From a virus (taxonomy: Duplodnaviria > Caudoviricetes), in the IMG/VR virus record IMGVR_UViG_3300021425_004041, positions 1 through 64,000 of that record: a stretch of 64,000 nt of DNA; one strand, given 5' to 3'. The notes below the pieces were generated by a model. It was not told where the DNA came from. It did not search any database and saw only the letters and a list, made by a program, of their open reading frames with translations. The position numbers and the translations under genes were made by a program. Positions 1-64,000 of this stretch are shown here, piece after piece; the first letter of the stretch is position 1, and every line of letters begins with the position of its first letter.

Positions 1-2199
1 TATTGCTGATGTAAGAGTTTGGAAAATCTCTGAGTTATTTCCAACATTTTCTTGCACTACGTTATTTTCATTTTTATTGTCATTTACTTTTTCTATTTCA
101 TCTGTTTTGATAGATGTCTTTTTCGTGTCTTGTGTTTCGTCTATTTGTGGAACTGTAACCTCTTTTGGATCTTCTTTTACTAGTTCTTCTTCTGAAAGAT
201 TTGTCTTTTTCGTGTCTTGTGTTTCGTCTATTTGTGGAACCGTAATCTCTTTTGGATCTTCATTTACTTTTTCTATTTCATCTGTTTTGATAGATGTCTT
301 TTTCGGGTCTTGTGTTTCGTCTATTTGTGGAACTTTTTCTTTATCCTTTGTTAAAAATTGTTGTAGTAAATCTTTATTATCACCTAGTAAATTTTGTAAA
401 ATCTCAGCTCCACTTTCAGTTAACGACTGTATTTCGTATTCTAACGCTTTTAGGTCCTCTGGACTTAAATTTTCTATTTCTCCTAGCTTATCTGCATAGA
501 GCTGTGCTAATTCCTGATTCTGTTTATCTTCCAGCTTCTTCCTCATGTCTGCTTTTGCCCTACCTGCTCCACCGCCTGCTTCTTCACTAAAAAATTCTGC
601 TCCTAATTCTCTACGCAATTTTGCCTTTTCAGACCCAATTTCAGTGTTAGCATATTGTTCATATAACTTCAATTGATCATCAGATATGCCTAGATCGGCT
701 CTCTCTTCCTTGGTTAATTTCTTTATTTCTTCAATTAAAGCTTTATCATCGTTTAACTTTAAAATATTTCCTGTCAAAGCATCTACTTTTTCTATCAATT
801 CTTTAGTAAAATTAGTAGCTGCTCCTGTTTGTACATCATCCTGGAACTCCCTCATCTGATCTTCATAATCAACTTCTGCTCCAAGTGCTGCCCTATTAAC
901 TGTCCGTTGAGCTTCAACCGTAACATCTGTTTGTGCTCTTTGAGCCGCTCCGATTGTCCTTCGTATTTCTCCACCTTCTGCCATCCCATCAAACTGTGCT
1001 GCAGTTTGATCAGTTGCTGCTTTAAGTGTATCATTCCATGCCCGTAAAAATGTAGCAGTGTCGCCGGTAATACCCTCAAGCCCTTCTATATTTCCTTTTA
1101 CCCTATCTATTATAGGTCCTATTTCTTCAAAAGCATCTGCTTGAGTTTTTGCAACATCACTGACTTGGGCAAGTGCAGCTAATCTTAATCCTTCCTCACT
1201 TTGAGCAAAAGCTGCAGCTTCTGCAGCAGCTTTTTCACTTAATTCTTTAGCTAATGCTATATCTCCTCTTTTTGTCGCTGCAGCAGCTTCTTCTAATAAT
1301 CCATATGTTTCGCTATTAAGTGAAGCAAAGTTTTTAGTTGCTTCACTCATAGGAACACCTGTTTGAATTAGATCATCTAATAAGTCTTGAACAACAGGTG
1401 CAGCTTGCTGTAACGCAGCCTGAGCACCTTCATATGCTTTACTTGCTCCTACTGCACCTCGTCTTTCAGCTAACTGCAGAGAAGCCTGGGTGGCACCAGA
1501 TTTTTTCCTTTGATTAATCTCATTTTGCATATCCTCTGCATTTTTGCCAGTTAATTTGCTAATAATTGTTAAAGATTTTGCATATTTGGCAGCTTGTTGA
1601 ATTTGTTGATTAGTTGATAGCCCTTGTAATCTCATACTCCTTTGATTTTGAGCAAGATACTTTACAGTAAATCCTGTTAATTCCTCTGTGCTGTATCCTA
1701 ACTCTCTAAATCTTACGTCCATTCCAGTATCACGCAGTGCTTGACCAATTGTACCAATTGCCTTTGCTCCGCCGTCAACTCCTCCTGCAAATCTCACAAG
1801 GTCTTTACTATTGCTGATAACAAGCTCAGCAAAGCCTGCTAATCCTAATCTAGAATCAGTTACAGATGTCCTTAATTGTATTAGATTACCAGATAATCCA
1901 CCTCCTACTTTGCTTAGATGTTCAAACGCAGTAATACCTGATTCAAAATAAGATGCAGCATCTGCTCCTACGTTTGCAAGAGATTGAAAAGTACTTCCTA
2001 ATACAGGAACTGCGCTTGATAGATTTCCAATGCCAGTAATTGTCTGTTGTAAACTTACAGTCCCTTGATTTAAAACTTGTGTAAACGAACCACTTGCACC
2101 TTCTAAGCTTTTAGTAAGGCTGTTGACCGATAAACCTGCTTTTTTTGCTTGCTCTAGCAATGTTTCCAATACTTTATCTAGTTCTTCTTGCGTTGGCAT
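1..2199 (-). CDS. Tape measure protein (3' end outside window)
   Basis: Read by hand from ATG at 2199 (MPTQEELDKVLETLLEQAKKAG...), AGGA RBS upstream, open to window edge (~733 codons). Ala/Gln/Glu-rich helical sequence (e.g. FRELGYSTEELTGFTVKY, SKLTGKNAEDMQNEI); adjacent to tail chaperone-like gene. Confidence 0.8.
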   Translation of the reverse strand, partial: MPTQEELDKVLETLLEQAKKAGLSVNSLTKSLEGASGSFTQVLNQGTVSLQQTITGIGNLSSAVPVLGSTFQSLANVGADAASYFESGITAFEHLSKVGGGLSGNLIQLRTSVTDSRLGLAGFAELVISNSKDLVRFAGGVDGGAKAIGTIGQALRDTGMDVRFRELGYSTEELTGFTVKYLAQNQRSMRLQGLSTNQQIQQAAKYAKSLTIISKLTGKNAEDMQNEINQRKKSGATQASLQLAERRGAVGASKAYEGAQAALQQAAPVVQDLLDDLIQTGVPMSEATKNFASLNSETYGLLEEAAAATKRGDIALAKELSEKAAAEAAAFAQSEEGLRLAALAQVSDVAKTQADAFEEIGPIIDRVKGNIEGLEGITGDTATFLRAWNDTLKAATDQTAAQFDGMAEGGEIRRTIGAAQRAQTDVTVEAQRTVNRAALGAEVDYEDQMREFQDDVQTGAATNFTKELIEKVDALTGNILKLNDDKALIEEIKKLTKEERADLGISDDQLKLYEQYANTEIGSEKAKLRRELGAEFFSEEAGGGAGRAKADMRKKLEDKQNQELAQLYADKLGEIENLSPEDLKALEYEIQSLTESGAEILQNLLGDNKDLLQQFLTKDKEKVPQIDETQDPKKTSIKTDEIEKVNEDPKEITVPQIDETQDTKKTNLSEEELVKEDPKEVTVPQIDETQDTKKTSIKTDEIEKVNDNKNENNVVQENVGNNSEIFQTLTSAI
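80..333 (-). repeat. Three in-frame coding tandem repeats (87/93-nt units) in the tape measure gene
   Basis: TCTTGTGTTTCGTCTATTTGTGGAAC occurs three times (ending at 153, 240, 333); 80-153 is almost identical to 260-333; encodes VPQIDETQD(P/T)KKT x3. Confidence 0.95.
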
Positions 2200-2236
2200 A
2201 AATATTTTCCTATAAAATTAACTGTTGTATTAATAC

Positions 2237-2242
2237 TATTTA
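2237..2242 (-). promoter_or_regulatory. Putative late promoter (TAAATA) for tape measure gene
   Basis: TATTTA on + strand ~40 nt upstream of the ATG at 2199; matches core of T4 late consensus TATAAATA; a + strand TAAATA at 2199-2204 faces the gp26-like gene. Confidence 0.5.
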
Positions 2243-2253
2243 TTTGGAGATTT

Positions 2254-3096
2254 ATGGCAAGCTTTCTAGATCAATTTACCCGTCAGCCTAAGATATTTGG
2301 AACTTTACCTAGTCAAGGAATCACATATAATGATGAAATAATCAGTGACATGAATGTGACTAGCATTCCTATTTTTGGAATGAATACTATGGATGAATTA
2401 ATTTTAAAAACACCCGACGCTTTATTTTCAGGTGAAGCTACAACTCTAGTGATTAAGAGTTGCATTCCTTCCATCTTAGATCCCTGGAAAATTTTAACTG
2501 CTGATATGGATTATTTGTTGATCGGTGTAAGAATTGCAACATATGGAGATAGATTACCTATTACAACAACATGTCCTAAATGCAAAGAGGAAACTAAGAG
2601 CGATCTGCATTTGCCTAGCTTACTAGACAACTATACTTCCCAAGAAGCTGTAGAAAAAATTACATACAACGGATTAGATCTCGATATTGTCCCTTTAACT
2701 TATGAAATCTCAACGAAAATATCAAAAGACAACTATCAAATGCAAAGAAGACTGTTACATATTGATGAACAAAAAGATTTACCAGATGAACAAAAAGATC
2801 TACAAAAACAAACAATTTACAAAAGTTTATCTATGTTAAATTTTGAGACTGTCTTACATCATGTTTATAGTATAAGTGACGGACAAAATGTAGAAACAGA
2901 CAAAGAAGAAATTTTTGCTTTCGTCAAAAATTCTGAGATAGGTTTATATAAATTAATAGAAGATGCTACGAATATAATTTCTAAAAAGTTTGCCCTACCT
3001 ACAGTTGATGTTGCCTGTGCAAGTGAAACATGTAATCACGTCTATAAAAGTGAAACTTCTTTTGATTATTCAAATTTTTTCGAAGTCAGATCTTAA
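2254..3096 (+). CDS. T4 gp26-like baseplate hub/tail assembly chaperone
   Basis: Likely start is ATG 2254 (GGAG at 2246-2249), not 2188. LPSQG, DELILKTPDALFSGEA, D.DYLLI.VRIATYG, CPKC zinc knuckle and C-terminal ..SNFF are typical of gp26-like proteins. Confidence 0.75.
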   Translation: MASFLDQFTRQPKIFGTLPSQGITYNDEIISDMNVTSIPIFGMNTMDELILKTPDALFSGEATTLVIKSCIPSILDPWKILTADMDYLLIGVRIATYGDRLPITTTCPKCKEETKSDLHLPSLLDNYTSQEAVEKITYNGLDLDIVPLTYEISTKISKDNYQMQRRLLHIDEQKDLPDEQKDLQKQTIYKSLSMLNFETVLHHVYSISDGQNVETDKEEIFAFVKNSEIGLYKLIEDATNIISKKFALPTVDVACASETCNHVYKSETSFDYSNFFEVRS

Positions 3097-3314
3097 AGCT
3101 CGATAGATCTGGCGTAGAACAATTAATTACTAAGCATGAGCAAGATCAAAAAACTATAAAATATAATATGTATAAGATTGGTTGGTACATGCGCGGAAGT
3201 TTAAGCTACACTGATTTAATGCGAAATATATCGGTTGACGACAAAGAAATAATGAATACAATTATAAAAGAAAACATTGATCTAAGTGTTCAAGCAAAGA
3301 TGCCTCTGCTGTAA
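3072..3314 (+). CDS. -1 frame extension of gp26-like gene (gp51-like / G-T type chaperone C-terminal part)
   Basis: Frame open 3066-3314 (KFFRSQILKLDRSGVEQLITKHEQDQKTIKYNMYKIGWYMRGSLSYTDLMRNISVDDKEIMNTIIKENIDLSVQAKMPLL*); begins at slippery A AAT TTT / T TTT TTC; first ATG only at 3168 with no clear RBS. Confidence 0.7.
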   Translation, partial: KFFRSQILKLDRSGVEQLITKHEQDQKTIKYNMYKIGWYMRGSLSYTDLMRNISVDDKEIMNTIIKENIDLSVQAKMPLL

Positions 3315-3316
3315 AT

Positions 3317-4351
3317 TTATTGTTTTATATGAGGAAAAAACTCTTGTAATGTTGACGTAATACGTTCAATGTCTAGATTCCTAACCATTCTAAGGAAAGT
3401 GGTTAACTTATCAATTACCCATCTATAGTTTTCAGGAACAAGTGCGAGTAATTCTTTTTGCTTACTTTCTAAGAGTGCTGCTGTTTCTTTTCCTTCTCCA
3501 AACGGTGTCATATTGCCAATACCAGAAATTAAAGAACAATCATCCATCAAAGACAACGATGAATAAACTGCAGTTTTACACCAATCTTCAATAGGTTCTT
3601 TAAAGTCTGCAGCAGAGAAAACGCTGTTAACAGCTTCTCCAGTCAGATACCCTCCTGCCAAAGCTACAAGTGCGGTTATTATAGCTGCAGCTCCTACAGT
3701 TGGAGCTAGACCAACTATAATTGGAGCTAATATACTAACTGTTATATAGCCGCCAGTACCCATAAACAATCCAGTAACTAAACGGTCAGTTAACAGTTCT
3801 ACTGATTCATCTATTTTTTTTCTAAAATAAGCAATGTCTACTGCTACCGGTCTTCCTGTATACGGACTAATATTGTTTCTGTTAAGTTTTTCACTACAAC
3901 CATTCAGTTCATAAGCTATTATGTAGCGTCTACTGTAAGTGATTACATCATCAGCAGCAGGAACCGTAATGGCTAATTTGAATAGCCATCCGCCAAACCA
4001 ACTTTTTGACCATTTTCGTGTTTTTTCTACTGTCTTCCTTTTTGCCTTTTTTAATTTTTCTTTATCTTTTTCTTTTTGTTTTTTATATTTGTCTTTGTCT
4101 TGTTGCTGATCTTCATCATTATATTTTTTCTTTTTAGTATCTTTAAAACGCTTTTTTTGGTTTTTATCTTCAGCATTTGCAGTTTTTGTAAGATTCTTTG
4201 CTTCAATTTTACCTTCATCACCTACAAATTCTTTATTAATATAATTCTTGTTTTCGATATCATATATTCGATAAACTGGTTGTCCTTTATCAAACGTTAA
4301 AGTTTGATGAATTACAAATCTTTCTTCATTTATTATTTGAGATACTAACAT
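3317..4351 (-). CDS. Hypothetical membrane protein, late-expressed
   Basis: 344-aa ORF with Lys-rich charged segment and long Gly/Ala hydrophobic stretch (GLFMGTGGYITVSILAPIIVGLAPTVGAAAIITALVALAGGYL); GGA RBS and TATAAATA upstream. Confidence 0.75.
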   Translation of the reverse strand: MLVSQIINEERFVIHQTLTFDKGQPVYRIYDIENKNYINKEFVGDEGKIEAKNLTKTANAEDKNQKKRFKDTKKKKYNDEDQQQDKDKYKKQKEKDKEKLKKAKRKTVEKTRKWSKSWFGGWLFKLAITVPAADDVITYSRRYIIAYELNGCSEKLNRNNISPYTGRPVAVDIAYFRKKIDESVELLTDRLVTGLFMGTGGYITVSILAPIIVGLAPTVGAAAIITALVALAGGYLTGEAVNSVFSAADFKEPIEDWCKTAVYSSLSLMDDCSLISGIGNMTPFGEGKETAALLESKQKELLALVPENYRWVIDKLTTFLRMVRNLDIERITSTLQEFFPHIKQ

Positions 4352-4371
4352 ATAATTTTATCCAATTACTG

Positions 4372-4379
4372 TATTTATA
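4372..4379 (-). promoter_or_regulatory. T4-type late promoter TATAAATA
   Basis: Exact TATAAATA on minus strand 21 nt upstream of ATG at 4351. Confidence 0.65.
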
Positions 4380-4380
4380 A

Positions 4381-4770
4381 TAATGAGCTACGCTCATTAG
4401 TGTTTTCGCTTACGCTCTAACACATTTCTTCTAGCATTAATAAATTAGAATCAATTAATGGTTCATGTAGATTGTTTTGGTCAGACGGAACCTGTACAAA
4501 GGTTCCAAGTCTTTTAGAAAATGTTTCATGTGAGTTGCATTTGCCGTGACTATGAAGTAGGTGTTTTGTACGACCCCAAGGGCTCCTGCCTTTCCCTTAC
4601 CTACACCGACATCATGTAAGTTAAACCTACACTATCCTCTGCTTCGTTCCTACCGCTAGAGGTTTTTAGGGGTTATCGTGAGTGAGACGCACCAGTATCC
4701 GGTGTTGTGTACAAACAACACCTCAAGATGGATTAGGCAACCCTAATCAAACAATGTCTCGTATATAGCC
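4381..4770 (-). ncRNA. Candidate structured non-coding RNA (or structured cis-element), family unassigned
   Basis: ORF-free, visibly more GC-rich than flanks, with many stems: 4381-4399, 4400-4423, 4487-4506, 4557-4604, 4636-4662, and 4684-4760 enclosing 4701-4722 and 4731-4748. Strand inferred from flanking minus-strand genes and a GC-GUAA-GC GNRA loop. Confidence 0.6.
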
Positions 4771-5286
4771 TTAAGCGCCTGTACAACAGGATTCAAATGC
4801 TTCTTTGTTCAATTCAAAGAAGTCATTGTAACCTGTAAGTCTCCAAGTGTTGTTAGCCTTGTCTGTGTAGTCTAAGTGCCTATTGGTTTTGAAGTTTTGT
4901 GGTAATTGGTATGCGATATATTTGCCTATTCGGTCAAATTTCATAAAGAGGATGTTCACATCGCCTTGGTCAGCTGCCTCAAGTGTTTGTTGTAGCCAGT
5001 TTTCAAGTTGTGGTATGGGGCCTTTAGTGAGTAATTGATGGAAGGGAAACCCTGCATAGTTTTTACACTCTGCATTGAAGTATTTCCAATGGTCAGGAGG
5101 AATAATATCTCCTTTATGGGCTCGTATTTGTCCTTCCGTAAGTCTTTCTCGACGATAATTGTTTTTACCGCCAGTAAAAGCACCACTGTCTGGAACTCTT
5201 GTAAATGAATTATTATACATTTCAGAGAGATGCTTTGCTATTTCTCTCTCGAACCCTTTGCCTTTTGATTTGCTTTTCGATGGCAT
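4771..5286 (-). CDS. Hjc-like Holliday junction resolvase (PD-(D/E)XK)
   Basis: KGKGFEREIAKHL, RVPDSGA, GDII and AECK motifs of archaeal/phage Hjc-type resolvases; downstream of gp46/47. Confidence 0.75.
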   Translation of the reverse strand: MPSKSKSKGKGFEREIAKHLSEMYNNSFTRVPDSGAFTGGKNNYRRERLTEGQIRAHKGDIIPPDHWKYFNAECKNYAGFPFHQLLTKGPIPQLENWLQQTLEAADQGDVNILFMKFDRIGKYIAYQLPQNFKTNRHLDYTDKANNTWRLTGYNDFFELNKEAFESCCTGA

Positions 5287-5458
5287 ACTTCTCGTGGATT
5301 TCTTTTTGTCTTTGTTTTGCTAAAGTAATTATCTTTCTTAAAGATCTCCGGCTTGAAGCGTGAGTCCTATGTGATAATTTACGCTCAAACTTCTCATTTT
5401 CGACAAAATATTCCATATATGCTTTTGTAAGCAAGTCATGCGTATCGTCAATTATCAT
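5222..5458 (-). CDS. Small basic hypothetical protein
   Basis: 78 aa, ATGA-coupled to gp46; helical, Arg/Lys-rich; overlaps resolvase by 65 nt. Confidence 0.65.
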   Translation of the reverse strand: MIIDDTHDLLTKAYMEYFVENEKFERKLSHRTHASSRRSLRKIITLAKQRQKEIHEKYAIEKQIKRQRVRERNSKASL

Positions 5459-7230
5459 ACTGCTACCTCTAAATCATTACTGTAAGATGTAAATCCATTT
5501 TCCTTAATAACTTTTAACACATGGTTAACTCTTCCAATTAGTTCATCCTTGTGACTAATAAGGAAAACATTTTTTTCTCGTTCTCTACCCATTTTTTTAA
5601 TTACTGCAAGTGAACCTTCTACTCCTGCAGTGTCCATCCCGCTGTCAATAAGTTCGTCAATGAATAATAAATTAATGTTTTGGTACAAACTCTCCCATAC
5701 ATCACGGAATGCAAAGCTCATACCAAGTATTAATCGATTCCTTTCGCCTCTGCTAAGGTTATCAAAGTCTAAATCCTGCCCAAGCTGGGTAATTTCTACT
5801 GCTAGATCGTTTTGGAACGTAACTTGATGTGGTAAACCTAGCCTATCTAGGTAATAAGTAAGCCTATTGTTGAGATATGCAAGATTTTGATCAATAATCT
5901 TCTTCCTAATGAACGAATCCTTGTTGGTTAACAACTTTAATAGGAATTCTTGATGCTCTTTATAGTCTGTAAGTGTGTTTACAGTATCCCAAACAATTTC
6001 TTGTAGTGCAGTATGAGACAATTCTTCAATTTGTTCTTGGTATGGATCTGTTTCTGCTAAGGTACGTTCTAATGTACTACGTAATTGTCCTACATTTTCT
6101 TTATGTTCGTATGCTTCCTTAACAGTATCATAAAAAGTGTCAGGCCTGCCATTAATATCACCAATTTCTATTAATCCTTGTTCAACATCTGTTAATTTTC
6201 TTGTGATTTCTGTTTGATATGTAACAGCATCTTCCAGCTCTTTGGACTTTTTATCTACCATTTCCTGTTTTTTGTCTGCATGTAGCGGTTGGTTACATGC
6301 ATAACATATAGCAGTTTCCAATTCTTCGATATCCTTTTTGACTTTATCAACTGTTTTATCTGCACGAGATAGAGCGCTCTCTAATGTAGCACGTTCCTTG
6401 TTTAGTGCTGTAATTGCGTTGTTGTGTTCATTCCAATCAGCGAGTTTTGTGTGTAAGTTTAGCTCGTTTTCAATGTCTAACTCTTCTAATTCGGTAATGC
6501 TACGTTGTAATTTACCGATTCCTTTTTCTTTTTGAGCTTTCCAGGCAGATTGTTTTAGTTTTAAGCTATCGATGCTATCTTGTATGTGTTCGTTACTGGT
6601 TTGAACTGCTCTAATCCGTGCTTCTTCTTCAGATATAGCTTCTTTGGTACTCCGTACCTGTTCTTTTAGCCGTTCTGCCTTTTCTGATAACAGTGTAATA
6701 CCTAATAGCTGTTCAATAATCATCCTTTGATCATTCTGTCGCATGTTAAGGAAAGGTTCCGTATAGGTATTAAGTGCAACAACATGTTTAAACATGTCAT
6801 GACTCATACCAAGTAGCTCATTTATAGCCTCTTGTGTCTTCCTACTGTCTCCTTGGCTCTCGTCTAGGATTTCCTGTTCTTGATTGTTAATATAAAACTT
6901 CATTACATTAGGGGATCTACCTCTTTCTATCCTATAGTCAGTATTATTCTTCTCAAAATGTAATGTAACCAGCATTCCCTTACTATTTGTCTTATTAATT
7001 AAGTTATTTCTCTTGATATTAGTAAGAGCTTGCCCATATAATGCGTATGATAGTGCATTAATAATAGTAGTTTTGCCTGTTCCATTACGAGATCCAGTAT
7101 CATCACCACCTTGATCTAAGTTCTCACCTAAAACTAATGTTAATTGTTCTTTGCTAAAATCTATGGCTTGCGTTTGATTACCAACGCTCATAAAGTTTTT
7201 AACTGTAAGGTCTTTTATTTTAATTGGCAT
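5455..7230 (-). CDS. gp46: Recombination endonuclease ATPase subunit (gp46/SbcC/Rad50)
   Basis: Walker A (NGTGKTT), coiled coil with CYAC zinc hook, signature LSRGE, Walker B LLFIDE, D-loop SGMD, ISH switch. Confidence 0.95.
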   Translation of the reverse strand: MPIKIKDLTVKNFMSVGNQTQAIDFSKEQLTLVLGENLDQGGDDTGSRNGTGKTTIINALSYALYGQALTNIKRNNLINKTNSKGMLVTLHFEKNNTDYRIERGRSPNVMKFYINNQEQEILDESQGDSRKTQEAINELLGMSHDMFKHVVALNTYTEPFLNMRQNDQRMIIEQLLGITLLSEKAERLKEQVRSTKEAISEEEARIRAVQTSNEHIQDSIDSLKLKQSAWKAQKEKGIGKLQRSITELEELDIENELNLHTKLADWNEHNNAITALNKERATLESALSRADKTVDKVKKDIEELETAICYACNQPLHADKKQEMVDKKSKELEDAVTYQTEITRKLTDVEQGLIEIGDINGRPDTFYDTVKEAYEHKENVGQLRSTLERTLAETDPYQEQIEELSHTALQEIVWDTVNTLTDYKEHQEFLLKLLTNKDSFIRKKIIDQNLAYLNNRLTYYLDRLGLPHQVTFQNDLAVEITQLGQDLDFDNLSRGERNRLILGMSFAFRDVWESLYQNINLLFIDELIDSGMDTAGVEGSLAVIKKMGREREKNVFLISHKDELIGRVNHVLKVIKENGFTSYSNDLEVAV

Positions 7231-8240
7231 TATAATTCATTGTAAATGTCTAACAGTGTGTTTTTGTTGAAGTTTTCGCTGTCAATTGCATTAATTTCTT
7301 TAGAAACAATTTCATCTACTGTTTCAAACTGGCTAATATCTAGTTCTGTTGATATTTCTTCAATCTGTTTCTGTGGAATAAGCACAATTTCTCTACAATT
7401 GTATTGCGATATATATGTTTCTTTGATAAATTGTGCTTCCTCATATGATATCGGTAGGTCTAGTGTAACCCTAAGATACATATTTGGTTTAATTATGTTT
7501 GCTTGTGGATCTAATAGCTTACTTAGTGTTGTAGTACGATACTTAGGAGCATCAGACCAATTAATATATTCAGGTGCAAGGTTATTTTCACGATCAAATA
7601 TCATCATACCACGTTCATCGTCACCTGCATCTGCATAGTTGTGGGGAAATGCATTACCGATATACTGTATCTTACCTTGTTTTTGACGTTTATGGAAGTG
7701 ACCACTGAACACAAGGTCTTGATTTTTGAAATGCTCAGGACGTAAATCACCATGTTCAGGCATTTTTACCATTGCATTCATATAAAAATGTGGTAATTCA
7801 AAGTGTCCAAACATGTATTTTGATTTACATTGCTCAATAAGTTTCCATTCATCGCCTACTAGCCAAGGTACAAGTGCAACATCGTCAATTTCTGTAAATG
7901 AGTTAACAAATTCTATACCTTCAATGTGCCTAGCAAAGTCAGTAGAACTTACATCACGCTTATCTTTATAGTATAAATCGTGATTACCTGTAAAAATATA
8001 AAAAGTGTCAAATGCTGCACCTAATTTTTCTAAACTACGGAGTGTGGCCTGCATAGTTGTGAGATTTAAACTATTACGATTGTGATGCCAGTCTCCGCAA
8101 AAAATTCCAGTATCGCATTTGTTTTCTTGTGCAGTTTTGATAAACCAGTCGATAAAGTTTTCACAATCGTCATTATGTATTTTACTATTACCTTTTAAAC
8201 CAAAATGTATATCAGTAAATACTGCTGCTTTTTTAAACAT
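7230..8240 (-). CDS. gp47: Recombination endonuclease nuclease subunit (gp47/SbcD/Mre11)
   Basis: Metallophosphoesterase motifs DIHFG, GD, GNHD, GH, SGHFH; TAATG-coupled to gp46. Confidence 0.95.
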   Translation of the reverse strand: MFKKAAVFTDIHFGLKGNSKIHNDDCENFIDWFIKTAQENKCDTGIFCGDWHHNRNSLNLTTMQATLRSLEKLGAAFDTFYIFTGNHDLYYKDKRDVSSTDFARHIEGIEFVNSFTEIDDVALVPWLVGDEWKLIEQCKSKYMFGHFELPHFYMNAMVKMPEHGDLRPEHFKNQDLVFSGHFHKRQKQGKIQYIGNAFPHNYADAGDDERGMMIFDRENNLAPEYINWSDAPKYRTTTLSKLLDPQANIIKPNMYLRVTLDLPISYEEAQFIKETYISQYNCREIVLIPQKQIEEISTELDISQFETVDEIVSKEINAIDSENFNKNTLLDIYNEL

Positions 8241-8246
8241 AAAAAT

Positions 8247-9032
8247 TTAGAATGTATTGTTTTCTTGGAATTCTTTTTCTCTCTTTAAAGCTACTTCCCA
8301 TTCGTCATTCGCTTGTCTAGTGTAGCTAGGATTCATATTATTCATTTCCAAAATATCGTCACGGATGTTTTGATTACGTTTTTCTAAATTAATTACCCTA
8401 ACAAAACTGTTAGTAACTGCGGCTGTATAGTATGCGAATGGATTTTGACTTTTAGATTCGTCAAATTGTAAACCGATCTGTGCTAATTGCAGTATTGCTT
8501 GTCCTCTCATTTCATCATTGTAAGTATAACCTCTAACATTACCTCTTGTAGCGTATCTTTCGCAAAGTTTCAACCACATTAAAGCAAGTTTATCAGTAGC
8601 TGTACCGTGTGACATAGAAAAACACCCACTATCTAGATCACCAATCCAATGACTTTTTCCAACACAAATTAATTCATTGTTGTCATTAAATTTCCAGTGT
8701 TGGAATGGTGGAAAATTTAGTTTTATTTTGGTGTCTGCAATAGATTTTGGATTTTTTTTCCTGCCAGGTTCGTCTGGAATATGGTCATACGTCATTAATC
8801 GAAATACTATATTTTGTATTTGTAAATTTGACGGATCGCTAATTGTTATGCCTTTTCGTTTAATTAGATTTTTTTTTGATTCTAATATTAAATCGTCATT
8901 TATTTCTGATAATGAGTAGATTATAGAATCAAACTCGTTATAAATTATATTAGTAAAACTGCAAAATGTAGTTTTACTTTTATGAATTTCGCTTAAAATA
9001 TCTCGATTATTTAGATAATTTTGTTTTTTCAT
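8247..9032 (-). CDS. gp55: gp55-like late-transcription sigma factor
   Basis: RGYTYNDEM...FDESKSQNPFAYYT...NSFVRVINLEK matches the T4 gp55 family pattern; gp55-gp47-gp46 order as in T4-like phages. Confidence 0.85.
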   Translation of the reverse strand: MKKQNYLNNRDILSEIHKSKTTFCSFTNIIYNEFDSIIYSLSEINDDLILESKKNLIKRKGITISDPSNLQIQNIVFRLMTYDHIPDEPGRKKNPKSIADTKIKLNFPPFQHWKFNDNNELICVGKSHWIGDLDSGCFSMSHGTATDKLALMWLKLCERYATRGNVRGYTYNDEMRGQAILQLAQIGLQFDESKSQNPFAYYTAAVTNSFVRVINLEKRNQNIRDDILEMNNMNPSYTRQANDEWEVALKREKEFQENNTF

Positions 9033-9054
9033 TTATTCTCCAAATGTTTATACA

Positions 9055-9083
9055 ATTATAATATACATGGTTTAAAAAGTCAA
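9055..9083 (-). promoter_or_regulatory. Sigma70-type promoter for gp55-gp47-gp46-resolvase operon
   Basis: TTGACT (9083-9078), 17-nt spacer, TATAAT (9060-9055), followed by GGAG RBS and ATG at 9032. Confidence 0.85.
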
Positions 9084-9089
9084 TAAATA
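9082..9089 (+). promoter_or_regulatory. Putative late promoter (AATAAATA) for baseplate operon
   Basis: TAAATA core ~18 nt upstream of ATG 9107, followed by AGGA RBS. Confidence 0.6.
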
Positions 9090-9106
9090 CTTTAAAAGGA
9101 TGTACT

Positions 9107-10000
9107 ATGGCTATCACTAACAGAATTCCAACGCCTTCAGAGGCAATACAATCAGCTTCAAAAGCTACAAATGCTGCAGGTGCAAATCCAGTTTCTTCTG
9201 TAGAAGCTTCATTAGGAAGCGGAGATTTTAATCTAGGTGCTACTTTACAAAATGCAAAAAACTCAATTACAAGTAGTATTTCTGCATCTGCGGCAAACTT
9301 TTCAGCAAGTATTAGGAAAACATTGGGATTACCAGCAGGTGGAGAACCCCAAAAACCAGCCGAAGGTAATGAAGCAACATGGGCAGATAAAGCCTCTGTC
9401 GATGTTGATTGGAGAGTAAGACTGTCAATTGCACCAGGATATAAACGTCTTTTTACAAATCCTTTGCAAAAGTCAGATGATAATTTAATTTTTCCATTAA
9501 CACCTACTATAATGATTAATCATTCAGCATCTTATACACCTATTAAACCCATACATAGTAATTATCCTTTTTATGCATATCAAAATTCTGCATTAGAAAA
9601 TATAACTATTACAGGCGAGTTTCCGGTTGAAAATGAAGAAGATGGAAAATATTGGATAGCTGCAACGCATTATCTTCGGGCAGTATCTAAAATGGCATAT
9701 GGAAATACAGAAAATGTTGGTTCACCTCCGCCTGTTATTAAGTTAAATGGATATGGTGATTATGTTTTTAAAGATGTTCCGGTAGTTGTAACAAATTTTA
9801 ACTATGAATTAGCTAATGACATCGACTATATTAGGGTAGAAGGAATACAAGGCGGAAAAGAAGGAACATATGTTCCGACAAGAAGTACAATATCTGTAAC
9901 TTTAATTCCAATGTATAGTCGACGGCAAGTGAAAAAGTTTAGTTTACAAGCATTTGTTGCAGGTCGATATGTATCAGGTCCTATGAAAGGAATGTTATAA
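9107..10000 (+). CDS. Baseplate/tail-tube junction protein (gp48/gp54-like)
   Basis: LIFPLTPTI...Y..HSNYPF.AYQNS..ENITITGEF...GSPPPVIKLNGYG..VF..VPVVV tube-fold pattern; first gene of baseplate operon. Confidence 0.6.
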   Translation: MAITNRIPTPSEAIQSASKATNAAGANPVSSVEASLGSGDFNLGATLQNAKNSITSSISASAANFSASIRKTLGLPAGGEPQKPAEGNEATWADKASVDVDWRVRLSIAPGYKRLFTNPLQKSDDNLIFPLTPTIMINHSASYTPIKPIHSNYPFYAYQNSALENITITGEFPVENEEDGKYWIAATHYLRAVSKMAYGNTENVGSPPPVIKLNGYGDYVFKDVPVVVTNFNYELANDIDYIRVEGIQGGKEGTYVPTRSTISVTLIPMYSRRQVKKFSLQAFVAGRYVSGPMKGML

Positions 10001-10290
10001 TGAATAGGAATTCTCCTTGGGCTAAGACAGAATTAGTTGATGATTGGTATTTAGATATTTTATCCATACGTTCTGTGCCAGCAGAAGATGATGATGTTTT
10101 GTATACGATTCCAAATCATTACATTCATCGTCCTGATTTGCTTGCTTACGATTTATACGGAGATAAAAATTTATGGTGGGTATTTGCACAAAGAAACATG
10201 GATATTATACAAGATCCTGTATACGATATTGAACCTGGTGTTAAAATTAGGTTACCTAAAGGTTCTAACTTAAAAAAATTTTTAGGATAA
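10000..10290 (+). CDS. LysM-fold baseplate wedge protein (gp53-like)
   Basis: RPDLLAYDLYGDKNLWWVFA motif characteristic of gp53/tail X LysM proteins. Confidence 0.8.
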   Translation: MNRNSPWAKTELVDDWYLDILSIRSVPAEDDDVLYTIPNHYIHRPDLLAYDLYGDKNLWWVFAQRNMDIIQDPVYDIEPGVKIRLPKGSNLKKFLG

Positions 10291-10293
10291 ATT

Positions 10294-12618
10294 ATGCCAA
10301 AAGGTACAACGCAAGTAACAGTTTCAAAAAATGCAGACCCAGGTGCAGATAACCCAGATTCTAATGATAACAGGGCAAAAAATGATTTAAATTCTGCCGA
10401 ACTATCAGCTGAAGATATTGAATTCCCATTTGCAAATGAATTAGATGATTATGTAAGTTATAATTACGTTTTTACATTGAGTTGTTTAACAAAGAATGAG
10501 TGTGCTGCTCCTGATGACACATATCGCAAAACTGATCCTAAGATTGTAATTTTACGTTCTGGAGGAGGTGTAGACGGCGTTGCTACTGAACCTGAACAAT
10601 CCTTAGGCTCAGTAGAATATTTTATTGATAATGTAGAAGTCCAAAGCTTAATTACTCCTAATAAAAAAACAAAACAAACAAATGCTACAAGTATAACATT
10701 TGATGTAATTGAACCATATAGCATGGGTCTTTTTTTACAAGAACTTAAAGTAGCAGCATTAACAGCTGGATATACAAATTACATTGAATCACCTTTTCTT
10801 TTAACAGTAGAATTTAAAGGATGGGATGATGATGGAAATTATTTAGAAAAAAAACATTTGCGTAGAATGTGGCCTATGAAATTAGTTTCAGTGAATTTTG
10901 CAGTTAATGAAGGAGGAAGCACTTATAATGTTGAAGCTATACCTTGGGGAGAACAAGCAACACTTGATCAAGTTCAAAGTTTAAAAACCGATATAAAACT
11001 TATAGGAAAAACAGTAAAAGAATTGTTGCAAACAGGACTTTACAGTTTATCTACGATATTGAATTCTAGAGAACAAGAAAAAAGGCGTGCAAAAGAAATT
11101 AAAACACCTGACGAATATGTAATTTTGTTTCCGACAAATCCTAAAGATAAAATTTTTACTAAAAATGATTTAGCTAGTAATGCAGGAGCAGATAGTGTCA
11201 TCAGTTTGCGTACTGACTTAGCAGTTTCTAAACTAGATTTATACAAACAATCTATAAACAGTTTTAATAATTCTCCTAGTTGGTTTGATTCAGAATTAGA
11301 TGATATTGAAAAAACGATTTTAGGAGTTATGGTTAGAAGAAGTTATTTAGGCGAAATAGCAAGAAATTTCGCGGATAACAAAAATAATAATAACGATATA
11401 GGAAGAGCAAAGCTTGTAGATGATTTGCTAGACGGTACAAAAAAACCATTTGGTAGACCAAGATTTGTAGAATTAGATGACAAAGATGGCATATTTGAAA
11501 GAGGGCAATTACAAATAAGCGATAATTTAACAACATTAACATTTAAAGCTGGAACAACAATACAAGATGTTATTGAAGAAGTAATTTTACTAAGTGAATA
11601 TGGGACTAGGATAGGGAGCGCAACTCCTGATGCTAATGGTATGATACCATGGTTTAGGATAGATACTGAGGTTTATGATTTAGATGATCCTGTAGTTGAA
11701 ACACAAACAGGTAGACCCCCTAGGATTTATGTTTTTCGAGTCGTTACTTTTTTAACTCATTTGAGTAGATATGCATCAGTAACTCAAACGAGTTCTACAA
11801 ATACGTTAAAAAAACAGTGTGTAAAAGAGTACAATTACATTTATACTGGTAAAAATGATGCAATTATTGATTTTGATATAACATACAATAGGGCTTTTCA
11901 TCAAGCTAGTACGCCTTTTGGAGGAAGAAACAAAGGAACTGTTTTAGATGCGAATGCTAGTAGGAGAGCTGGATCTGAAAATATTCCTAAAGCATTGCCT
12001 TCTTCAGGTGAAAAAACAAAGTCTAAGTCAGGATATACATCTAATGAAGAAAGTTTTAAACCTGGAACAGGATCGGAAGGTGGAGGACAGTATGATAAAA
12101 TTGCAAATGTTGTTGCAAGAGATTTTAATGATGCAATATTAAATAGTACAACTGATTTAATGAGTACAAGTTTGGTTATTTGGGGGGATCCGTATTACAT
12201 AATTGATAGTGGTTTTGGAAATTATTTTGCTATACCGCATAAAAAGTATATAAATTTGAATAAAGACGGGTCTATGAATTATCAAGATAGTGAGGTTCAT
12301 GTTATTATAAATTTTAGAACCCCTTTTGATTATCCCCATGCAAAAAATGGTACAGATTGGGATACGGAAGGATTTATGGATTTTTATGCAGACGGTTCGT
12401 ATAGTCCGTCTGCATTTAGTGGAATTTATCAAGTTACTGGAGTAACAAATAATTTTGCTGAAGGAAAGTTTACTCAAAAATTAGCTATGATAAGAATTAG
12501 GAATCAAGAAGGTGTTGATACAAATAATAAAGCAGATCCAAAGAAAGGTGTTGCTAGGACAGTAATATCGAATGAAGATTTAAATCGTGCTGCAGGCAAT
12601 GCAGGTGGAGGAGCATAG
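10294..12618 (+). CDS. Baseplate hub protein (gp27/gpD-like)
   Basis: 774 aa between gp53-like and gp5-like; IWGDPY and GIYQVTGVTNNFAEGKFTQKL C-terminal hub motifs. Confidence 0.65.
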   Translation: MPKGTTQVTVSKNADPGADNPDSNDNRAKNDLNSAELSAEDIEFPFANELDDYVSYNYVFTLSCLTKNECAAPDDTYRKTDPKIVILRSGGGVDGVATEPEQSLGSVEYFIDNVEVQSLITPNKKTKQTNATSITFDVIEPYSMGLFLQELKVAALTAGYTNYIESPFLLTVEFKGWDDDGNYLEKKHLRRMWPMKLVSVNFAVNEGGSTYNVEAIPWGEQATLDQVQSLKTDIKLIGKTVKELLQTGLYSLSTILNSREQEKRRAKEIKTPDEYVILFPTNPKDKIFTKNDLASNAGADSVISLRTDLAVSKLDLYKQSINSFNNSPSWFDSELDDIEKTILGVMVRRSYLGEIARNFADNKNNNNDIGRAKLVDDLLDGTKKPFGRPRFVELDDKDGIFERGQLQISDNLTTLTFKAGTTIQDVIEEVILLSEYGTRIGSATPDANGMIPWFRIDTEVYDLDDPVVETQTGRPPRIYVFRVVTFLTHLSRYASVTQTSSTNTLKKQCVKEYNYIYTGKNDAIIDFDITYNRAFHQASTPFGGRNKGTVLDANASRRAGSENIPKALPSSGEKTKSKSGYTSNEESFKPGTGSEGGGQYDKIANVVARDFNDAILNSTTDLMSTSLVIWGDPYYIIDSGFGNYFAIPHKKYINLNKDGSMNYQDSEVHVIINFRTPFDYPHAKNGTDWDTEGFMDFYADGSYSPSAFSGIYQVTGVTNNFAEGKFTQKLAMIRIRNQEGVDTNNKADPKKGVARTVISNEDLNRAAGNAGGGA

Positions 12619-14639
12619 TGGCATCTACAACCCCTAGAGGACAATTTTCGAGAGGAGCGAAGCCTGTATGGATGAAGGGAGTCGGACCTTATTTGGGCAG
12701 GGTGGCTAATCATTTAGATACAGAGTATATGGGGACTATTGAAGTCGAAATTTTAAAAACTACCGAATCAGGTAGTCCTACTGAATCTAGTGGATATTAC
12801 ATTCCATGTACATATGTAAGTCCTTTTTTAGGTCAAACTCCAAGGAAAGGTGTACAAGAAACAGACAAATTTGATTATACACAAAAAAGTTATGGATTTT
12901 GGGCTGTTCCTCCTGACGTAGATACTAAAGTTTTGGTATTAATGGCTGAAAATAATTTTGGTTTTGGGTTTTGGATAGGATGTGTTCAAGATAAATTCAT
13001 GAATTTTATGATGCCTGGTAATGCATCAACTTCTTATAGTAGTCAACCGGGTGGAGGAAAAGGTGGAGGAGGTGGAAAGTATGCAAATAAGATTGTACCA
13101 GTAGGTGAATATAATAAAGTTATAACAAAAGGTACAGGCAATGATCCTACACAATATTATAAACCAGTTGATACACGGCATGCAGACATTTTAGAAAAAC
13201 AAGGTTTAACTAAATGGTCAGAAAGTATAGTTGATCAAACTAGGGGAACAACTACTTCGAGCGCAAGGCGTGAAGTTCCTAGTATGGTAGTTGGAATAAG
13301 TAGTCCAGGTCATCCTGACAGGAAAGGACCTAAAGTACAGTATGGAGAAAAGTTTGGACAAACAAATGTACCGTTTAGTAGATTAGGTGGCACAAGTTTT
13401 GTAATGGATGACGGAGATGAAAAAATTCTTCGTAAAAAACCTGCAAACACCGATCCTCCAGAATATGCTTATGTAGAAAAAAAACAATTTGATGGAGATG
13501 TAACATTACCTCATAATGAATTAACAAGATGGCGCACTCGCACAGGACATCAGATTGTAATGCACAATACTGAAGATTTAATTTATATTATTAATGCTCA
13601 AGGTAATGCTTGGATAGAATTAACAAGTAATGGAAAAATTGATATTTACACAGATGACAGTGTAAGTATTCATTCAGAAACTGATTTTAATTTAAAAGCA
13701 AATAGAGATATTAACTTAGAAGCCTCAGGTAATGTTAATATTAAAGCTAGAGAACAAATGCGTATAGAGTCTGGTAATGCTACGCATTGGAAAGTAGGAA
13801 CAGCAGAAGTTAAAAAAGATCCTGCATTAAGGCCAGAATTAGGCATTAAAAATGAAGACGGTACATGGAAATGGAATAGTTTTGAGGATTTACCAACAGT
13901 AGAACAACCCGGTGACAATTTGTATATAGATGTAAGTAGAGATGTTTATTGGAAGGTAGGTACCCATCCTAAATTAGGAGATTTTAAATTAGAAGTATCT
14001 CAAGACGGACATGCAACATTTGATAGAGATTTCTTTTTGCTTGCAAAAGAAAATATCCATCAGCATTCTAATCAAGCAACATTCCATCTTGCCGATACCA
14101 CTTTTGATCAAAAAGCAGGTGATAAGTTTTTTCAAGAATCTGCATCAGATATGAATTTAAAATCTGGAGCAAATATGAAAATTTTAGCTAGCTCAAATGC
14201 AGTTGTCAAAGCATCAAATAATTTTATAACTGCAAGTGCAGCTAATCATATTAAAGCAGGAGGCACAAATTATGTTACAGCAGGAGGAACTAATGAATAT
14301 AATGCACCTGTTAATAATATGAGCCAAATCCAAAATTTCGGAAGCGGATCTGCTACAGGGTCTGACGGAGCATCTGCGGATTCAGCTACAGATGCGCAAG
14401 ATGCGTTATTACCAGAATGTGCTCATCATGCTTATATACCAATTAGAATACCTATGCATGAGCCATATTTAAGTCATGAAAATTTAAAGCCGCAAGTTTT
14501 TTATCCAGACAAAACAGATAGTACAAATTCTATAAATGATGCATGCGAATTTGCAATAAAATATGAACAAGAAGAAATTAAAACACCTTTAATATTTAAA
14601 GGTGGTGCTCAAGAGGACACATTTAGGAAAGGTAGGTAA
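12618..14639 (+). CDS. Central spike protein (gp5/VgrG-like)
   Basis: GTG start; OB-fold region (SYGFWAVPPDVDTKVLV), RTRTGHQI, WIELTSNGKIDIY, beta-helix repeats; upstream of gp25. Confidence 0.8.
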   Translation: MASTTPRGQFSRGAKPVWMKGVGPYLGRVANHLDTEYMGTIEVEILKTTESGSPTESSGYYIPCTYVSPFLGQTPRKGVQETDKFDYTQKSYGFWAVPPDVDTKVLVLMAENNFGFGFWIGCVQDKFMNFMMPGNASTSYSSQPGGGKGGGGGKYANKIVPVGEYNKVITKGTGNDPTQYYKPVDTRHADILEKQGLTKWSESIVDQTRGTTTSSARREVPSMVVGISSPGHPDRKGPKVQYGEKFGQTNVPFSRLGGTSFVMDDGDEKILRKKPANTDPPEYAYVEKKQFDGDVTLPHNELTRWRTRTGHQIVMHNTEDLIYIINAQGNAWIELTSNGKIDIYTDDSVSIHSETDFNLKANRDINLEASGNVNIKAREQMRIESGNATHWKVGTAEVKKDPALRPELGIKNEDGTWKWNSFEDLPTVEQPGDNLYIDVSRDVYWKVGTHPKLGDFKLEVSQDGHATFDRDFFLLAKENIHQHSNQATFHLADTTFDQKAGDKFFQESASDMNLKSGANMKILASSNAVVKASNNFITASAANHIKAGGTNYVTAGGTNEYNAPVNNMSQIQNFGSGSATGSDGASADSATDAQDALLPECAHHAYIPIRIPMHEPYLSHENLKPQVFYPDKTDSTNSINDACEFAIKYEQEEIKTPLIFKGGAQEDTFRKGR

Positions 14640-15088
14640 TGTTTAAAGATAGGTCTATTTATCAAGAAGTTAATGTAAAAAGTAAAAATAGTACAAAAAA
14701 TTTTACTTCTGGAACAAAAATTTACAGAGGTATAAGCACAGCTAATCCTGAAAACACAAATATCGTATTATACGATATAGCATTAATTAAGCAAGATATA
14801 ATTAATCATTTTCATATAAGACAAGGCGAATGCTTGAGTGATTTACAATTTGGAACAATAGTGTGGGATGTTTTATTTGAACCTGTTACTCCAACATTGC
14901 GTAATTTAATAATTGAAAATGTAAATGATATAATTAATAGCGATCCTAGAGTTTCGGTAAGTTCAGTTGTAATAGATGAGTATGAATCCGGCATACAAAT
15001 CGAGTGTAATTTAGTGTACTTGCCTTACAATATTCAAGAAAGTATGCAACTAAATTTTGACAGAAATATAGGTTTTTTAGCGAATTAA
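14639..15088 (+). CDS. gp25: Baseplate wedge/sheath initiator gp25-like
   Basis: LIKQDIINHF.IRQGE...FGTIVWDVLFEP...DPRV pattern of GPW_gp25 family. Confidence 0.9.
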   Translation: MFKDRSIYQEVNVKSKNSTKNFTSGTKIYRGISTANPENTNIVLYDIALIKQDIINHFHIRQGECLSDLQFGTIVWDVLFEPVTPTLRNLIIENVNDIINSDPRVSVSSVVIDEYESGIQIECNLVYLPYNIQESMQLNFDRNIGFLAN

Positions 15089-15108
15089 AAGGGTATTTTA
15101 AGTTGAAA

Positions 15109-15114
15109 TAAATA
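15109..15114 (+). promoter_or_regulatory. Putative late promoter (TAAATA)
   Basis: In 55-nt intergenic gap before gp6; AAGGA RBS follows. Confidence 0.5.
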
Positions 15115-15143
15115 TTAGATATAAGATATATAAGGAATAGTTT

Positions 15144-18100
15144 ATGGCATCTACTGATAGACAAAATAGATTGTTAGTAGCTGAAGATTGGAAGAGAATT
15201 TATCAAACTTATCAAACAGCAGATTTTCAAAGTTATGATTTTGAAAGTTTAAAGAGAGTTATGATAAGTTATTTAAGAGAAAATTACCCTGAAGACTTTA
15301 ATGATTATATTCAAAGCTCAGAGTATATTGCCTTAATTGATTTAATAGCTTATTTGGGACAAAATTTGTCATTTAGAGTTGATTTAAATGCAAGAGAAAA
15401 TTTTCTTGAATTAGCTGAAAGACGAGAAAGTATTTTACGATTAGCTAGATTGTTAAGTTATAATCCCAAAAGGAACGTAGGTGCTAATGGATTATTAAAA
15501 ATAACAAGTGTTAGAACAACAGAAACTGTTACAGACTCAAACAATTTATCATTGCGTAATCAGAATATTGTATGGAACGATCCTAGTAATCCTAATTGGT
15601 ATGAGCAATTTATAAAAGTATGTAATTTAGCATTTGATAACATAAATTTGTTTGGCTCACCGTTAAAGAACGAAATGATAACAGGTATAGATACATCTAT
15701 ATATAGGATTAATAGTCCTGATTTAGGAGTTTTACCTGTGTTTACAATTTCAAAAACATTAGACGGGTCAAGCTATGATTTCGAAATTGTTCCAGCAGAT
15801 ATTAATGGAAGTATAGCTGAAGATGCACCGGCACCGGGCAATAAATTTAAAATATTGTACAGAGAAGATGGTGTTGGACCTAATAGTCCGAATACAGGTT
15901 TTTTTTGTCTATTTAAACAAGGAACAATGGATTATGGCGATTTTGAAGTTGTAACTCCTAGTCAAAATCAATTAGTAACTGTAGATGCAATTAATGTTAA
16001 CAACGATGATGTTTGGTTATACAGTCTTTCAAACAATACGGATTTAGATACTTTATGGACTAAGGTAGATTCAATAGAAGGTAATAATATAATTTACAAT
16101 GATGTTGCAAAAAATATTCGTACTATCTATGGAGTTTTAACCAGGGTAAATGATAGGATAAGTTTGATATTTTCTGATGGAATTTTTGGAGATTTGCCAA
16201 AAGGAAATTTTAGAATTTATTATAGGACAAGTAGGAATCAAAATTTAGTAATAACACCTAGAGATATGCTAGGAATTGGTTTAGATATAGAATATATTAG
16301 TGCAAGTAATAAGTTAGAAACTTTATCTTTAGTATTAGAATTACAGTATACAGTTAATAATAGTTCAGTTAGCGAAGGTAATGAATCTATTAGGAAATTA
16401 GCTCCTATGAGTTATTATACTCAGAATAGATTAATTACTGCAGAAGATTATCAAATAGGCCCTCTATTGTCTAATAATCAAATTATTAAAGCAAAAAGTA
16501 TTAACAGAATATCTAGTGGTATATCTAGATATTTTGATTTGACAGATGCAACAGGTGCTTATAGTAAAACAAATGTCTATGGTACAGATGGTATACTATA
16601 TCAAGAATCTTTTGTAGATAAGATTTCATTTAATTATAGAAATTTGACAGAAATTGAAAATGTTTTATATAATATAATTGATCCATTACTTAAAACTCAA
16701 AAAATAAAAAATTATTATTATGCTAATGTTACAAGAATACCTTATGTTGATCAAGGCATAAAATGGGTTTCAGTAACAAACAATATAAATTTAAATACTG
16801 GGTATTTAGAGAATGAAGCTAATATAAAACAAGTAATAGGCCAAAGCACTACATCAATTTTGCAGTTTATAAAAATTAATACGCATATTAAATTTTTTGC
16901 TCCTGCTGGATATTATTTTAATGCCAACAGAGAATTAGTACCTGGAGATGCAAATGTCCCTAATTCAACTACATATTTTTGGGTAAAAGTAGTAGGAACG
17001 TTTAATGATGGAACAGAATTAAATGAAGACGGTAGTGGACCTATATATTTCAATGATAGTATACCAACCGGAGCATTATTAGGCGAAATACGACCATTTC
17101 TATCAAAAGCAATTAGTGACGATGTAAAAACTGAAATGATAGATCAAATAACAGCTAATAAATTATTTGGCTTAAGATATGATCGTGTATTAGATCAATG
17201 GTTAATCGTTCTTGAAGAAAATTTAAATTTAGATAAACCTTTTAGTTTAGGTAAATCTGGAGATAGCACAGGGCAGAAATTAGATTCAAGTTGGTTGCTA
17301 AAATTTTCAACCGACTTAGTATCTTATACTGTAGAGTATAGAGCTAGTAGGTTTATATTTGAAAGTAAAAAAGAAGTTAATTTTTATTTTGACAAATCTG
17401 ATAAAATTTACAATTCTGTAAACGGTGAAACAACAAAAGATAAGATTTCAATTATGTCAATTAATACTAAACCTATAACAGCTACTGATAATTTACAGTC
17501 ATTTACAAAAGATTACGATTGGGCTATAACAGATAATTATAGAGATCAATTAGGATATATAACCAGTAAAAAAATTATAGTAGATTTTTTTGATAGTGAT
17601 GATGATGGTATATCAGATGATGAAGATTTATTCCAAGAAATTGTAGGACCTAGCGTAGATAATGAACCGTTTACTTTTATTTTTCTAAAGAAAATAATTA
17701 CAAAAAACGGTGTTGAAACATATAATTATGTTTCAAATGACGAACTTAATATAATAATAAAAAAGGGACTAGTGTATACAGGACCTCTAAGCCAATACTT
17801 AGATGGACAAATTGTTTACTTTGTATCTGAAAATATTTTTCAGATTTTTAATAAAAGCATAAATTCGTTTTCTATAACTAATGATTACAAAGGATTTATA
17901 GGTAGAGATAAATTACAATTTAGATATTTACACGCGGCAGATTATAGTAATAGAATAGATCCAAGTATTAGTAATATTATTGATGTATATTTATTAACAA
18001 AATCTTATGACGATGATTTTAGAGATTATATCTCAGGAAAAATAGAGAACGAACCATTGCCGATGTCTTCTACTGATTTATATCTAAATTTTAATGGACC

Positions 18101-18569
18101 ATTAGAAAGGATAAAATCTGTTACAGATCAAATAATTTATCATTCTGCTCGATATAGAGTACTTTTTGGCAGCCAAGCCCATTCCGATTTACAAGGAATT
18201 TTTAAGATAATTAAAAATGTTAATCAAGTACTCAATGATAATGATATAAAAGCAAAAGTGATTACTATTATTAATCAATTTTTTAGTATAGAAAATTGGT
18301 CATTTGGTGACACATTTTACATGTCTGAATTAACTGCATATGTAATGACGGAAATGGCCCCCGATATTTCATCTATAATTTTAACTCCGAGATCTCCAAA
18401 TTTGTCTTTTGGAAGTTTATATGAGATAAGAGCTGAAGATAATGAAATATTAATTAGCGGAGCAACAGTAGCTGATGTTGAGATTATTGAAGAAATCAAT
18501 GCAGAATCTTTAAATGGTGGTACAATTTCTAATTCAACAATTTCACAAAATAGAATTATAACCCAATAA
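15144..18569 (+). CDS. gp6: Baseplate wedge subunit gp6-like (baseplate J fold)
   Basis: YDFESLK, FNDYIQSSE, LIDLIAY, ENFLELAERRESILRLARLLSYNPKR, FSDGIFG, QNRLITAEDY motifs. Confidence 0.88.
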   Translation: MASTDRQNRLLVAEDWKRIYQTYQTADFQSYDFESLKRVMISYLRENYPEDFNDYIQSSEYIALIDLIAYLGQNLSFRVDLNARENFLELAERRESILRLARLLSYNPKRNVGANGLLKITSVRTTETVTDSNNLSLRNQNIVWNDPSNPNWYEQFIKVCNLAFDNINLFGSPLKNEMITGIDTSIYRINSPDLGVLPVFTISKTLDGSSYDFEIVPADINGSIAEDAPAPGNKFKILYREDGVGPNSPNTGFFCLFKQGTMDYGDFEVVTPSQNQLVTVDAINVNNDDVWLYSLSNNTDLDTLWTKVDSIEGNNIIYNDVAKNIRTIYGVLTRVNDRISLIFSDGIFGDLPKGNFRIYYRTSRNQNLVITPRDMLGIGLDIEYISASNKLETLSLVLELQYTVNNSSVSEGNESIRKLAPMSYYTQNRLITAEDYQIGPLLSNNQIIKAKSINRISSGISRYFDLTDATGAYSKTNVYGTDGILYQESFVDKISFNYRNLTEIENVLYNIIDPLLKTQKIKNYYYANVTRIPYVDQGIKWVSVTNNINLNTGYLENEANIKQVIGQSTTSILQFIKINTHIKFFAPAGYYFNANRELVPGDANVPNSTTYFWVKVVGTFNDGTELNEDGSGPIYFNDSIPTGALLGEIRPFLSKAISDDVKTEMIDQITANKLFGLRYDRVLDQWLIVLEENLNLDKPFSLGKSGDSTGQKLDSSWLLKFSTDLVSYTVEYRASRFIFESKKEVNFYFDKSDKIYNSVNGETTKDKISIMSINTKPITATDNLQSFTKDYDWAITDNYRDQLGYITSKKIIVDFFDSDDDGISDDEDLFQEIVGPSVDNEPFTFIFLKKIITKNGVETYNYVSNDELNIIIKKGLVYTGPLSQYLDGQIVYFVSENIFQIFNKSINSFSITNDYKGFIGRDKLQFRYLHAADYSNRIDPSISNIIDVYLLTKSYDDDFRDYISGKIENEPLPMSSTDLYLNFNGPLERIKSVTDQIIYHSARYRVLFGSQAHSDLQGIFKIIKNVNQVLNDNDIKAKVITIINQFFSIENWSFGDTFYMSELTAYVMTEMAPDISSIILTPRSPNLSFGSLYEIRAEDNEILISGATVADVEIIEEINAESLNGGTISNSTISQNRIITQ

Positions 18570-18584
18570 AAAGGAAAATTTTAG

Positions 18585-21500
18585 ATGGCTTTTACAAATG
18601 ATCAAACAGAACCAAGTCTTCCTGCAGATAGTTCTCAACCAAGGAAGTCGGTAAATCATTTACCAAAATATTTTAGGACAGAATACAATCAAAAATTTCT
18701 ATCTACAACATTAGATCAAATGATTCAGCCAGGTAAAGTTGAGCAACTTAATGGTTTTTATGGTAGAAGAACAGCAAGAGCTTTTGATTATAACAAAGAT
18801 ATATATGTAAAAGATATAACACAAGAAAGGCAAGATTATCAATTAGAACCAGTTATTGTTCAAAAAGATGAATTAAATAATCTGAACTATTATGCAGATT
18901 ATGTAGATTTTATAAATTCATTGAAAATTAAGAATGGATCAGTAGTTGATCATAATGTAATTAATGGCCAAGAATATTATGCATGGAATCCGCATATAGA
19001 CTGGGATAAATTTGTAAATTTTAGAAATTATTATTGGTTACCTAACGGACCAGTTACCTTAACAGTTGCAGGGCAAGAAAAAGAAGTTGAAAGCGAATAT
19101 ACTATTAGATTACAAGATAATGCAGATAATTTTACATATATTTTTACACCAGATGGGTTAACGAATAATCCTACTATTACTCTTTATAGAGGACAAACTT
19201 ATGTGTTTGATATCGATACTACTAATTATCCAATAGCATTTGTTACAAGGAAAACCTTTACACCAGGAAAAGAATATAATGAACCTACAGAGAATACATC
19301 ATTAATCTACACAAATGGTTTAGTAAAAAAAGATGAAAATGGATTGATTACAGATGAACCTTTTTTATCAAAAGGTATAATTGAGTTTACTATTCCAGAC
19401 AATGCTCCTGATGTTTTATATTACATATCAAAAGATGATCCTAATTTATCAGGCACAATAAAAATTTATGATATTATAGAAAATACAGCGATAAATGTTG
19501 AAAAAGAAGTAATTGGTAAAAAAAATTATAAAACAAGTTCGGGTTGGAAGTTTTCTAATGGTATGAAAGTTGAATTTGCTGGTAATGTTTTTCCAGCAAT
19601 ATATGGCGAAGGAGAATGGTATGTAGAAGGAGTTGGAACTGCAATTAAATTAATTAATACAAAAGATTTAGAATTAAATTCATTATTTGTAGAGGACATT
19701 GAAGTAGAATTTGATAATAAAGGTTTTGATGACATGCCTTTTGACGAAGCTCTAGGTTATCCTGTAAAAAAAGATTATATTGTAATTAATAAAGCAAGTA
19801 ATGATGGAAACTTATGGAGCAAATATAATCGTTGGTTTCATATAGATGTTATAGAAAAATCGTTAGAAATAAATCAGCAAATTCCTAGTGTAGATCAATC
19901 TTTAAGAGCAAATAGACCTATAATTGAATTTGAACCAAATATTAAATTATATCAATTTGGAACACAAACAAAGCAAAATGTAAATTTGGTTGACACAATT
20001 ACTAAAGATGTTTTTTCTACAATTGAAGGTAGTATAGGTTATAATATAGATGGTATTGATTTGACAGAAGGTATGAGAATTTTGTTTTTAAATGATAATG
20101 ACATATTTGTTAAAAATAAAATTTTTAAAGTTTTTTTTGTAAACATTAAGAATAATATTCAAATAACATTAAAGGAAGAAACAGATGCAGTACCTTTATT
20201 AAATGAAAATGTTTTAATAACCCAGGGTAATCAAAATAAAGGAAAATACTTTTACTACGATGGCGAAACATGGCACAAAGGTCAAGAAAAGTATAGTTTA
20301 AATCAATCTCCTCTTTTTGATATGTATGATGAAGAGGATGTTTGGTTAAAAGATCTGTTAAAGTATCAATATAGTCAATTTATTGGAAATAGAATATTTT
20401 CGTATGCTGTAGGACAAGGTAATAATGATAGTGTATTAGGATTTCCATTAAAATATCAAAATATAGAGAATAGTGGAGATATTGTTTTTAATTTTGATTT
20501 GTTGAATAGTGAATTTTCGTATTATGATAATAATAGTGTGAAAATTTATAAAACAGATATTGCATTTTTAAGAAAGTACTATGATAAAGATAATTATGAA
20601 TTAATAAATGGATGGGAAAAGGCAAATACGTTTAGTCAGCAAGATGTAATTTTGCAGTTATTGTCTACTAATGATAATATGTATGCACTGGATATGTATG
20701 AGTCAATAGATTTAAATGATTTTAGGATAAAAGTATTTGTAGATAATAGATTGCAAGTAGAAAATGTGGATTACCAACTAATAACTAACGATAATAATGA
20801 TTATTTTCTCACATTTATAAAACAATTACCGCTAAACAGTAATATTGTTTTTAAAACAAGATCTAGTAAACCTAAGACTGCTAGCGGTTTTTATGAAATA
20901 CCGGCTAGTTTAGAAAAAAATCCTAGTAATGATAATTTGTATCAATTTACTTTAGGAGAAGTAAATGATCATGTAGGTTCTATTGTAGAAGAACTTACTA
21001 CTTTTACAGGAAATTTTCCAGGTATAGGAAATTTACGAGATTTAGGAAATTTATCAAGTTATGGTAAAAAATTTTTAAAGCATTCGGCATTATACAATTT
21101 GTATTCTTATCATATTTTAGATAAGCAAGCTAACGTTATGGATGCTATTAGTTTTGCTCAAAAAGAATACTCTAAATTTAAAAGATTATTTTTACAAACT
21201 ATTTCAACCATTGGGTTTCAAGGAGAAACGCAACAGACATTTGAAAAAGTTTTAGAAGAAATTGTAAAAGGCAAATCAAAAGATTTGCCTTATTATTTTA
21301 GTGATATGATTCCTTATACAGGTAAAAAAATAAATTCTAATTTGATTGTTGATGTAGATCAACAATTTTTTCCTTTAAGTTCAGATTTTAATTTAGATAC
21401 TCCTTCAAATAGAGCAGTTTTGGTTTACAAAAATGAAATTTTACTTTTGTACGGAGTTGATTATGATTTCTCTAATCCAGGATTTGTACGTGTATTTGGA

Positions 21501-24500
21501 AATAAAGAAGTAAATGATGTTATAGATGTTTATGAGTTTGAGAATACGTTTGGAAGCTTCGTTCCCCAAACTCCTACAAAACTTGGCTTATTTCCTAAAT
21601 ATGCTCCTCGAATTTATATAGATGACAGTGTTGTAAGTAAGCAGGCAGATAGCAGCAGTGGTCCATTTAAAATTTATGGATATACTAAAAAGGAAGGATT
21701 AGGCTGGTATCATCCAATTTTTACGGATTATGCAGCAGCTAAAGAATATGACAAAAATAATAGCGGAAATGGGGAAGTATCTTTAGTAAAATTTGATGAT
21801 GTTCCTACAGTTTTTTACATGCCTATGTCAAGTAAAATAATTAGTATGAATGATACTGAAAAATTTGAATCATGGCACCAAGACACAGTTATTATTCAAG
21901 GCCATGATGGTAGTAAAATTTTAGCCTTTAAAGATTATAGAGATACTTTAATTTTAGAATTAGAAACACGAATTTATAATAATATTAAAGTAAATTACGA
22001 TAGTGACTTGTTTGATCTACATAAAATTTTACCAAGTTTTTACAGGAAAAACTTGATAAAAAAAGAAAATTTATATAATGCAATGTTAAATGATTTTGTA
22101 AATTGGACAAAATTAATTAATATAGAATATTCCCCGCACTTATATTTTGATTTAACTAATCCTTATACATATAATTATGCAAGCTCTTTTCTTGAAAATG
22201 GACAACGAAGTCCAGGTTGGTGGAGAGCTATTTATGAATATGTTTATGATACAGATAGGCCTCATACTCATCCCTGGGAAATGTTAGGATTCACAGGAAA
22301 ACCAGACTGGTGGGATGCCGAATACGGCGTTGGACCTTATACAAACAATAATTTACCTTTGTGGCAAGATTTAGAAAATGGAATTATTAGAAAGCCTTTT
22401 TTTAAAATAGATGCAAGATTTTCTAGACCAGGATTAAGCAAAATTATTCCTGTAGATCAAAATGGTAAATTACTCAATCCTGCTTTTGCAAATGTTATTA
22501 AACAATATAACAGGCAAGAAATGCAAGAAAATTTTAAATTTGGAGACGGTGGTCCTGTTGAGACGGCTTGGAAAAGAACTAGTGAATATCCTTTTAGTTT
22601 GTTAAAAGCATCTATTTTGCTGCAACCTGCTTATGTTTTTTCAGGTAGTTTTGATAGGATACAACAAAAAAGAAATATTGCAGGACAAATAATTTATAAT
22701 GTAAGTAAAAATCATATACAGTTGTCTAGCTTACAGTTTCCAGATGAAGTATCAAATATGTTTGCAAGTGGGTTGATAAATTACATTGTAGAATATCAAA
22801 ATAAACATTTTCTAAATAGGTTTAATGAGTATGTTAATATTGTAAAAAATTTAAAAAATCAGTTAGGATTTAAAGTAGGCGGCTTTACTGATAAAAGTAA
22901 ATTTAAATTAATATTAGATAGTAGATCACCGCTTAATAAAGGTAATGTATTTGTTCCTGATGAAAATTATGATGTTTATTTGAATACAAGTTTTCCAATA
23001 AATGAATTTGTTTACAGTGGAGTAATGATTCAAAAAGAGTCTAATGGATTTGTTATTAAAGGATATGATGAAAATTTTTCTAAATTTCCTTATTATAAAC
23101 CTTATACAAAGAGTAGCAATGCAACATTCAATGTAGGAGGAATAAGCGAAACATTTGTTACATGGGATTCCGGAAAAACATATGCAAAAGACACTATAGT
23201 CAAGGTAGATACTGTATATTATAGAACAAAAATTACTCATGTAAGTGGAGATAATTTTGACACTTCAAAATTTGCAAAATTACCAAGGTTACCGATAATT
23301 GGCGGAGCTGTAGCAAAGTATAGACACATTTATGATGGTTTTTTAAGTTATTTAGAGTATGGAACTCTGTTAACAGGAGTACAAGATGTTGTTGATTTTT
23401 TGTTTGGTTATGGTCATTATTTAGAAACTGTAGGATTTAAATTTGAAAAATTTTTAGCAAATACTACAGAGATATCAGATTGGGTATATAGCATCAAGCA
23501 ATTTTTGTTTTGGACAACACAAAATTGGGGCGAAGGATCGATTATAACATTAAGTCCGGCTGCTGATGAAGTAAAGTTTCAAAATGATTATGCAGTTGTA
23601 GGCAATACCTTAGAATCATCTATAGGATTTAGTGTTCTTAAAGCTGACGGAACGGTAATTCCTAAAGAAAACTGTAAATTTTTTAGAGATACAGATAATA
23701 GTTTTTCAGTTAAGGTTGTAAATTATACTGGAGGTATTTATTTTATTAAAATTCCGTTAGTTACAAAAGAGCACATTGTTTTAATTGATAATACAACAAT
23801 TTTTAATGATATAATTTATGATCCTACTCCTGGCTATAGGCAAGAAAGGATAAAAGTAGCTGGCTATAGAACAGCAAATTGGAATGGATCTTTAAATATT
23901 CCTGGATTTTTTTATGACACAGCAACCGTCAAAAATTGGACTGTGTATACAGATTATAATGCAGGTGATGTTGTTAAATTTAAAGAATTTTATTATACTG
24001 CTAAACAAAAAATATTTGGAAGCGATAAATTTGAATTTAATAGGTGGAAAAGATTAGCTGAACCACCGCAAGCGAAATTATATTCTAATTTTGATTATAA
24101 AATAGAGCAATTTAAAGATTTTTATGATTTAGATAGCGATAATCTTGATACAAATCAACAAAAGATAGCACAACATTTAATAGGTTATCAGAAACGGAAA
24201 TATTTAGAAAATATTATTAATAGCGATGTTAGTCAATATAAATTTTATCAAGGCTACATACAGGAAAAAGGTACTAAAAATGCATTGACAAAATTATTTG
24301 ATGTTTTAGCAAGCTCTAGTAAAGATAGTTTAGAATTTTATGAAGAATGGGGTGTAAGAGTTGGACATTACGGTGGTACTGAAATTTTTGATGAATTTGA
24401 TTATATTCTAAAAGAGAATGATTTTAATTTAAAACCACAACCTGTTGTATTAACAAACACAACTTCTAAAAATATAGATTATATAAATCGCATAAAAAAG

Positions 24501-27500
24501 TATGAAACGTACAATTTTCCACCTAATTATGATCATAACCCATTTCCTGTGTTAGATAAAGAAAAAATTGATTACAAAACTTCGGGATATGTTTTTTCTG
24601 ATGATGTTCATCATGTTAAAATTGATTACTTAGATTTACTACAAGAAGACATAACTTTATATAATTTAAATGATATTATCTGGATAGGTAATACTATAAA
24701 AAATGATTGGTCTGTTTATCAAGTTTCAAAGTATAAAAGAAGTATTGTGCAAGTAATTGAAGGTGAGGTTTATACAGAACTACATCTAGATGGTATGGCG
24801 GATGATTTAAATGTTGATGATATTATAGGAATATACGAAATCAACAGCATAGAATTAGGAATTTCAACAGTTTTTGAAACAAGTAAATTAACAGGTTTTT
24901 TTGTAATAAAACAAATAGATAAATCTGTAATCTCAATTGATGTACCTGTTGAATTAAAAAGTGCTATAAATTACGATAAGTTACAAATATGCAAAGGTAT
25001 AATTGTAAATTTACAATCTCTCAGGGTAAATGCTTTAGACTCTGCAGCTTCGTTTAGTATAAAAAATCCTCAGCTTACTCGTTTGTGGTTAGATGACGAT
25101 GGGCAAGGAAATTGGAAGGTTTTAGAAAAGGGTAGCAACTTTGTGGAGAAACATGTTATTTCTAATCCAATTATTGATTTTAACACAAACTTTGGTGTTT
25201 CTGTAGCTACAAATAGTAAAAACACTGTAATGATTGTAGGAGCACCTAACGATGGTGATGGAAAAGTTTATTTGTATAAACGAGATAGTTATGCAAGTAA
25301 ATGGAAATTTTTAGACGTATTTGAGCCTGATGCTCCTACTAAAGAAGAAGTGATTGTATTACCAATAAATGGGCAGACTATCTTCGAGATAGAAACAAAT
25401 TTAGTACAACATATTAAACAAATATATGTAAATTCATTAAAAGTAAATAGCACCGAGTATACATTAAATTTAAATGCAAATCAAGTTGTGTTTGCTAATG
25501 TAATACCAAAAGATACTCAAGTTATTTTTGATTTTAATTCTCATACAATTCCTTATCGATTTGGATCAAGCATAGACATTGCAGAAGATGGAAATTTTTT
25601 AATTATCGGAGCACCTGATGCATCAAATGTTCTAACAAGGTATGAAGGAGATTTTGATAATTATACTGCTTACAATGCTGGATCAATTGTAAAATACAAT
25701 GGTTTATATTGGGAAGCCAGCGTTGACATTTCTCCAGGTACTAGTGCATATACTTTCGAAAGTTTTTTTAGTGTAAGTAATTTCTTAGCAGAAAATAATT
25801 TAGATACAGAAAATAGTCCTACGATTAGTATTTTGCTGACTGGAAATTATCCTTTCACTTATCAACAAGGAGAAGATCCTATAATTACAGATCATTTTTT
25901 AGTAAGATTAAAACAAGAAATGTATGACGGAATTGCAAAAAATGATGAAATTATTTTGAAATGGAATAAGTTAACTAATGCAAATCAAACACAAATAGAT
26001 CTTACTGCTACAGAACCTTTTGAAGGTAACCTAACATTTGTAAATGATGATACACTATTATGGAGTGATGTTATATCAAGAAGACACACTGTCCAAGAAA
26101 AAGTTGATCTTATTGTACAAATTGATAATGCATTGTTTACTCCTCAAGTAGGAGATACAGTAACATCGACAACAGGTATAGGAACAATAGTTTACATATA
26201 TAGAGAAACTCCTACTAGTAATAATTTTTTAATTTATATTAATGATGTTAGGGGATATTTTGAAACACTAAGTTATTTAGAAATTGATACAATTCTTTTA
26301 GGCGACTATCAAACTGTCACTCCTGCAGATAGCATGGACAGTTATTTTGGCGGTTATGCAATGATTTCCGTTGATGAATACTACTTATATCTTACTAATA
26401 GCGATGCGGCAAAAGGTCTCGTAATAACTGAAACAATCACTGACAGCAGTGATAGTGATCTTTATTTTTATAATATATTAGATTATCCTAACAATAGTTT
26501 AATTACAATCTTGAGTTACAAAGGAACTGAGATTATAGGCTCAGGAACGTATGCTGATATAGATTCAGAATTACGTTATATTGGTATTAGAGCACCTCAA
26601 GAATTAAGTAATACACTAAATGTAGGCGACGGTTTTTCTTTTTATTATAATCAGCTTAAAAAAACAGTTACTTTCCTAAAGGTTAGAAATACAAGATTTA
26701 CGTTTCCTCCTGTTGTTGAAAAAGGAGAAATTATCACACAAAAAAATACTAAAGCTTATGCAACGGTTTTCAGCTCTGAAGTATTAGAAGATCCAGATAG
26801 TGTCATTGCAGGGTCTTTTATTTTACAAGTACAATTTTTAAGTCAAAACGAAAATGGACCAGTATTCGATTTTATAAATGAACTAGTAGGAAGTGTAAGT
26901 GGAGAATTATTTTGTCGACCAATTGCTAATCCAGTCGAAGACATATATACTTCTATTCAAGAAATTGGAATACAAGAACCCGATCAATTGAATGTTAATG
27001 ATAATAGTAAAATTGTTTGGAATATATGGGATGGTTTTATTGATTATAACGAAAATAGATTTAGCGAAGAAGGATTACCTTATCAGCCTTATCCAAAATA
27101 TTATGAAGACGGAACTGGATTTTTCCTAACAGATGCAGGACGTTCGGGGCAAATAATAAGAGAAAAAGGAACAACAAATACAGCAGAAGTAGTTTATCTA
27201 CAGAGATTAAATCCTACAACTGTTAGAGTATTTGTCGATAATTTACAAGGAGAATGGGGAACCGGTACCCAGATTGAAATGCTTGCTATTACAATTAATC
27301 CACCAACTGATCCTTGGAATAGACCTAATATATATTCAGTTAATAGAGAAATAGGAACTTTAATATCTCAATCTCTTTCTTCTAATGAAATAGGTAAATT
27401 AGTAATACTAGAAAATTCTTACAATATTTCTGTTGCTTTTGATAGTTCTGGGTTGCCTTTTAGAGAATTAAAAGATCAAGAATATTGGATATATAAAAAT

Positions 27501-30500
27501 GAGACAGTTGATGGAATAGATCAATTACCGGAAATACCAAACAATCTTAGTAGAGTATGGAATGAAACATATAACATTCCTATAGATAATGCAAATGGGA
27601 CTCCTAGTGTATTGGCCAAAGAAGGAGCAGTTTATGTGTATGCCAAAGTTGGTGTACAGTATTTGTTACAAAACACGTCTACATCTATTAACAAAAAAAA
27701 TAATCACAGGTACGGATCTAAAGTACAATTAACAAAAAGCAATGATTTTTATACAGGCTACATACTTGCTTTAGATGGGGATTTTGATTTTGATAATCCT
27801 GGTAAAATTTATTTTATAGGTTATGGAGAGTATGACGGTAGAACATACAATTGGGACTCTACAAAAAATAAAAATTATAGAGGTGAGTTTAATGAATTGT
27901 TGACTTATTTTAAAGGTGATATAGTTTATGTAGATAAAATATTTTACGAAGCAAAAACAAATTTACTTCCTAATCTATTTAATGTTGTTTTTTGGACTCC
28001 AATAGAAGAATTAATTGATTTTGTAGGTTACATTCCTAATGATCTAAATTTGCCTGTTACCTTTGATGGAGTAGATATTAGCACAATTCCAATGACTGGT
28101 ATATATGATTATGCAACGAATTTTGCTGTTAGCAAAGACGGAGAAGTATTAGCTGTTTTTGTCAAATATGATATAGCAAATCCAAACGTTGTTGCAATAT
28201 ATAGAAGATATGAAAATACATTTACATGGAGCCAAAATATTAATGCACAAACTCCTGCATCAGCTTTTGGGGAAAGTTTAGAATTAAACGAAGACGGAAC
28301 TTTATTGTTTATTGGTGCTCCTAAAGATGATTCATTTAATAATGACGGTGGAGTTGTTTACATTTATAAATTAGATAATTTAGCATTTAATCTTTATCAA
28401 ATTATAAATAGCCCTTATTCCCATACTCTTGAAATGTTTGGTCATAATGTTAAAGTGTCTAATAATATTCTAGCAGTGACTTCTTTAAATGGAGACAGGG
28501 TAAAAGAAACAACATTTGATGATAACAGTACTATTTTCGATAATAATTTTACAAAAATATCTTACACTGTTGTTGACACAGGTGTGATTCATTTTTATTC
28601 ATACATTTTAGATAAATTTGTGTATAGTCATAATATATCGTATGAAGATGGGTTTAATAAAATATATCAAATAGGAGATAGTTTTATTTTGAATAATAAC
28701 TCTTTATTTTTAGGGGTTAATGATTCATTGTCCGGGCAGTCCATTGGTAATGTGATCCAATTTGATAAAGGAATCGATAATTTATATAATGTTCTTAGGG
28801 AAATAAAATCTCCTGTAGATGTTAGTAAAATTAAGAAGATTACACTATATGATAAGAGAAAAAATAAAGTAATAACAAATTTAGATTTTATAGATCCTTT
28901 ACAAAATAAAATTCCTGGTCCTGCAGAACAAAATATTACGTATAAACTTTTGTATGACCCTGCAGTTTATAATGTAGGAAATATCAATATAGACCAAACA
29001 ATGGCTTGGAATAAAGATCAAGTTGGACAGTTGTGGTGGGATTTAACAAATGTAAAATATTATTATCCATATTTAGGAGATGTTGAATTTTCATCAAATT
29101 ATTGGGCAAAGCTTTTTCCTACTCATACAATAGATATTTACGAATGGGTTCAATCAGATGTGTTGCCTGAGGTTTGGGATGAGTTAACAGGAACTGTTGA
29201 TGGTATAGCTGTTGGTATTACTGGAACAACAAAATATGGTAATAGTTCATATTCTACAGCAAGGGTTTATGATACTGTCGTTGGTACTTTTTTTAATCAA
29301 TACTTTTTTTGGGTAAAAAATAAAACATCTATACCGCAGCTAGATAATAGAAGTTTAAGTGCAGCACAAGTCTCCAATCTTATAAGAGATCCAATTGGAC
29401 AAGACTATTCCTTCATTGGTTTTATTAGTGAGAATGAATTTGCTTGTTATAATTTAGAAAAATATCTAAATGATGATAATGTAATAATTAGTTTCCAAGT
29501 TTACAACGAAGCCAAGATAAAAGATATAAACCAGCATTTACAGTATAAATTAATTACTGAAAACTATGCATCAAGTTTGCCTAATGAACAGATAGAGCAA
29601 AAATGGATTGATAGTTTAGTCGGTTATGATCTATATGGTAGATCTGTTCCAGATCCTTCAGTAAGTGTAAAATATAGATATGGGGTTTTAGATAATCCAA
29701 GGCAAGGAATGTTCAAAAATAGACAAGAAGCATTAAAACAATATATTGAATATATTAATTTAAAATTAAAGTCTATTTTGATAAAAGATAATAAAAATTT
29801 ATCAAATTTATATTCTGCTGATGAATATCCGACAGAAACCAGTAATTTTTATGATATTGCAGTAGATTTGCGTAGTGATTTAGATACCATAGGTATAGCT
29901 AAGGCTGAGCAAGCTGAAATATCTTTAAAAATTGTTAACGGGATTGTAATAGATTTTACTATTCTACAGTCTGGTAGAGGGTATTTAGTAAAACCTACTT
30001 ACGTAGTTATTGGTAAAGGTGAAGGATTAGAAATTGATTATGATTTAAATTCTTTAGGAGGGATTACAAATTTTAGAATTATTAATGGAGGTGTAAATTA
30101 TAATGATAGTGCATATATAATAATCAGGAAATTCACTGCATTAGTAAAAACTGATGAATCTATATTAGGTAAATGGGCGCTTTATGAAAGAAATTATAAA
30201 GATAAAGATTGGATTAGGATACAGAGTCAAGGATATAACACTTCTTTATATTGGAATTTTATAGATTGGTATGCTGCCGATTTCAGTGCTAATACAAGGA
30301 TAAATTACGCAATAGATTATGCATATGAATTGACTTCTTTGACAGATAATATTAATGATATAATAAAAATTTCAAATATTGGTGATGGAACTTGGTTATT
30401 ACTTCGTAAGATTAATAATTTAGATGATGTTGATTACACTGTTAATTATGAAACAATAGGTAGACAAAACGGAACAATACAGTTTTCTAATATATTGTAT

Positions 30501-33500
30501 GATCCTAATGTTGCATTTATTAATTTTGATTTAATCAGTTATGATACTAATTTTTATGATAGTATACCAAGTTTAGAAATTAGAGAAATTGCTAAAGCAA
30601 TTAAGAATGATATTTTTATAGATGACTTAGCAATAGAATATAATAAATTATTTTTTGCAACATTGAGATACGTGTTAAGTGAACAACCTCAGGTTGATTG
30701 GTTATTTAAAAGCAATTTTTTAAAAATTGTACATAATGTAGGTGAGTTGAAACAAGAAATAAATTTTAAAAATGATAATTTAGAAAGTTATGAAGACTAT
30801 GTAAACGAAGTTAAGCCTTACAAAGTAAAAATTAGAGAATTTATAAGTTCATATGAAAAGGTAGATGATATATTTGGAAAAATAGAAGATTTTGATTTAC
30901 CTCCGAAGTATAGTACTGTAGAAAACAAAATAGTTCCTTGGCCAATTACTGCTTTTTCAGATGGATTGTATAATGAAGAAATTATAAAATCAAATCCATA
31001 TAAAAGTTGGTTAGATAATTGCACTTATGAAGTAGTTGCTATAGAAATACACGATGGAGGTTCCGGATACAGTATTCCTCCTGTATTAAGGTTTGAAGGA
31101 GGAGGCGGCAATGGATGTATCGCAAAAGCTAGAATTGGAGATAATGGATCTTTGGTAATGGTTGATATAATTAATAGCGGATCTGGTTATTTTTCAGCTC
31201 CTAAATTAATTATAGACGGATCTATAGGAGAAACAGGTCGTCATGCTAGAGCAAGTGTAATTTTAGGTAATGGATTACCTAGATCAATCTTTACTAATAT
31301 CAAATTTGATAGAAACTCAAAAAAGTTTGAAATTTTAGCCTTAGAAACTTCAGAAAATTTTATAGGAACAGGATCAAAATATATTTTTGATTTATTATGG
31401 CCGTTATCACTAAACAGTAAAAATATTTCGGTTATTGTTAATGGGAACAAATTGTTAAGAAATGAGTACACATATCGAAATATATTAGATAAATCAAAAA
31501 GTTCTAATTATTTTGGACAAATTATTTTTACATATCCAGTAGCAAATTATAGTAATATCCAAATTAATTATTTAAAAGACTCAAGTTTGCTCAAAGCACA
31601 AGATAGAATAAACCTTTTGTATACTGCTTCTCAAGGACAGTACGGTAATGATTTAGCGTTACTTATGGATGGTGTAGATTACGGAGGAGTAGAGGTAAAA
31701 AGTTTTGAATTTGGAACATATAGCGGGTGGGATACTAGTGGTTATTTAGCAAATACATATGATACTTATGATGAGAATTACAATGATACATTTTATCGTA
31801 TTCCTGTACATTTGTTAGATATAGATGTGATAGATTATAAAGTTCATGTCAATTTTATCAACATTGCAAATGCAGTAAACGCAATAGTTAAGGGAGATAG
31901 CACAGCAATTTTAAAATATCAAAGATTTATAGAAATTTTTAGTGTAGATCAATTAGGTAATGCACTTGATAATTATTTAGACGGTAGTAGTATCTTAAAT
32001 ATTTTAGACGAATTAGTAGAAGTAATAGACGAAGATGGAAATATTAATTTAGTTTCCGCATTGACTTTCAAAAGTGCAGATCAATTCCAAAAATATGCAA
32101 TAGGAACAGCAGATAATCTTACAGCAATAACTAATATAGAATTGCAAATTATACCTAAATTAGTGACATTATCGTTAGTTGATGTAAATCAATTGTTGGT
32201 GGAAGGTATTTTGGAAGATTTAATTGTTAAATTTGTAAAACCGTTAGAAAATAATATTTCGTATAATGTTTACTATAACAATGTAAGAATAGATGATCCT
32301 AATTACATTGATGATCTTACACCTGTTGGTAATCCTAATGCTACAATGACAACTATTATTGGAGATGGAATAACACAATCTGTTAATGTTAAAAATTTAA
32401 ATATATCTCCTAATACAGATGACATTATTATTATTAGGAGCGCATATAGTGATGGTAGTTTTTTACCTACTGATTTAGATTATGATACTTTATTATTAGG
32501 CGGAAATATTGATTATAGTAATGCTAAAGGTATTGATGCTGCAGATATTATTGTTGACGGAGATAATTTTGTTACACCATTAAATTCAAAAGGTCCTGAA
32601 GAGCTAGTGCCAGGATTAATTAAAGATTCGGTTAGCATAACAGTATATGAAAGACCTACAGCAGGTACAAGTAACATTGTAAGTAGAAACTATATTGGAG
32701 ATGGGAACACAACACTGTTTTCTATAGATTTTAGCCCAATAACTGAGTTCACTGTTTTTGTAAAAGTTAATAGAGAACTTAAAAAAGTAAATGAAGATTA
32801 TACAGTTGATTTTAGGAATCAAAACATATTATTTATAACTGCACCTCCTGCATATTCTAAAATTAATATTACAACTTTAGATTATAGTGGTTCTAATATT
32901 TTAGACGTTGATACAATTACAATAGAGGAAAGCTTAGGAACATTTATTGTAAATGCAAGATGGGAAGAAAATCTAAGTAGTCAAGTATCTGTTAACGGAC
33001 AATCTTTACCATATGAGCTTGTGAAAGCAGATACAGAATTTTATGATAGCTCAAATAATATTTTAATTAAATTTGCAAATCCTTTACCGGTGGGTTCAGT
33101 CTTGCAATATTTGATTTTATCAGGAGAAGAACAAAGCTACAGTACAGTTTATGTAGATGAATTTATTGCAGATGGAAGTACAAATACTTTTACGTTAGCA
33201 CAAGCTCCTTTTAGGCAAAGACCATTAGAATGGCATACAATGGTAATTGTTAATGATAAATTGCTAAATCCTGGTTATGCTGAAACTTTTATCACTACAG
33301 ATAGTTTAGAGTATAAATTAAAATTGTATCAAGTTCCAGTTGCTTCAGTAAGTTCTAAGAATATCAGAGTCTTTTTAAATGGTAGCGAGCTAGAGTTATT
33401 AACACAATGGACATTTTTAGCAGCTGATTCATATGATCTTTTATTAGATGCTGACGAACAATTTGGTAGTACTGTTATAATCAAAAGAGGAGTAAGTCAA

Positions 33501-34943
33501 CCTGGAGATATTTTAAAAGTTTATATAAATGCGTGGGATGACAGCACTGATTCAGGAGGAGACTACAAATTTGGGTATTATGAAGATGAAATTTTTGTAG
33601 AAACTCCTGATACTGTAACTATAAATTTCGATTTGAATATTAGCGATAAAGTTAAAATTTATCAATTTAGTAATCATAATACACAAGACATCGATTGGCA
33701 AAGTTTTGATGTAACAGAAAGAACAAGATTAAGTCCTGGAGTTAATCAAATATCTGCAATTAGGCGGGTCACAAGTACATTTGTTTTAGAATTAGATTTT
33801 GAACTCAACACAAATCTTTATTATGCTGTTTATAGAAATGGTACAAGAATAGATGATAAAGAATATGGTACATCTAATGCTACAAATCCAAATGCAGAAA
33901 TTCAAACTCCGAAAGGCAATGCTACATATAGATTAAATCTAATTGACTATGGTATACAGGCAAATGAAGGAGATGTGTTTAAGATAGTTGAATTAGGAAG
34001 TAGTATTACTCTAGATGCAGGAACAGCAGATTGGTATGAACTTAGACAGTTAAGAAATGGTATTATACCGCTAAACAAAACTGCAATTGATGATCAATTT
34101 GTCTGGGTTGCAAAAAATGGAGTATTGTTGGATCCTAGCGTAGATTATTATGTTATGCAAGATAGGATGCATGTAAGATTAAATAATCCTTTACAAGAAA
34201 ATGATAATATTCAAGTAGTTCATTTTAGCAATAGTTTACAAAAAAATAAATTTGGGTGGATTCAGTTTAATGATATTTTAAATAAAACACATTATCTTTC
34301 ATTAGATGGCAAGCAAAATATAAAATTAGCTAAAGATTTGTATTGGTATGATAAAATAATTGAGGTAGTTGACGGCAGTGTCTTACCTCAGCCTGAAACA
34401 AATAGTAAATATCCTGGTGTGGTGTTGATACAAGGAGAAAGGATCGAGTTCCGTTTGAGAAACGGTAATATTTTAAGCCAATTAAAAAGAGGAACATTAG
34501 GAACTGGAGTAAAGGATGTGTATCCCGCTGGTTTAGAAATTTATAATCAAAGTGTAAATATGGTTTTACCTTATAAGGACGAAACGCTTATTACTAGTTT
34601 TATAAGCGATGGGCAAACAAAAGATTTTCATTTGGATTTTGTAGCTAACAGTATAAATGAATTTGAAGTATTCGTAGCCGGTAGAAGGTTAAGAAAAACA
34701 GAAATACTGCAATATAACATAGAATTAGGACCAAATTCGCCTAATGCAGATGTTATATTACCTCCAGAATTTGCATTAGATAACAATATGTTAAATTTGT
34801 TAGAAATACCTCAAATAAATCAAAAGATAATGGTTGTGAGAAAAATAGGTAAATTATGGACTGACCCAGGTGTAAGATTAAGTGATAGTGATAATAATAT
34901 ATCTAAAAAAATACAATCTGTGCAGGCAGACTTGCCAAGATAA
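18585..34943 (+). CDS. Giant multidomain baseplate/virion protein (gp7-position), 5452 aa
   Basis: Uninterrupted ORF with AAGGA RBS; begins ..HLPKYFRT (gp7/wedge-like); FG-GAP-like blades, CBM5/12-like aromatic modules, GSGY repeats and (F/Y)I.DG...F repeats. Confidence 0.8.
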   Translation: MAFTNDQTEPSLPADSSQPRKSVNHLPKYFRTEYNQKFLSTTLDQMIQPGKVEQLNGFYGRRTARAFDYNKDIYVKDITQERQDYQLEPVIVQKDELNNLNYYADYVDFINSLKIKNGSVVDHNVINGQEYYAWNPHIDWDKFVNFRNYYWLPNGPVTLTVAGQEKEVESEYTIRLQDNADNFTYIFTPDGLTNNPTITLYRGQTYVFDIDTTNYPIAFVTRKTFTPGKEYNEPTENTSLIYTNGLVKKDENGLITDEPFLSKGIIEFTIPDNAPDVLYYISKDDPNLSGTIKIYDIIENTAINVEKEVIGKKNYKTSSGWKFSNGMKVEFAGNVFPAIYGEGEWYVEGVGTAIKLINTKDLELNSLFVEDIEVEFDNKGFDDMPFDEALGYPVKKDYIVINKASNDGNLWSKYNRWFHIDVIEKSLEINQQIPSVDQSLRANRPIIEFEPNIKLYQFGTQTKQNVNLVDTITKDVFSTIEGSIGYNIDGIDLTEGMRILFLNDNDIFVKNKIFKVFFVNIKNNIQITLKEETDAVPLLNENVLITQGNQNKGKYFYYDGETWHKGQEKYSLNQSPLFDMYDEEDVWLKDLLKYQYSQFIGNRIFSYAVGQGNNDSVLGFPLKYQNIENSGDIVFNFDLLNSEFSYYDNNSVKIYKTDIAFLRKYYDKDNYELINGWEKANTFSQQDVILQLLSTNDNMYALDMYESIDLNDFRIKVFVDNRLQVENVDYQLITNDNNDYFLTFIKQLPLNSNIVFKTRSSKPKTASGFYEIPASLEKNPSNDNLYQFTLGEVNDHVGSIVEELTTFTGNFPGIGNLRDLGNLSSYGKKFLKHSALYNLYSYHILDKQANVMDAISFAQKEYSKFKRLFLQTISTIGFQGETQQTFEKVLEEIVKGKSKDLPYYFSDMIPYTGKKINSNLIVDVDQQFFPLSSDFNLDTPSNRAVLVYKNEILLLYGVDYDFSNPGFVRVFGNKEVNDVIDVYEFENTFGSFVPQTPTKLGLFPKYAPRIYIDDSVVSKQADSSSGPFKIYGYTKKEGLGWYHPIFTDYAAAKEYDKNNSGNGEVSLVKFDDVPTVFYMPMSSKIISMNDTEKFESWHQDTVIIQGHDGSKILAFKDYRDTLILELETRIYNNIKVNYDSDLFDLHKILPSFYRKNLIKKENLYNAMLNDFVNWTKLINIEYSPHLYFDLTNPYTYNYASSFLENGQRSPGWWRAIYEYVYDTDRPHTHPWEMLGFTGKPDWWDAEYGVGPYTNNNLPLWQDLENGIIRKPFFKIDARFSRPGLSKIIPVDQNGKLLNPAFANVIKQYNRQEMQENFKFGDGGPVETAWKRTSEYPFSLLKASILLQPAYVFSGSFDRIQQKRNIAGQIIYNVSKNHIQLSSLQFPDEVSNMFASGLINYIVEYQNKHFLNRFNEYVNIVKNLKNQLGFKVGGFTDKSKFKLILDSRSPLNKGNVFVPDENYDVYLNTSFPINEFVYSGVMIQKESNGFVIKGYDENFSKFPYYKPYTKSSNATFNVGGISETFVTWDSGKTYAKDTIVKVDTVYYRTKITHVSGDNFDTSKFAKLPRLPIIGGAVAKYRHIYDGFLSYLEYGTLLTGVQDVVDFLFGYGHYLETVGFKFEKFLANTTEISDWVYSIKQFLFWTTQNWGEGSIITLSPAADEVKFQNDYAVVGNTLESSIGFSVLKADGTVIPKENCKFFRDTDNSFSVKVVNYTGGIYFIKIPLVTKEHIVLIDNTTIFNDIIYDPTPGYRQERIKVAGYRTANWNGSLNIPGFFYDTATVKNWTVYTDYNAGDVVKFKEFYYTAKQKIFGSDKFEFNRWKRLAEPPQAKLYSNFDYKIEQFKDFYDLDSDNLDTNQQKIAQHLIGYQKRKYLENIINSDVSQYKFYQGYIQEKGTKNALTKLFDVLASSSKDSLEFYEEWGVRVGHYGGTEIFDEFDYILKENDFNLKPQPVVLTNTTSKNIDYINRIKKYETYNFPPNYDHNPFPVLDKEKIDYKTSGYVFSDDVHHVKIDYLDLLQEDITLYNLNDIIWIGNTIKNDWSVYQVSKYKRSIVQVIEGEVYTELHLDGMADDLNVDDIIGIYEINSIELGISTVFETSKLTGFFVIKQIDKSVISIDVPVELKSAINYDKLQICKGIIVNLQSLRVNALDSAASFSIKNPQLTRLWLDDDGQGNWKVLEKGSNFVEKHVISNPIIDFNTNFGVSVATNSKNTVMIVGAPNDGDGKVYLYKRDSYASKWKFLDVFEPDAPTKEEVIVLPINGQTIFEIETNLVQHIKQIYVNSLKVNSTEYTLNLNANQVVFANVIPKDTQVIFDFNSHTIPYRFGSSIDIAEDGNFLIIGAPDASNVLTRYEGDFDNYTAYNAGSIVKYNGLYWEASVDISPGTSAYTFESFFSVSNFLAENNLDTENSPTISILLTGNYPFTYQQGEDPIITDHFLVRLKQEMYDGIAKNDEIILKWNKLTNANQTQIDLTATEPFEGNLTFVNDDTLLWSDVISRRHTVQEKVDLIVQIDNALFTPQVGDTVTSTTGIGTIVYIYRETPTSNNFLIYINDVRGYFETLSYLEIDTILLGDYQTVTPADSMDSYFGGYAMISVDEYYLYLTNSDAAKGLVITETITDSSDSDLYFYNILDYPNNSLITILSYKGTEIIGSGTYADIDSELRYIGIRAPQELSNTLNVGDGFSFYYNQLKKTVTFLKVRNTRFTFPPVVEKGEIITQKNTKAYATVFSSEVLEDPDSVIAGSFILQVQFLSQNENGPVFDFINELVGSVSGELFCRPIANPVEDIYTSIQEIGIQEPDQLNVNDNSKIVWNIWDGFIDYNENRFSEEGLPYQPYPKYYEDGTGFFLTDAGRSGQIIREKGTTNTAEVVYLQRLNPTTVRVFVDNLQGEWGTGTQIEMLAITINPPTDPWNRPNIYSVNREIGTLISQSLSSNEIGKLVILENSYNISVAFDSSGLPFRELKDQEYWIYKNETVDGIDQLPEIPNNLSRVWNETYNIPIDNANGTPSVLAKEGAVYVYAKVGVQYLLQNTSTSINKKNNHRYGSKVQLTKSNDFYTGYILALDGDFDFDNPGKIYFIGYGEYDGRTYNWDSTKNKNYRGEFNELLTYFKGDIVYVDKIFYEAKTNLLPNLFNVVFWTPIEELIDFVGYIPNDLNLPVTFDGVDISTIPMTGIYDYATNFAVSKDGEVLAVFVKYDIANPNVVAIYRRYENTFTWSQNINAQTPASAFGESLELNEDGTLLFIGAPKDDSFNNDGGVVYIYKLDNLAFNLYQIINSPYSHTLEMFGHNVKVSNNILAVTSLNGDRVKETTFDDNSTIFDNNFTKISYTVVDTGVIHFYSYILDKFVYSHNISYEDGFNKIYQIGDSFILNNNSLFLGVNDSLSGQSIGNVIQFDKGIDNLYNVLREIKSPVDVSKIKKITLYDKRKNKVITNLDFIDPLQNKIPGPAEQNITYKLLYDPAVYNVGNINIDQTMAWNKDQVGQLWWDLTNVKYYYPYLGDVEFSSNYWAKLFPTHTIDIYEWVQSDVLPEVWDELTGTVDGIAVGITGTTKYGNSSYSTARVYDTVVGTFFNQYFFWVKNKTSIPQLDNRSLSAAQVSNLIRDPIGQDYSFIGFISENEFACYNLEKYLNDDNVIISFQVYNEAKIKDINQHLQYKLITENYASSLPNEQIEQKWIDSLVGYDLYGRSVPDPSVSVKYRYGVLDNPRQGMFKNRQEALKQYIEYINLKLKSILIKDNKNLSNLYSADEYPTETSNFYDIAVDLRSDLDTIGIAKAEQAEISLKIVNGIVIDFTILQSGRGYLVKPTYVVIGKGEGLEIDYDLNSLGGITNFRIINGGVNYNDSAYIIIRKFTALVKTDESILGKWALYERNYKDKDWIRIQSQGYNTSLYWNFIDWYAADFSANTRINYAIDYAYELTSLTDNINDIIKISNIGDGTWLLLRKINNLDDVDYTVNYETIGRQNGTIQFSNILYDPNVAFINFDLISYDTNFYDSIPSLEIREIAKAIKNDIFIDDLAIEYNKLFFATLRYVLSEQPQVDWLFKSNFLKIVHNVGELKQEINFKNDNLESYEDYVNEVKPYKVKIREFISSYEKVDDIFGKIEDFDLPPKYSTVENKIVPWPITAFSDGLYNEEIIKSNPYKSWLDNCTYEVVAIEIHDGGSGYSIPPVLRFEGGGGNGCIAKARIGDNGSLVMVDIINSGSGYFSAPKLIIDGSIGETGRHARASVILGNGLPRSIFTNIKFDRNSKKFEILALETSENFIGTGSKYIFDLLWPLSLNSKNISVIVNGNKLLRNEYTYRNILDKSKSSNYFGQIIFTYPVANYSNIQINYLKDSSLLKAQDRINLLYTASQGQYGNDLALLMDGVDYGGVEVKSFEFGTYSGWDTSGYLANTYDTYDENYNDTFYRIPVHLLDIDVIDYKVHVNFINIANAVNAIVKGDSTAILKYQRFIEIFSVDQLGNALDNYLDGSSILNILDELVEVIDEDGNINLVSALTFKSADQFQKYAIGTADNLTAITNIELQIIPKLVTLSLVDVNQLLVEGILEDLIVKFVKPLENNISYNVYYNNVRIDDPNYIDDLTPVGNPNATMTTIIGDGITQSVNVKNLNISPNTDDIIIIRSAYSDGSFLPTDLDYDTLLLGGNIDYSNAKGIDAADIIVDGDNFVTPLNSKGPEELVPGLIKDSVSITVYERPTAGTSNIVSRNYIGDGNTTLFSIDFSPITEFTVFVKVNRELKKVNEDYTVDFRNQNILFITAPPAYSKINITTLDYSGSNILDVDTITIEESLGTFIVNARWEENLSSQVSVNGQSLPYELVKADTEFYDSSNNILIKFANPLPVGSVLQYLILSGEEQSYSTVYVDEFIADGSTNTFTLAQAPFRQRPLEWHTMVIVNDKLLNPGYAETFITTDSLEYKLKLYQVPVASVSSKNIRVFLNGSELELLTQWTFLAADSYDLLLDADEQFGSTVIIKRGVSQPGDILKVYINAWDDSTDSGGDYKFGYYEDEIFVETPDTVTINFDLNISDKVKIYQFSNHNTQDIDWQSFDVTERTRLSPGVNQISAIRRVTSTFVLELDFELNTNLYYAVYRNGTRIDDKEYGTSNATNPNAEIQTPKGNATYRLNLIDYGIQANEGDVFKIVELGSSITLDAGTADWYELRQLRNGIIPLNKTAIDDQFVWVAKNGVLLDPSVDYYVMQDRMHVRLNNPLQENDNIQVVHFSNSLQKNKFGWIQFNDILNKTHYLSLDGKQNIKLAKDLYWYDKIIEVVDGSVLPQPETNSKYPGVVLIQGERIEFRLRNGNILSQLKRGTLGTGVKDVYPAGLEIYNQSVNMVLPYKDETLITSFISDGQTKDFHLDFVANSINEFEVFVAGRRLRKTEILQYNIELGPNSPNADVILPPEFALDNNMLNLLEIPQINQKIMVVRKIGKLWTDPGVRLSDSDNNISKKIQSVQADLPR

Positions 34944-34946
34944 ATA
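34941..34946 (+). promoter_or_regulatory. Putative late promoter (TAAATA)
   Basis: Overlaps stop of giant gene; AGGA RBS and ATG 34964 follow. Confidence 0.45.
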
Positions 34947-34963
34947 ACTTAGTAGGATAAAAT

Positions 34964-35578
34964 ATGATTGATAAAATTAATGATAAAAGTGGAACATTGA
35001 TACAAGGGCATATAAAAATATTTGACCCTGAGACGCATAAAATTTTTGTTAATAAACGAAATGCTATACATTATGAAAATATGAGCATAGCATTGGCACA
35101 GTCGTTAAGCAATTCAGGTACTGGATTTATTTACTCAATGGGGTTTGGTAACGGTGGGACAAGTGTTGATCCTACAGGTATAATTACATATTTGAGTCCA
35201 AATAATACAGGAATAAATGCAAGTTTATATAATCAAACTTTTGAAAAGATAGTAGATGATCGCAATGTAAATAATATTGATCCATTTAGAAATAAAACTG
35301 AAGTAAGGCATGTTAGTGGAACTAATTATACAGATATACTTGTGACATGTTTGTTAGATTATGGAGAGCCTGCGGGACAAGATGCTTTTGACACTGCATT
35401 AAGTACAGAGGATTTGTATGTTTTTGATGAGTTAGGATTAAAAAGTTATGATACAAACCAAGAAACTATGTTACTGACGCATGTTTTATTCCATCCTGTG
35501 CAAAAAAGTTTAAATAGACTAATTCAAATCGATTATACAGTAAGAATACAAAGCCTGTCCGGCGTTCTTGGAGAATAA
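34964..35578 (+). CDS. Baseplate structural protein (gp8-position)
   Basis: FDELGL...LLTHVLFHPVQKSLNRLIQIDYT motif; lies between giant wedge and fibre genes. Confidence 0.6.
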   Translation: MIDKINDKSGTLIQGHIKIFDPETHKIFVNKRNAIHYENMSIALAQSLSNSGTGFIYSMGFGNGGTSVDPTGIITYLSPNNTGINASLYNQTFEKIVDDRNVNNIDPFRNKTEVRHVSGTNYTDILVTCLLDYGEPAGQDAFDTALSTEDLYVFDELGLKSYDTNQETMLLTHVLFHPVQKSLNRLIQIDYTVRIQSLSGVLGE

Positions 35579-35581
35579 TAA

Positions 35582-37681
35582 ATGCCTTATCAAATAAATT
35601 TTACAGATGTAGATAATAAATTAGGTATTGTAATAGAAGATGCTACTATTAATCAAGAAACGTCTTTAAAATTACCAGGAAAAAATACAACTGCGTATGG
35701 TACTATTATAGCAGAAAATTTTTTACACTTACTAGAAAATTTTGCAGCGACATCTGCTCCGTCTACTCCAGTTGAAGGTCAAATATGGTATGATTCTAAC
35801 CCTGACATAGAACAATTAATGGTATATAATGGTGTAAATTGGATACCAGTTAATGGTGTTAATAAATCTATTAATGCTCCAACGCTAAAACAAGAAGGAG
35901 ATTTATGGATTGACAGAGAAAATTTACAATTATATATGTATACAGATGCAGGTGGTTGGATTCTAATTGGGCCAGAATACAGTGGAGGAGTTATAACTGG
36001 TGCAACTCCTAAGGTTGTATTAGGTATAGATGACAAAACTTATAATATCTTACAAATAGATGTAAATGGTATACCTGCAGCTTGTATATCAAATAAAGAA
36101 TTTACGCCAAAAGCAAGAATTGATGGATTTGTAACTTTAAAACCTGGAATAAATTTAAGCACTGCGGCGTTACCGGGCGAAAGTAAATTAAAATATAACG
36201 GCGTTGCAGAAAAAGCAGAAAGTTTAATTGTTGGAAATGAAGTTATTGCAGCAGGCAACTTTTTAAGAGGAAACGCAGTAAGCTCAACCAGTTTTAAATT
36301 AAACGTTTTAAATAATGATGGCATTGCTTATGGCAGGAATTCAGAATTAACAATTGGTATAGAAGGATCAATAGGGATAATAAAGCATAATGTGGCAGGA
36401 TCTGCTATAGATGTTAAGGTTAAAAATGATGGCATTTTTAAAACTTTGATGCGTTATGACAGTTCGATGAAAGTTGGAATAGGTAAAGATAACCCCGATA
36501 CAGAATTAGATGTTAACGGCGATGTAACTATTACAGTTCCGGTAGATGATGCTTCTAAAGGTAAATTTATTGTTACTAGTACACACGATAGCACACAGAT
36601 AGGTAACGGATCAATTGTTACTGCTGGAGGAATAGGAATAGCGTTAAATGCATCAATTGGTGGCAATTTATACATGAATACAAGCAATAGTAGTACGATT
36701 GTAGTTGATAAAATTTTACCTGATACAGATGCAGATGATATTCTCGGTACTGAAAGCACTTATATAGGACAACCTAGTTTACGATATGAAGGTATTTATT
36801 CAAAAAGATTCTATGGAGATTTAACTGGAACTGTTACAGGATCTGTAACAGGTAGAGCAGGTTCAGCAAATAAATTAGCGAAAGCGTCTAGTTTTAAATT
36901 TATAGGCGATGTGGGATTATTAAACAGTACTTCTGTCGAAGAAGGCGTTATAAATTTTACAGGGCAGGGCGAGTTAATTGAATTTGTAACACAAATCAAT
37001 CGTGATGTAATAAACTCTAAAGATGAAGTAATAACAACTCAGGTAGATGATGAATTGTTATTGGCCAGGGTTAGAGATGATATTGGTTTGAAAAAAATTA
37101 CAGTATCAAATTTATTATCATCCGTTCCTGTTATGCCAATCGGAACAGTTGTTCCATATGCAGGAGATGTTGCTCCCACAGGATGGTTGTTGTGTAACGG
37201 GCAAGAAGTTCAAACAGTTGATTACCAAGAATTGTTTAGCGTAATAGGTTATACATATAAAGCTGTTGGATCTGTAAAGGTAGGGTTTTTTGCAGTTCCT
37301 GATTTGCGAGGTAGAGTTGCTTTAGGTTTGCACAATATGGGCAATTTAGAGCCTGATGAGATTATAACAGATAATCCTAACGCCGCAGAGTTAGGAGGAA
37401 AAGGTGGTGCTGATGAAGTTGTATTACAAGAATCAAATCTTCCAGATCACAAGCACGACTTATATTACAATGATACACAATTTTATGCAACAGCCCGTAA
37501 AGAGTTTGAAATCATAGACGAGCAAGTAGAAAATTATCATTTCTACGAACAACAAACAGAGTTTACAGGAGTTGCATTAAAAAATACACAAGGTGTTAAA
37601 ACCGAAAACATTCTTAGTACTCCGGTGGATATTTTAAATCCATTCTTAACTTTGAATTATATTATATATGCAGGAAATTAA
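35582..37681 (+). CDS. Short tail fibre with phage tail collar domain
   Basis: C-terminal MPIGTVVPYAGDVAPTGWLLCNGQ...FAVPDLRGR...LPDHKH...PFLTLNYII collar/microcystin-dependent-like motif; shared N-terminal ENF..LLENFA domain. Confidence 0.85.
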   Translation: MPYQINFTDVDNKLGIVIEDATINQETSLKLPGKNTTAYGTIIAENFLHLLENFAATSAPSTPVEGQIWYDSNPDIEQLMVYNGVNWIPVNGVNKSINAPTLKQEGDLWIDRENLQLYMYTDAGGWILIGPEYSGGVITGATPKVVLGIDDKTYNILQIDVNGIPAACISNKEFTPKARIDGFVTLKPGINLSTAALPGESKLKYNGVAEKAESLIVGNEVIAAGNFLRGNAVSSTSFKLNVLNNDGIAYGRNSELTIGIEGSIGIIKHNVAGSAIDVKVKNDGIFKTLMRYDSSMKVGIGKDNPDTELDVNGDVTITVPVDDASKGKFIVTSTHDSTQIGNGSIVTAGGIGIALNASIGGNLYMNTSNSSTIVVDKILPDTDADDILGTESTYIGQPSLRYEGIYSKRFYGDLTGTVTGSVTGRAGSANKLAKASSFKFIGDVGLLNSTSVEEGVINFTGQGELIEFVTQINRDVINSKDEVITTQVDDELLLARVRDDIGLKKITVSNLLSSVPVMPIGTVVPYAGDVAPTGWLLCNGQEVQTVDYQELFSVIGYTYKAVGSVKVGFFAVPDLRGRVALGLHNMGNLEPDEIITDNPNAAELGGKGGADEVVLQESNLPDHKHDLYYNDTQFYATARKEFEIIDEQVENYHFYEQQTEFTGVALKNTQGVKTENILSTPVDILNPFLTLNYIIYAGN

Positions 37682-39712
37682 ATGAGTTATCGGATCAATC
37701 GTACAGATGGAGAATTATTAGTAGATCTTATTGACGGCGTCATAGATACTAGTTCAACAGATATTACATTAATTGGAAGAAATTATAAAGGATTTGGTGA
37801 GTGGATAAACGAAAACTTTGTTAAAATTTTAGAAAATTTCGCAAGCACAAGTTCTCCTCCACATCCGTTGACAGGGCAATTATGGTACGACAAGCAAGAT
37901 GAAAGACTAAAAATTTTTAACGGTACATCTTTCCGTTCTGCTACTGGTACTATTGTAAATAGCACACAACCTACTAATCTAGTTGCCGGAGATATTTGGA
38001 TTGATAATGAAAATAACAGGTTATATTTATATGATGGTAGTGACCTAACACTTGTAGGTCCTACATATGACGCAGGGCAAGGTAAGACTGGGTTTGAAGC
38101 AACAAGCCAAGTTGATATTAATAATGTTACAAGAACAATATTAAAATTATTTCTAGGAAATGTTCTTGTTGGTATATATTCTCCTGCAGAATTTATTGTT
38201 CCAGTTTCTTTTAAAATTCAAGGCTTTCATGTGTGGAGTGAAGATACACAAGCACAGAAAAGGCAAAAATTATATAAAGGTTTTAATATAGCAAATACAG
38301 ATGCCGAAACTGGAACAAATGGATTTTGGTATAGAGGAACGAGTGTTAATTCAAAATATTTGCTAGATGATTCGGGTGTTCAAAAAAGTGTAGTAAATTT
38401 CCTGCCTACTGATAATAATGGCGTAACTACTGGATATATTAACATTAAAAATAGTCAAGGATTAATTATAGGAGTTGGAGATAGACCCTTTATTAATACA
38501 CGAATATTAGGCTCGACTACTACTATGGACAATTTAGAAGTTGACGCTAATTTTGGTATACGTGTAAAAACGTCTCAATATGCAAATAGTTTTGTAAGTG
38601 CTATGTTTATAGATAGTTCAACGTATACATTAAAGTTTTGGTCAAATCTTCCCCCTTTTGATACAACAGGTGCTCCTAGACCTAATATTACGTCTCATTC
38701 TGATATGACTTTAGATGGTAATATGACCATAGGTGGCAAACTTACTGTTGGTGGTGAAGTTACTTATGTCAGTTCTGAAGATCTACGAATAAAAGATAAA
38801 ACAATAGAGCTTGCAATCGGTGAAGATAATGTTATAGGAGATGACTCGGCAATAGTAGGGGGTGGAATAATTATTAGAAGTTCTGACGGAGATAAAGAAT
38901 TTCTTTTTCAATTAGATGGTAATAGTGGACACGGATCATGGACAATAAACCAAAATTTAGAGTTATCTAGTACAGTAGCGAATTCTAATCCATCTTATAA
39001 GATAGATGGACAACTTGTTTTGTCTAATAATGAATTGCATCCTGTTGTAACGAAAGCAACTGGTTTAAATGAAATCGGAACATTGATCGAGCTAAACGTA
39101 GATAATGTTAATATTGACAGTGCAACTATAAGTAGGCAAAATGGCATTGGTCTTGTTATAGATGCAAATGGGACTGCTCAAACCGCTGGAACGGTAAGCT
39201 TTGCAACTCATAATAGAATAACAGATTTGGCTGATCCTGTTAATTTAAAGGACGGTGCTAATAAAGAATATGTTGATAGGGCAGTCGATGGTAAAGAAAT
39301 ACTTTTATCCTTAGATATCAACGGATTAATAGCTGCAGGTGATCCTGATTATACACCTTTTTACGCAGCAACTATTGATAATGTACGGACAGTTTTAGAA
39401 TACATGGTGCCTATAGAAGAATCGTTGCCAGGACAAAATGTTAAGATAATGGCTACACGAATTAGAGAGATAGTAGCGGTATTTCCAATTACAGTGTCTG
39501 AAGAAGAGACTGCTGTATTACAAAAATCAAGAGTTACTGTAAGGAATTTTGATAATTCTGGTACGGTTGCAGTTGTGCAAGATATTGTAGCTAATCCTGC
39601 ATATTCAGGCTCTACAACAAATATAGAATTTACTGTAGATCGATTTGTTTATAAATTTCAAAGTGACGGAAGTTATTGGAATAGCACAGGAGTAGATAGG
39701 ATAGTTGTGTGA
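37682..39712 (+). CDS. Tail fibre/baseplate arm protein (paralog)
   Basis: Same N-terminal domain (GRNYKGFGEWINENFVKILENFA...GQLWYD); fibre repeat RITDLADPVNLKDGANKEYVD. Confidence 0.75.
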   Translation: MSYRINRTDGELLVDLIDGVIDTSSTDITLIGRNYKGFGEWINENFVKILENFASTSSPPHPLTGQLWYDKQDERLKIFNGTSFRSATGTIVNSTQPTNLVAGDIWIDNENNRLYLYDGSDLTLVGPTYDAGQGKTGFEATSQVDINNVTRTILKLFLGNVLVGIYSPAEFIVPVSFKIQGFHVWSEDTQAQKRQKLYKGFNIANTDAETGTNGFWYRGTSVNSKYLLDDSGVQKSVVNFLPTDNNGVTTGYINIKNSQGLIIGVGDRPFINTRILGSTTTMDNLEVDANFGIRVKTSQYANSFVSAMFIDSSTYTLKFWSNLPPFDTTGAPRPNITSHSDMTLDGNMTIGGKLTVGGEVTYVSSEDLRIKDKTIELAIGEDNVIGDDSAIVGGGIIIRSSDGDKEFLFQLDGNSGHGSWTINQNLELSSTVANSNPSYKIDGQLVLSNNELHPVVTKATGLNEIGTLIELNVDNVNIDSATISRQNGIGLVIDANGTAQTAGTVSFATHNRITDLADPVNLKDGANKEYVDRAVDGKEILLSLDINGLIAAGDPDYTPFYAATIDNVRTVLEYMVPIEESLPGQNVKIMATRIREIVAVFPITVSEEETAVLQKSRVTVRNFDNSGTVAVVQDIVANPAYSGSTTNIEFTVDRFVYKFQSDGSYWNSTGVDRIVV

Positions 39713-39719
39713 AATACGG

Positions 39720-39725
39720 TAAATA
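39720..39725 (+). promoter_or_regulatory. Putative late promoter (TAAATA)
   Basis: In intergenic gap ~24 nt before ATG 39749; AGGGG RBS follows. Confidence 0.5.
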
Positions 39726-39748
39726 CAACTAACAGATAGGGGAAATTA

Positions 39749-41323
39749 ATGGCGTATAATATTGATAATTATAATGGTGCACCACTTACTGTGGTTGAAG
39801 ATGGAACTATTGATCAAACAACTGATCTAAAATTAGTTGGAAAAAATTATGCAGGATATGGAGAAATACAAAATGAAAATTTTGTATTCTTATTAGAAAA
39901 TTTTGCAGGAGGCAATAAACCTCCAAAAGCTTTATCAGGACAAGCTTGGTTTGATACTGTCAACAGCAAGTTTAAGTTTTATGACGGGAGCAAGTGGAGA
40001 ACTGCTGGTGGTTCTGAAATAGGAGGACAAGCTCCTGCAGGTCTTACTATAGGAGATTTTTGGTGGGATACCACTAACGAGCAACTATACGCCTACAACG
40101 GAAACGAATGGATATTGATAGGACCACAAGGCGCAGGAGAAGGCGTAACACAGTTTCAAAGTAGGACAATCCAAGATATAGGGGGTAATAATCGATATGT
40201 TATAGCAAGTGTTGTAAATGATGAAATAATCCACATTATAAGTGGGTCTGAGGATTTTACAATAGGCGAACAAGATAGGGCAAAATATATAGGATTTGAT
40301 AAAATTCATAGAGGTCTTACCTTAAAAAATACTGAAAATGCAACAGGGGGAGTAACAAGTACTGACCATCGATGGTGGGGAACAGCATCAAACTCAGAGA
40401 GACTAGGTGGCCAGACTTTTGATAAGTTTGTACAATTTGGCGAAAACTTGACATTTTCTAGTCAAGTTGGATTTGGTGATACAGGTATAGCTATAGGCGA
40501 CAATGGTGCTTTACGTTTAAGAATTATAAACGATAATCAAGCAGTAATAGGAAATGAAATAGGGTATGATGTCTTTTTCCAAGTAAGAGATACTGATAAT
40601 CAGATAAGAATGCCTTTAAGATTAACGCATGATAAAGTATTACCTGGATATCAAACAGTTATAAATCCAGCTAGCGATTCTTACAACACAGGTGCGGCTG
40701 GTGTAAGAATAGTTGATATAGGAAGTTCTACGGCAAGTTTTCAAAATATTTATGCTGATAGATTCATTGGTACAGCAGATAAGGCAGATCAATTAGAAGT
40801 TTCATACCTTACGGCAGGCAGTACTTTACAAACTGGTTATTTTACAGCAGACACTAGAGCAACGTCTGGTGTGTCTATATGTGTAAGAGATATTACTGGA
40901 GATATACATGCAAATGTTTTTAGGGGTACAGCAACTGCAGCACAATACGCAGATTTAGCTGAGATGTATTTAAGTGATGTTGAGTATGAACCTGGTACAG
41001 TCTTAGTGATAGGGGGTGAAGCAGAAGTGACTCAATCTACTTCTGATTTTGATCACAAAGTAGTCGGAGTAGTATCTACAAATCCAGCTCATGTAATGAA
41101 CAGTGAATTAGAAGGATGTACTGTCGCAGTAGCATTAAGAGGAAGGGTGCCTTGTAAGGTAGTAGGACCTGTATCTAAAGGTGATCTGTTAGTAACTTCT
41201 GCTGTAAGCGGAACAGCGAAAGCAGCTAATGATTTAGAAAATATTAGTGATTTCTGTATTATTGGAAAAAGTTTAGAAGATTTTTTATCAGATTCAGTTG
41301 GAATTGTAGAAATTATTGTATAA
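39749..41323 (+). CDS. Tail fibre protein with C-terminal Peptidase_G2-like autocleaving chaperone domain
   Basis: Shared N-terminal domain; C-terminal YADLAEMY...GVVSTNPA...VALRGRVPCKV.GPVSKGDLLVTS...IIGKSLE. Confidence 0.75.
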   Translation: MAYNIDNYNGAPLTVVEDGTIDQTTDLKLVGKNYAGYGEIQNENFVFLLENFAGGNKPPKALSGQAWFDTVNSKFKFYDGSKWRTAGGSEIGGQAPAGLTIGDFWWDTTNEQLYAYNGNEWILIGPQGAGEGVTQFQSRTIQDIGGNNRYVIASVVNDEIIHIISGSEDFTIGEQDRAKYIGFDKIHRGLTLKNTENATGGVTSTDHRWWGTASNSERLGGQTFDKFVQFGENLTFSSQVGFGDTGIAIGDNGALRLRIINDNQAVIGNEIGYDVFFQVRDTDNQIRMPLRLTHDKVLPGYQTVINPASDSYNTGAAGVRIVDIGSSTASFQNIYADRFIGTADKADQLEVSYLTAGSTLQTGYFTADTRATSGVSICVRDITGDIHANVFRGTATAAQYADLAEMYLSDVEYEPGTVLVIGGEAEVTQSTSDFDHKVVGVVSTNPAHVMNSELEGCTVAVALRGRVPCKVVGPVSKGDLLVTSAVSGTAKAANDLENISDFCIIGKSLEDFLSDSVGIVEIIV

Positions 41324-41326
41324 ATA
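41319..41326 (+). promoter_or_regulatory. T4-type late promoter TATAAATA
   Basis: Exact consensus 28 nt upstream of ATG 41354 (GGAG RBS); last clear intergenic promoter before the enzyme cluster. Confidence 0.6.
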
Positions 41327-41353
41327 AAACTAGTAGTTTACACGGAGTTAAGT

Positions 41354-42313
41354 ATGGTATCAACAGTTTCGCAAGCTGGGCCAATTAATGCACAGGATTA
41401 TAATAACCTGCATAATAAGGTTAATGAAATTTTAGGTCAAGGTTCAGGAGATTATGGCTATGGACAAACGGTAACAAGTAGTCCTGTAACAGCAACAAAT
41501 TATCCAACTGTAGACGGGGATTTAGTTACTGCAGCACAGTTAGATGCGTTACGGACTGATATAGAAAAATGTTGGAAGCATCAAACAAGTGCTAATTTCG
41601 GATTAGGAAACATAGGTGTTGGAGATGAAATAACAGCAGGTGCCCTTACAGGTGCAGATAATAACACCCATAATCAATATGTAAAGTATGTCAACGATAT
41701 TGATGAAAATAGGCTTAGCATAGATGCCCCAAACCAGTCTATTACGTCATTAGGTAACTCTGCTCAATTTACTAATGCATGGGGTGTTGGAGCAGCTGGC
41801 ACTGCAGTAGCTCAAATTAGATATACTGCCAATGTAACATGGAGTAGTGCAACAGCTAGAAGGCATTATTTCAATGCAGGAGGTCAGATTACAATAGATG
41901 CTTCAATGAATACATCTGAAGGAACAGGCACTAAAAATGGAAATTGGAAAGATTTGCTTAATAGGGCCGGTTTTAATTATGATAAAACAGCTGAGAATAC
42001 ACAGACAACAAGCGCAATATTAAGGCAAACTACTTATGGTTCTGCTGGAGTTTACAGCGATAACTACGCAAGAATTTATACAAAAAATCTTAGCGCCACT
42101 CAGTTGCAGTGTGTTATAGAATTTATAGATGGTGATATAGGTGACGATACAACTCCAAGCGACGGTTATAATTACAGGGTAGACGAAGCGGTTACAGCAG
42201 CTATTACTGCAAGTTTAACAGACAGAACAGCTGGTGGATCATCAGGGGTCGTAGTTACTAAACCAACCTATGCTTTTGTAGGATTTTCGACTTTTACTGG
42301 CACTTACACTTAA
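41354..42313 (+). CDS. Virion structural protein (fibre-associated)
   Basis: Thr/Gly/Ala-rich 319 aa; GDYGYGQ and ARRHYFNAGGQI motifs; late promoter. Confidence 0.6.
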   Translation: MVSTVSQAGPINAQDYNNLHNKVNEILGQGSGDYGYGQTVTSSPVTATNYPTVDGDLVTAAQLDALRTDIEKCWKHQTSANFGLGNIGVGDEITAGALTGADNNTHNQYVKYVNDIDENRLSIDAPNQSITSLGNSAQFTNAWGVGAAGTAVAQIRYTANVTWSSATARRHYFNAGGQITIDASMNTSEGTGTKNGNWKDLLNRAGFNYDKTAENTQTTSAILRQTTYGSAGVYSDNYARIYTKNLSATQLQCVIEFIDGDIGDDTTPSDGYNYRVDEAVTAAITASLTDRTAGGSSGVVVTKPTYAFVGFSTFTGTYT

Positions 42314-42325
42314 AAAATAGAATTT

Positions 42326-42679
42326 ATGGATTCTAGATTAAAAGATGCACTCGATTTTTCTAATTATCTCTTTTCTTTAACTAAACAAAAAGAATTAGCA
42401 TTACAAAAATTTGAAGAAAATTTAATTTTCTATAATAATGGCGGAACTTTTGTTATTACTTTAGATCTTATTAACTATTGTCAATTGTTAATAAATAATG
42501 ATCAAAAACAAACAGTACTAATAGATAAAAATTCTATACCTATCTTCATTAATGATTTACTAAACTTTTTTGGAAACTTAGTGCAGCAATACGAAAGAGC
42601 AAAAGAAAATTATTTTGAAGAATATTCAAAAATTATTAAATCTAGATCCATAGAACAGATAATAGGTTTAGATGAATAA
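42326..42679 (+). CDS. Hypothetical protein (possible fibre assembly chaperone)
   Basis: 117-aa helical protein between fibre genes and glycosyltransferases; overlaps next gene by 8 nt. Confidence 0.6.
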   Translation: MDSRLKDALDFSNYLFSLTKQKELALQKFEENLIFYNNGGTFVITLDLINYCQLLINNDQKQTVLIDKNSIPIFINDLLNFFGNLVQQYERAKENYFEEYSKIIKSRSIEQIIGLDE

Positions 42680-43493
42680 AGGTATTTTAGTTTTTGCTAA
42701 AAATAATAACTCTATTAATTATGTAAATCAAGCTAAATTTTTAGCAAAACAATCACAAAAATATTTAGATTTACCTGTTTCAATTGTTACAGACAACCCA
42801 ATAGATAATAATGTTTGGTTTGATAAAGTAATTTTATATGATAATTATGCAAAGCAATATAAAAAGTATAATGATGGATATTTAGAAGGAAAAGTTGATT
42901 ATTTTTTTAATTCTGCTAGACAATTTGCTTTTGAGTTATCCCCATATGATCAAACTTTGATGTTAGATACTGACATTGTTATAATGAATGACAAATATTT
43001 ACAATGTTTTGAACAAAGTGATGATTTTTTGATTTATGATGATGCAGTAGATATCGCAAATTCAAGAGATTACTATGAATTTACATACATTTCTGAAGAA
43101 AGTATAAAATTTTATTGGGCTACTGCGGTTTATTTTACAAAATCTAAAAAAAATAAAATTTTCTTTAACTTACTTCAACATATATATGAAAATTGGAATC
43201 ATTATAGTTTGATGTTTAAAATTAAACAAAAATATTTTAGAAATGATCATGCTTTTAGTATTGCAATTCATTTATTGCATAGCTATACTAATAGTGGTGT
43301 AAAATCTATGCCTGGAAAATTATTTTATACTATCGATAAAGACATTTGTGTAAGTATTAATGAAAATAAAATTTTTCTTTTATTAGAAAAATCTAACGAA
43401 CCTATAAATTATTATCCTGTTTCTGTAGGTAATTTAAATTTACATATAATGAACAAGTTTAGTTTAGATAAATGTATTGCTAATATGATATGA
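42672..43493 (+). CDS. GT-A fold glycosyltransferase (GT8-like)
   Basis: KGILVFA...Y..QA..LA, SPYDQTLMLDTD (DxD), RND.AFSIA motifs. Confidence 0.7.
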   Translation: MNKGILVFAKNNNSINYVNQAKFLAKQSQKYLDLPVSIVTDNPIDNNVWFDKVILYDNYAKQYKKYNDGYLEGKVDYFFNSARQFAFELSPYDQTLMLDTDIVIMNDKYLQCFEQSDDFLIYDDAVDIANSRDYYEFTYISEESIKFYWATAVYFTKSKKNKIFFNLLQHIYENWNHYSLMFKIKQKYFRNDHAFSIAIHLLHSYTNSGVKSMPGKLFYTIDKDICVSINENKIFLLLEKSNEPINYYPVSVGNLNLHIMNKFSLDKCIANMI

Positions 43494-44308
43494 AATTAGG
43501 TATTGTAATTTGTGCATTTGGAAAAGATTATATAACGCAAGCAGAATTATTTGTTCTTAGCTTAAAATCTTGTAATGTAACCCTTCCTGTTACTATAATT
43601 ACTTCTTGTAAAGAAAATATATCTTTAGATTATTTTTTTGATAATATAATTGAAATTCCTAACAATATAGAGGATACATTTTATCATGTAGATATAAGGT
43701 CTAATATATATTTTTTATCTCCTTATGATTTTACTTTTGTCTTTGATACAGATATATTAATTTTAGAGAATTTATATGATAATTTAGTCAACCTTTCTAA
43801 TAAAGTTGATATGTTTTATACATCACAGGTTTTTACCTACAGAGGAGATGAAATAATTAAAGATTATTACTACCGTTCCGTTTTTTTAGATAATAATCTA
43901 CCTAATATATATAACGGGTTCTCTGCTTTTAAAAAAACAAACAAAAATGATATATTTTTTTCTTTACTAAAAAAAATTAATAAAAATTGGCAAGTTGTAT
44001 ATAAAATGTTTTGCCCATTAAATACACCTAAGAATGCAAGTATGGATGTGTCTACTGCAATTGTATGCAAAATATTAGATATTAATCCAATCTATAAATT
44101 TAATGCTAAATTTGTTCATATGAAAGCTAAAAATCAAAATTGGAAAACTAATCCTTATTATTGGCAAGATAAAGTGCAAACATTTTTAACACCAAATTTA
44201 GATTTTTATGTAGAAACTTTTAAACAAAAAGGAATTTTTCATTATACTGAAAATTCTTTTTGTAACGAAAATATGGTTAATACATATAAAAGTTATTTAA
44301 GTTTATGA
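43490..44308 (+). CDS. GT-A fold glycosyltransferase, paralog of upstream gene
   Basis: GIVICA..DY..QA, SPYDFTFVFDTD (DxD), SMDV, HMK; ATGA-coupled. Confidence 0.7.
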   Translation: MKLGIVICAFGKDYITQAELFVLSLKSCNVTLPVTIITSCKENISLDYFFDNIIEIPNNIEDTFYHVDIRSNIYFLSPYDFTFVFDTDILILENLYDNLVNLSNKVDMFYTSQVFTYRGDEIIKDYYYRSVFLDNNLPNIYNGFSAFKKTNKNDIFFSLLKKINKNWQVVYKMFCPLNTPKNASMDVSTAIVCKILDINPIYKFNAKFVHMKAKNQNWKTNPYYWQDKVQTFLTPNLDFYVETFKQKGIFHYTENSFCNENMVNTYKSYLSL

Positions 44309-44856
44309 ATTATATATCATTTACTCCGGATAATGGAGAAATTTATAAAATTGCTCCGCATGCACCTTTACAAAAAGAAACATATATATGTGTAAAAACT
44401 AGTGAAGTTGTTCCTATTTTAACAGCTAAGTATCCTGTTTTATACAATTATCATGTTGTATATGATGAAAAGTCCTTTCAATATGTTTTAAAAAAGAAAG
44501 ATGCAGAGATTGCAAAAGATAAAAGTCTAGGTAAATTATTTAATATACCTAATAAAAATAGCAATGCTAGCGTACAGATAACTGTAGATAAAGTTTCTAA
44601 ACAATACATTGTAAAGATAAGTAAAACTGACGCAATAAAAATTTATGAAAAAAAAATATTGTTAAGTAAAATTTTCAGTGTTACAGCAGAAAATAATCCA
44701 TTTATTCTTTACGAATCATTTACAGTTTATTTTAATCAAAATAAATTACAAAGTACATATAAAATACCTATAACTGATTTAGATGTATATACAAAGAAAA
44801 ATTTTAGTATTTTTACAAAAAAACAATTTAGTTCATATTCTTATAAAATAAAATGA
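44305..44856 (+). CDS. Hypothetical protein
   Basis: 183-aa ORF ATGA-coupled on both sides. Confidence 0.7.
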   Translation: MNYISFTPDNGEIYKIAPHAPLQKETYICVKTSEVVPILTAKYPVLYNYHVVYDEKSFQYVLKKKDAEIAKDKSLGKLFNIPNKNSNASVQITVDKVSKQYIVKISKTDAIKIYEKKILLSKIFSVTAENNPFILYESFTVYFNQNKLQSTYKIPITDLDVYTKKNFSIFTKKQFSSYSYKIK

Positions 44857-47336
44857 AAAATATACTACGTGTAATCGATAATGACGTCATTTTTTTGTCT
44901 TACGATGAACCAAATGCTGAAAAGAACTATGCAGATTTATTAACAAAAATACCTTGGGCTAAACGAATTCATGGTGTACACGGATCAGATTCTGCACATA
45001 AAGAATGTGCAAAGATAAGTGAAACAGAAAGATTAATAGTTATTGACGGTGATAATATTGTTGATAGTAATTTTGTAAACGAGGAAATAAAATTTAAAAA
45101 AAATGTTGATATAACAAAAAATGTAATCAGTTGGCCAGGAAGGAATATTATAAATGGTTTAATTTATGGTAATGGAGGTATTAAATGTTGGGACAAGCAA
45201 ACCTTGCTTAATATAAAGACGCACGAAAATGCTGATCCAGATAATGTACATGCACAAGTTGATTTTTGCTGGGATATAGAATATATTACAATGCAAAAGT
45301 CTATGAGTGTTGTAGAAAATAACTTTACACCTCAACAAGCATGGCGAGCTGGGTTTAGAGAAGGTGTTAAAATGTGCTTGTTAGAAGGTGTCAAACCGTC
45401 TATAGAAGAATTTAATAAAATACATTGGAAAAATTTGCATAGATTATACATATGGTGTATGACAGGACAAGATGTAAAAAATGGAATATATGCTATATTA
45501 GGTGCTAGGCAGGGTTTGTACAAGACTATGTGTACCGATTGGAATTTTATAAATGTTAGAGATTTTGCTTATTTAAATTCTTTATGGAATGACGAATTAG
45601 CAGGCATAGATGAAGATAGTGTTATTGATATTGCACAACAGGTTGGAGATAAAATTAAACAAAATTTAGATATACCTATTTCTAGTTTACCATTAAGCAT
45701 AGATCAAAGTAAATTTCATAAAACTACATTTACAAATAGCATTAGACCAAAGCATCCTTCGTTGGCTACCGATAAAGAAACAGCAAGTTATGATATTGTA
45801 ATGATAACATACAATGAATTGAATGGAACAGAAAATTACAATAAATTAAAAAACAGATTTACAAATGTAAAAAGGATTCATAAAGTAAAAGGAATACATC
45901 AAGCCCATATAGCAGCCGCAGAGATATGCGAGACTGATATGATGTGGGTAGTAGACGGTGATGCAGAAATTGTAGAAGATTTTTGTTTTGATTATATAGT
46001 TCCTGACAATGAAAAACAGTTTGTACATGTCTGGCGTAGTCGAAATCCTATAAACGATTTAGAATATGGTTACGGCGGTGTGAAATTATTACCTACAGAT
46101 ATGACACGTAATATGGATTTATCAAAACCAGACATGACCACAAGCATAAGTAGACATTTTAAGAAAATGGACGAAGTAAGTAATTACACACGATTTAATA
46201 CAGATGAATTTACTACTTGGCGGAGTGCGTTTAGGGAGTGTTGTAAGTTAGCAAGTGCAGTAATTGATAGACAAAAGCAACAAGAAACAGATGAAAGATT
46301 AGAACGTTGGTGCAGTGATTATGGCAAGGACAGGTTATTTGGAGAATATGCAATCAAAGGTGCTAATCAAGGTAAAGAATATGGTATTGAAAATACCGGT
46401 GATTATAATGCACTCTCAAAGATTAATGATTTTGATTGGCTTCTTTCTGTATTTAATAATGAAGATGTAAATAATTCCATTAATCAAAAAGAAAAAGATT
46501 TTGATAAAGTTAATAATATAGAGTTTATTCATGGTTTGCATGAATATGCAGTATACAAATCTGAAAAAGATGTAGCAGAAAATTTAGATAATATTTTGAA
46601 AATATTATATTCTGACAATATCTCTAAACATTTAATTTTAGATGTTTTAATGAATAGCGCAGGCGAGAATACAAGATATTTTAGATTTGCAAGAGATTTT
46701 GTAAAAAAAGGTAAGAATTTAAAAATTTTATCAGATGCATTTAGTCGTAGTCAAATGCGTAGTAAAATTTGGTTAGTTGATGAATTAGCTAAAATAATGC
46801 CTAATCCACGTAATGTTGTATTAATGGCAGGATGGTATGGACAGTTAATTGATTTGTTTGGTGACAAAGATATAGATAAAATAACCTTTAGGAAATTTAG
46901 AAATATAGAGATAGATAAAGAATGTTGTATAGAAAGTGATTATAATTTTAATTTACGTAGACTAGAAGAGCATAAAGTTAAAGCAGTAAACGCAGATATT
47001 AATAATCTCACCCTACATGAAAATGGATACGAATGGGAAGTGGAAACTTTTAAAACTGGAGAAAAATATGTAGAAAAATTTTTACCAGATTTAATTATTA
47101 ATACAAGTTCTGAACATATGACAACTGAATGGTTTAATCAAATTCGTTTTAAAAAATGGACAAAAAAACCTTTGGTTGTAATTCAAAATAATAATTTTTT
47201 TGGAATACCCGAACATGTAAATTGTGTGCATAGTGTTGATCATATGAAAAAAGTATTCCCTATGGAAAAAATATTATTTGAAGGAGAATTACAGCTTAAA
47301 GGTTATAAACGTGTAATGTTAATAGGATATGTATGA
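44853..47336 (+). CDS. Fusion: two GT2-like domains plus class I SAM-methyltransferase-like domain
   Basis: Duplicated domain (D.I..Y.E, G...AH, (I/V)DGD, G.GG.K, WR..FRE..K); C-terminal SKIWL...VLMAGWYG...IEID...ADINNL...DLIINTSSEH Rossmann MTase pattern. Confidence 0.7.
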   Translation: MKNILRVIDNDVIFLSYDEPNAEKNYADLLTKIPWAKRIHGVHGSDSAHKECAKISETERLIVIDGDNIVDSNFVNEEIKFKKNVDITKNVISWPGRNIINGLIYGNGGIKCWDKQTLLNIKTHENADPDNVHAQVDFCWDIEYITMQKSMSVVENNFTPQQAWRAGFREGVKMCLLEGVKPSIEEFNKIHWKNLHRLYIWCMTGQDVKNGIYAILGARQGLYKTMCTDWNFINVRDFAYLNSLWNDELAGIDEDSVIDIAQQVGDKIKQNLDIPISSLPLSIDQSKFHKTTFTNSIRPKHPSLATDKETASYDIVMITYNELNGTENYNKLKNRFTNVKRIHKVKGIHQAHIAAAEICETDMMWVVDGDAEIVEDFCFDYIVPDNEKQFVHVWRSRNPINDLEYGYGGVKLLPTDMTRNMDLSKPDMTTSISRHFKKMDEVSNYTRFNTDEFTTWRSAFRECCKLASAVIDRQKQQETDERLERWCSDYGKDRLFGEYAIKGANQGKEYGIENTGDYNALSKINDFDWLLSVFNNEDVNNSINQKEKDFDKVNNIEFIHGLHEYAVYKSEKDVAENLDNILKILYSDNISKHLILDVLMNSAGENTRYFRFARDFVKKGKNLKILSDAFSRSQMRSKIWLVDELAKIMPNPRNVVLMAGWYGQLIDLFGDKDIDKITFRKFRNIEIDKECCIESDYNFNLRRLEEHKVKAVNADINNLTLHENGYEWEVETFKTGEKYVEKFLPDLIINTSSEHMTTEWFNQIRFKKWTKKPLVVIQNNNFFGIPEHVNCVHSVDHMKKVFPMEKILFEGELQLKGYKRVMLIGYV

Positions 47337-47551
47337 ATTTAGAAAATTTTAGTCTAAGAAAACTGCAAAAAGAAAGTGCTCGTGCATTAGCTACGATAGA
47401 AGCTACAAACGATAATATCTATCAATTTAATAAGCAAGCGCATCATGATAGTCAAAATTGGTATAAAACTGTAATTAAATGGTATGTAGGTAAATATAAT
47501 GGTCTTCCAAGTGAGATAGGTCCAGGAAAGGATATTAAGATAATATGTTAA
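47333..47551 (+). CDS. Small hypothetical protein
   Basis: 72 aa, coupled to both neighbours. Confidence 0.65.
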   Translation: MNLENFSLRKLQKESARALATIEATNDNIYQFNKQAHHDSQNWYKTVIKWYVGKYNGLPSEIGPGKDIKIIC

Positions 47552-48282
47552 ATAAAGTCCCTAACATAATTGTTATAGGCTGTAGTTGGTCTAAATGGGG
47601 AGACAACGATTTTTTCAGCAATTCAGCCTTAAAAAAAGATAGTGTAAGTAGTTGGCCATTATTGCTGAGTGAGCAATATGATTGTAATGTTGAAAATTTC
47701 TCGCTATTAGGTAACAGTATAGCTTTCCAGTTTTATACTTTTTTAGAAATACTAAAAAATTACAAATTAGAAGAAATTGATTTAATAATTTTACAAATAA
47801 CATCTTTTTATAGGCAATCTTTTAAAATATCAAATAGTAAGTTTCAAAATACGAATATTAAAGAAGATTTAAAGACTATTACACCTAAATATAGAAGTTT
47901 AAAATGTGATAGAATTGAACATCATAATCCTTATGCTCCGGCAAAATTTTTTAATCTTGGTAATAAGTCATTTTTTAGAAGATTATGTACAATGAATGCA
48001 AAATATTCTATTAATGCTGCTATAGAATTTGAAATAGCATGGATTGATAAAATATTAATTTTATGTAAAGAAAAAAATATACCTTGTCTTCCTTGGCAAT
48101 ATCGCAATGGACATAATTTTTGGGCATATGAAAAAGCTGAGTTTATTCTTGAAAAAGAATTATCTAATAAATTATGGCAAAAGTTTATAGTAGATGAAGG
48201 AAAACATTTTAACACAAAAGGACAACAATATATATTAGATCATTTTTTGTTAGACAGAATACGTAAATATGTACAATTATGA
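47545..48282 (+). CDS. SGNH/GDSL-like hydrolase or acyltransferase
   Basis: N-terminal GCSWS (block I), G.S block II, C-terminal DEGKHF (DxxxH). Confidence 0.65.
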   Translation: MLNKVPNIIVIGCSWSKWGDNDFFSNSALKKDSVSSWPLLLSEQYDCNVENFSLLGNSIAFQFYTFLEILKNYKLEEIDLIILQITSFYRQSFKISNSKFQNTNIKEDLKTITPKYRSLKCDRIEHHNPYAPAKFFNLGNKSFFRRLCTMNAKYSINAAIEFEIAWIDKILILCKEKNIPCLPWQYRNGHNFWAYEKAEFILEKELSNKLWQKFIVDEGKHFNTKGQQYILDHFLLDRIRKYVQL

Positions 48283-49342
48283 AGATATAAAAACAATTCA
48301 TTTAGAAATAACACAAAATTGTCAAGCTTCATGTCCTATGTGTGATAGGAATCAAAATGGCGGCGCATTAAATCCTCATATTAATTTAGATGAATTGACA
48401 ATAGATGATGTAAAAAATATATTCACAGTAGATTTTATTTCGCAATTATCTACTATGTATATGTGTGGTAATTTAGGCGATCCTATTGTTGCTCGTGATA
48501 CTTTAGAAGTTTTTGAATATTTTAGGAGTAATAATTCTAAAATGTGGTTGAGTATGAATACAAATGCAGGTGCTAGAGATGAGAATTGGTGGCAAGAACT
48601 TGCTAAAATTTATGGCAGGATGGGTGCTGTTATTTTTAGTGTAGATGGATTGCAAGATACAAATCATATTTATAGGCAAGGTGTAGTTTGGGAAAATGTA
48701 GAACGGTCTATGCGTAGTTTTACAGGTGCAGGAGGTAGAGGCCGCTGGGATTTTTTAATTTTTGATCATAACCAACATCAAGTAGAAGAAGCAGAACGGT
48801 TAAGTAAAGAATGGGGTTTTGAAAAATTTATTAAGAAAAAAACTGGACGGTTTGTAACAGCAAATGTTGAAGCAAAGGACACACATCAAGCAGTCAACAA
48901 AAAAGGTAAAAAGACTGCAGAGATAGCAAAACCTAAAGATGAATTTCAAAACATTGCAATTAAAAATTTACCAATATTATTAGAAAAATATGGCACTATG
49001 CATAATTATTATAATAAAGTACCAATTTTTTGTAAAGTAAAAAAAGATGGTAGTTTATTCATTACTGCAGAAGGCTTAGCATTACCTTGTTGTTGGACAG
49101 CCGGCCGTATGTATAAATGGTGGCATGAAGATCCTAAAATAGAACAAATATGGAGTTTTATTGATAACAAATCTAAAATTAATGCAAAGAATGGCTTACA
49201 TCAAGTATTTGCCAGTGGAATTTTTGAAACTATAGAACAAAGTTGGAAGAAAACTTCTTGTGATAATGGAAGATTAAAAGTTTGTGCAATGAAATGTGGA
49301 GTAGAATTTGATCCTTTTTCCGCTCAATTTATTAAAAGTTAA
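48269..49342 (+). CDS. Radical SAM enzyme with C-terminal twitch/SPASM-like domain
   Basis: CQASCPMC, GNLGDP, TNAG, FSVDG; C-terminal C...ITAEG.ALPCC...C.MKC. Confidence 0.9.
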   Translation: MYNYEDIKTIHLEITQNCQASCPMCDRNQNGGALNPHINLDELTIDDVKNIFTVDFISQLSTMYMCGNLGDPIVARDTLEVFEYFRSNNSKMWLSMNTNAGARDENWWQELAKIYGRMGAVIFSVDGLQDTNHIYRQGVVWENVERSMRSFTGAGGRGRWDFLIFDHNQHQVEEAERLSKEWGFEKFIKKKTGRFVTANVEAKDTHQAVNKKGKKTAEIAKPKDEFQNIAIKNLPILLEKYGTMHNYYNKVPIFCKVKKDGSLFITAEGLALPCCWTAGRMYKWWHEDPKIEQIWSFIDNKSKINAKNGLHQVFASGIFETIEQSWKKTSCDNGRLKVCAMKCGVEFDPFSAQFIKS

Positions 49343-49357
49343 TATGGGAAAAAATAA

Positions 49358-50764
49358 ATGACAAATATATCTAAAACATTTTGTGTTTTACCTTGGATAC
49401 ATTTAAGCAGTCGGCCAGATGGTAAAATGCGAACTTGTTGCACGTCTAACGCAAGTTCAGTGCAAAGTTCTGACAGTAGTAAGAAAATTGGAGGAGGAGA
49501 AGTAGGAGTAGTAAAAAATGACGACGGTATACCTGCAAATTTTAATCATACTTCTTTAGAAAATGCATGGAATTCTTCTTATATGCGTAATGTTAGAAAA
49601 AAAATGCTTGCAGGAGAAAAACCTGACAGTTGTTTGAAATGTTATAAAGAAGAAGATGCAGGACATTTAAGTAAAAGAAATTGGGAAACTGAATACTGGA
49701 GTCATAGATATGATATTGGCAAGCTAATCAAGGATACTAATGCTGACGGAACTATACCTACAAAAATTAGATATATTGATTTACGTATGGGTTCAAAATG
49801 TCAACTTGCTTGTGTTATGTGCTCTCCGCATGATAGCTCTGGATGGATAACTGATTGGCAATCAATATATCCTAAAATAGAAAATAAAAAATTAAAAAAT
49901 ACAAGTCAATGGAAAAATAAAGGACAAGTTCACGGCGCAAGTTATAATTGGCATAAAAACAATCCTAAATTTTGGAAAGAATTAATGGAACAAGTTCCTA
50001 ATATGTATCAGTTGTATTTTGCAGGGGGCGAAAGTTTAATAATTGATGAGCATTATGAGCTATTAGAAGAATGTATTAAAAGAAATTATGCAAAAAACAT
50101 TGAATTAAGATATAATTCTAATGCAGTAGAATGGAGAGAAGATTTATTTGATTTGTGGAAGGAATTCAAAAGAGTTAGATTTCATTATAGCATAGACGCA
50201 CATGGAGAGCAAAATGATTACATACGATTTCCTAGTAATTGGACTCATCAAGAGAAAGTGTTTCATTTATTAGATAATTCTCCAGATCAAGTTGAAGTTA
50301 CTACAGCTACTACAATATTAGCTTTAAATATTGCTTATATTCCAGAATTTGTAAAATGGAAAGTTTCTCAAGGATTTAAAAAAATCAATCAATGGCCATT
50401 AGGTGCAGGAGGAATAAATATGCATTTTGCTTATTGGCCTCCTCAATTAAATGTTAAAGTTTTACCAAAAAATATTAAAAAACAAATAACTGAAAAATAT
50501 GAGAAAGAATTTTATCCGTGGATAGATGAAAATTGGAATAAATTTACTGGAGTAGCAGAAAACAATATTTCTTATGATGAATTTCAAAATGCACCATACG
50601 GTAAAAAAAGATTCAAAGGAATTATAAATTTTATGAATGCTGAAGATTGGAGTGAAAGGCTACCTGAAACAAAAGAATATTTAAATTTAGTTAACGAACA
50701 AAGAGGATGGACTAACAAATTTTTACAAGTATTTCCTATTTTTGAGGAGATAATATATGGGTAA
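49358..50764 (+). CDS. Radical SAM enzyme with N-terminal twitch/SPASM-like domain
   Basis: CVLPW...CC...CLKC, then CQLACVMC, AGGES, SN, SID. Confidence 0.92.
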   Translation: MTNISKTFCVLPWIHLSSRPDGKMRTCCTSNASSVQSSDSSKKIGGGEVGVVKNDDGIPANFNHTSLENAWNSSYMRNVRKKMLAGEKPDSCLKCYKEEDAGHLSKRNWETEYWSHRYDIGKLIKDTNADGTIPTKIRYIDLRMGSKCQLACVMCSPHDSSGWITDWQSIYPKIENKKLKNTSQWKNKGQVHGASYNWHKNNPKFWKELMEQVPNMYQLYFAGGESLIIDEHYELLEECIKRNYAKNIELRYNSNAVEWREDLFDLWKEFKRVRFHYSIDAHGEQNDYIRFPSNWTHQEKVFHLLDNSPDQVEVTTATTILALNIAYIPEFVKWKVSQGFKKINQWPLGAGGINMHFAYWPPQLNVKVLPKNIKKQITEKYEKEFYPWIDENWNKFTGVAENNISYDEFQNAPYGKKRFKGIINFMNAEDWSERLPETKEYLNLVNEQRGWTNKFLQVFPIFEEIIYG

Positions 50765-51935
50765 GGGTATTTGCTCTGCAGTTCATCATGGTTTATGTAT
50801 CACTGCTTACGGTGCAGTAAATCCTTGTTGTGCTACAACACAAGATTTTTCTAATTTAGAAAATACTTCAAATCTTGTTGATTATTTTTATAATGATGTA
50901 GAATTAGAAAAAGCTAGGAAAATAGAAATCGAAACCGAAGAATGGTTAGAAGCTTGTAAAGGTTGCGAAATAAAATCAAAATCTGGGCTAGTATCTCGAA
51001 AAGATAAATTTTCTAATTGGTACAGATTCGTAAATCCTAAATGGACAGCAGAAAACAAACACGAGATACTTCATATGGATATAAGTTTTGGAAATTCTTG
51101 TAACCAAAAATGTATTATGTGCAATAGCAACTTTTCAAGTCAATGGTTAGATGATGATTTAGAAATGAAAGAAACTGCTCCATATATAAGGAATTGGAAT
51201 GGACTTAAATTAAAAAATTGGAGTTTGACATATGAGTATTTAGATCAAATTGCACTATTAGTAACAGATAAAACGCAAAAAATAGAAATTAAGGGCGGGG
51301 AACCTTTATATGATAAGAGATTTGAATATTTTGTATTAAAAGTTTTAGAGGTTAATGAGAATGTTATGTTTAATGTTAATACAAATGGTACACATTTTAG
51401 TATGAAAAATATAGAAATGCTGAATAAAATTAAAAATATTAACATTGATATTAGTTTTGACGGTATAAACAAAATATATGAATGGATAAGGGGGACCGAA
51501 TGGAAAAAGTCAGAAGAAAATTTCCAAACATACCTACAACATTGTAAACATTCTTGCAACTTAAATTATACCACTAGTATGTATAATATAGATCATTTTG
51601 AAATTTTTTACAATTGGGCAGCAGATTTATCCGAAAAATATAAAAAAGCTGTTCCTTGTCTTTTTACCCAAGTAGTTATGACTCCATCTTTTCAACAAAT
51701 TATGTACGCTGATAAAAAAAGAATACATCAAGGCTTAGAGCAGATAGAGCGTATTAAATACGATCCTCGAGGAACGCAATCAAGTACTAATTTATTTAGA
51801 CCAAGATTAGAAATTATTCAAAAATATTTAGAAAATCAATTATCTAAAACTGCTGATATTAACATATTTGAAAAAGCACATAATCATTTTGTAAAAATTA
51901 GGGGCTGGGATATAAGAGATTATGTTAACTTGTAA
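50757..51935 (+). CDS. Radical SAM enzyme with N-terminal twitch/SPASM-like domain
   Basis: C...NPCC...CKGC, then CNQKCIMC, KGGEP, TNGT, SFDG. Confidence 0.92.
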   Translation: MGKGICSAVHHGLCITAYGAVNPCCATTQDFSNLENTSNLVDYFYNDVELEKARKIEIETEEWLEACKGCEIKSKSGLVSRKDKFSNWYRFVNPKWTAENKHEILHMDISFGNSCNQKCIMCNSNFSSQWLDDDLEMKETAPYIRNWNGLKLKNWSLTYEYLDQIALLVTDKTQKIEIKGGEPLYDKRFEYFVLKVLEVNENVMFNVNTNGTHFSMKNIEMLNKIKNINIDISFDGINKIYEWIRGTEWKKSEENFQTYLQHCKHSCNLNYTTSMYNIDHFEIFYNWAADLSEKYKKAVPCLFTQVVMTPSFQQIMYADKKRIHQGLEQIERIKYDPRGTQSSTNLFRPRLEIIQKYLENQLSKTADINIFEKAHNHFVKIRGWDIRDYVNL

Positions 51936-53082
51936 GGTACCTTGGATCTCAATTACATTAAGCGGTAATGGAGACATTAAGCCGTGTTGTGTGTTTAAAG
52001 GAGGAGAGCATAGTATTCATAAAGGAGATACGCTTGACTCGACGTGGAAAGATTTTGATAAACTTCGTGAACAATTTATTAAAGGATATAAACCTGATAA
52101 ATGTAATCAATGTTGGAAAAGAGAAGAAACATTAGGATACAGTAGAAGAACATGGTATGATGATAAAATAAAAATTTGGCCAGAAACTTTTGATTTAAAT
52201 CCTACAATGGAATTACGACATATGGATTTAAATTTTGGAAATACTTGTAATTTAAAATGTCGTATGTGTGGTAGTTGGGGCAGTACTGCATGGTTTAAAG
52301 AAGAAGAAAAACTAATGTCTTGTAATCCTGCATTACAAAGAGGAGTATCAAATCTTAAACCTACAATAATACCTGCTGATTATTGGGCTGATAAAAAAAC
52401 GATGTTTCGATTTTTAGAACGAATAGATTTCAAGGGCGGAGAACCGATGATGCAAGAAGGTATGTATGATTTCCTTGAGTATCTTGTTTCATGGGGATAT
52501 GCATCTAACATAACTATTGCTTATACAACAAATGGTACTAAAACTCCTGAAAGGTTAAAAGAGCTTTGGCCAAAGTTTAAGAAAGTAAAATTAGTAATAA
52601 GTGTCGAAGCAACTGGTAAATTGTATGAATATATTAGAGGCGGTGACGTTCAATCTATAGATTCCTTAAAAGATAACATACATTGGTTTGATCAATTTAA
52701 TAATTTAAATGGTAGTTTTAACAGTGCTATACAAATTTATAATATATTTGCTTTACCAAAATTACTTGAATGGTTTAGAGATACTGTAAATGCTAGCAAA
52801 AAATGGCACACAGATCCAAATACTTTTAAATTTGATTGTTTAGTAGTTAATCCGCCGTATTTAGATATAAACATTATGCCAAACAGTTTAAAGAACAAAG
52901 CTATCTCAATAATAGAAGAAAAGAATTATAAAAGCCTTGGTGTTATAAAAAGTGCATTACAGAAAAAAAATACTTTTGATGATTATAACTGGAAATTGTT
53001 TATAGATTTTACCAAACAATTAGATAAAATGCGGCATACAGATATTAAAGAAGTTGTTCCTGAGTTACAGGAGTATTTTTAA
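51922..53082 (+). CDS. Radical SAM enzyme with N-terminal twitch/SPASM-like domain
   Basis: CKVPW...KPCC...CNQC, then CNLKCRMC, KGGEP, TNGT. Confidence 0.92.
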   Translation: MLTCKVPWISITLSGNGDIKPCCVFKGGEHSIHKGDTLDSTWKDFDKLREQFIKGYKPDKCNQCWKREETLGYSRRTWYDDKIKIWPETFDLNPTMELRHMDLNFGNTCNLKCRMCGSWGSTAWFKEEEKLMSCNPALQRGVSNLKPTIIPADYWADKKTMFRFLERIDFKGGEPMMQEGMYDFLEYLVSWGYASNITIAYTTNGTKTPERLKELWPKFKKVKLVISVEATGKLYEYIRGGDVQSIDSLKDNIHWFDQFNNLNGSFNSAIQIYNIFALPKLLEWFRDTVNASKKWHTDPNTFKFDCLVVNPPYLDINIMPNSLKNKAISIIEEKNYKSLGVIKSALQKKNTFDDYNWKLFIDFTKQLDKMRHTDIKEVVPELQEYF

Positions 53083-54296
53083 TGTTTACTTTGAAAAATA
53101 GCTGTGTTTATATGAATAATTTTCCTTTCATTAATAATAAAGGACAATTAAAGCTTTGTTGTAAAAATAATACGTATACAATGGAAGGAAATATCAAAAC
53201 TCATTCGTTAAAAGAAATGTATTTTAGTTCTTTATACAATGAGTTAAGGGATAAAATGTTAGCAGAAAAGGTTATAGAAGGATGTGATATTTGTTATTCA
53301 CAAGAAGCTCGTAACGAAGATAGTTTTAGAATTAGAGCTTTGACAAATATTACTAGAGAAGATAGAGATAAGATAGTTCCCTTTCCAAAAGTAAAGATAC
53401 AAAATTTAGATCTAAGGATAGGTTCTACTTGTAATTTAATGTGTTCAATGTGTCATCCTACAGATAGTAGTAAATGGTATGCAAATTATGAAACATTTGC
53501 AAAAGAAGTTCATAATAAAAGTGACAATCATGTGAACATTATTAAATCAACAAATATTCCAACTGATTTAAATTGGGCAACATATGACGAAAGTTGGGAT
53601 AATATTTTTAAAAGTATTGATGATGAATTAAATTTTGTTTACATTGCGGGAGGAGAGCCTTTTTATATTAAAAAATTTCCTGAGTATTTAACACATTTAA
53701 TTGAAAAATCTCCTAATGCAATAATTGAAATAAACACTAATTCAACTGCTGCTATTCCAGAAAAGTATTTAGATAAATTAAAAGGAAAGTTACAATTACG
53801 TATTAGTATAGATGGTTTTAGAAAAACAGAAGAATATCAACGTGCAGGTACAAATTGGAATGAGAAAATTAAGATAATTGATTCATATTCAAAATATTTT
53901 GAAATTAAATGTTTTGATATTACTCTAACAAGTTTTACTATTAGATCTTTGCCTTCTCTTGTAAGTTTTTTAGAAAATAGATATCCAAAAGTTCGTTTTT
54001 TATTTAGACCTGTTGTAAATAGGCAAGGTCAAGATATTAGAAGTGTACCTAAAAAATTTTTAAGTCATGTAAAAACATTTTGTAAGGAAAAACAAGAAAT
54101 AATTAATGAAAATAAGGAAATGCGCTGGCATTATAACAATATTAATCAAATTTTAAATTTTTTAAATCAAGATTATATTGATGAAAAAGAAACATTACAA
54201 AAACTTGTAAAATATTGGGATGATTTAACAGGAATACATTTTAAATCTTTTGATACAGAATTTGGAAATTGGATAAATGAAAACCATAGCAGTTGA
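53082..54296 (+). CDS. Radical SAM enzyme with N-terminal twitch/SPASM-like domain
   Basis: C...LCC...CDIC, then CNLMCSMC, AGGEP, TN, SIDG. Confidence 0.92.
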   Translation: MFTLKNSCVYMNNFPFINNKGQLKLCCKNNTYTMEGNIKTHSLKEMYFSSLYNELRDKMLAEKVIEGCDICYSQEARNEDSFRIRALTNITREDRDKIVPFPKVKIQNLDLRIGSTCNLMCSMCHPTDSSKWYANYETFAKEVHNKSDNHVNIIKSTNIPTDLNWATYDESWDNIFKSIDDELNFVYIAGGEPFYIKKFPEYLTHLIEKSPNAIIEINTNSTAAIPEKYLDKLKGKLQLRISIDGFRKTEEYQRAGTNWNEKIKIIDSYSKYFEIKCFDITLTSFTIRSLPSLVSFLENRYPKVRFLFRPVVNRQGQDIRSVPKKFLSHVKTFCKEKQEIINENKEMRWHYNNINQILNFLNQDYIDEKETLQKLVKYWDDLTGIHFKSFDTEFGNWINENHSS

Positions 54297-55023
54297 GCAT
54301 AGTAGTCCTAATCAAAGTAAAATTTTTAAAATAGAATGGAATTTAGGAAAACGTTGTAATTTTAATTGTAGCTATTGTGATGAATATACTCATGATAATT
54401 ATAGTAAGCATATACCTTTTGATATAGCAAAAAAAACTATAGATAAAATTATGGCTAAAACGCAAAATAAAAAAATTAAAATAAATTTAACAGGCGGAGA
54501 ACCTACGGTAAATCCTGATATTGAAGAAATAATTTCTTATATGTATGATAATAATATAGATATAGGAATAACAACAAATGGAAGTAGGAAGCTAAATTTT
54601 TATCAAAAAATCCTGCCAAAATTAGCAAGCTTAATATTTAGTTATCATATGGAATATCATGCAAGAGAAGTCCTTCCGGAAAATATTGTTGAAATATATA
54701 ATCTTGCTCAACAACAAAAAAAATATATTCACGTGCATGTTCATATGATGATGCTACCTACAAAATTTGATGAAGCAATTAATGCGTTTGATTTTTTTAA
54801 ACAGAATTCAGTTCCTGTTGTCATGCGCCGAATTAGACCAGCTTACAAAAAGGATAATGATGCAATTTATGAAAATAAAAAACTTATAGCTGGTAATATT
54901 GCAAGGCCTTTTTATGACGGTGTTGTTACATTGAAAATGACCCCAAATGGGCCAGATTATTCAGGTGCTGATGATTATTATAGTAATGATGAGATAACAT
55001 ATTTAGAAAATAACAATGTATAA
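54277..55023 (+). CDS. Radical SAM core domain (no auxiliary domain in this ORF)
   Basis: WNLGKRCNFNCSYC, TGGEP, TTNGSR, SYH.EY. Confidence 0.9.
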   Translation: MKTIAVEHSSPNQSKIFKIEWNLGKRCNFNCSYCDEYTHDNYSKHIPFDIAKKTIDKIMAKTQNKKIKINLTGGEPTVNPDIEEIISYMYDNNIDIGITTNGSRKLNFYQKILPKLASLIFSYHMEYHAREVLPENIVEIYNLAQQQKKYIHVHVHMMMLPTKFDEAINAFDFFKQNSVPVVMRRIRPAYKKDNDAIYENKKLIAGNIARPFYDGVVTLKMTPNGPDYSGADDYYSNDEITYLENNNV

Positions 55024-55405
55024 AATACTTAAAAATCAAAATAAAGCAGGTAGTTTTACGAATGTCGCTACTATAAGAAAAGATGGAAATGATATTTTTT
55101 ATGTAGAAGAAAATGTAAATGATATCACTGTAAGGCGAGAAAATCAGTATAAAGGTTGGTTGTGCTGGTCAGGTATCGAAAGTTTAATGATAGATGCAGA
55201 CGGAAATGTTTTTACTGCAACTTGTAGGACAAAAAAGTTAGGCAACATATATACCGAGTTTACTCTACCCGATGAACCCATTATATGTACAAAAAATTGG
55301 TGTGCTTGTGCAGCCGATTTAAATACAAGTAAAGCAATTGATATAGAATCAGCAAAATTATTAAGGAGGGCTAATAATGCATATTCTCGAACGTTGGGAA
55401 GCTAG
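55016..55405 (+). CDS. Stand-alone SPASM/twitch-like Fe-S domain
   Basis: CWSGIESLMIDADGNVF.ATC...LGNI...C...WCAC; overlaps upstream radical SAM by 8 nt. Confidence 0.75.
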   Translation: MYKILKNQNKAGSFTNVATIRKDGNDIFYVEENVNDITVRRENQYKGWLCWSGIESLMIDADGNVFTATCRTKKLGNIYTEFTLPDEPIICTKNWCACAADLNTSKAIDIESAKLLRRANNAYSRTLGS

Positions 55406-55982
55406 AAGAACAGAACGATGGTTTTCAGATACACCTATAGAAGAAGAAAAAATTAAAATATTATGTAATATTATACCGTGTATTCCCGCTCAACAAGGAG
55501 AAGCAGATCATTTTTGGTTTTGTATTTCACGTAAAGAAATAAGACTTAGAACTTTTATTTCCGTTAATGTCTTTCAAAATAATAACGAAGATGGAAATTT
55601 TGGTTTTGGATCTGTTTATTCAGCTCCTTTTATGTTTCTCTCATGTGATAATCAAGCCAGTAGTTGTAATAATGCTTGTTTAAATATAGGGCTGCATACA
55701 GGCGTATTGCTTTCTGTTGCGCTTGAGCTAGGTTTAGATGTTGCTACAATAGGATGCACGGCTGGTTTCAATACAGATAAAGTTTCAGAGTTTAATACAC
55801 TCATAAGGCAATGTAGATCTATACCCGGAGCTAAAGAATTATATCCTGTTACAGCAGTTTGTGTTGGTTATAAAGATAGGAAATATGCTAATAGAAATTA
55901 TATTCAGATACATGGAAAATATGTTGCAACACAGTTATCTAAGCCCTATCGAAGGAAACCTAACAATTTTATAGGAAAATAA
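55377..55982 (+). CDS. Nitroreductase-family flavoprotein
   Basis: RRTERWFSD.PI, P.Q, APF, G...ALELGL..ATIGC, AVCVGY nitroreductase pattern. Confidence 0.7.
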   Translation: MHILERWEARRTERWFSDTPIEEEKIKILCNIIPCIPAQQGEADHFWFCISRKEIRLRTFISVNVFQNNNEDGNFGFGSVYSAPFMFLSCDNQASSCNNACLNIGLHTGVLLSVALELGLDVATIGCTAGFNTDKVSEFNTLIRQCRSIPGAKELYPVTAVCVGYKDRKYANRNYIQIHGKYVATQLSKPYRRKPNNFIGK

Positions 55983-55983
55983 A

Positions 55984-57273
55984 ATGGATTATAAAGAAAA
56001 AGCATTGTCTAGTAGTACATTTTGTCTATTGCCTTTTATACATATGGCAACAAAAACTGACGGGGACTTAAAGTTATGTTGTAGAAGTTGGCCAATTGGT
56101 AATATATCTAAACAAAGTATAAAAAGTTTATGGAATGGTAATACATACAAAAGGGTAAGAATGCAAATGTTAAACAGTCAACGCCCTCCAGAATGTGATG
56201 CATGTTGGCGTCATGAAGACATAGGTGTCACAAGTATGCGACAAAGATACAATAAATCAAGATCAAAGCAATACCTAAATACCTTAGATAATTTGTCAGA
56301 TAATTATACAATGCCTTTACAAATTCCTATAATAGAAGCCAAATTAAGTAACTTTTGTAATTTAAAATGTAGAATGTGTCATCCATTAGACAGTACAAGT
56401 TGGAGTAAGGATTGGAAAGCAATTGAGCATTTGATGAAGGATGCAAATGAAAGCACATATAAAAAAGTTATAGAATATGATTTAACAGAAAAACCTTATA
56501 TAAATGCTTATGAAAATAATAATGAATTTTGGAGTGAATTTAAAGAAATTGCTCCGTTTTTAGATAGGATAGAATTTGCAGGGGGAGAACCACTTATTGA
56601 TCCCGTGCATTATAAAATTTTACATATACTTAAAGATTATGGAGATAATATAGAAATTAAGTATTCTACAAATTTAACTAGATTGAATTACAAGAAAGAT
56701 GATGTAGAAGTGCTTTGGAATTACTTTAAATGTATTGATTTAAATATTAGTATTGACGGTATATATGATGTTTATAATTACATAAGACAGTTAGGTGATT
56801 ATAATATTGTAAAAGAAAATATAAAAAAAATATCTAATCATAAAAAATTGCGTTATATAGGCGCAGCTATTACTTTACAAATTTATAATAGTTTTCAAAT
56901 ACCTGCCATGTTTGACGAATTTGTAGAGGAATGTAATATTGACATACATACTCATAGAGTAAATTATCCTAAATTTTTAGATGCAAGGGTTATACCACAA
57001 GATATACGAAATAGTATTATAAAAGATCTAGAAAAATATATACATACTGTATCACAAAAAACCCATACAAATTGGACAAAAGAAAGGAAAAATAAGGCTA
57101 TATCTCATTTAGAGGACGCAATAGCTATGTTTAAAGGAGGAGATATGTCAGCGCAAATAAACAATTTTATAGAATTTAGCGATATATTAGATAAAAAACA
57201 AGAGGTTAAAAAGACGTGGAGAGAATTGCTGCCAATATTAGTAAAAGGTATTAATAAAAATGATCACAGCTAA
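55984..57273 (+). CDS. Radical SAM enzyme with N-terminal twitch/SPASM-like domain
   Basis: CLLPF...LCC...CDAC, then CNLKCRMC, AGGEP, STN, SIDG. Confidence 0.92.
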   Translation: MDYKEKALSSSTFCLLPFIHMATKTDGDLKLCCRSWPIGNISKQSIKSLWNGNTYKRVRMQMLNSQRPPECDACWRHEDIGVTSMRQRYNKSRSKQYLNTLDNLSDNYTMPLQIPIIEAKLSNFCNLKCRMCHPLDSTSWSKDWKAIEHLMKDANESTYKKVIEYDLTEKPYINAYENNNEFWSEFKEIAPFLDRIEFAGGEPLIDPVHYKILHILKDYGDNIEIKYSTNLTRLNYKKDDVEVLWNYFKCIDLNISIDGIYDVYNYIRQLGDYNIVKENIKKISNHKKLRYIGAAITLQIYNSFQIPAMFDEFVEECNIDIHTHRVNYPKFLDARVIPQDIRNSIIKDLEKYIHTVSQKTHTNWTKERKNKAISHLEDAIAMFKGGDMSAQINNFIEFSDILDKKQEVKKTWRELLPILVKGINKNDHS

Positions 57274-58624
57274 ACAACAAAGAGAAATTTTGCAATTTGG
57301 TTCTGTTGCTGTAACCTATGTTGCAGAAAAAGAACATAGATACAGTGATAAAGTTTTTGCCAGACTTTGTAAAAATGTGGCAGAATATGATGTTATTCAT
57401 CTTATAAAAAATGGAATTGCAGCGTCTATAGAAAACAGTTTAGTAGATAGTCTAAAATTTGCAAAAGCATATGACAAAAAATTTCTTTTATATTGCCAAG
57501 TAGGAAATTTAATTATTTGGGAAGAGATTGCAGAGCATTTAAAAGAAATTTTATTATTAAATCCTACGGTAAAATTTATAGGACATATTTTACAGCATAA
57601 TAATAAAAGTTTTTATATTCATCCTCAATTTTTTTTAATAGATGTGAAATGGGCTATTAGTAACAAATGCGTTACCATTTGTAATGAGCATTCGGATATT
57701 AAGTGGGAAGGCCCGTTATTAAGCAGGAGTAAAGAAAATTTTCATGATAATTACACTCCTATTTGGGTGCAGGCTACAGGTAAATATAAAAATTTTGTTG
57801 GAAGAGGTAAAGGAGCAAATATTATTGATATATTGGCACGATCTGCTGCAGATTTTATGCCTTGGCAAGTGAATGTTAGAAAAAATAAAAAATTTTTGTA
57901 TCCTACAGTAAAACAAGAATTAATTAAACAAAAAAATGAGATTTTTGAGGAAATGTTGTTTACTAGACCGTATGTTGCTAATACAGAAAATATTACACCT
58001 AAAGCAATGTTATCAAACATAAATCCAAAAATAAAGTTTAATATATCTTTTTCTCCTGCTAGTGGAATATTTTGGTTTTTATTACCTTATTACTTAAAGG
58101 TCACGTCGTTTGTTTATGATTCGTCGCCATATGCACTACGTATGGTTGAAAAAATTAGAATGGATTGGAATGGTAGGAATTATAAAGAGTTTGTAATTAA
58201 AAATTTTTTAAACGAAAGTCCTAATATAGGTTTGTATGCCGCTCATACAGGACCATTTTTAGATCAAGCAAATGATCTGATTGATTCTTTAGGGGAGGAT
58301 TTTGTTAGATGGTGGCATAAAAATAATAAAGGTCCTTTACGACAAGTTAATTTATGTAATTTTTCTAATTTTCAAAGATTATTAGTAGATGATCATAAAA
58401 ATTTAAATGTTTTTTTTAATTTTTCTAATATTTTTCATTTTAGACCAGTAGCTGTTTTTAATAGTTTACAAGAAAGGGTTAATTTGCTGAAGGAGCTAAG
58501 AAATTTTATGTTAGAAAATTATAAATTTGTACATTTTCTTGGTACATCTCCTATTGGAAAAGACAAGATAGATGGAGATATAATTGATGGAAAATTAGTT
58601 TGCCCCCTAAAATTATTCGAATAA
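57260..58624 (+). CDS. Hypothetical protein (454 aa)
   Basis: Long AT-rich ORF coupled to upstream gene; no family confidently recognised. Confidence 0.7.
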   Translation: MITAKQQREILQFGSVAVTYVAEKEHRYSDKVFARLCKNVAEYDVIHLIKNGIAASIENSLVDSLKFAKAYDKKFLLYCQVGNLIIWEEIAEHLKEILLLNPTVKFIGHILQHNNKSFYIHPQFFLIDVKWAISNKCVTICNEHSDIKWEGPLLSRSKENFHDNYTPIWVQATGKYKNFVGRGKGANIIDILARSAADFMPWQVNVRKNKKFLYPTVKQELIKQKNEIFEEMLFTRPYVANTENITPKAMLSNINPKIKFNISFSPASGIFWFLLPYYLKVTSFVYDSSPYALRMVEKIRMDWNGRNYKEFVIKNFLNESPNIGLYAAHTGPFLDQANDLIDSLGEDFVRWWHKNNKGPLRQVNLCNFSNFQRLLVDDHKNLNVFFNFSNIFHFRPVAVFNSLQERVNLLKELRNFMLENYKFVHFLGTSPIGKDKIDGDIIDGKLVCPLKLFE

Positions 58625-58633
58625 ATAAAATAT

Positions 58634-59353
58634 ATGGATAAAAATATAATAGATTTATTTGAAAAGAACAAATCAATTGGTCATTATTCTAAAGGTGTGC
58701 CTGCCTTGCCAAAAGAAATGATTCCTTGGCAAGGCAATTATGATCAAGCTGCAATGTGGATAATAAAAAATAGTTATATACCTACTTTACTTTTAGATTT
58801 AGAAATTCCATTTAATGAAATGCTTGCAGAATCTGTAACCAATGACGAATATTACGTAAAACATAGAGGTAATAGATCACCTGGGTGGTATAGCATGGCT
58901 ATACATGGAACTGCAGTAAACCATACCCAACCTGCAGAATATTATTACAAAAAAAATAAACCTAAATATGATTGGACTGATTTAGCAGAAAAATGTCCTA
59001 TAACAAAAGATTGGTTAAAAAGTTTAGAATTTGAATCTTTTAGTAGGGTTAGATTTATGAAATTATCTCCAGGAGGATGGATAGAACCACATCAAGATAC
59101 ACATATTGCAGGAATTCAGGCATGGAATGTTGCTTTGAATCATCCCCCAGGACATGAATTTGTAATGGATAATTATGGGTTGGTTCCTTGGCAAGAAGGG
59201 CAAGTTAGAGGAATAGATATTAGTTCTTTGCACAGTGTAAGAAATGTAGGAAAAAAGGATAGAATACATATAATTATTCATGGTAGTATTGGAGATAAAT
59301 TTAAAAAGATAATTTGTAAAAGTTATTTAGATCTGTATGAAAAAACCTATTGA
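58634..59353 (+). CDS. Aspartyl/asparaginyl beta-hydroxylase-like 2OG-Fe(II) oxygenase
   Basis: RVRFMKLSPGGWIEPHQD (HxD), distal HSVRN and RIHIIIH. Confidence 0.8.
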   Translation: MDKNIIDLFEKNKSIGHYSKGVPALPKEMIPWQGNYDQAAMWIIKNSYIPTLLLDLEIPFNEMLAESVTNDEYYVKHRGNRSPGWYSMAIHGTAVNHTQPAEYYYKKNKPKYDWTDLAEKCPITKDWLKSLEFESFSRVRFMKLSPGGWIEPHQDTHIAGIQAWNVALNHPPGHEFVMDNYGLVPWQEGQVRGIDISSLHSVRNVGKKDRIHIIIHGSIGDKFKKIICKSYLDLYEKTY

Positions 59354-60824
59354 TATTGTGTTGTTAAGCACACCAGTAATGGAAACAAGAGTGCCTGCGC
59401 CTGCAATTTATTATCTAAAAGGCGCATTAAATCCGCATGGATTTAAATCTCGGTGTTTTGACTTAGTAAGAGATAGTGAAGAAAAATTTGGTGTAGAAGA
59501 CAATAAGAAAATAAACAGTTTTTTGTTAGCTAATTGGCATGCTGGAATGCTTGTTGATGAAGATGATAGAAGTATTTATAATAAAATTTTTCAATATTAT
59601 AGAGAATATGTAAAAGAAAAAATATTATGTTTAAATCCTAAATATATCGGTGTGAGCGTTTTCAGTCAAAATAGTCAAAAATCAAGTCACATATTATGTA
59701 AAGCTTTGAAAGAATTTTTACCGCATACTAAAATTATTTTAGGAGGAACTGGGTTAGGTATTTCTATGGGCGGAAAAAAAGAGTTTGGATCTAATTTAAT
59801 CGATCAAGGCTTAGCTGATTATTTTATTGACGGAGAAGGCGAAATTGCTTTAGTTGAACTGTTAAAAGGTAATTTAAACTATCCGGGAATAAATTCTACA
59901 GTCTATAAACAAATTGATAACATAAATGATTTGCCTTTTCCTGATTATAGTGATTACATGCAAGATTACGGTAATATTAATAAAATTACTTTGACAGGAT
60001 CTAGAGGGTGCGTAAGGCGTTGTAGTTTTTGTGATATAGGAGCATTTTGGAAAAAATTTAGATATAGATCTGGTGAAAATATTGCTGAAGAAATTATTAG
60101 AAATAAAGAATTGTATAAATCCCGAACGCACTTTTTTTCAGACAGTCTTATAAATGGAAGCATGAAAGCATTTAGAGATTTTTGTAATGTTATGGCAGAT
60201 TATCATAAAAAGTATCCAAGAGCCAAGGACCGAATTAGATGGGGAGGACAGTTCATAATAAGGAGTGAAATGCAGAGTCCTGCAGAAGATTATGAATTAA
60301 TGCGTAAAGCAGGTATGTCTTGGGCTAGCATAGGAATAGAGAGTGCAAGTGAAAAAGTTAGAGATCATATGGATAAACAATTTAGTAATAAAGATATGTA
60401 TTTTAGTATTGATAGATTAATAGAGAATGACATACCTGTTACTGCTATGTTTATAGTAGGCTATCCTACAGAGACTGAGGAAGAATTTAAAGAAAATATA
60501 AGATGGCTACAGTATTATGCAGATAGAAATAGCAGTAAAGTAAAACAGGAATGGAAAGGGCAAATTAAAGATATAAATTTAGGACAAACCTTAGGTGTCT
60601 TATCGGATAGTCCGTTAGGAAACATGGACATTTTTGAGGGAAAAGATACGTGGGTGTCAAAAGTTGTACCTGGTTTGGATTTTGAAGAACGGGTAAATAG
60701 ACGTAAATTGTTATCAAAAATTGCTAAAGACTTAGGCTACACAGTAAGGTGGGACGAAAAACAATTACATTTTTTAAATAAAAAATTAGAAAGATGGCAG
60801 AGTAAAGGACGTCCTATAACATGA
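59337..60824 (+). CDS. Cobalamin-binding radical SAM enzyme (class B-like)
   Basis: N-terminal B12-binding pattern (IGVSVFS, IILGG, GEGE), SRGCVRRCSFC, GIESAS, FIVGYPTET. Confidence 0.88.
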   Translation: MKKPIDIVLLSTPVMETRVPAPAIYYLKGALNPHGFKSRCFDLVRDSEEKFGVEDNKKINSFLLANWHAGMLVDEDDRSIYNKIFQYYREYVKEKILCLNPKYIGVSVFSQNSQKSSHILCKALKEFLPHTKIILGGTGLGISMGGKKEFGSNLIDQGLADYFIDGEGEIALVELLKGNLNYPGINSTVYKQIDNINDLPFPDYSDYMQDYGNINKITLTGSRGCVRRCSFCDIGAFWKKFRYRSGENIAEEIIRNKELYKSRTHFFSDSLINGSMKAFRDFCNVMADYHKKYPRAKDRIRWGGQFIIRSEMQSPAEDYELMRKAGMSWASIGIESASEKVRDHMDKQFSNKDMYFSIDRLIENDIPVTAMFIVGYPTETEEEFKENIRWLQYYADRNSSKVKQEWKGQIKDINLGQTLGVLSDSPLGNMDIFEGKDTWVSKVVPGLDFEERVNRRKLLSKIAKDLGYTVRWDEKQLHFLNKKLERWQSKGRPIT

Positions 60825-61984
60825 ATACTAAAACGTTTTGTATATTGCCGTGGATGCATCTTGCAACTAATGCTAGTGGGAATTTACGAGTATGCTGTAA
60901 TTCGCTTCCTGGAAAAAATTTTGTAACAAAAGATAACGGTCAACCTTATAAAATTTATAAAGATAACTTAATTGAAGCCTGGAATAGTGATGTTTACACT
61001 AAAATAAGGGAAGAAATGTTAAATGGTATAAGACCTGAAATGTGTACCCGTTGTTTTAGAGAAGAAGATACTGGAATAAAAAGTTCTAGGCAGGCCTGGA
61101 ATGAAAAATGGATGGAAAATAAAATTTACAGTAAGAATCCTGATTTTGAAATTAAATATGTAGATCTAAGATTAGGCAATTTATGTAATTTAAAATGTAG
61201 GATGTGTAATCCTTATGCAAGTAATCAATGGGTAAAGGAATGGAATTTAGTAGAAGAAGCTCTGTCGCCAAGTGAATATGATAGGTTAAGTAATATGAAT
61301 TGGCCTTCTGCAGAAAAAACTTGGATAAATTTATTTGCGATAGCAGAAACAGTTGATGAAATATATCTTACAGGAGGCGAACCTACTATTATTAAAGAAC
61401 AGCATAGATTATTAGATTATTTTATTGATAATAATATTTCTCATAAAATCAAATTAAAATATAATACAAATTTAACAAATATTCCTGCAAAGCTTATAGA
61501 AAAATGGAAAAAATTTAAAACAGTTCAATTAAATTGTAGTATTGATGCAGTAGGTGATTTAGATAGATACATACGTTTTCCTAGTAATTGGAATCAAATA
61601 CAAGAGAATTTTAATCAGGTTAGACTGTTAAAAAATGTAAATATAGAAATACATTGTACAGTGCAAATGTATAACATTTTGCGATTAGATGAATTTTTAG
61701 ATTGGGCAGGACCTTATAATAATAAAATTTATTTAAACATATTGAATCATCCTGAATATCTTAATATAAGGGTTTTACCTGTAGAGTTAAAATTTATTGT
61801 AGAAAAAAAATTAAAAAAGTATTTACATTTTCCTAAAGTTAAAGGGGTTATTGATTATATGTTAGCTGAAGACTGGGTTGACCAATACAAAAATTTTGTT
61901 GATTATACGTGTAAAATTGATAAATCAAGAGAGCAAAATTTTGCAAACTTTGTACCTGAATTTCATTTAGAGAAATATGTATAA
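60821..61984 (+). CDS. Radical SAM enzyme with N-terminal twitch/SPASM-like domain
   Basis: CILPW...VCC...CTRC, then CNLKCRMC, TGGEP, NTN, SID. Confidence 0.92.
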   Translation: MNTKTFCILPWMHLATNASGNLRVCCNSLPGKNFVTKDNGQPYKIYKDNLIEAWNSDVYTKIREEMLNGIRPEMCTRCFREEDTGIKSSRQAWNEKWMENKIYSKNPDFEIKYVDLRLGNLCNLKCRMCNPYASNQWVKEWNLVEEALSPSEYDRLSNMNWPSAEKTWINLFAIAETVDEIYLTGGEPTIIKEQHRLLDYFIDNNISHKIKLKYNTNLTNIPAKLIEKWKKFKTVQLNCSIDAVGDLDRYIRFPSNWNQIQENFNQVRLLKNVNIEIHCTVQMYNILRLDEFLDWAGPYNNKIYLNILNHPEYLNIRVLPVELKFIVEKKLKKYLHFPKVKGVIDYMLAEDWVDQYKNFVDYTCKIDKSREQNFANFVPEFHLEKYV

Positions 61985-63191
61985 TAAAAAAACATATTGT
62001 CCTATGCCTTTTGTGACAATGACTGTGAATCCAGGAAATTACATTTCACGATGTATGATGAGTGTAAAATCAATGGGAGAAATACAATCAAAAACTTTGC
62101 AAAATTTAGCGTTTGAAACGCTTAGATCTAATATGCTAAATGGAGTTTGGGATAAAGAAGGTTGTAAAGTTTGTTATAGTAGAGAAAATGCAAATTTAGA
62201 TAGTCAAAGGTTAAAATGGTTAAAAAATGAAAAAATATATTTAGATGAAGAAGGTATATATGAAAAAAATATTAATTTAAGCAGAAATAAAATTTATCAT
62301 TTATATTTAAATTTTAGTAATATTTGTAATTTTAAATGTAGAATGTGCGGACCGCATTTTAGTAATGCATGGTTAAGTGACCATAGGAAATTGTTAGAGA
62401 AAGGAATATATAAAGAAATTTATATTCCACCTAAAAGTCAAGTAGATATAGATAAATTTTTATTAGAATTTGGTAATGATTTACAAAATTTACGGCAAAT
62501 TTGGATCACAGGAGGAGAACCGTTTATTGATAATAAATTATTTGATTTCTTTGAAAAGCTAGAAAGTTATGCAGATTTAAAAAATATAAAGGTAAGTGTA
62601 AACACAAATGGTAGCAAGTTAGATGTTAATAAATTGAAAATTTTAAGGAATTTAAAACAAATTGTAATTAATTTTAGTGTAGACGCTGTAGGTGATTTGT
62701 ATAAGTACATGCGTGGTTATAATTATGATTTTAAAGAAATTGATAAAAAGATAAACAATTGTTTAAAATTACAGAATGAGCAAAATAATTTAAATATTGC
62801 TGTAAATGGAACTTATCAATTATATAATATTTTGAATGTAGAAGATTTTTGGCTATGGGGTAAAAAAGTTGCTAATTCTAAAAAAGGAAATTGGATAGAA
62901 TATAGAACACTTTCTGGTCCAAATTTTCTTGCTGCTCGTCATGCACCTTTAACAGTAAAAAATAAAGCAGTAAAAATTTTGCAAAAACTAATAGATGACG
63001 ATAAAGATTTTATTCATAATCATTATTTGCAACAGGCTATTTGTGAATGTAAATTAAATGCTGTACCAGAGTATATAAAAAAATTTGTTAATTTTAATAA
63101 CGAACTTGATAATATAAGGAATGAAAAGTTAAATGATTATTGCGAGTTTTTATTAAAAGGCTGGCGTGAAGAAGGTAATTTAGATGAATAG
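61977..63191 (+). CDS. Radical SAM enzyme with N-terminal twitch/SPASM-like domain
   Basis: CPMPF...RC...CKVC, then CNFKCRMC, TGGEP, TNGS, SVD. Confidence 0.92.
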   Translation: MYNKKTYCPMPFVTMTVNPGNYISRCMMSVKSMGEIQSKTLQNLAFETLRSNMLNGVWDKEGCKVCYSRENANLDSQRLKWLKNEKIYLDEEGIYEKNINLSRNKIYHLYLNFSNICNFKCRMCGPHFSNAWLSDHRKLLEKGIYKEIYIPPKSQVDIDKFLLEFGNDLQNLRQIWITGGEPFIDNKLFDFFEKLESYADLKNIKVSVNTNGSKLDVNKLKILRNLKQIVINFSVDAVGDLYKYMRGYNYDFKEIDKKINNCLKLQNEQNNLNIAVNGTYQLYNILNVEDFWLWGKKVANSKKGNWIEYRTLSGPNFLAARHAPLTVKNKAVKILQKLIDDDKDFIHNHYLQQAICECKLNAVPEYIKKFVNFNNELDNIRNEKLNDYCEFLLKGWREEGNLDE

Positions 63192-64000
63192 GTATTGCGA
63201 AGCAGGCAAAAATCATGTATGGATACGGTCTATGGGTGTAGGACCAATGGCTCAATTGTGTTGTAGTTTAGACAGGAGTGATATACATAGATATCCATTA
63301 GATAAGGTATCTGATTTTTTAACATTGTTAGATTCTGCAGAATGGAAAAAAAAGTATGATGTGCTTGAAAAAGAAAGATTAGACGAATGTAGTAATTGCT
63401 ATAAAGCTGATCAACAAAAAAAAGATAGTCAAAGAAGAAAAATAAATAGTTTTTGTAAAAATGGCAAGTTTTTTTTAAAAATTGATTTTAGTAATAAATG
63501 TAATTTAAAATGTTTAATGTGTAGCAGTGCTAGAAGCACATCTTGGATTAAAGATGAATACCAATTAAAAAAAGATTTAGATTGGTGGGATTGGGTGCCT
63601 ATAAAGTATTCTACATTAGGAGACGATTGGTGGCATAATTTACCAAACTTGTTTTGGAATAGTGTAAGCACAGTTGAAATTTCAGGAGGCGAACCATTAT
63701 ATCAAGAAGATGCAATTGCTTTTTTAGAGTTTTTTGCTCATTCTTATCCAAATATCACAATAAGAATAATAACAAATGCAACTTTGTTAAATGACAATGT
63801 TAAAAAAATTTTTACAAAAATAAAAACATTAGATGTTTTAACAAGTATAGATGCATGGGAAGATGAAATTTATAGATATAGTAGAGGCGGAGTACATTCG
63901 TTAGATAAAATAAAAGAAAATCTTAAAATAATTAATTCTATTGTTACAAGGCATGCTGTTGTAGATACCTTACATCCAGTAAACTACGATCAATCTCTTA
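63184..64000 (+). CDS. Radical SAM enzyme with N-terminal twitch/SPASM-like domain (truncated by window)
   Basis: Not in ORF track; read by hand: MNRYCEAG...QLCC...ECSNC...IDFSNKCNLKCLMC...SGGEPL...TNAT...SIDA, open to window end. Confidence 0.88.
   Translation, partial: MNRYCEAGKNHVWIRSMGVGPMAQLCCSLDRSDIHRYPLDKVSDFLTLLDSAEWKKKYDVLEKERLDECSNCYKADQQKKDSQRRKINSFCKNGKFFLKIDFSNKCNLKCLMCSSARSTSWIKDEYQLKKDLDWWDWVPIKYSTLGDDWWHNLPNLFWNSVSTVEISGGEPLYQEDAIAFLEFFAHSYPNITIRIITNATLLNDNVKKIFTKIKTLDVLTSIDAWEDEIYRYSRGGVHSLDKIKENLKIINSIVTRHAVVDTLHPVNYDQSL

Follow-up and report, generated by a model that had tools for sequence, protein, structure and literature searches.

Few large RNAs have a complex tertiary fold, and nearly every class found to date, among them RNase P, self-splicing introns, tmRNA, riboswitches and the bridge and omega RNAs, has proved to have a notable biochemical function. 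In the T-box specifier codon, the group I/II intron guides and the IS110 bridge RNA, a constant scaffold carries an exchangeable short recognition word, and the variable word covaries with a complementary internal or known target. Phage T4 has the stable RNAs C and D, which are 120-140 nt long, linked to tRNAs and located beside segB (GIY-YIG) and ipI, and the T4-type phages also carry promoter/stem-loop cassettes (PeSL). The large 'ornate' RNAs GOLLD and ROOL often occur in phages and prophages (PMC12286853). They share with the RNA described here a length of >300 nt, an elaborate fold, phage association, an unknown function and an origin in the comparative genomics of uncultured sequence; they differ from it in that no sequence or structure match was found (Rfam 15 has both) and in that our RNA has no neighbouring tRNA genes. 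A catalogue built from IMG/VR lists 8,495 candidate structured RNAs with a mean length of 67 nt (PMC10690425), and may hold fragments of the RNA described here.

The locus lies in a 64,000-nt stretch of viral DNA (the window), positions 1 to 64,000 of IMG/VR record IMGVR_UViG_3300021425_004041. An earlier note, made from the sequence alone, had pointed to the only long non-coding gap in it. Between the 42 non-overlapping ORFs of ≥70 aa there are just two gaps longer than 150 nt, one at 3097-3316 (220 nt) and one at 4352-4770 (419 nt), and the second is indeed the sole one >220 nt. Its reported richness in G/C was also seen: the G+C content (200-nt windows) is 0.39-0.455 over 4400-4799, against 0.245-0.28 just downstream and ~0.30-0.40 in the genes on either side. 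Within the gap the minus strand has no ORF of ≥30 aa. On the minus strand and upstream of it lie the genes for the late sigma factor gp55 (8250-9032; phrog_12791, E 3.5e-74), an SbcD/gp47-like protein (7233-8240), an SbcC/gp46-like protein (5458-7230) and a PDDEXK_15 or 'RusA-like resolvase' protein (4774-5286; 4771-5286 with the stop codon), and these matches over 4774-9032 uphold the gene names that had been proposed. The TAA stop codon of the minus-strand resolvase ORF is at 4771-4773, and the element begins immediately 3′ of it, as had been noticed. On the other side, a T4 late-promoter-like motif, TATAAATA (4372-4379, minus strand), stands 21 nt before the start codon (4351) of the next minus-strand ORF, a 344-aa neighbour outside the RNA (3317-4351, beginning MLVSQIINEE); the window has 7 copies of this motif versus 21.4 expected. 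No recognisable promoter belonging to the RNA itself was seen, and a simple scan gave terminator-like sites on the plus strand only.

Judged by its relatives, the region from 4380 to 4770 is the probable minus-strand gene of a large non-coding RNA that is conserved and covarying. It belongs to a widespread family of uncultured T4-like phages, of which no earlier description was found in the literature searched. Pattern scans revealed the RNA in >230 IMG/VR loci: the stretches found with each of four independent anchor patterns numbered 24, 98, at least 120 and at least 120, and the Pw-GUCUGA anchor is present in 237 collected loci. The covariance model R1 recognised the window with 112.8 bits (E 5.6e-23, minus strand); this was its only match in the 86-kb record, where the RNA is single copy. 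When the window element, a main-clade member and the 64-nt most conserved block were compared by blastn with 50,697 GenBank phage records, no match was observed, and R1 did not match the whole genomes of SCTP-2, PA5oct, Phosso or Melnitz; in the first three, other genes come straight after the resolvase gene. A scan of one genome from each of 185,579 bacterial species with two patterns yielded 7 stretches. Four of these are phage-like contigs binned into MAGs, and the other three (L109, L110 and L217) were rejected as chance matches without the other motifs.

In the window the gp55, gp47, gp46 and resolvase genes precede the RNA, and the TATAAATA motif and a variable gene follow it. The relatives keep this position, with early/middle DNA-metabolism genes before the RNA, and a late-promoter motif and a hypervariable gene after it; in the main clade the consensus TATAAAT comes after the 3′ hairpin. 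The RNA is co-oriented with the upstream ORF in 166/170 loci. The upstream gene itself is swapped by clade (PDDEXK, SegE-like GIY-YIG, a small zinc-ribbon ORF or radical SAM) with the RNA unchanged. A GIY-YIG nuclease gene adjoins the RNA in most loci; cultured Kyanoviridae-type phages, Melnitz among them, commonly have this gene. The SegE-like GIY-YIG protein was rejected as a dedicated partner, since its gene is common in 460 cultured phage records and Melnitz, the one of these whose genome was scanned with R1, gave no match.

All of the stems listed in the earlier note were found in the sequence, where they read, in plus-strand letters, TAATGAGC/GCTCATTA (4381-4399), GTGTT/AACAC (4400-4424), GGAACC/GGTTCC (4487-4506), GTAGGT/ACCTAC with inner AAGGG/CCCTT (4557-4604), CCTCT/AGAGG (4637-4661), and GAGAC/GTCTC enclosing GGTGTTGT/ACAACACC and GATTAGG/CCTAATC (4684-4760). 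The ~390 nt do not form one unit as had been supposed; they divide into a clade-specific 5′ domain, a core of ~225 nt, a variable spacer and a separate double-hairpin module. The features that follow are all on the minus strand and are given 5′ to 3′. In the 5′ domain (4684-4760), which is present in the window's clade only, a predicted GAGAC/GUCUC stem closes the junction of two hairpins, GAUUAGG/CCUAAUC (4731-4748) and GGUGUUGU/ACAACACC (4701-4722). Within this clade, which is near-identical and nearly invariant, changes in the multiloop are few: they lie in its loops, or disrupt a pair in a single sequence. The 5′ domain of the other clades is different and longer, and begins AAGGUUGGCGGGCCAG.

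The conserved core (4457-4680) consists of six helices, two pseudoknots and ~60 invariant nucleotides, most of them unpaired. The invariance of several motifs was partly built in by the search patterns, and each was cross-checked with a pattern omitting that motif. The core starts with the 5′ strand of P_L, ACGAUAACCCC (4669-4679), which pairs across P_y with 4570-4577 to form pseudoknot 1. A conserved A-rich joiner, UAAAAAC (4662-4668), leads to hairpin Pa (4637-4661), with a covarying stem and an invariant GGAACGA in its loop, and then to hairpin Pb (4614-4632), a site of variable insertion that is 12-81 nt long in relatives. The triplet just 5′ of P_y (4605-4607), GGU here and GAC in most relatives, pairs with the Pc loop as pseudoknot 2. 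Helix P_y (4557-4604; GUAGGU at 4599-4604 and ACCUAC at 4557-4562) encloses both hairpin Pc (4578-4598), whose loop is AAAGGCAGGAG, and the 3′ strand of P_L (4570-4577). The window deviates from the consensus in the Pc loop and in a UUCC motif, and its pseudoknot-2 triple has 2/3 standard pairs. An irregular hairpin, Pv/Pz (4507-4552), bears in its loop, after ACUC, the first copy of a heptamer, ACAUGAA (4525-4531). Hairpin Pw, GGAACC/GGUUCC (4487-4506), is followed by the near-invariant single strand GUCUGACC (4479-4486); GTCTGAC was present in 140/146 distinct sequences retrieved by a pattern without GTCTGAC. The 3′ tail AUCUACAUGAA (4462-4472) holds the second heptamer copy, ACAUGAA (4462-4468). 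Beyond an AU-rich spacer (4425-4461), which varies even among near-identical relatives, lies the 3′ module (4381-4424), with the hairpins GUGUU-GAGCGUAAGCGAA-AACAC (4400-4424) and UAAUGAGC-GUA-GCUCAUUA (4381-4399); it is probably a terminator or stabiliser.

Covariation was analyzed in 101 non-redundant sequences (<93% identical). With the two pseudoknots included, 95.1% of the cells held standard pairs, against 31-44% when the partners were slid by 1-3 columns. Changes on both sides were seen in 19 of the 33 pairs (298 cells), and 0/500 shuffles matched the real alignment on any of five measures; the covariation check in relatives proposed in the earlier note came out in favor of the element. 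In pseudoknot 1 (P_L), 4/4 counted pairs had both-side changes and 97.4% were paired; cognate helix halves were more stable than non-cognate ones, with -11.4 versus -6.1 kcal/mol for the P_L duplex. The corresponding values for pseudoknot 2 were 3/3 pairs and 99-99.7%, and for Pa 7/7 pairs and 83% (MAFFT register). P_y was 99.3% paired and Pc 96.5-98% paired, each with 2 pairs compensated. The changes in Pw, 98% paired, were mostly one-sided (G-U). Pv, 64% paired in the MAFFT register, is weakly supported, and the Pz stems, inspected by eye, differ across sequences yet still pair. Pb had a mean fold z of -5.0, with 98% below -2 (91 distinct sequences). In the 3′ hairpin at 4381-4399, each of 8 pairs occurred as 3-5 pair types (84 main-clade sequences). 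The stems of the hairpin at 4400-4424 covary by eye in the alignments; the automatic counts did not recover it, their locator being too strict (56/203 loci). Three further pairings were rejected. For a 'P4-like' pseudoknot, GGUCAGA/UCUGACC, GUCUGAC is unchanging, and it is the GAC triplet 5′ of P_y that makes up for the loop changes; GUCGA/UCGGC overlaps the better-supported triple and has uncompensated changes on its 3′ side; and CUGGU/ACCAG, between the Pz flank and the tail, is inconsistent across sequences by eye.

The paired columns also reveal the strand. We counted 271 G-U cells and 45 A-C cells, and standard pairs made up 95.1% on the minus strand versus 88.3% on the opposite strand. 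This excess of G-U over A-C indicates that the RNA is the minus strand, and not the plus strand on which the stems had first been drawn; it argues for selection on RNA, and we found no support for the alternative proposal of a replication or packaging cis-site. Folding energy against shuffled sequences gave a divided answer. The plus strand did better than its shuffles (z -3.43, 0/100); the minus (sense) strand did not pass this measure, which the earlier note had itself put forward, because 10/100 shuffles folded as well (z -1.24). At the level of sequence, it is the comparative evidence, and not single-sequence folding, that settles whether the element exceeds chance. Compensated helices beyond controls, strand-specific G-U pairs and the lack of an ORF, as expected of a structured non-coding RNA in general, were all found.

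The heptamer occurs twice per RNA, in the loop of the Pz hairpin and in the 3′ tail, and the copies are 57-68 nt apart and at fixed distances from hairpin Pw. With a pattern taken from the 5′ half only, the consensus word was missing from the loop in 35/146 and from the tail in 34/146 distinct sequences. Among non-consensus heptamers, the identical changed word was present in both copies in 24 of 25 distinct pairs, with 12 different words; many of the variant sequences are related, and independent events number at most 12 words, some perhaps of shared history. Over 144 distinct pairs, heptamer positions 0-5 were 100% identical, position 6 99.3% and position 7 27%; as the copies were aligned by their longest common substring, positions 0-6 are bound to be identical, and hence the real test is the 24/25 concerted variants together with the fixed flanks, not the 100% figure. 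The left flanks are conserved but different, CUC in one copy and UCU in the other, pyrimidine-only and 0% identical. In two loci, L236 and L240, the repeats are 10-11 nt long. These data show a lock-step rule, in which two copies evolve so as to stay identical, that we have not seen described; to our knowledge, twin co-evolving heptamers are no feature of GOLLD or ROOL RNAs.

No partner for the word was detected nearby. No exact reverse complement of the heptamer was seen at a recurring place within the RNA in 36 variant loci, and from -330 to +60 nt no recurring 7-mer was fully pairable with it, G-U allowed. Neither the RNA nor the surrounding ~5 kb yielded a complement. Other roles were considered. 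The word does not mimic the start of the downstream gene, as start contexts stay AUGAAA-like whatever the heptamer, and the copies cannot pair with each other in general, since several variants (ACAGAAA, ACAGGAA) lack a self-complementary core. That the word is read as an extended codon by a tRNA anticodon loop is speculative: in most variants its complement has U at position 33 and retains a purine at position 37, but A-starting codons would need U, not C, at heptamer position 2. A small ORF from the tail AUG (3 codons in the window) is conserved neither in length nor in sequence. The guide and specifier RNAs have in common with our RNA a constant scaffold, a short stretch that changes between lineages and a rule other than simple conservation; it differs from them in having two mutually identical copies and no complement found.

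We favor the reading, with a probability of about 0.6, that 4380-4770 (minus strand) encodes a large trans-acting non-coding RNA in which a knotted scaffold holds two equivalent heptamer recognition sites for one partner. The RNA would arise as the 3′-terminal part of the gp55-gp47-gp46-resolvase transcript, as the earlier note had proposed for a functional RNA and as a conserved, covarying RNA on the same strand would allow; the late sigma gene, the TATAAATA motif 21 nt before the next ORF and the upstream co-orientation provide the transcriptional context. The double hairpin would end or stabilise it, and the RNA would then act in trans. Its core could be a rigid scaffold that presents the two heptamers to one sequence-specific partner recognising both, most economically a base-pairing nucleic acid, and in that case the RNA would serve as a two-site guide, or as a decoy/sponge, with a joint change of the two words resetting its specificity. 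A protein partner, or an enzyme acting on both sites, fits the twin words equally well. A more specific form of the idea, which we put forward only tentatively, is a programmable two-site module, in which the rigid double-pseudoknot scaffold holds out two identical 7-nt guides that pair with two copies of a complementary target word, and lineages retarget by altering both guides at once. The target would be DNA or RNA belonging to the host, to a competing phage or to the phage's own genome or transcripts, and pairing might join the two sites, or direct a nuclease or the RNA's own catalysis there.

Ribozymes keep invariant unpaired nucleotides on a knotted scaffold with variable peripheral domains, and it could be that the knotted core is catalytic and that the heptamers are two substrate sites treated alike. 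Cleavage at both copies, or cleavage and rejoining, would release or remove the 57-68 nt between them. The ~60 invariant nucleotides, mostly in unpaired joiners and loops, the double-pseudoknot scaffold and the variable peripheral domains agree with such a ribozyme or self-processing RNA, as do the conserved pyrimidine-only left flanks of both sites, CUC and UCU, and the fixed distances of the copies from Pw. We nevertheless find it doubtful, for nothing inside the RNA could serve as a guide complementary to the heptamer, even with G-U, no likeness to any Rfam ribozyme appeared at E up to 10, and no form lacking the inter-copy segment occurs among 146 distinct sequences, a count that speaks to DNA only. 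The position of the element could instead point to a cis-acting 3′-UTR and insulator without a role in trans, which would shield the early mRNA from 3′ exonucleases and stop early transcription before the late-promoter-driven gene: it follows immediately on a stop codon and shows no recognisable promoter, it is co-oriented with the upstream genes (166/170 loci), and a conserved covarying hairpin comes just before the late-promoter motif. A stabiliser or terminator, however, needs no ~60 invariant unpaired nucleotides, two pseudoknots or co-evolving heptamers, and the upstream gene changes between clades with the RNA constant; we think this account unlikely. The spacer between core and hairpin module varies freely, which argues against a coupled switch, and a late-promoter motif lies between the RNA and the downstream gene; both bear on a riboswitch leader as well.

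It is also conceivable that selection acts on the DNA, the heptamers being the cores of recombination sites or direct-repeat protein binding sites, and the block an anchor for swapping of the downstream gene. In the overlap regions of site-specific recombination sites the word changes while the identity between sites stays, and the 7-bp words behave similarly; relatives with 96-100% identity upstream have different downstream genes, and the 3′ hairpin with its promoter resembles the mobile promoter/stem-loop cassettes reported for T4-type phages. The compensatory helix changes and the 6:1 excess of G-U over A-C denote selection on a single strand of one polarity, copies 57-68 bp apart are close for synapsis, and no recombinase gene is a constant neighbour (neither recombinase nor reverse transcriptase was found among the neighbouring ORFs tested), so that we hold a DNA-level element to be very improbable. 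It is scarcely credible that the RNA is a group I intron, an RNase P RNA, a tmRNA (including two-piece forms) or a GOLLD/ROOL RNA so divergent that it escaped the Rfam models of these known large classes. The likenesses are superficial: the interleaving of P_L with P_y is reminiscent of P3/P7 in group I introns, and GGGAAAGGUCAGAGCCC resembles the CR-I sequence of RNase P. At gathering score none of the 4227 models of Rfam 15 matched anywhere in the window or in 20 diverse relatives (100,585 bases), in keeping with the statement in the earlier note that no family could be assigned, and at E up to 10 the window element and two full-length main-clade members gave only unrelated eukaryotic and sRNA noise, with no RNase P model among the matches. 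Marine T4-like phages carry two-piece tmRNAs (PMC9004378); ARAGORN found no tmRNA or tRNA in the window, and no Rfam tmRNA model matched. There are no flanking exons.

The group I introns of T4-type phages deserve a closer comparison. They share with our RNA the phage setting, a GIY-YIG neighbour, an interleaved helix pair and an A-rich joiner that stands after the first strand of the long-range helix; they differ in that our RNA has no exons, no P1/P10 pairing and no match to the Rfam Intron_gpI model. An interrupted gene was rejected because the upstream ORF is complete (TAA), and because the downstream ORF, preceded by a promoter motif and with a start codon of its own, differs among relatives. 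The candidate 5′ hairpin for a P1 with a U-G pair shows no covariation, and position N in AACACNUAAGG varies freely. The order of the helices differs from the P3-P8/P4-P6/P7 scheme of the group I core; a hairpin lies between the P_y 5′ and P_L 3′ strands, where introns have none, and no P8-like hairpin is present. The T4 RNAs C and D resemble our RNA in that their locus lies between a GIY-YIG gene and an internal-protein (here, at most, internal-protein-like) gene in a hyperplastic region; the window has no tRNAs. With the PeSL cassettes only the 3′ module (4372-4424) can be compared. In both, a variable gene is bordered by a conserved hairpin with a promoter motif right behind it, but the promoter motif in the window is of the late type and the hairpin follows a large structured RNA, not an ordinary gene.

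The RNA is abundant in uncultured T4-like phages, a jumbo-phage fragment included, and its well-defined double-pseudoknot core suits structural work. The lock-step heptamers offer a direct experimental handle on the partner, and the two-site guide reading, if true, would add a new kind of RNA-guided system in T4-like phages. The RNA also marks the border of a hypervariable locus of internal-protein-like genes. [quoted passage not shown] The downstream genes fall into 45 sequence clusters, and no Pfam or PHROG matches were found. A start of the form M-x-[IVLMFA]-x(1,2)-[IVLMF]-x(1,3)-E is found in 89/141 distinct downstream proteins and in 0/145 upstream proteins. In T4-type phages an N-terminal capsid targeting sequence is carried by otherwise diverse internal proteins (PMC3012670). 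The ORF at 3317-4351 is a candidate for an internal protein, and it differs among otherwise near-identical relatives.

The RNA gene lies within the gap 4352-4770, and all genes surrounding it lie, as it does, on the minus strand. On its upstream side are a gp55-like late sigma factor (8250-9032, minus), an SbcD/gp47-like gene (7233-8240, minus), an SbcC/gp46-like gene (5458-7230, minus), a 78-aa ORF (minus), and a PDDEXK_15 'RusA-like resolvase' (4771-5286, minus). On the downstream side is a 344-aa ORF without family (3317-4351, minus). The earlier note had drawn attention to a long, G/C-rich gap with several stems; 4352-4770 is the longest gap among the 42 ORFs of the window, its G+C exceeds that of its surroundings, and all the listed stems were found in the sequence. 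The second-longest gap (3097-3316, 220 nt) has a convergent baseplate-hub gene (2188-3096, plus) on one side and the 344-aa ORF on the other. The IMG/VR record containing the window measures 86 kb and is 18% complete according to CheckV, and hence is probably a jumbo-phage fragment. Among cultured phages the closest to it are PA5oct, Phosso, Atu_ph07 and SCTP-2, each with less than 50% protein identity.

The fold of the RNA core was derived from an alignment of 101 sequences with mutual identity below 93%, made with MAFFT, which is not structure-aware. All column pairs were searched for stacked, compatible and varying pairs, and a six-helix structure was then counted. Standard pairs filled 95.1% of 3,289 cells, against 31-44% when the 3′ partners were slid by 1-3 columns; both sides had changed in 19 of 33 pairs (298 cells), and none of 500 shuffles reached any of five measures. 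On the minus strand, helix P_L pairs 4669-4679 with 4570-4577 (4 of 4 counted pairs compensated) and is followed by Pa (4637-4661), with an invariant GGAACGA loop, and by Pb (4614-4632), a hairpin that varies, being 12-81 nt long in the relatives, with a mean fold z of -5. P_y (4599-4604 with 4557-4562) encloses Pc (4578-4598), and a triple of bases 5′ of P_y (4605-4607) contacts the Pc loop; its three pairs are all compensated and 99% paired, two of them being standard in the window itself. Then come Pv/Pz (4507-4552), where the Pz stems vary in sequence and keep their pairing and Pv is 64% paired in the MAFFT register, and Pw (4487-4506). The core thus contains two pseudoknots, one from the crossing of P_y by P_L and one from the triple, which crosses P_y as well as Pc. 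Cognate halves paired better than halves taken from different sequences, both for P_L (-11.4 vs -6.1 kcal/mol) and for Pa (-7.7 vs -3.6 kcal/mol). G-U pairs exceeded A-C oppositions by 271 to 45, which identifies the aligned strand, the minus strand of the window, as the selected one.

A covariance model built on the 3′ 159 positions gave 112.8 bits for the window (E 5.6e-23), its single hit in the 86-kb record. About 60 columns, mainly joiners and loops, are invariant (UAAAAAC, GGAACGA, GUCGAC, GGGAAAGGUCAGAGCCC, ACCUACUUCC, GUCU and GGUUCCGUCUGAC); this invariance is partly built in by the search patterns, but every motif was also recovered in samples from patterns lacking it. The folding energy of a single sequence is less informative: the excess over shuffled controls that the earlier note called for holds for the plus strand of 4352-4770 (z -3.43) and fails for the minus, or RNA, strand (z -1.24). 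Conservation and covariation among relatives, which it also called for, were both found, so that comparison supports the element where single-sequence folding does not. In a simple scan, terminator-like hairpins at 4381-4399 and 4487-4506 were both reported on the plus strand and none on the minus; they might be active in both directions.

Outside the core, which is constant, the 5′ domain differs across the family. In most members it begins near AACACnUAAGGUUGGCGGGCCAG and comprises ∼170 nt with covarying hairpins of its own, and some other members have a shorter form; in the window's clade the 5′ domain has the GAGAC...GUCUC junction described earlier, as a candidate fold. The spacer 3′ of the core varies even between near-identical relatives. 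It is followed by two hairpins, and in 84 sequences of the main clade the second has 8 pairs with 3-5 pair types each and is directly followed by the consensus TATAAAT. In the window, TATAAATA is found at 4372-4379 (minus), 21 nt ahead of the next start codon. The whole window carries 7 copies where shuffles predict 21.4, and two of them, this one and 41319-41326 (plus), lie 21-28 nt before ORF starts. This would fit a late promoter motif of the gp55 type, avoided in the rest of the window.

Nine close relatives, reached through the resolvase protein (96-100% identity), carry the element nearly unchanged, and their downstream genes become unalignable a few dozen bases past it. A 21-nt word from the element retrieved 24 IMG/VR stretches, among them a divergent clade with the same core and a different 5′ part, and of three more patterns, each with distinct conserved words, one retrieved 98 and the other two at least 120 each. 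In all, 237 loci among the matches listed have the Pw-GUCUGA anchor, in a sampling biased by the search patterns. Blastn against 50,697 GenBank phage records gave no match, nor did the covariance model with four whole cultured genomes. Among prokaryotes (one genome each of 185,579 species) nothing was found beyond four phage-like contigs of 24-335 kb binned into two MAGs, Crocinitomicaceae (L216, L218) and Neomarinimicrobiota (L219, L220). These are probably mis-binned phage contigs, or possible hints at hosts.

The Pz loop reads ACUC-ACAUGAA and the 3′ tail AUCU-ACAUGAA, and both copies of the heptamer keep constant distances from Pw. A sample collected with a pattern confined to the core's 5′ half gave 146 distinct sequences among the matches listed; the consensus word was absent from the loop in 35 and from the tail in 34. 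Loop and tail words change together. Among 144 distinct loop/tail pairs, the three-base left flanks (CUC vs UCU) were always unlike, and the eighth position was identical in 27%; the seven heptamer positions were 99-100% identical, a figure that is no test, because longest-common-substring alignment forces identity within each pair. The test is therefore given by the pairs with a word other than ACAUGAA in at least one copy: in 24 of 25 such distinct pairs, from mutually related lineages, loop and tail had the same variant word. Twelve variant words were seen (ACAUGAU, ACAUAAU, ACGUGAA, GCAUGAA, GCAUAAA, GUAUGAA, ACAGAAA, ACAGGAA, ACAUGAG, ACAUAAA, AUCAUCA and GGUUAAU), the last two as parts of 10- and 11-nt repeats. 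Neither within the RNA nor in the 2-15 kb of flanking sequence examined did a reverse complement recur at one position, and between -330 and +60 nt there was no recurring 7-mer that could pair fully, G-U allowed. Mimicry of the downstream gene's start was rejected, as the start context does not vary with the word. Since the copies stay identical, are not complementary and lack an internal partner, the simplest reading is that a single external, sequence-specific partner uses both as equivalent sites.

The RNA thus has a conserved, strand-specific, double-pseudoknotted fold, two identical heptamers that co-evolve, and a constant genomic position, and we are confident that it is a real functional RNA of the minus strand. 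No promoter of its own is recognisable, from which we infer that it is transcribed together with the upstream early/middle genes. The double hairpin would end or protect it, and the rigid core would display both heptamers, through which the RNA would act in trans. To the whole proposal, with action in trans and recognition of both sites by a single partner included, we assign a probability of about 0.6. The twin words could instead be the substrate sites of a ribozyme, which we consider unlikely with no complement at a recurring place. A purely cis-acting element, 3′-UTR plus insulator, we regard as equally unlikely.

With helices kept by compensated pairs and G-U well in excess of A-C, a recombination or binding element acting at the DNA level is very improbable. 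Least probable of all is a known RNA class of which a member was missed: as in the earlier note, no family could be assigned. Rfam 15, whatever the threshold, had no match to the window, 20 diverse loci or two full-length main-clade members, and ARAGORN found no tRNA or tmRNA. The nearest known RNAs include GOLLD and ROOL, the other orphan large phage RNAs, and scaffold-plus-guide RNAs; none shares the sequence or the fold order, or is known to show the twin-word rule. The literature searched holds no description of the RNA, and fragments of it may be listed in the supplements of PMC10690425, a catalogue of short candidate structured RNAs from IMG/VR. On this evidence we rate the RNA as a new class.

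The upstream ORF is co-oriented with the RNA in 166 of 170 loci. In 142 of these 170 it belongs to one cluster of ∼145-aa proteins, and all five members tested match SegE_GIY-YIG; a PDDEXK resolvase takes this place in the 15 loci of the window's clade, as well as in loci L040 and L042. Cultured marine T4-like phages often carry the GIY-YIG gene (460 records, with Melnitz the best match at ∼50%), and the covariance model found no RNA in the Melnitz genome. Because the gene is common and Melnitz is without the RNA, the association is read as shared gene order, not partnership. This SegE-like protein (PHROG 447; H60-H79) is widely labelled 'NAD synthetase' in phage records, which looks like a propagated misannotation, the Pfam match being to a GIY-YIG nuclease domain. 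In main-clade loci such as L044, L022 and L083, the pentamer AGGCA, often as TAGGCA or AAGGCA, is repeated many times in and between upstream ORFs, 100-200 nt upstream of the RNA. It might be a promoter or modification motif.

By sequence, the downstream genes form 45 clusters, none matching Pfam or PHROG, and differ even among relatives that are 96-100% identical upstream. An N-terminal motif like MK[IV]x[DE][IL][IL]xE was present in 89 of 141 distinct downstream proteins and in 0 of 145 upstream ones; the window's downstream ORF (3317-4351, minus) begins MLVSQIINEE. The motif is reminiscent of T-even internal proteins' capsid targeting sequence. The downstream locus thus looks, from its proteins' N-termini, like one of hypervariable, capsid-targeted internal proteins. 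The T-even internal proteins are described (PMC3012670) as highly diverse and anti-restriction, with the capsid targeting sequence as their sole conserved part. A hypervariable locus of injected-protein-like genes, probably expressed late, would then have the RNA as its upstream border.

The immediate upstream neighbour of the RNA at locus L099 is a radical SAM ORF. The window itself has at least 11 radical SAM ORFs in tandem at 48269-63997 (plus), many with SPASM domains, and within this run an Asp/Arg beta-hydroxylase-like ORF (58634-59350), a stock of peptide- or nucleoside-modifying enzymes that is unusually large among phages. In its structural region a single ORF of ∼5,450 aa (18585-34940, plus) adjoins baseplate, tail-collar and virion-protein genes.
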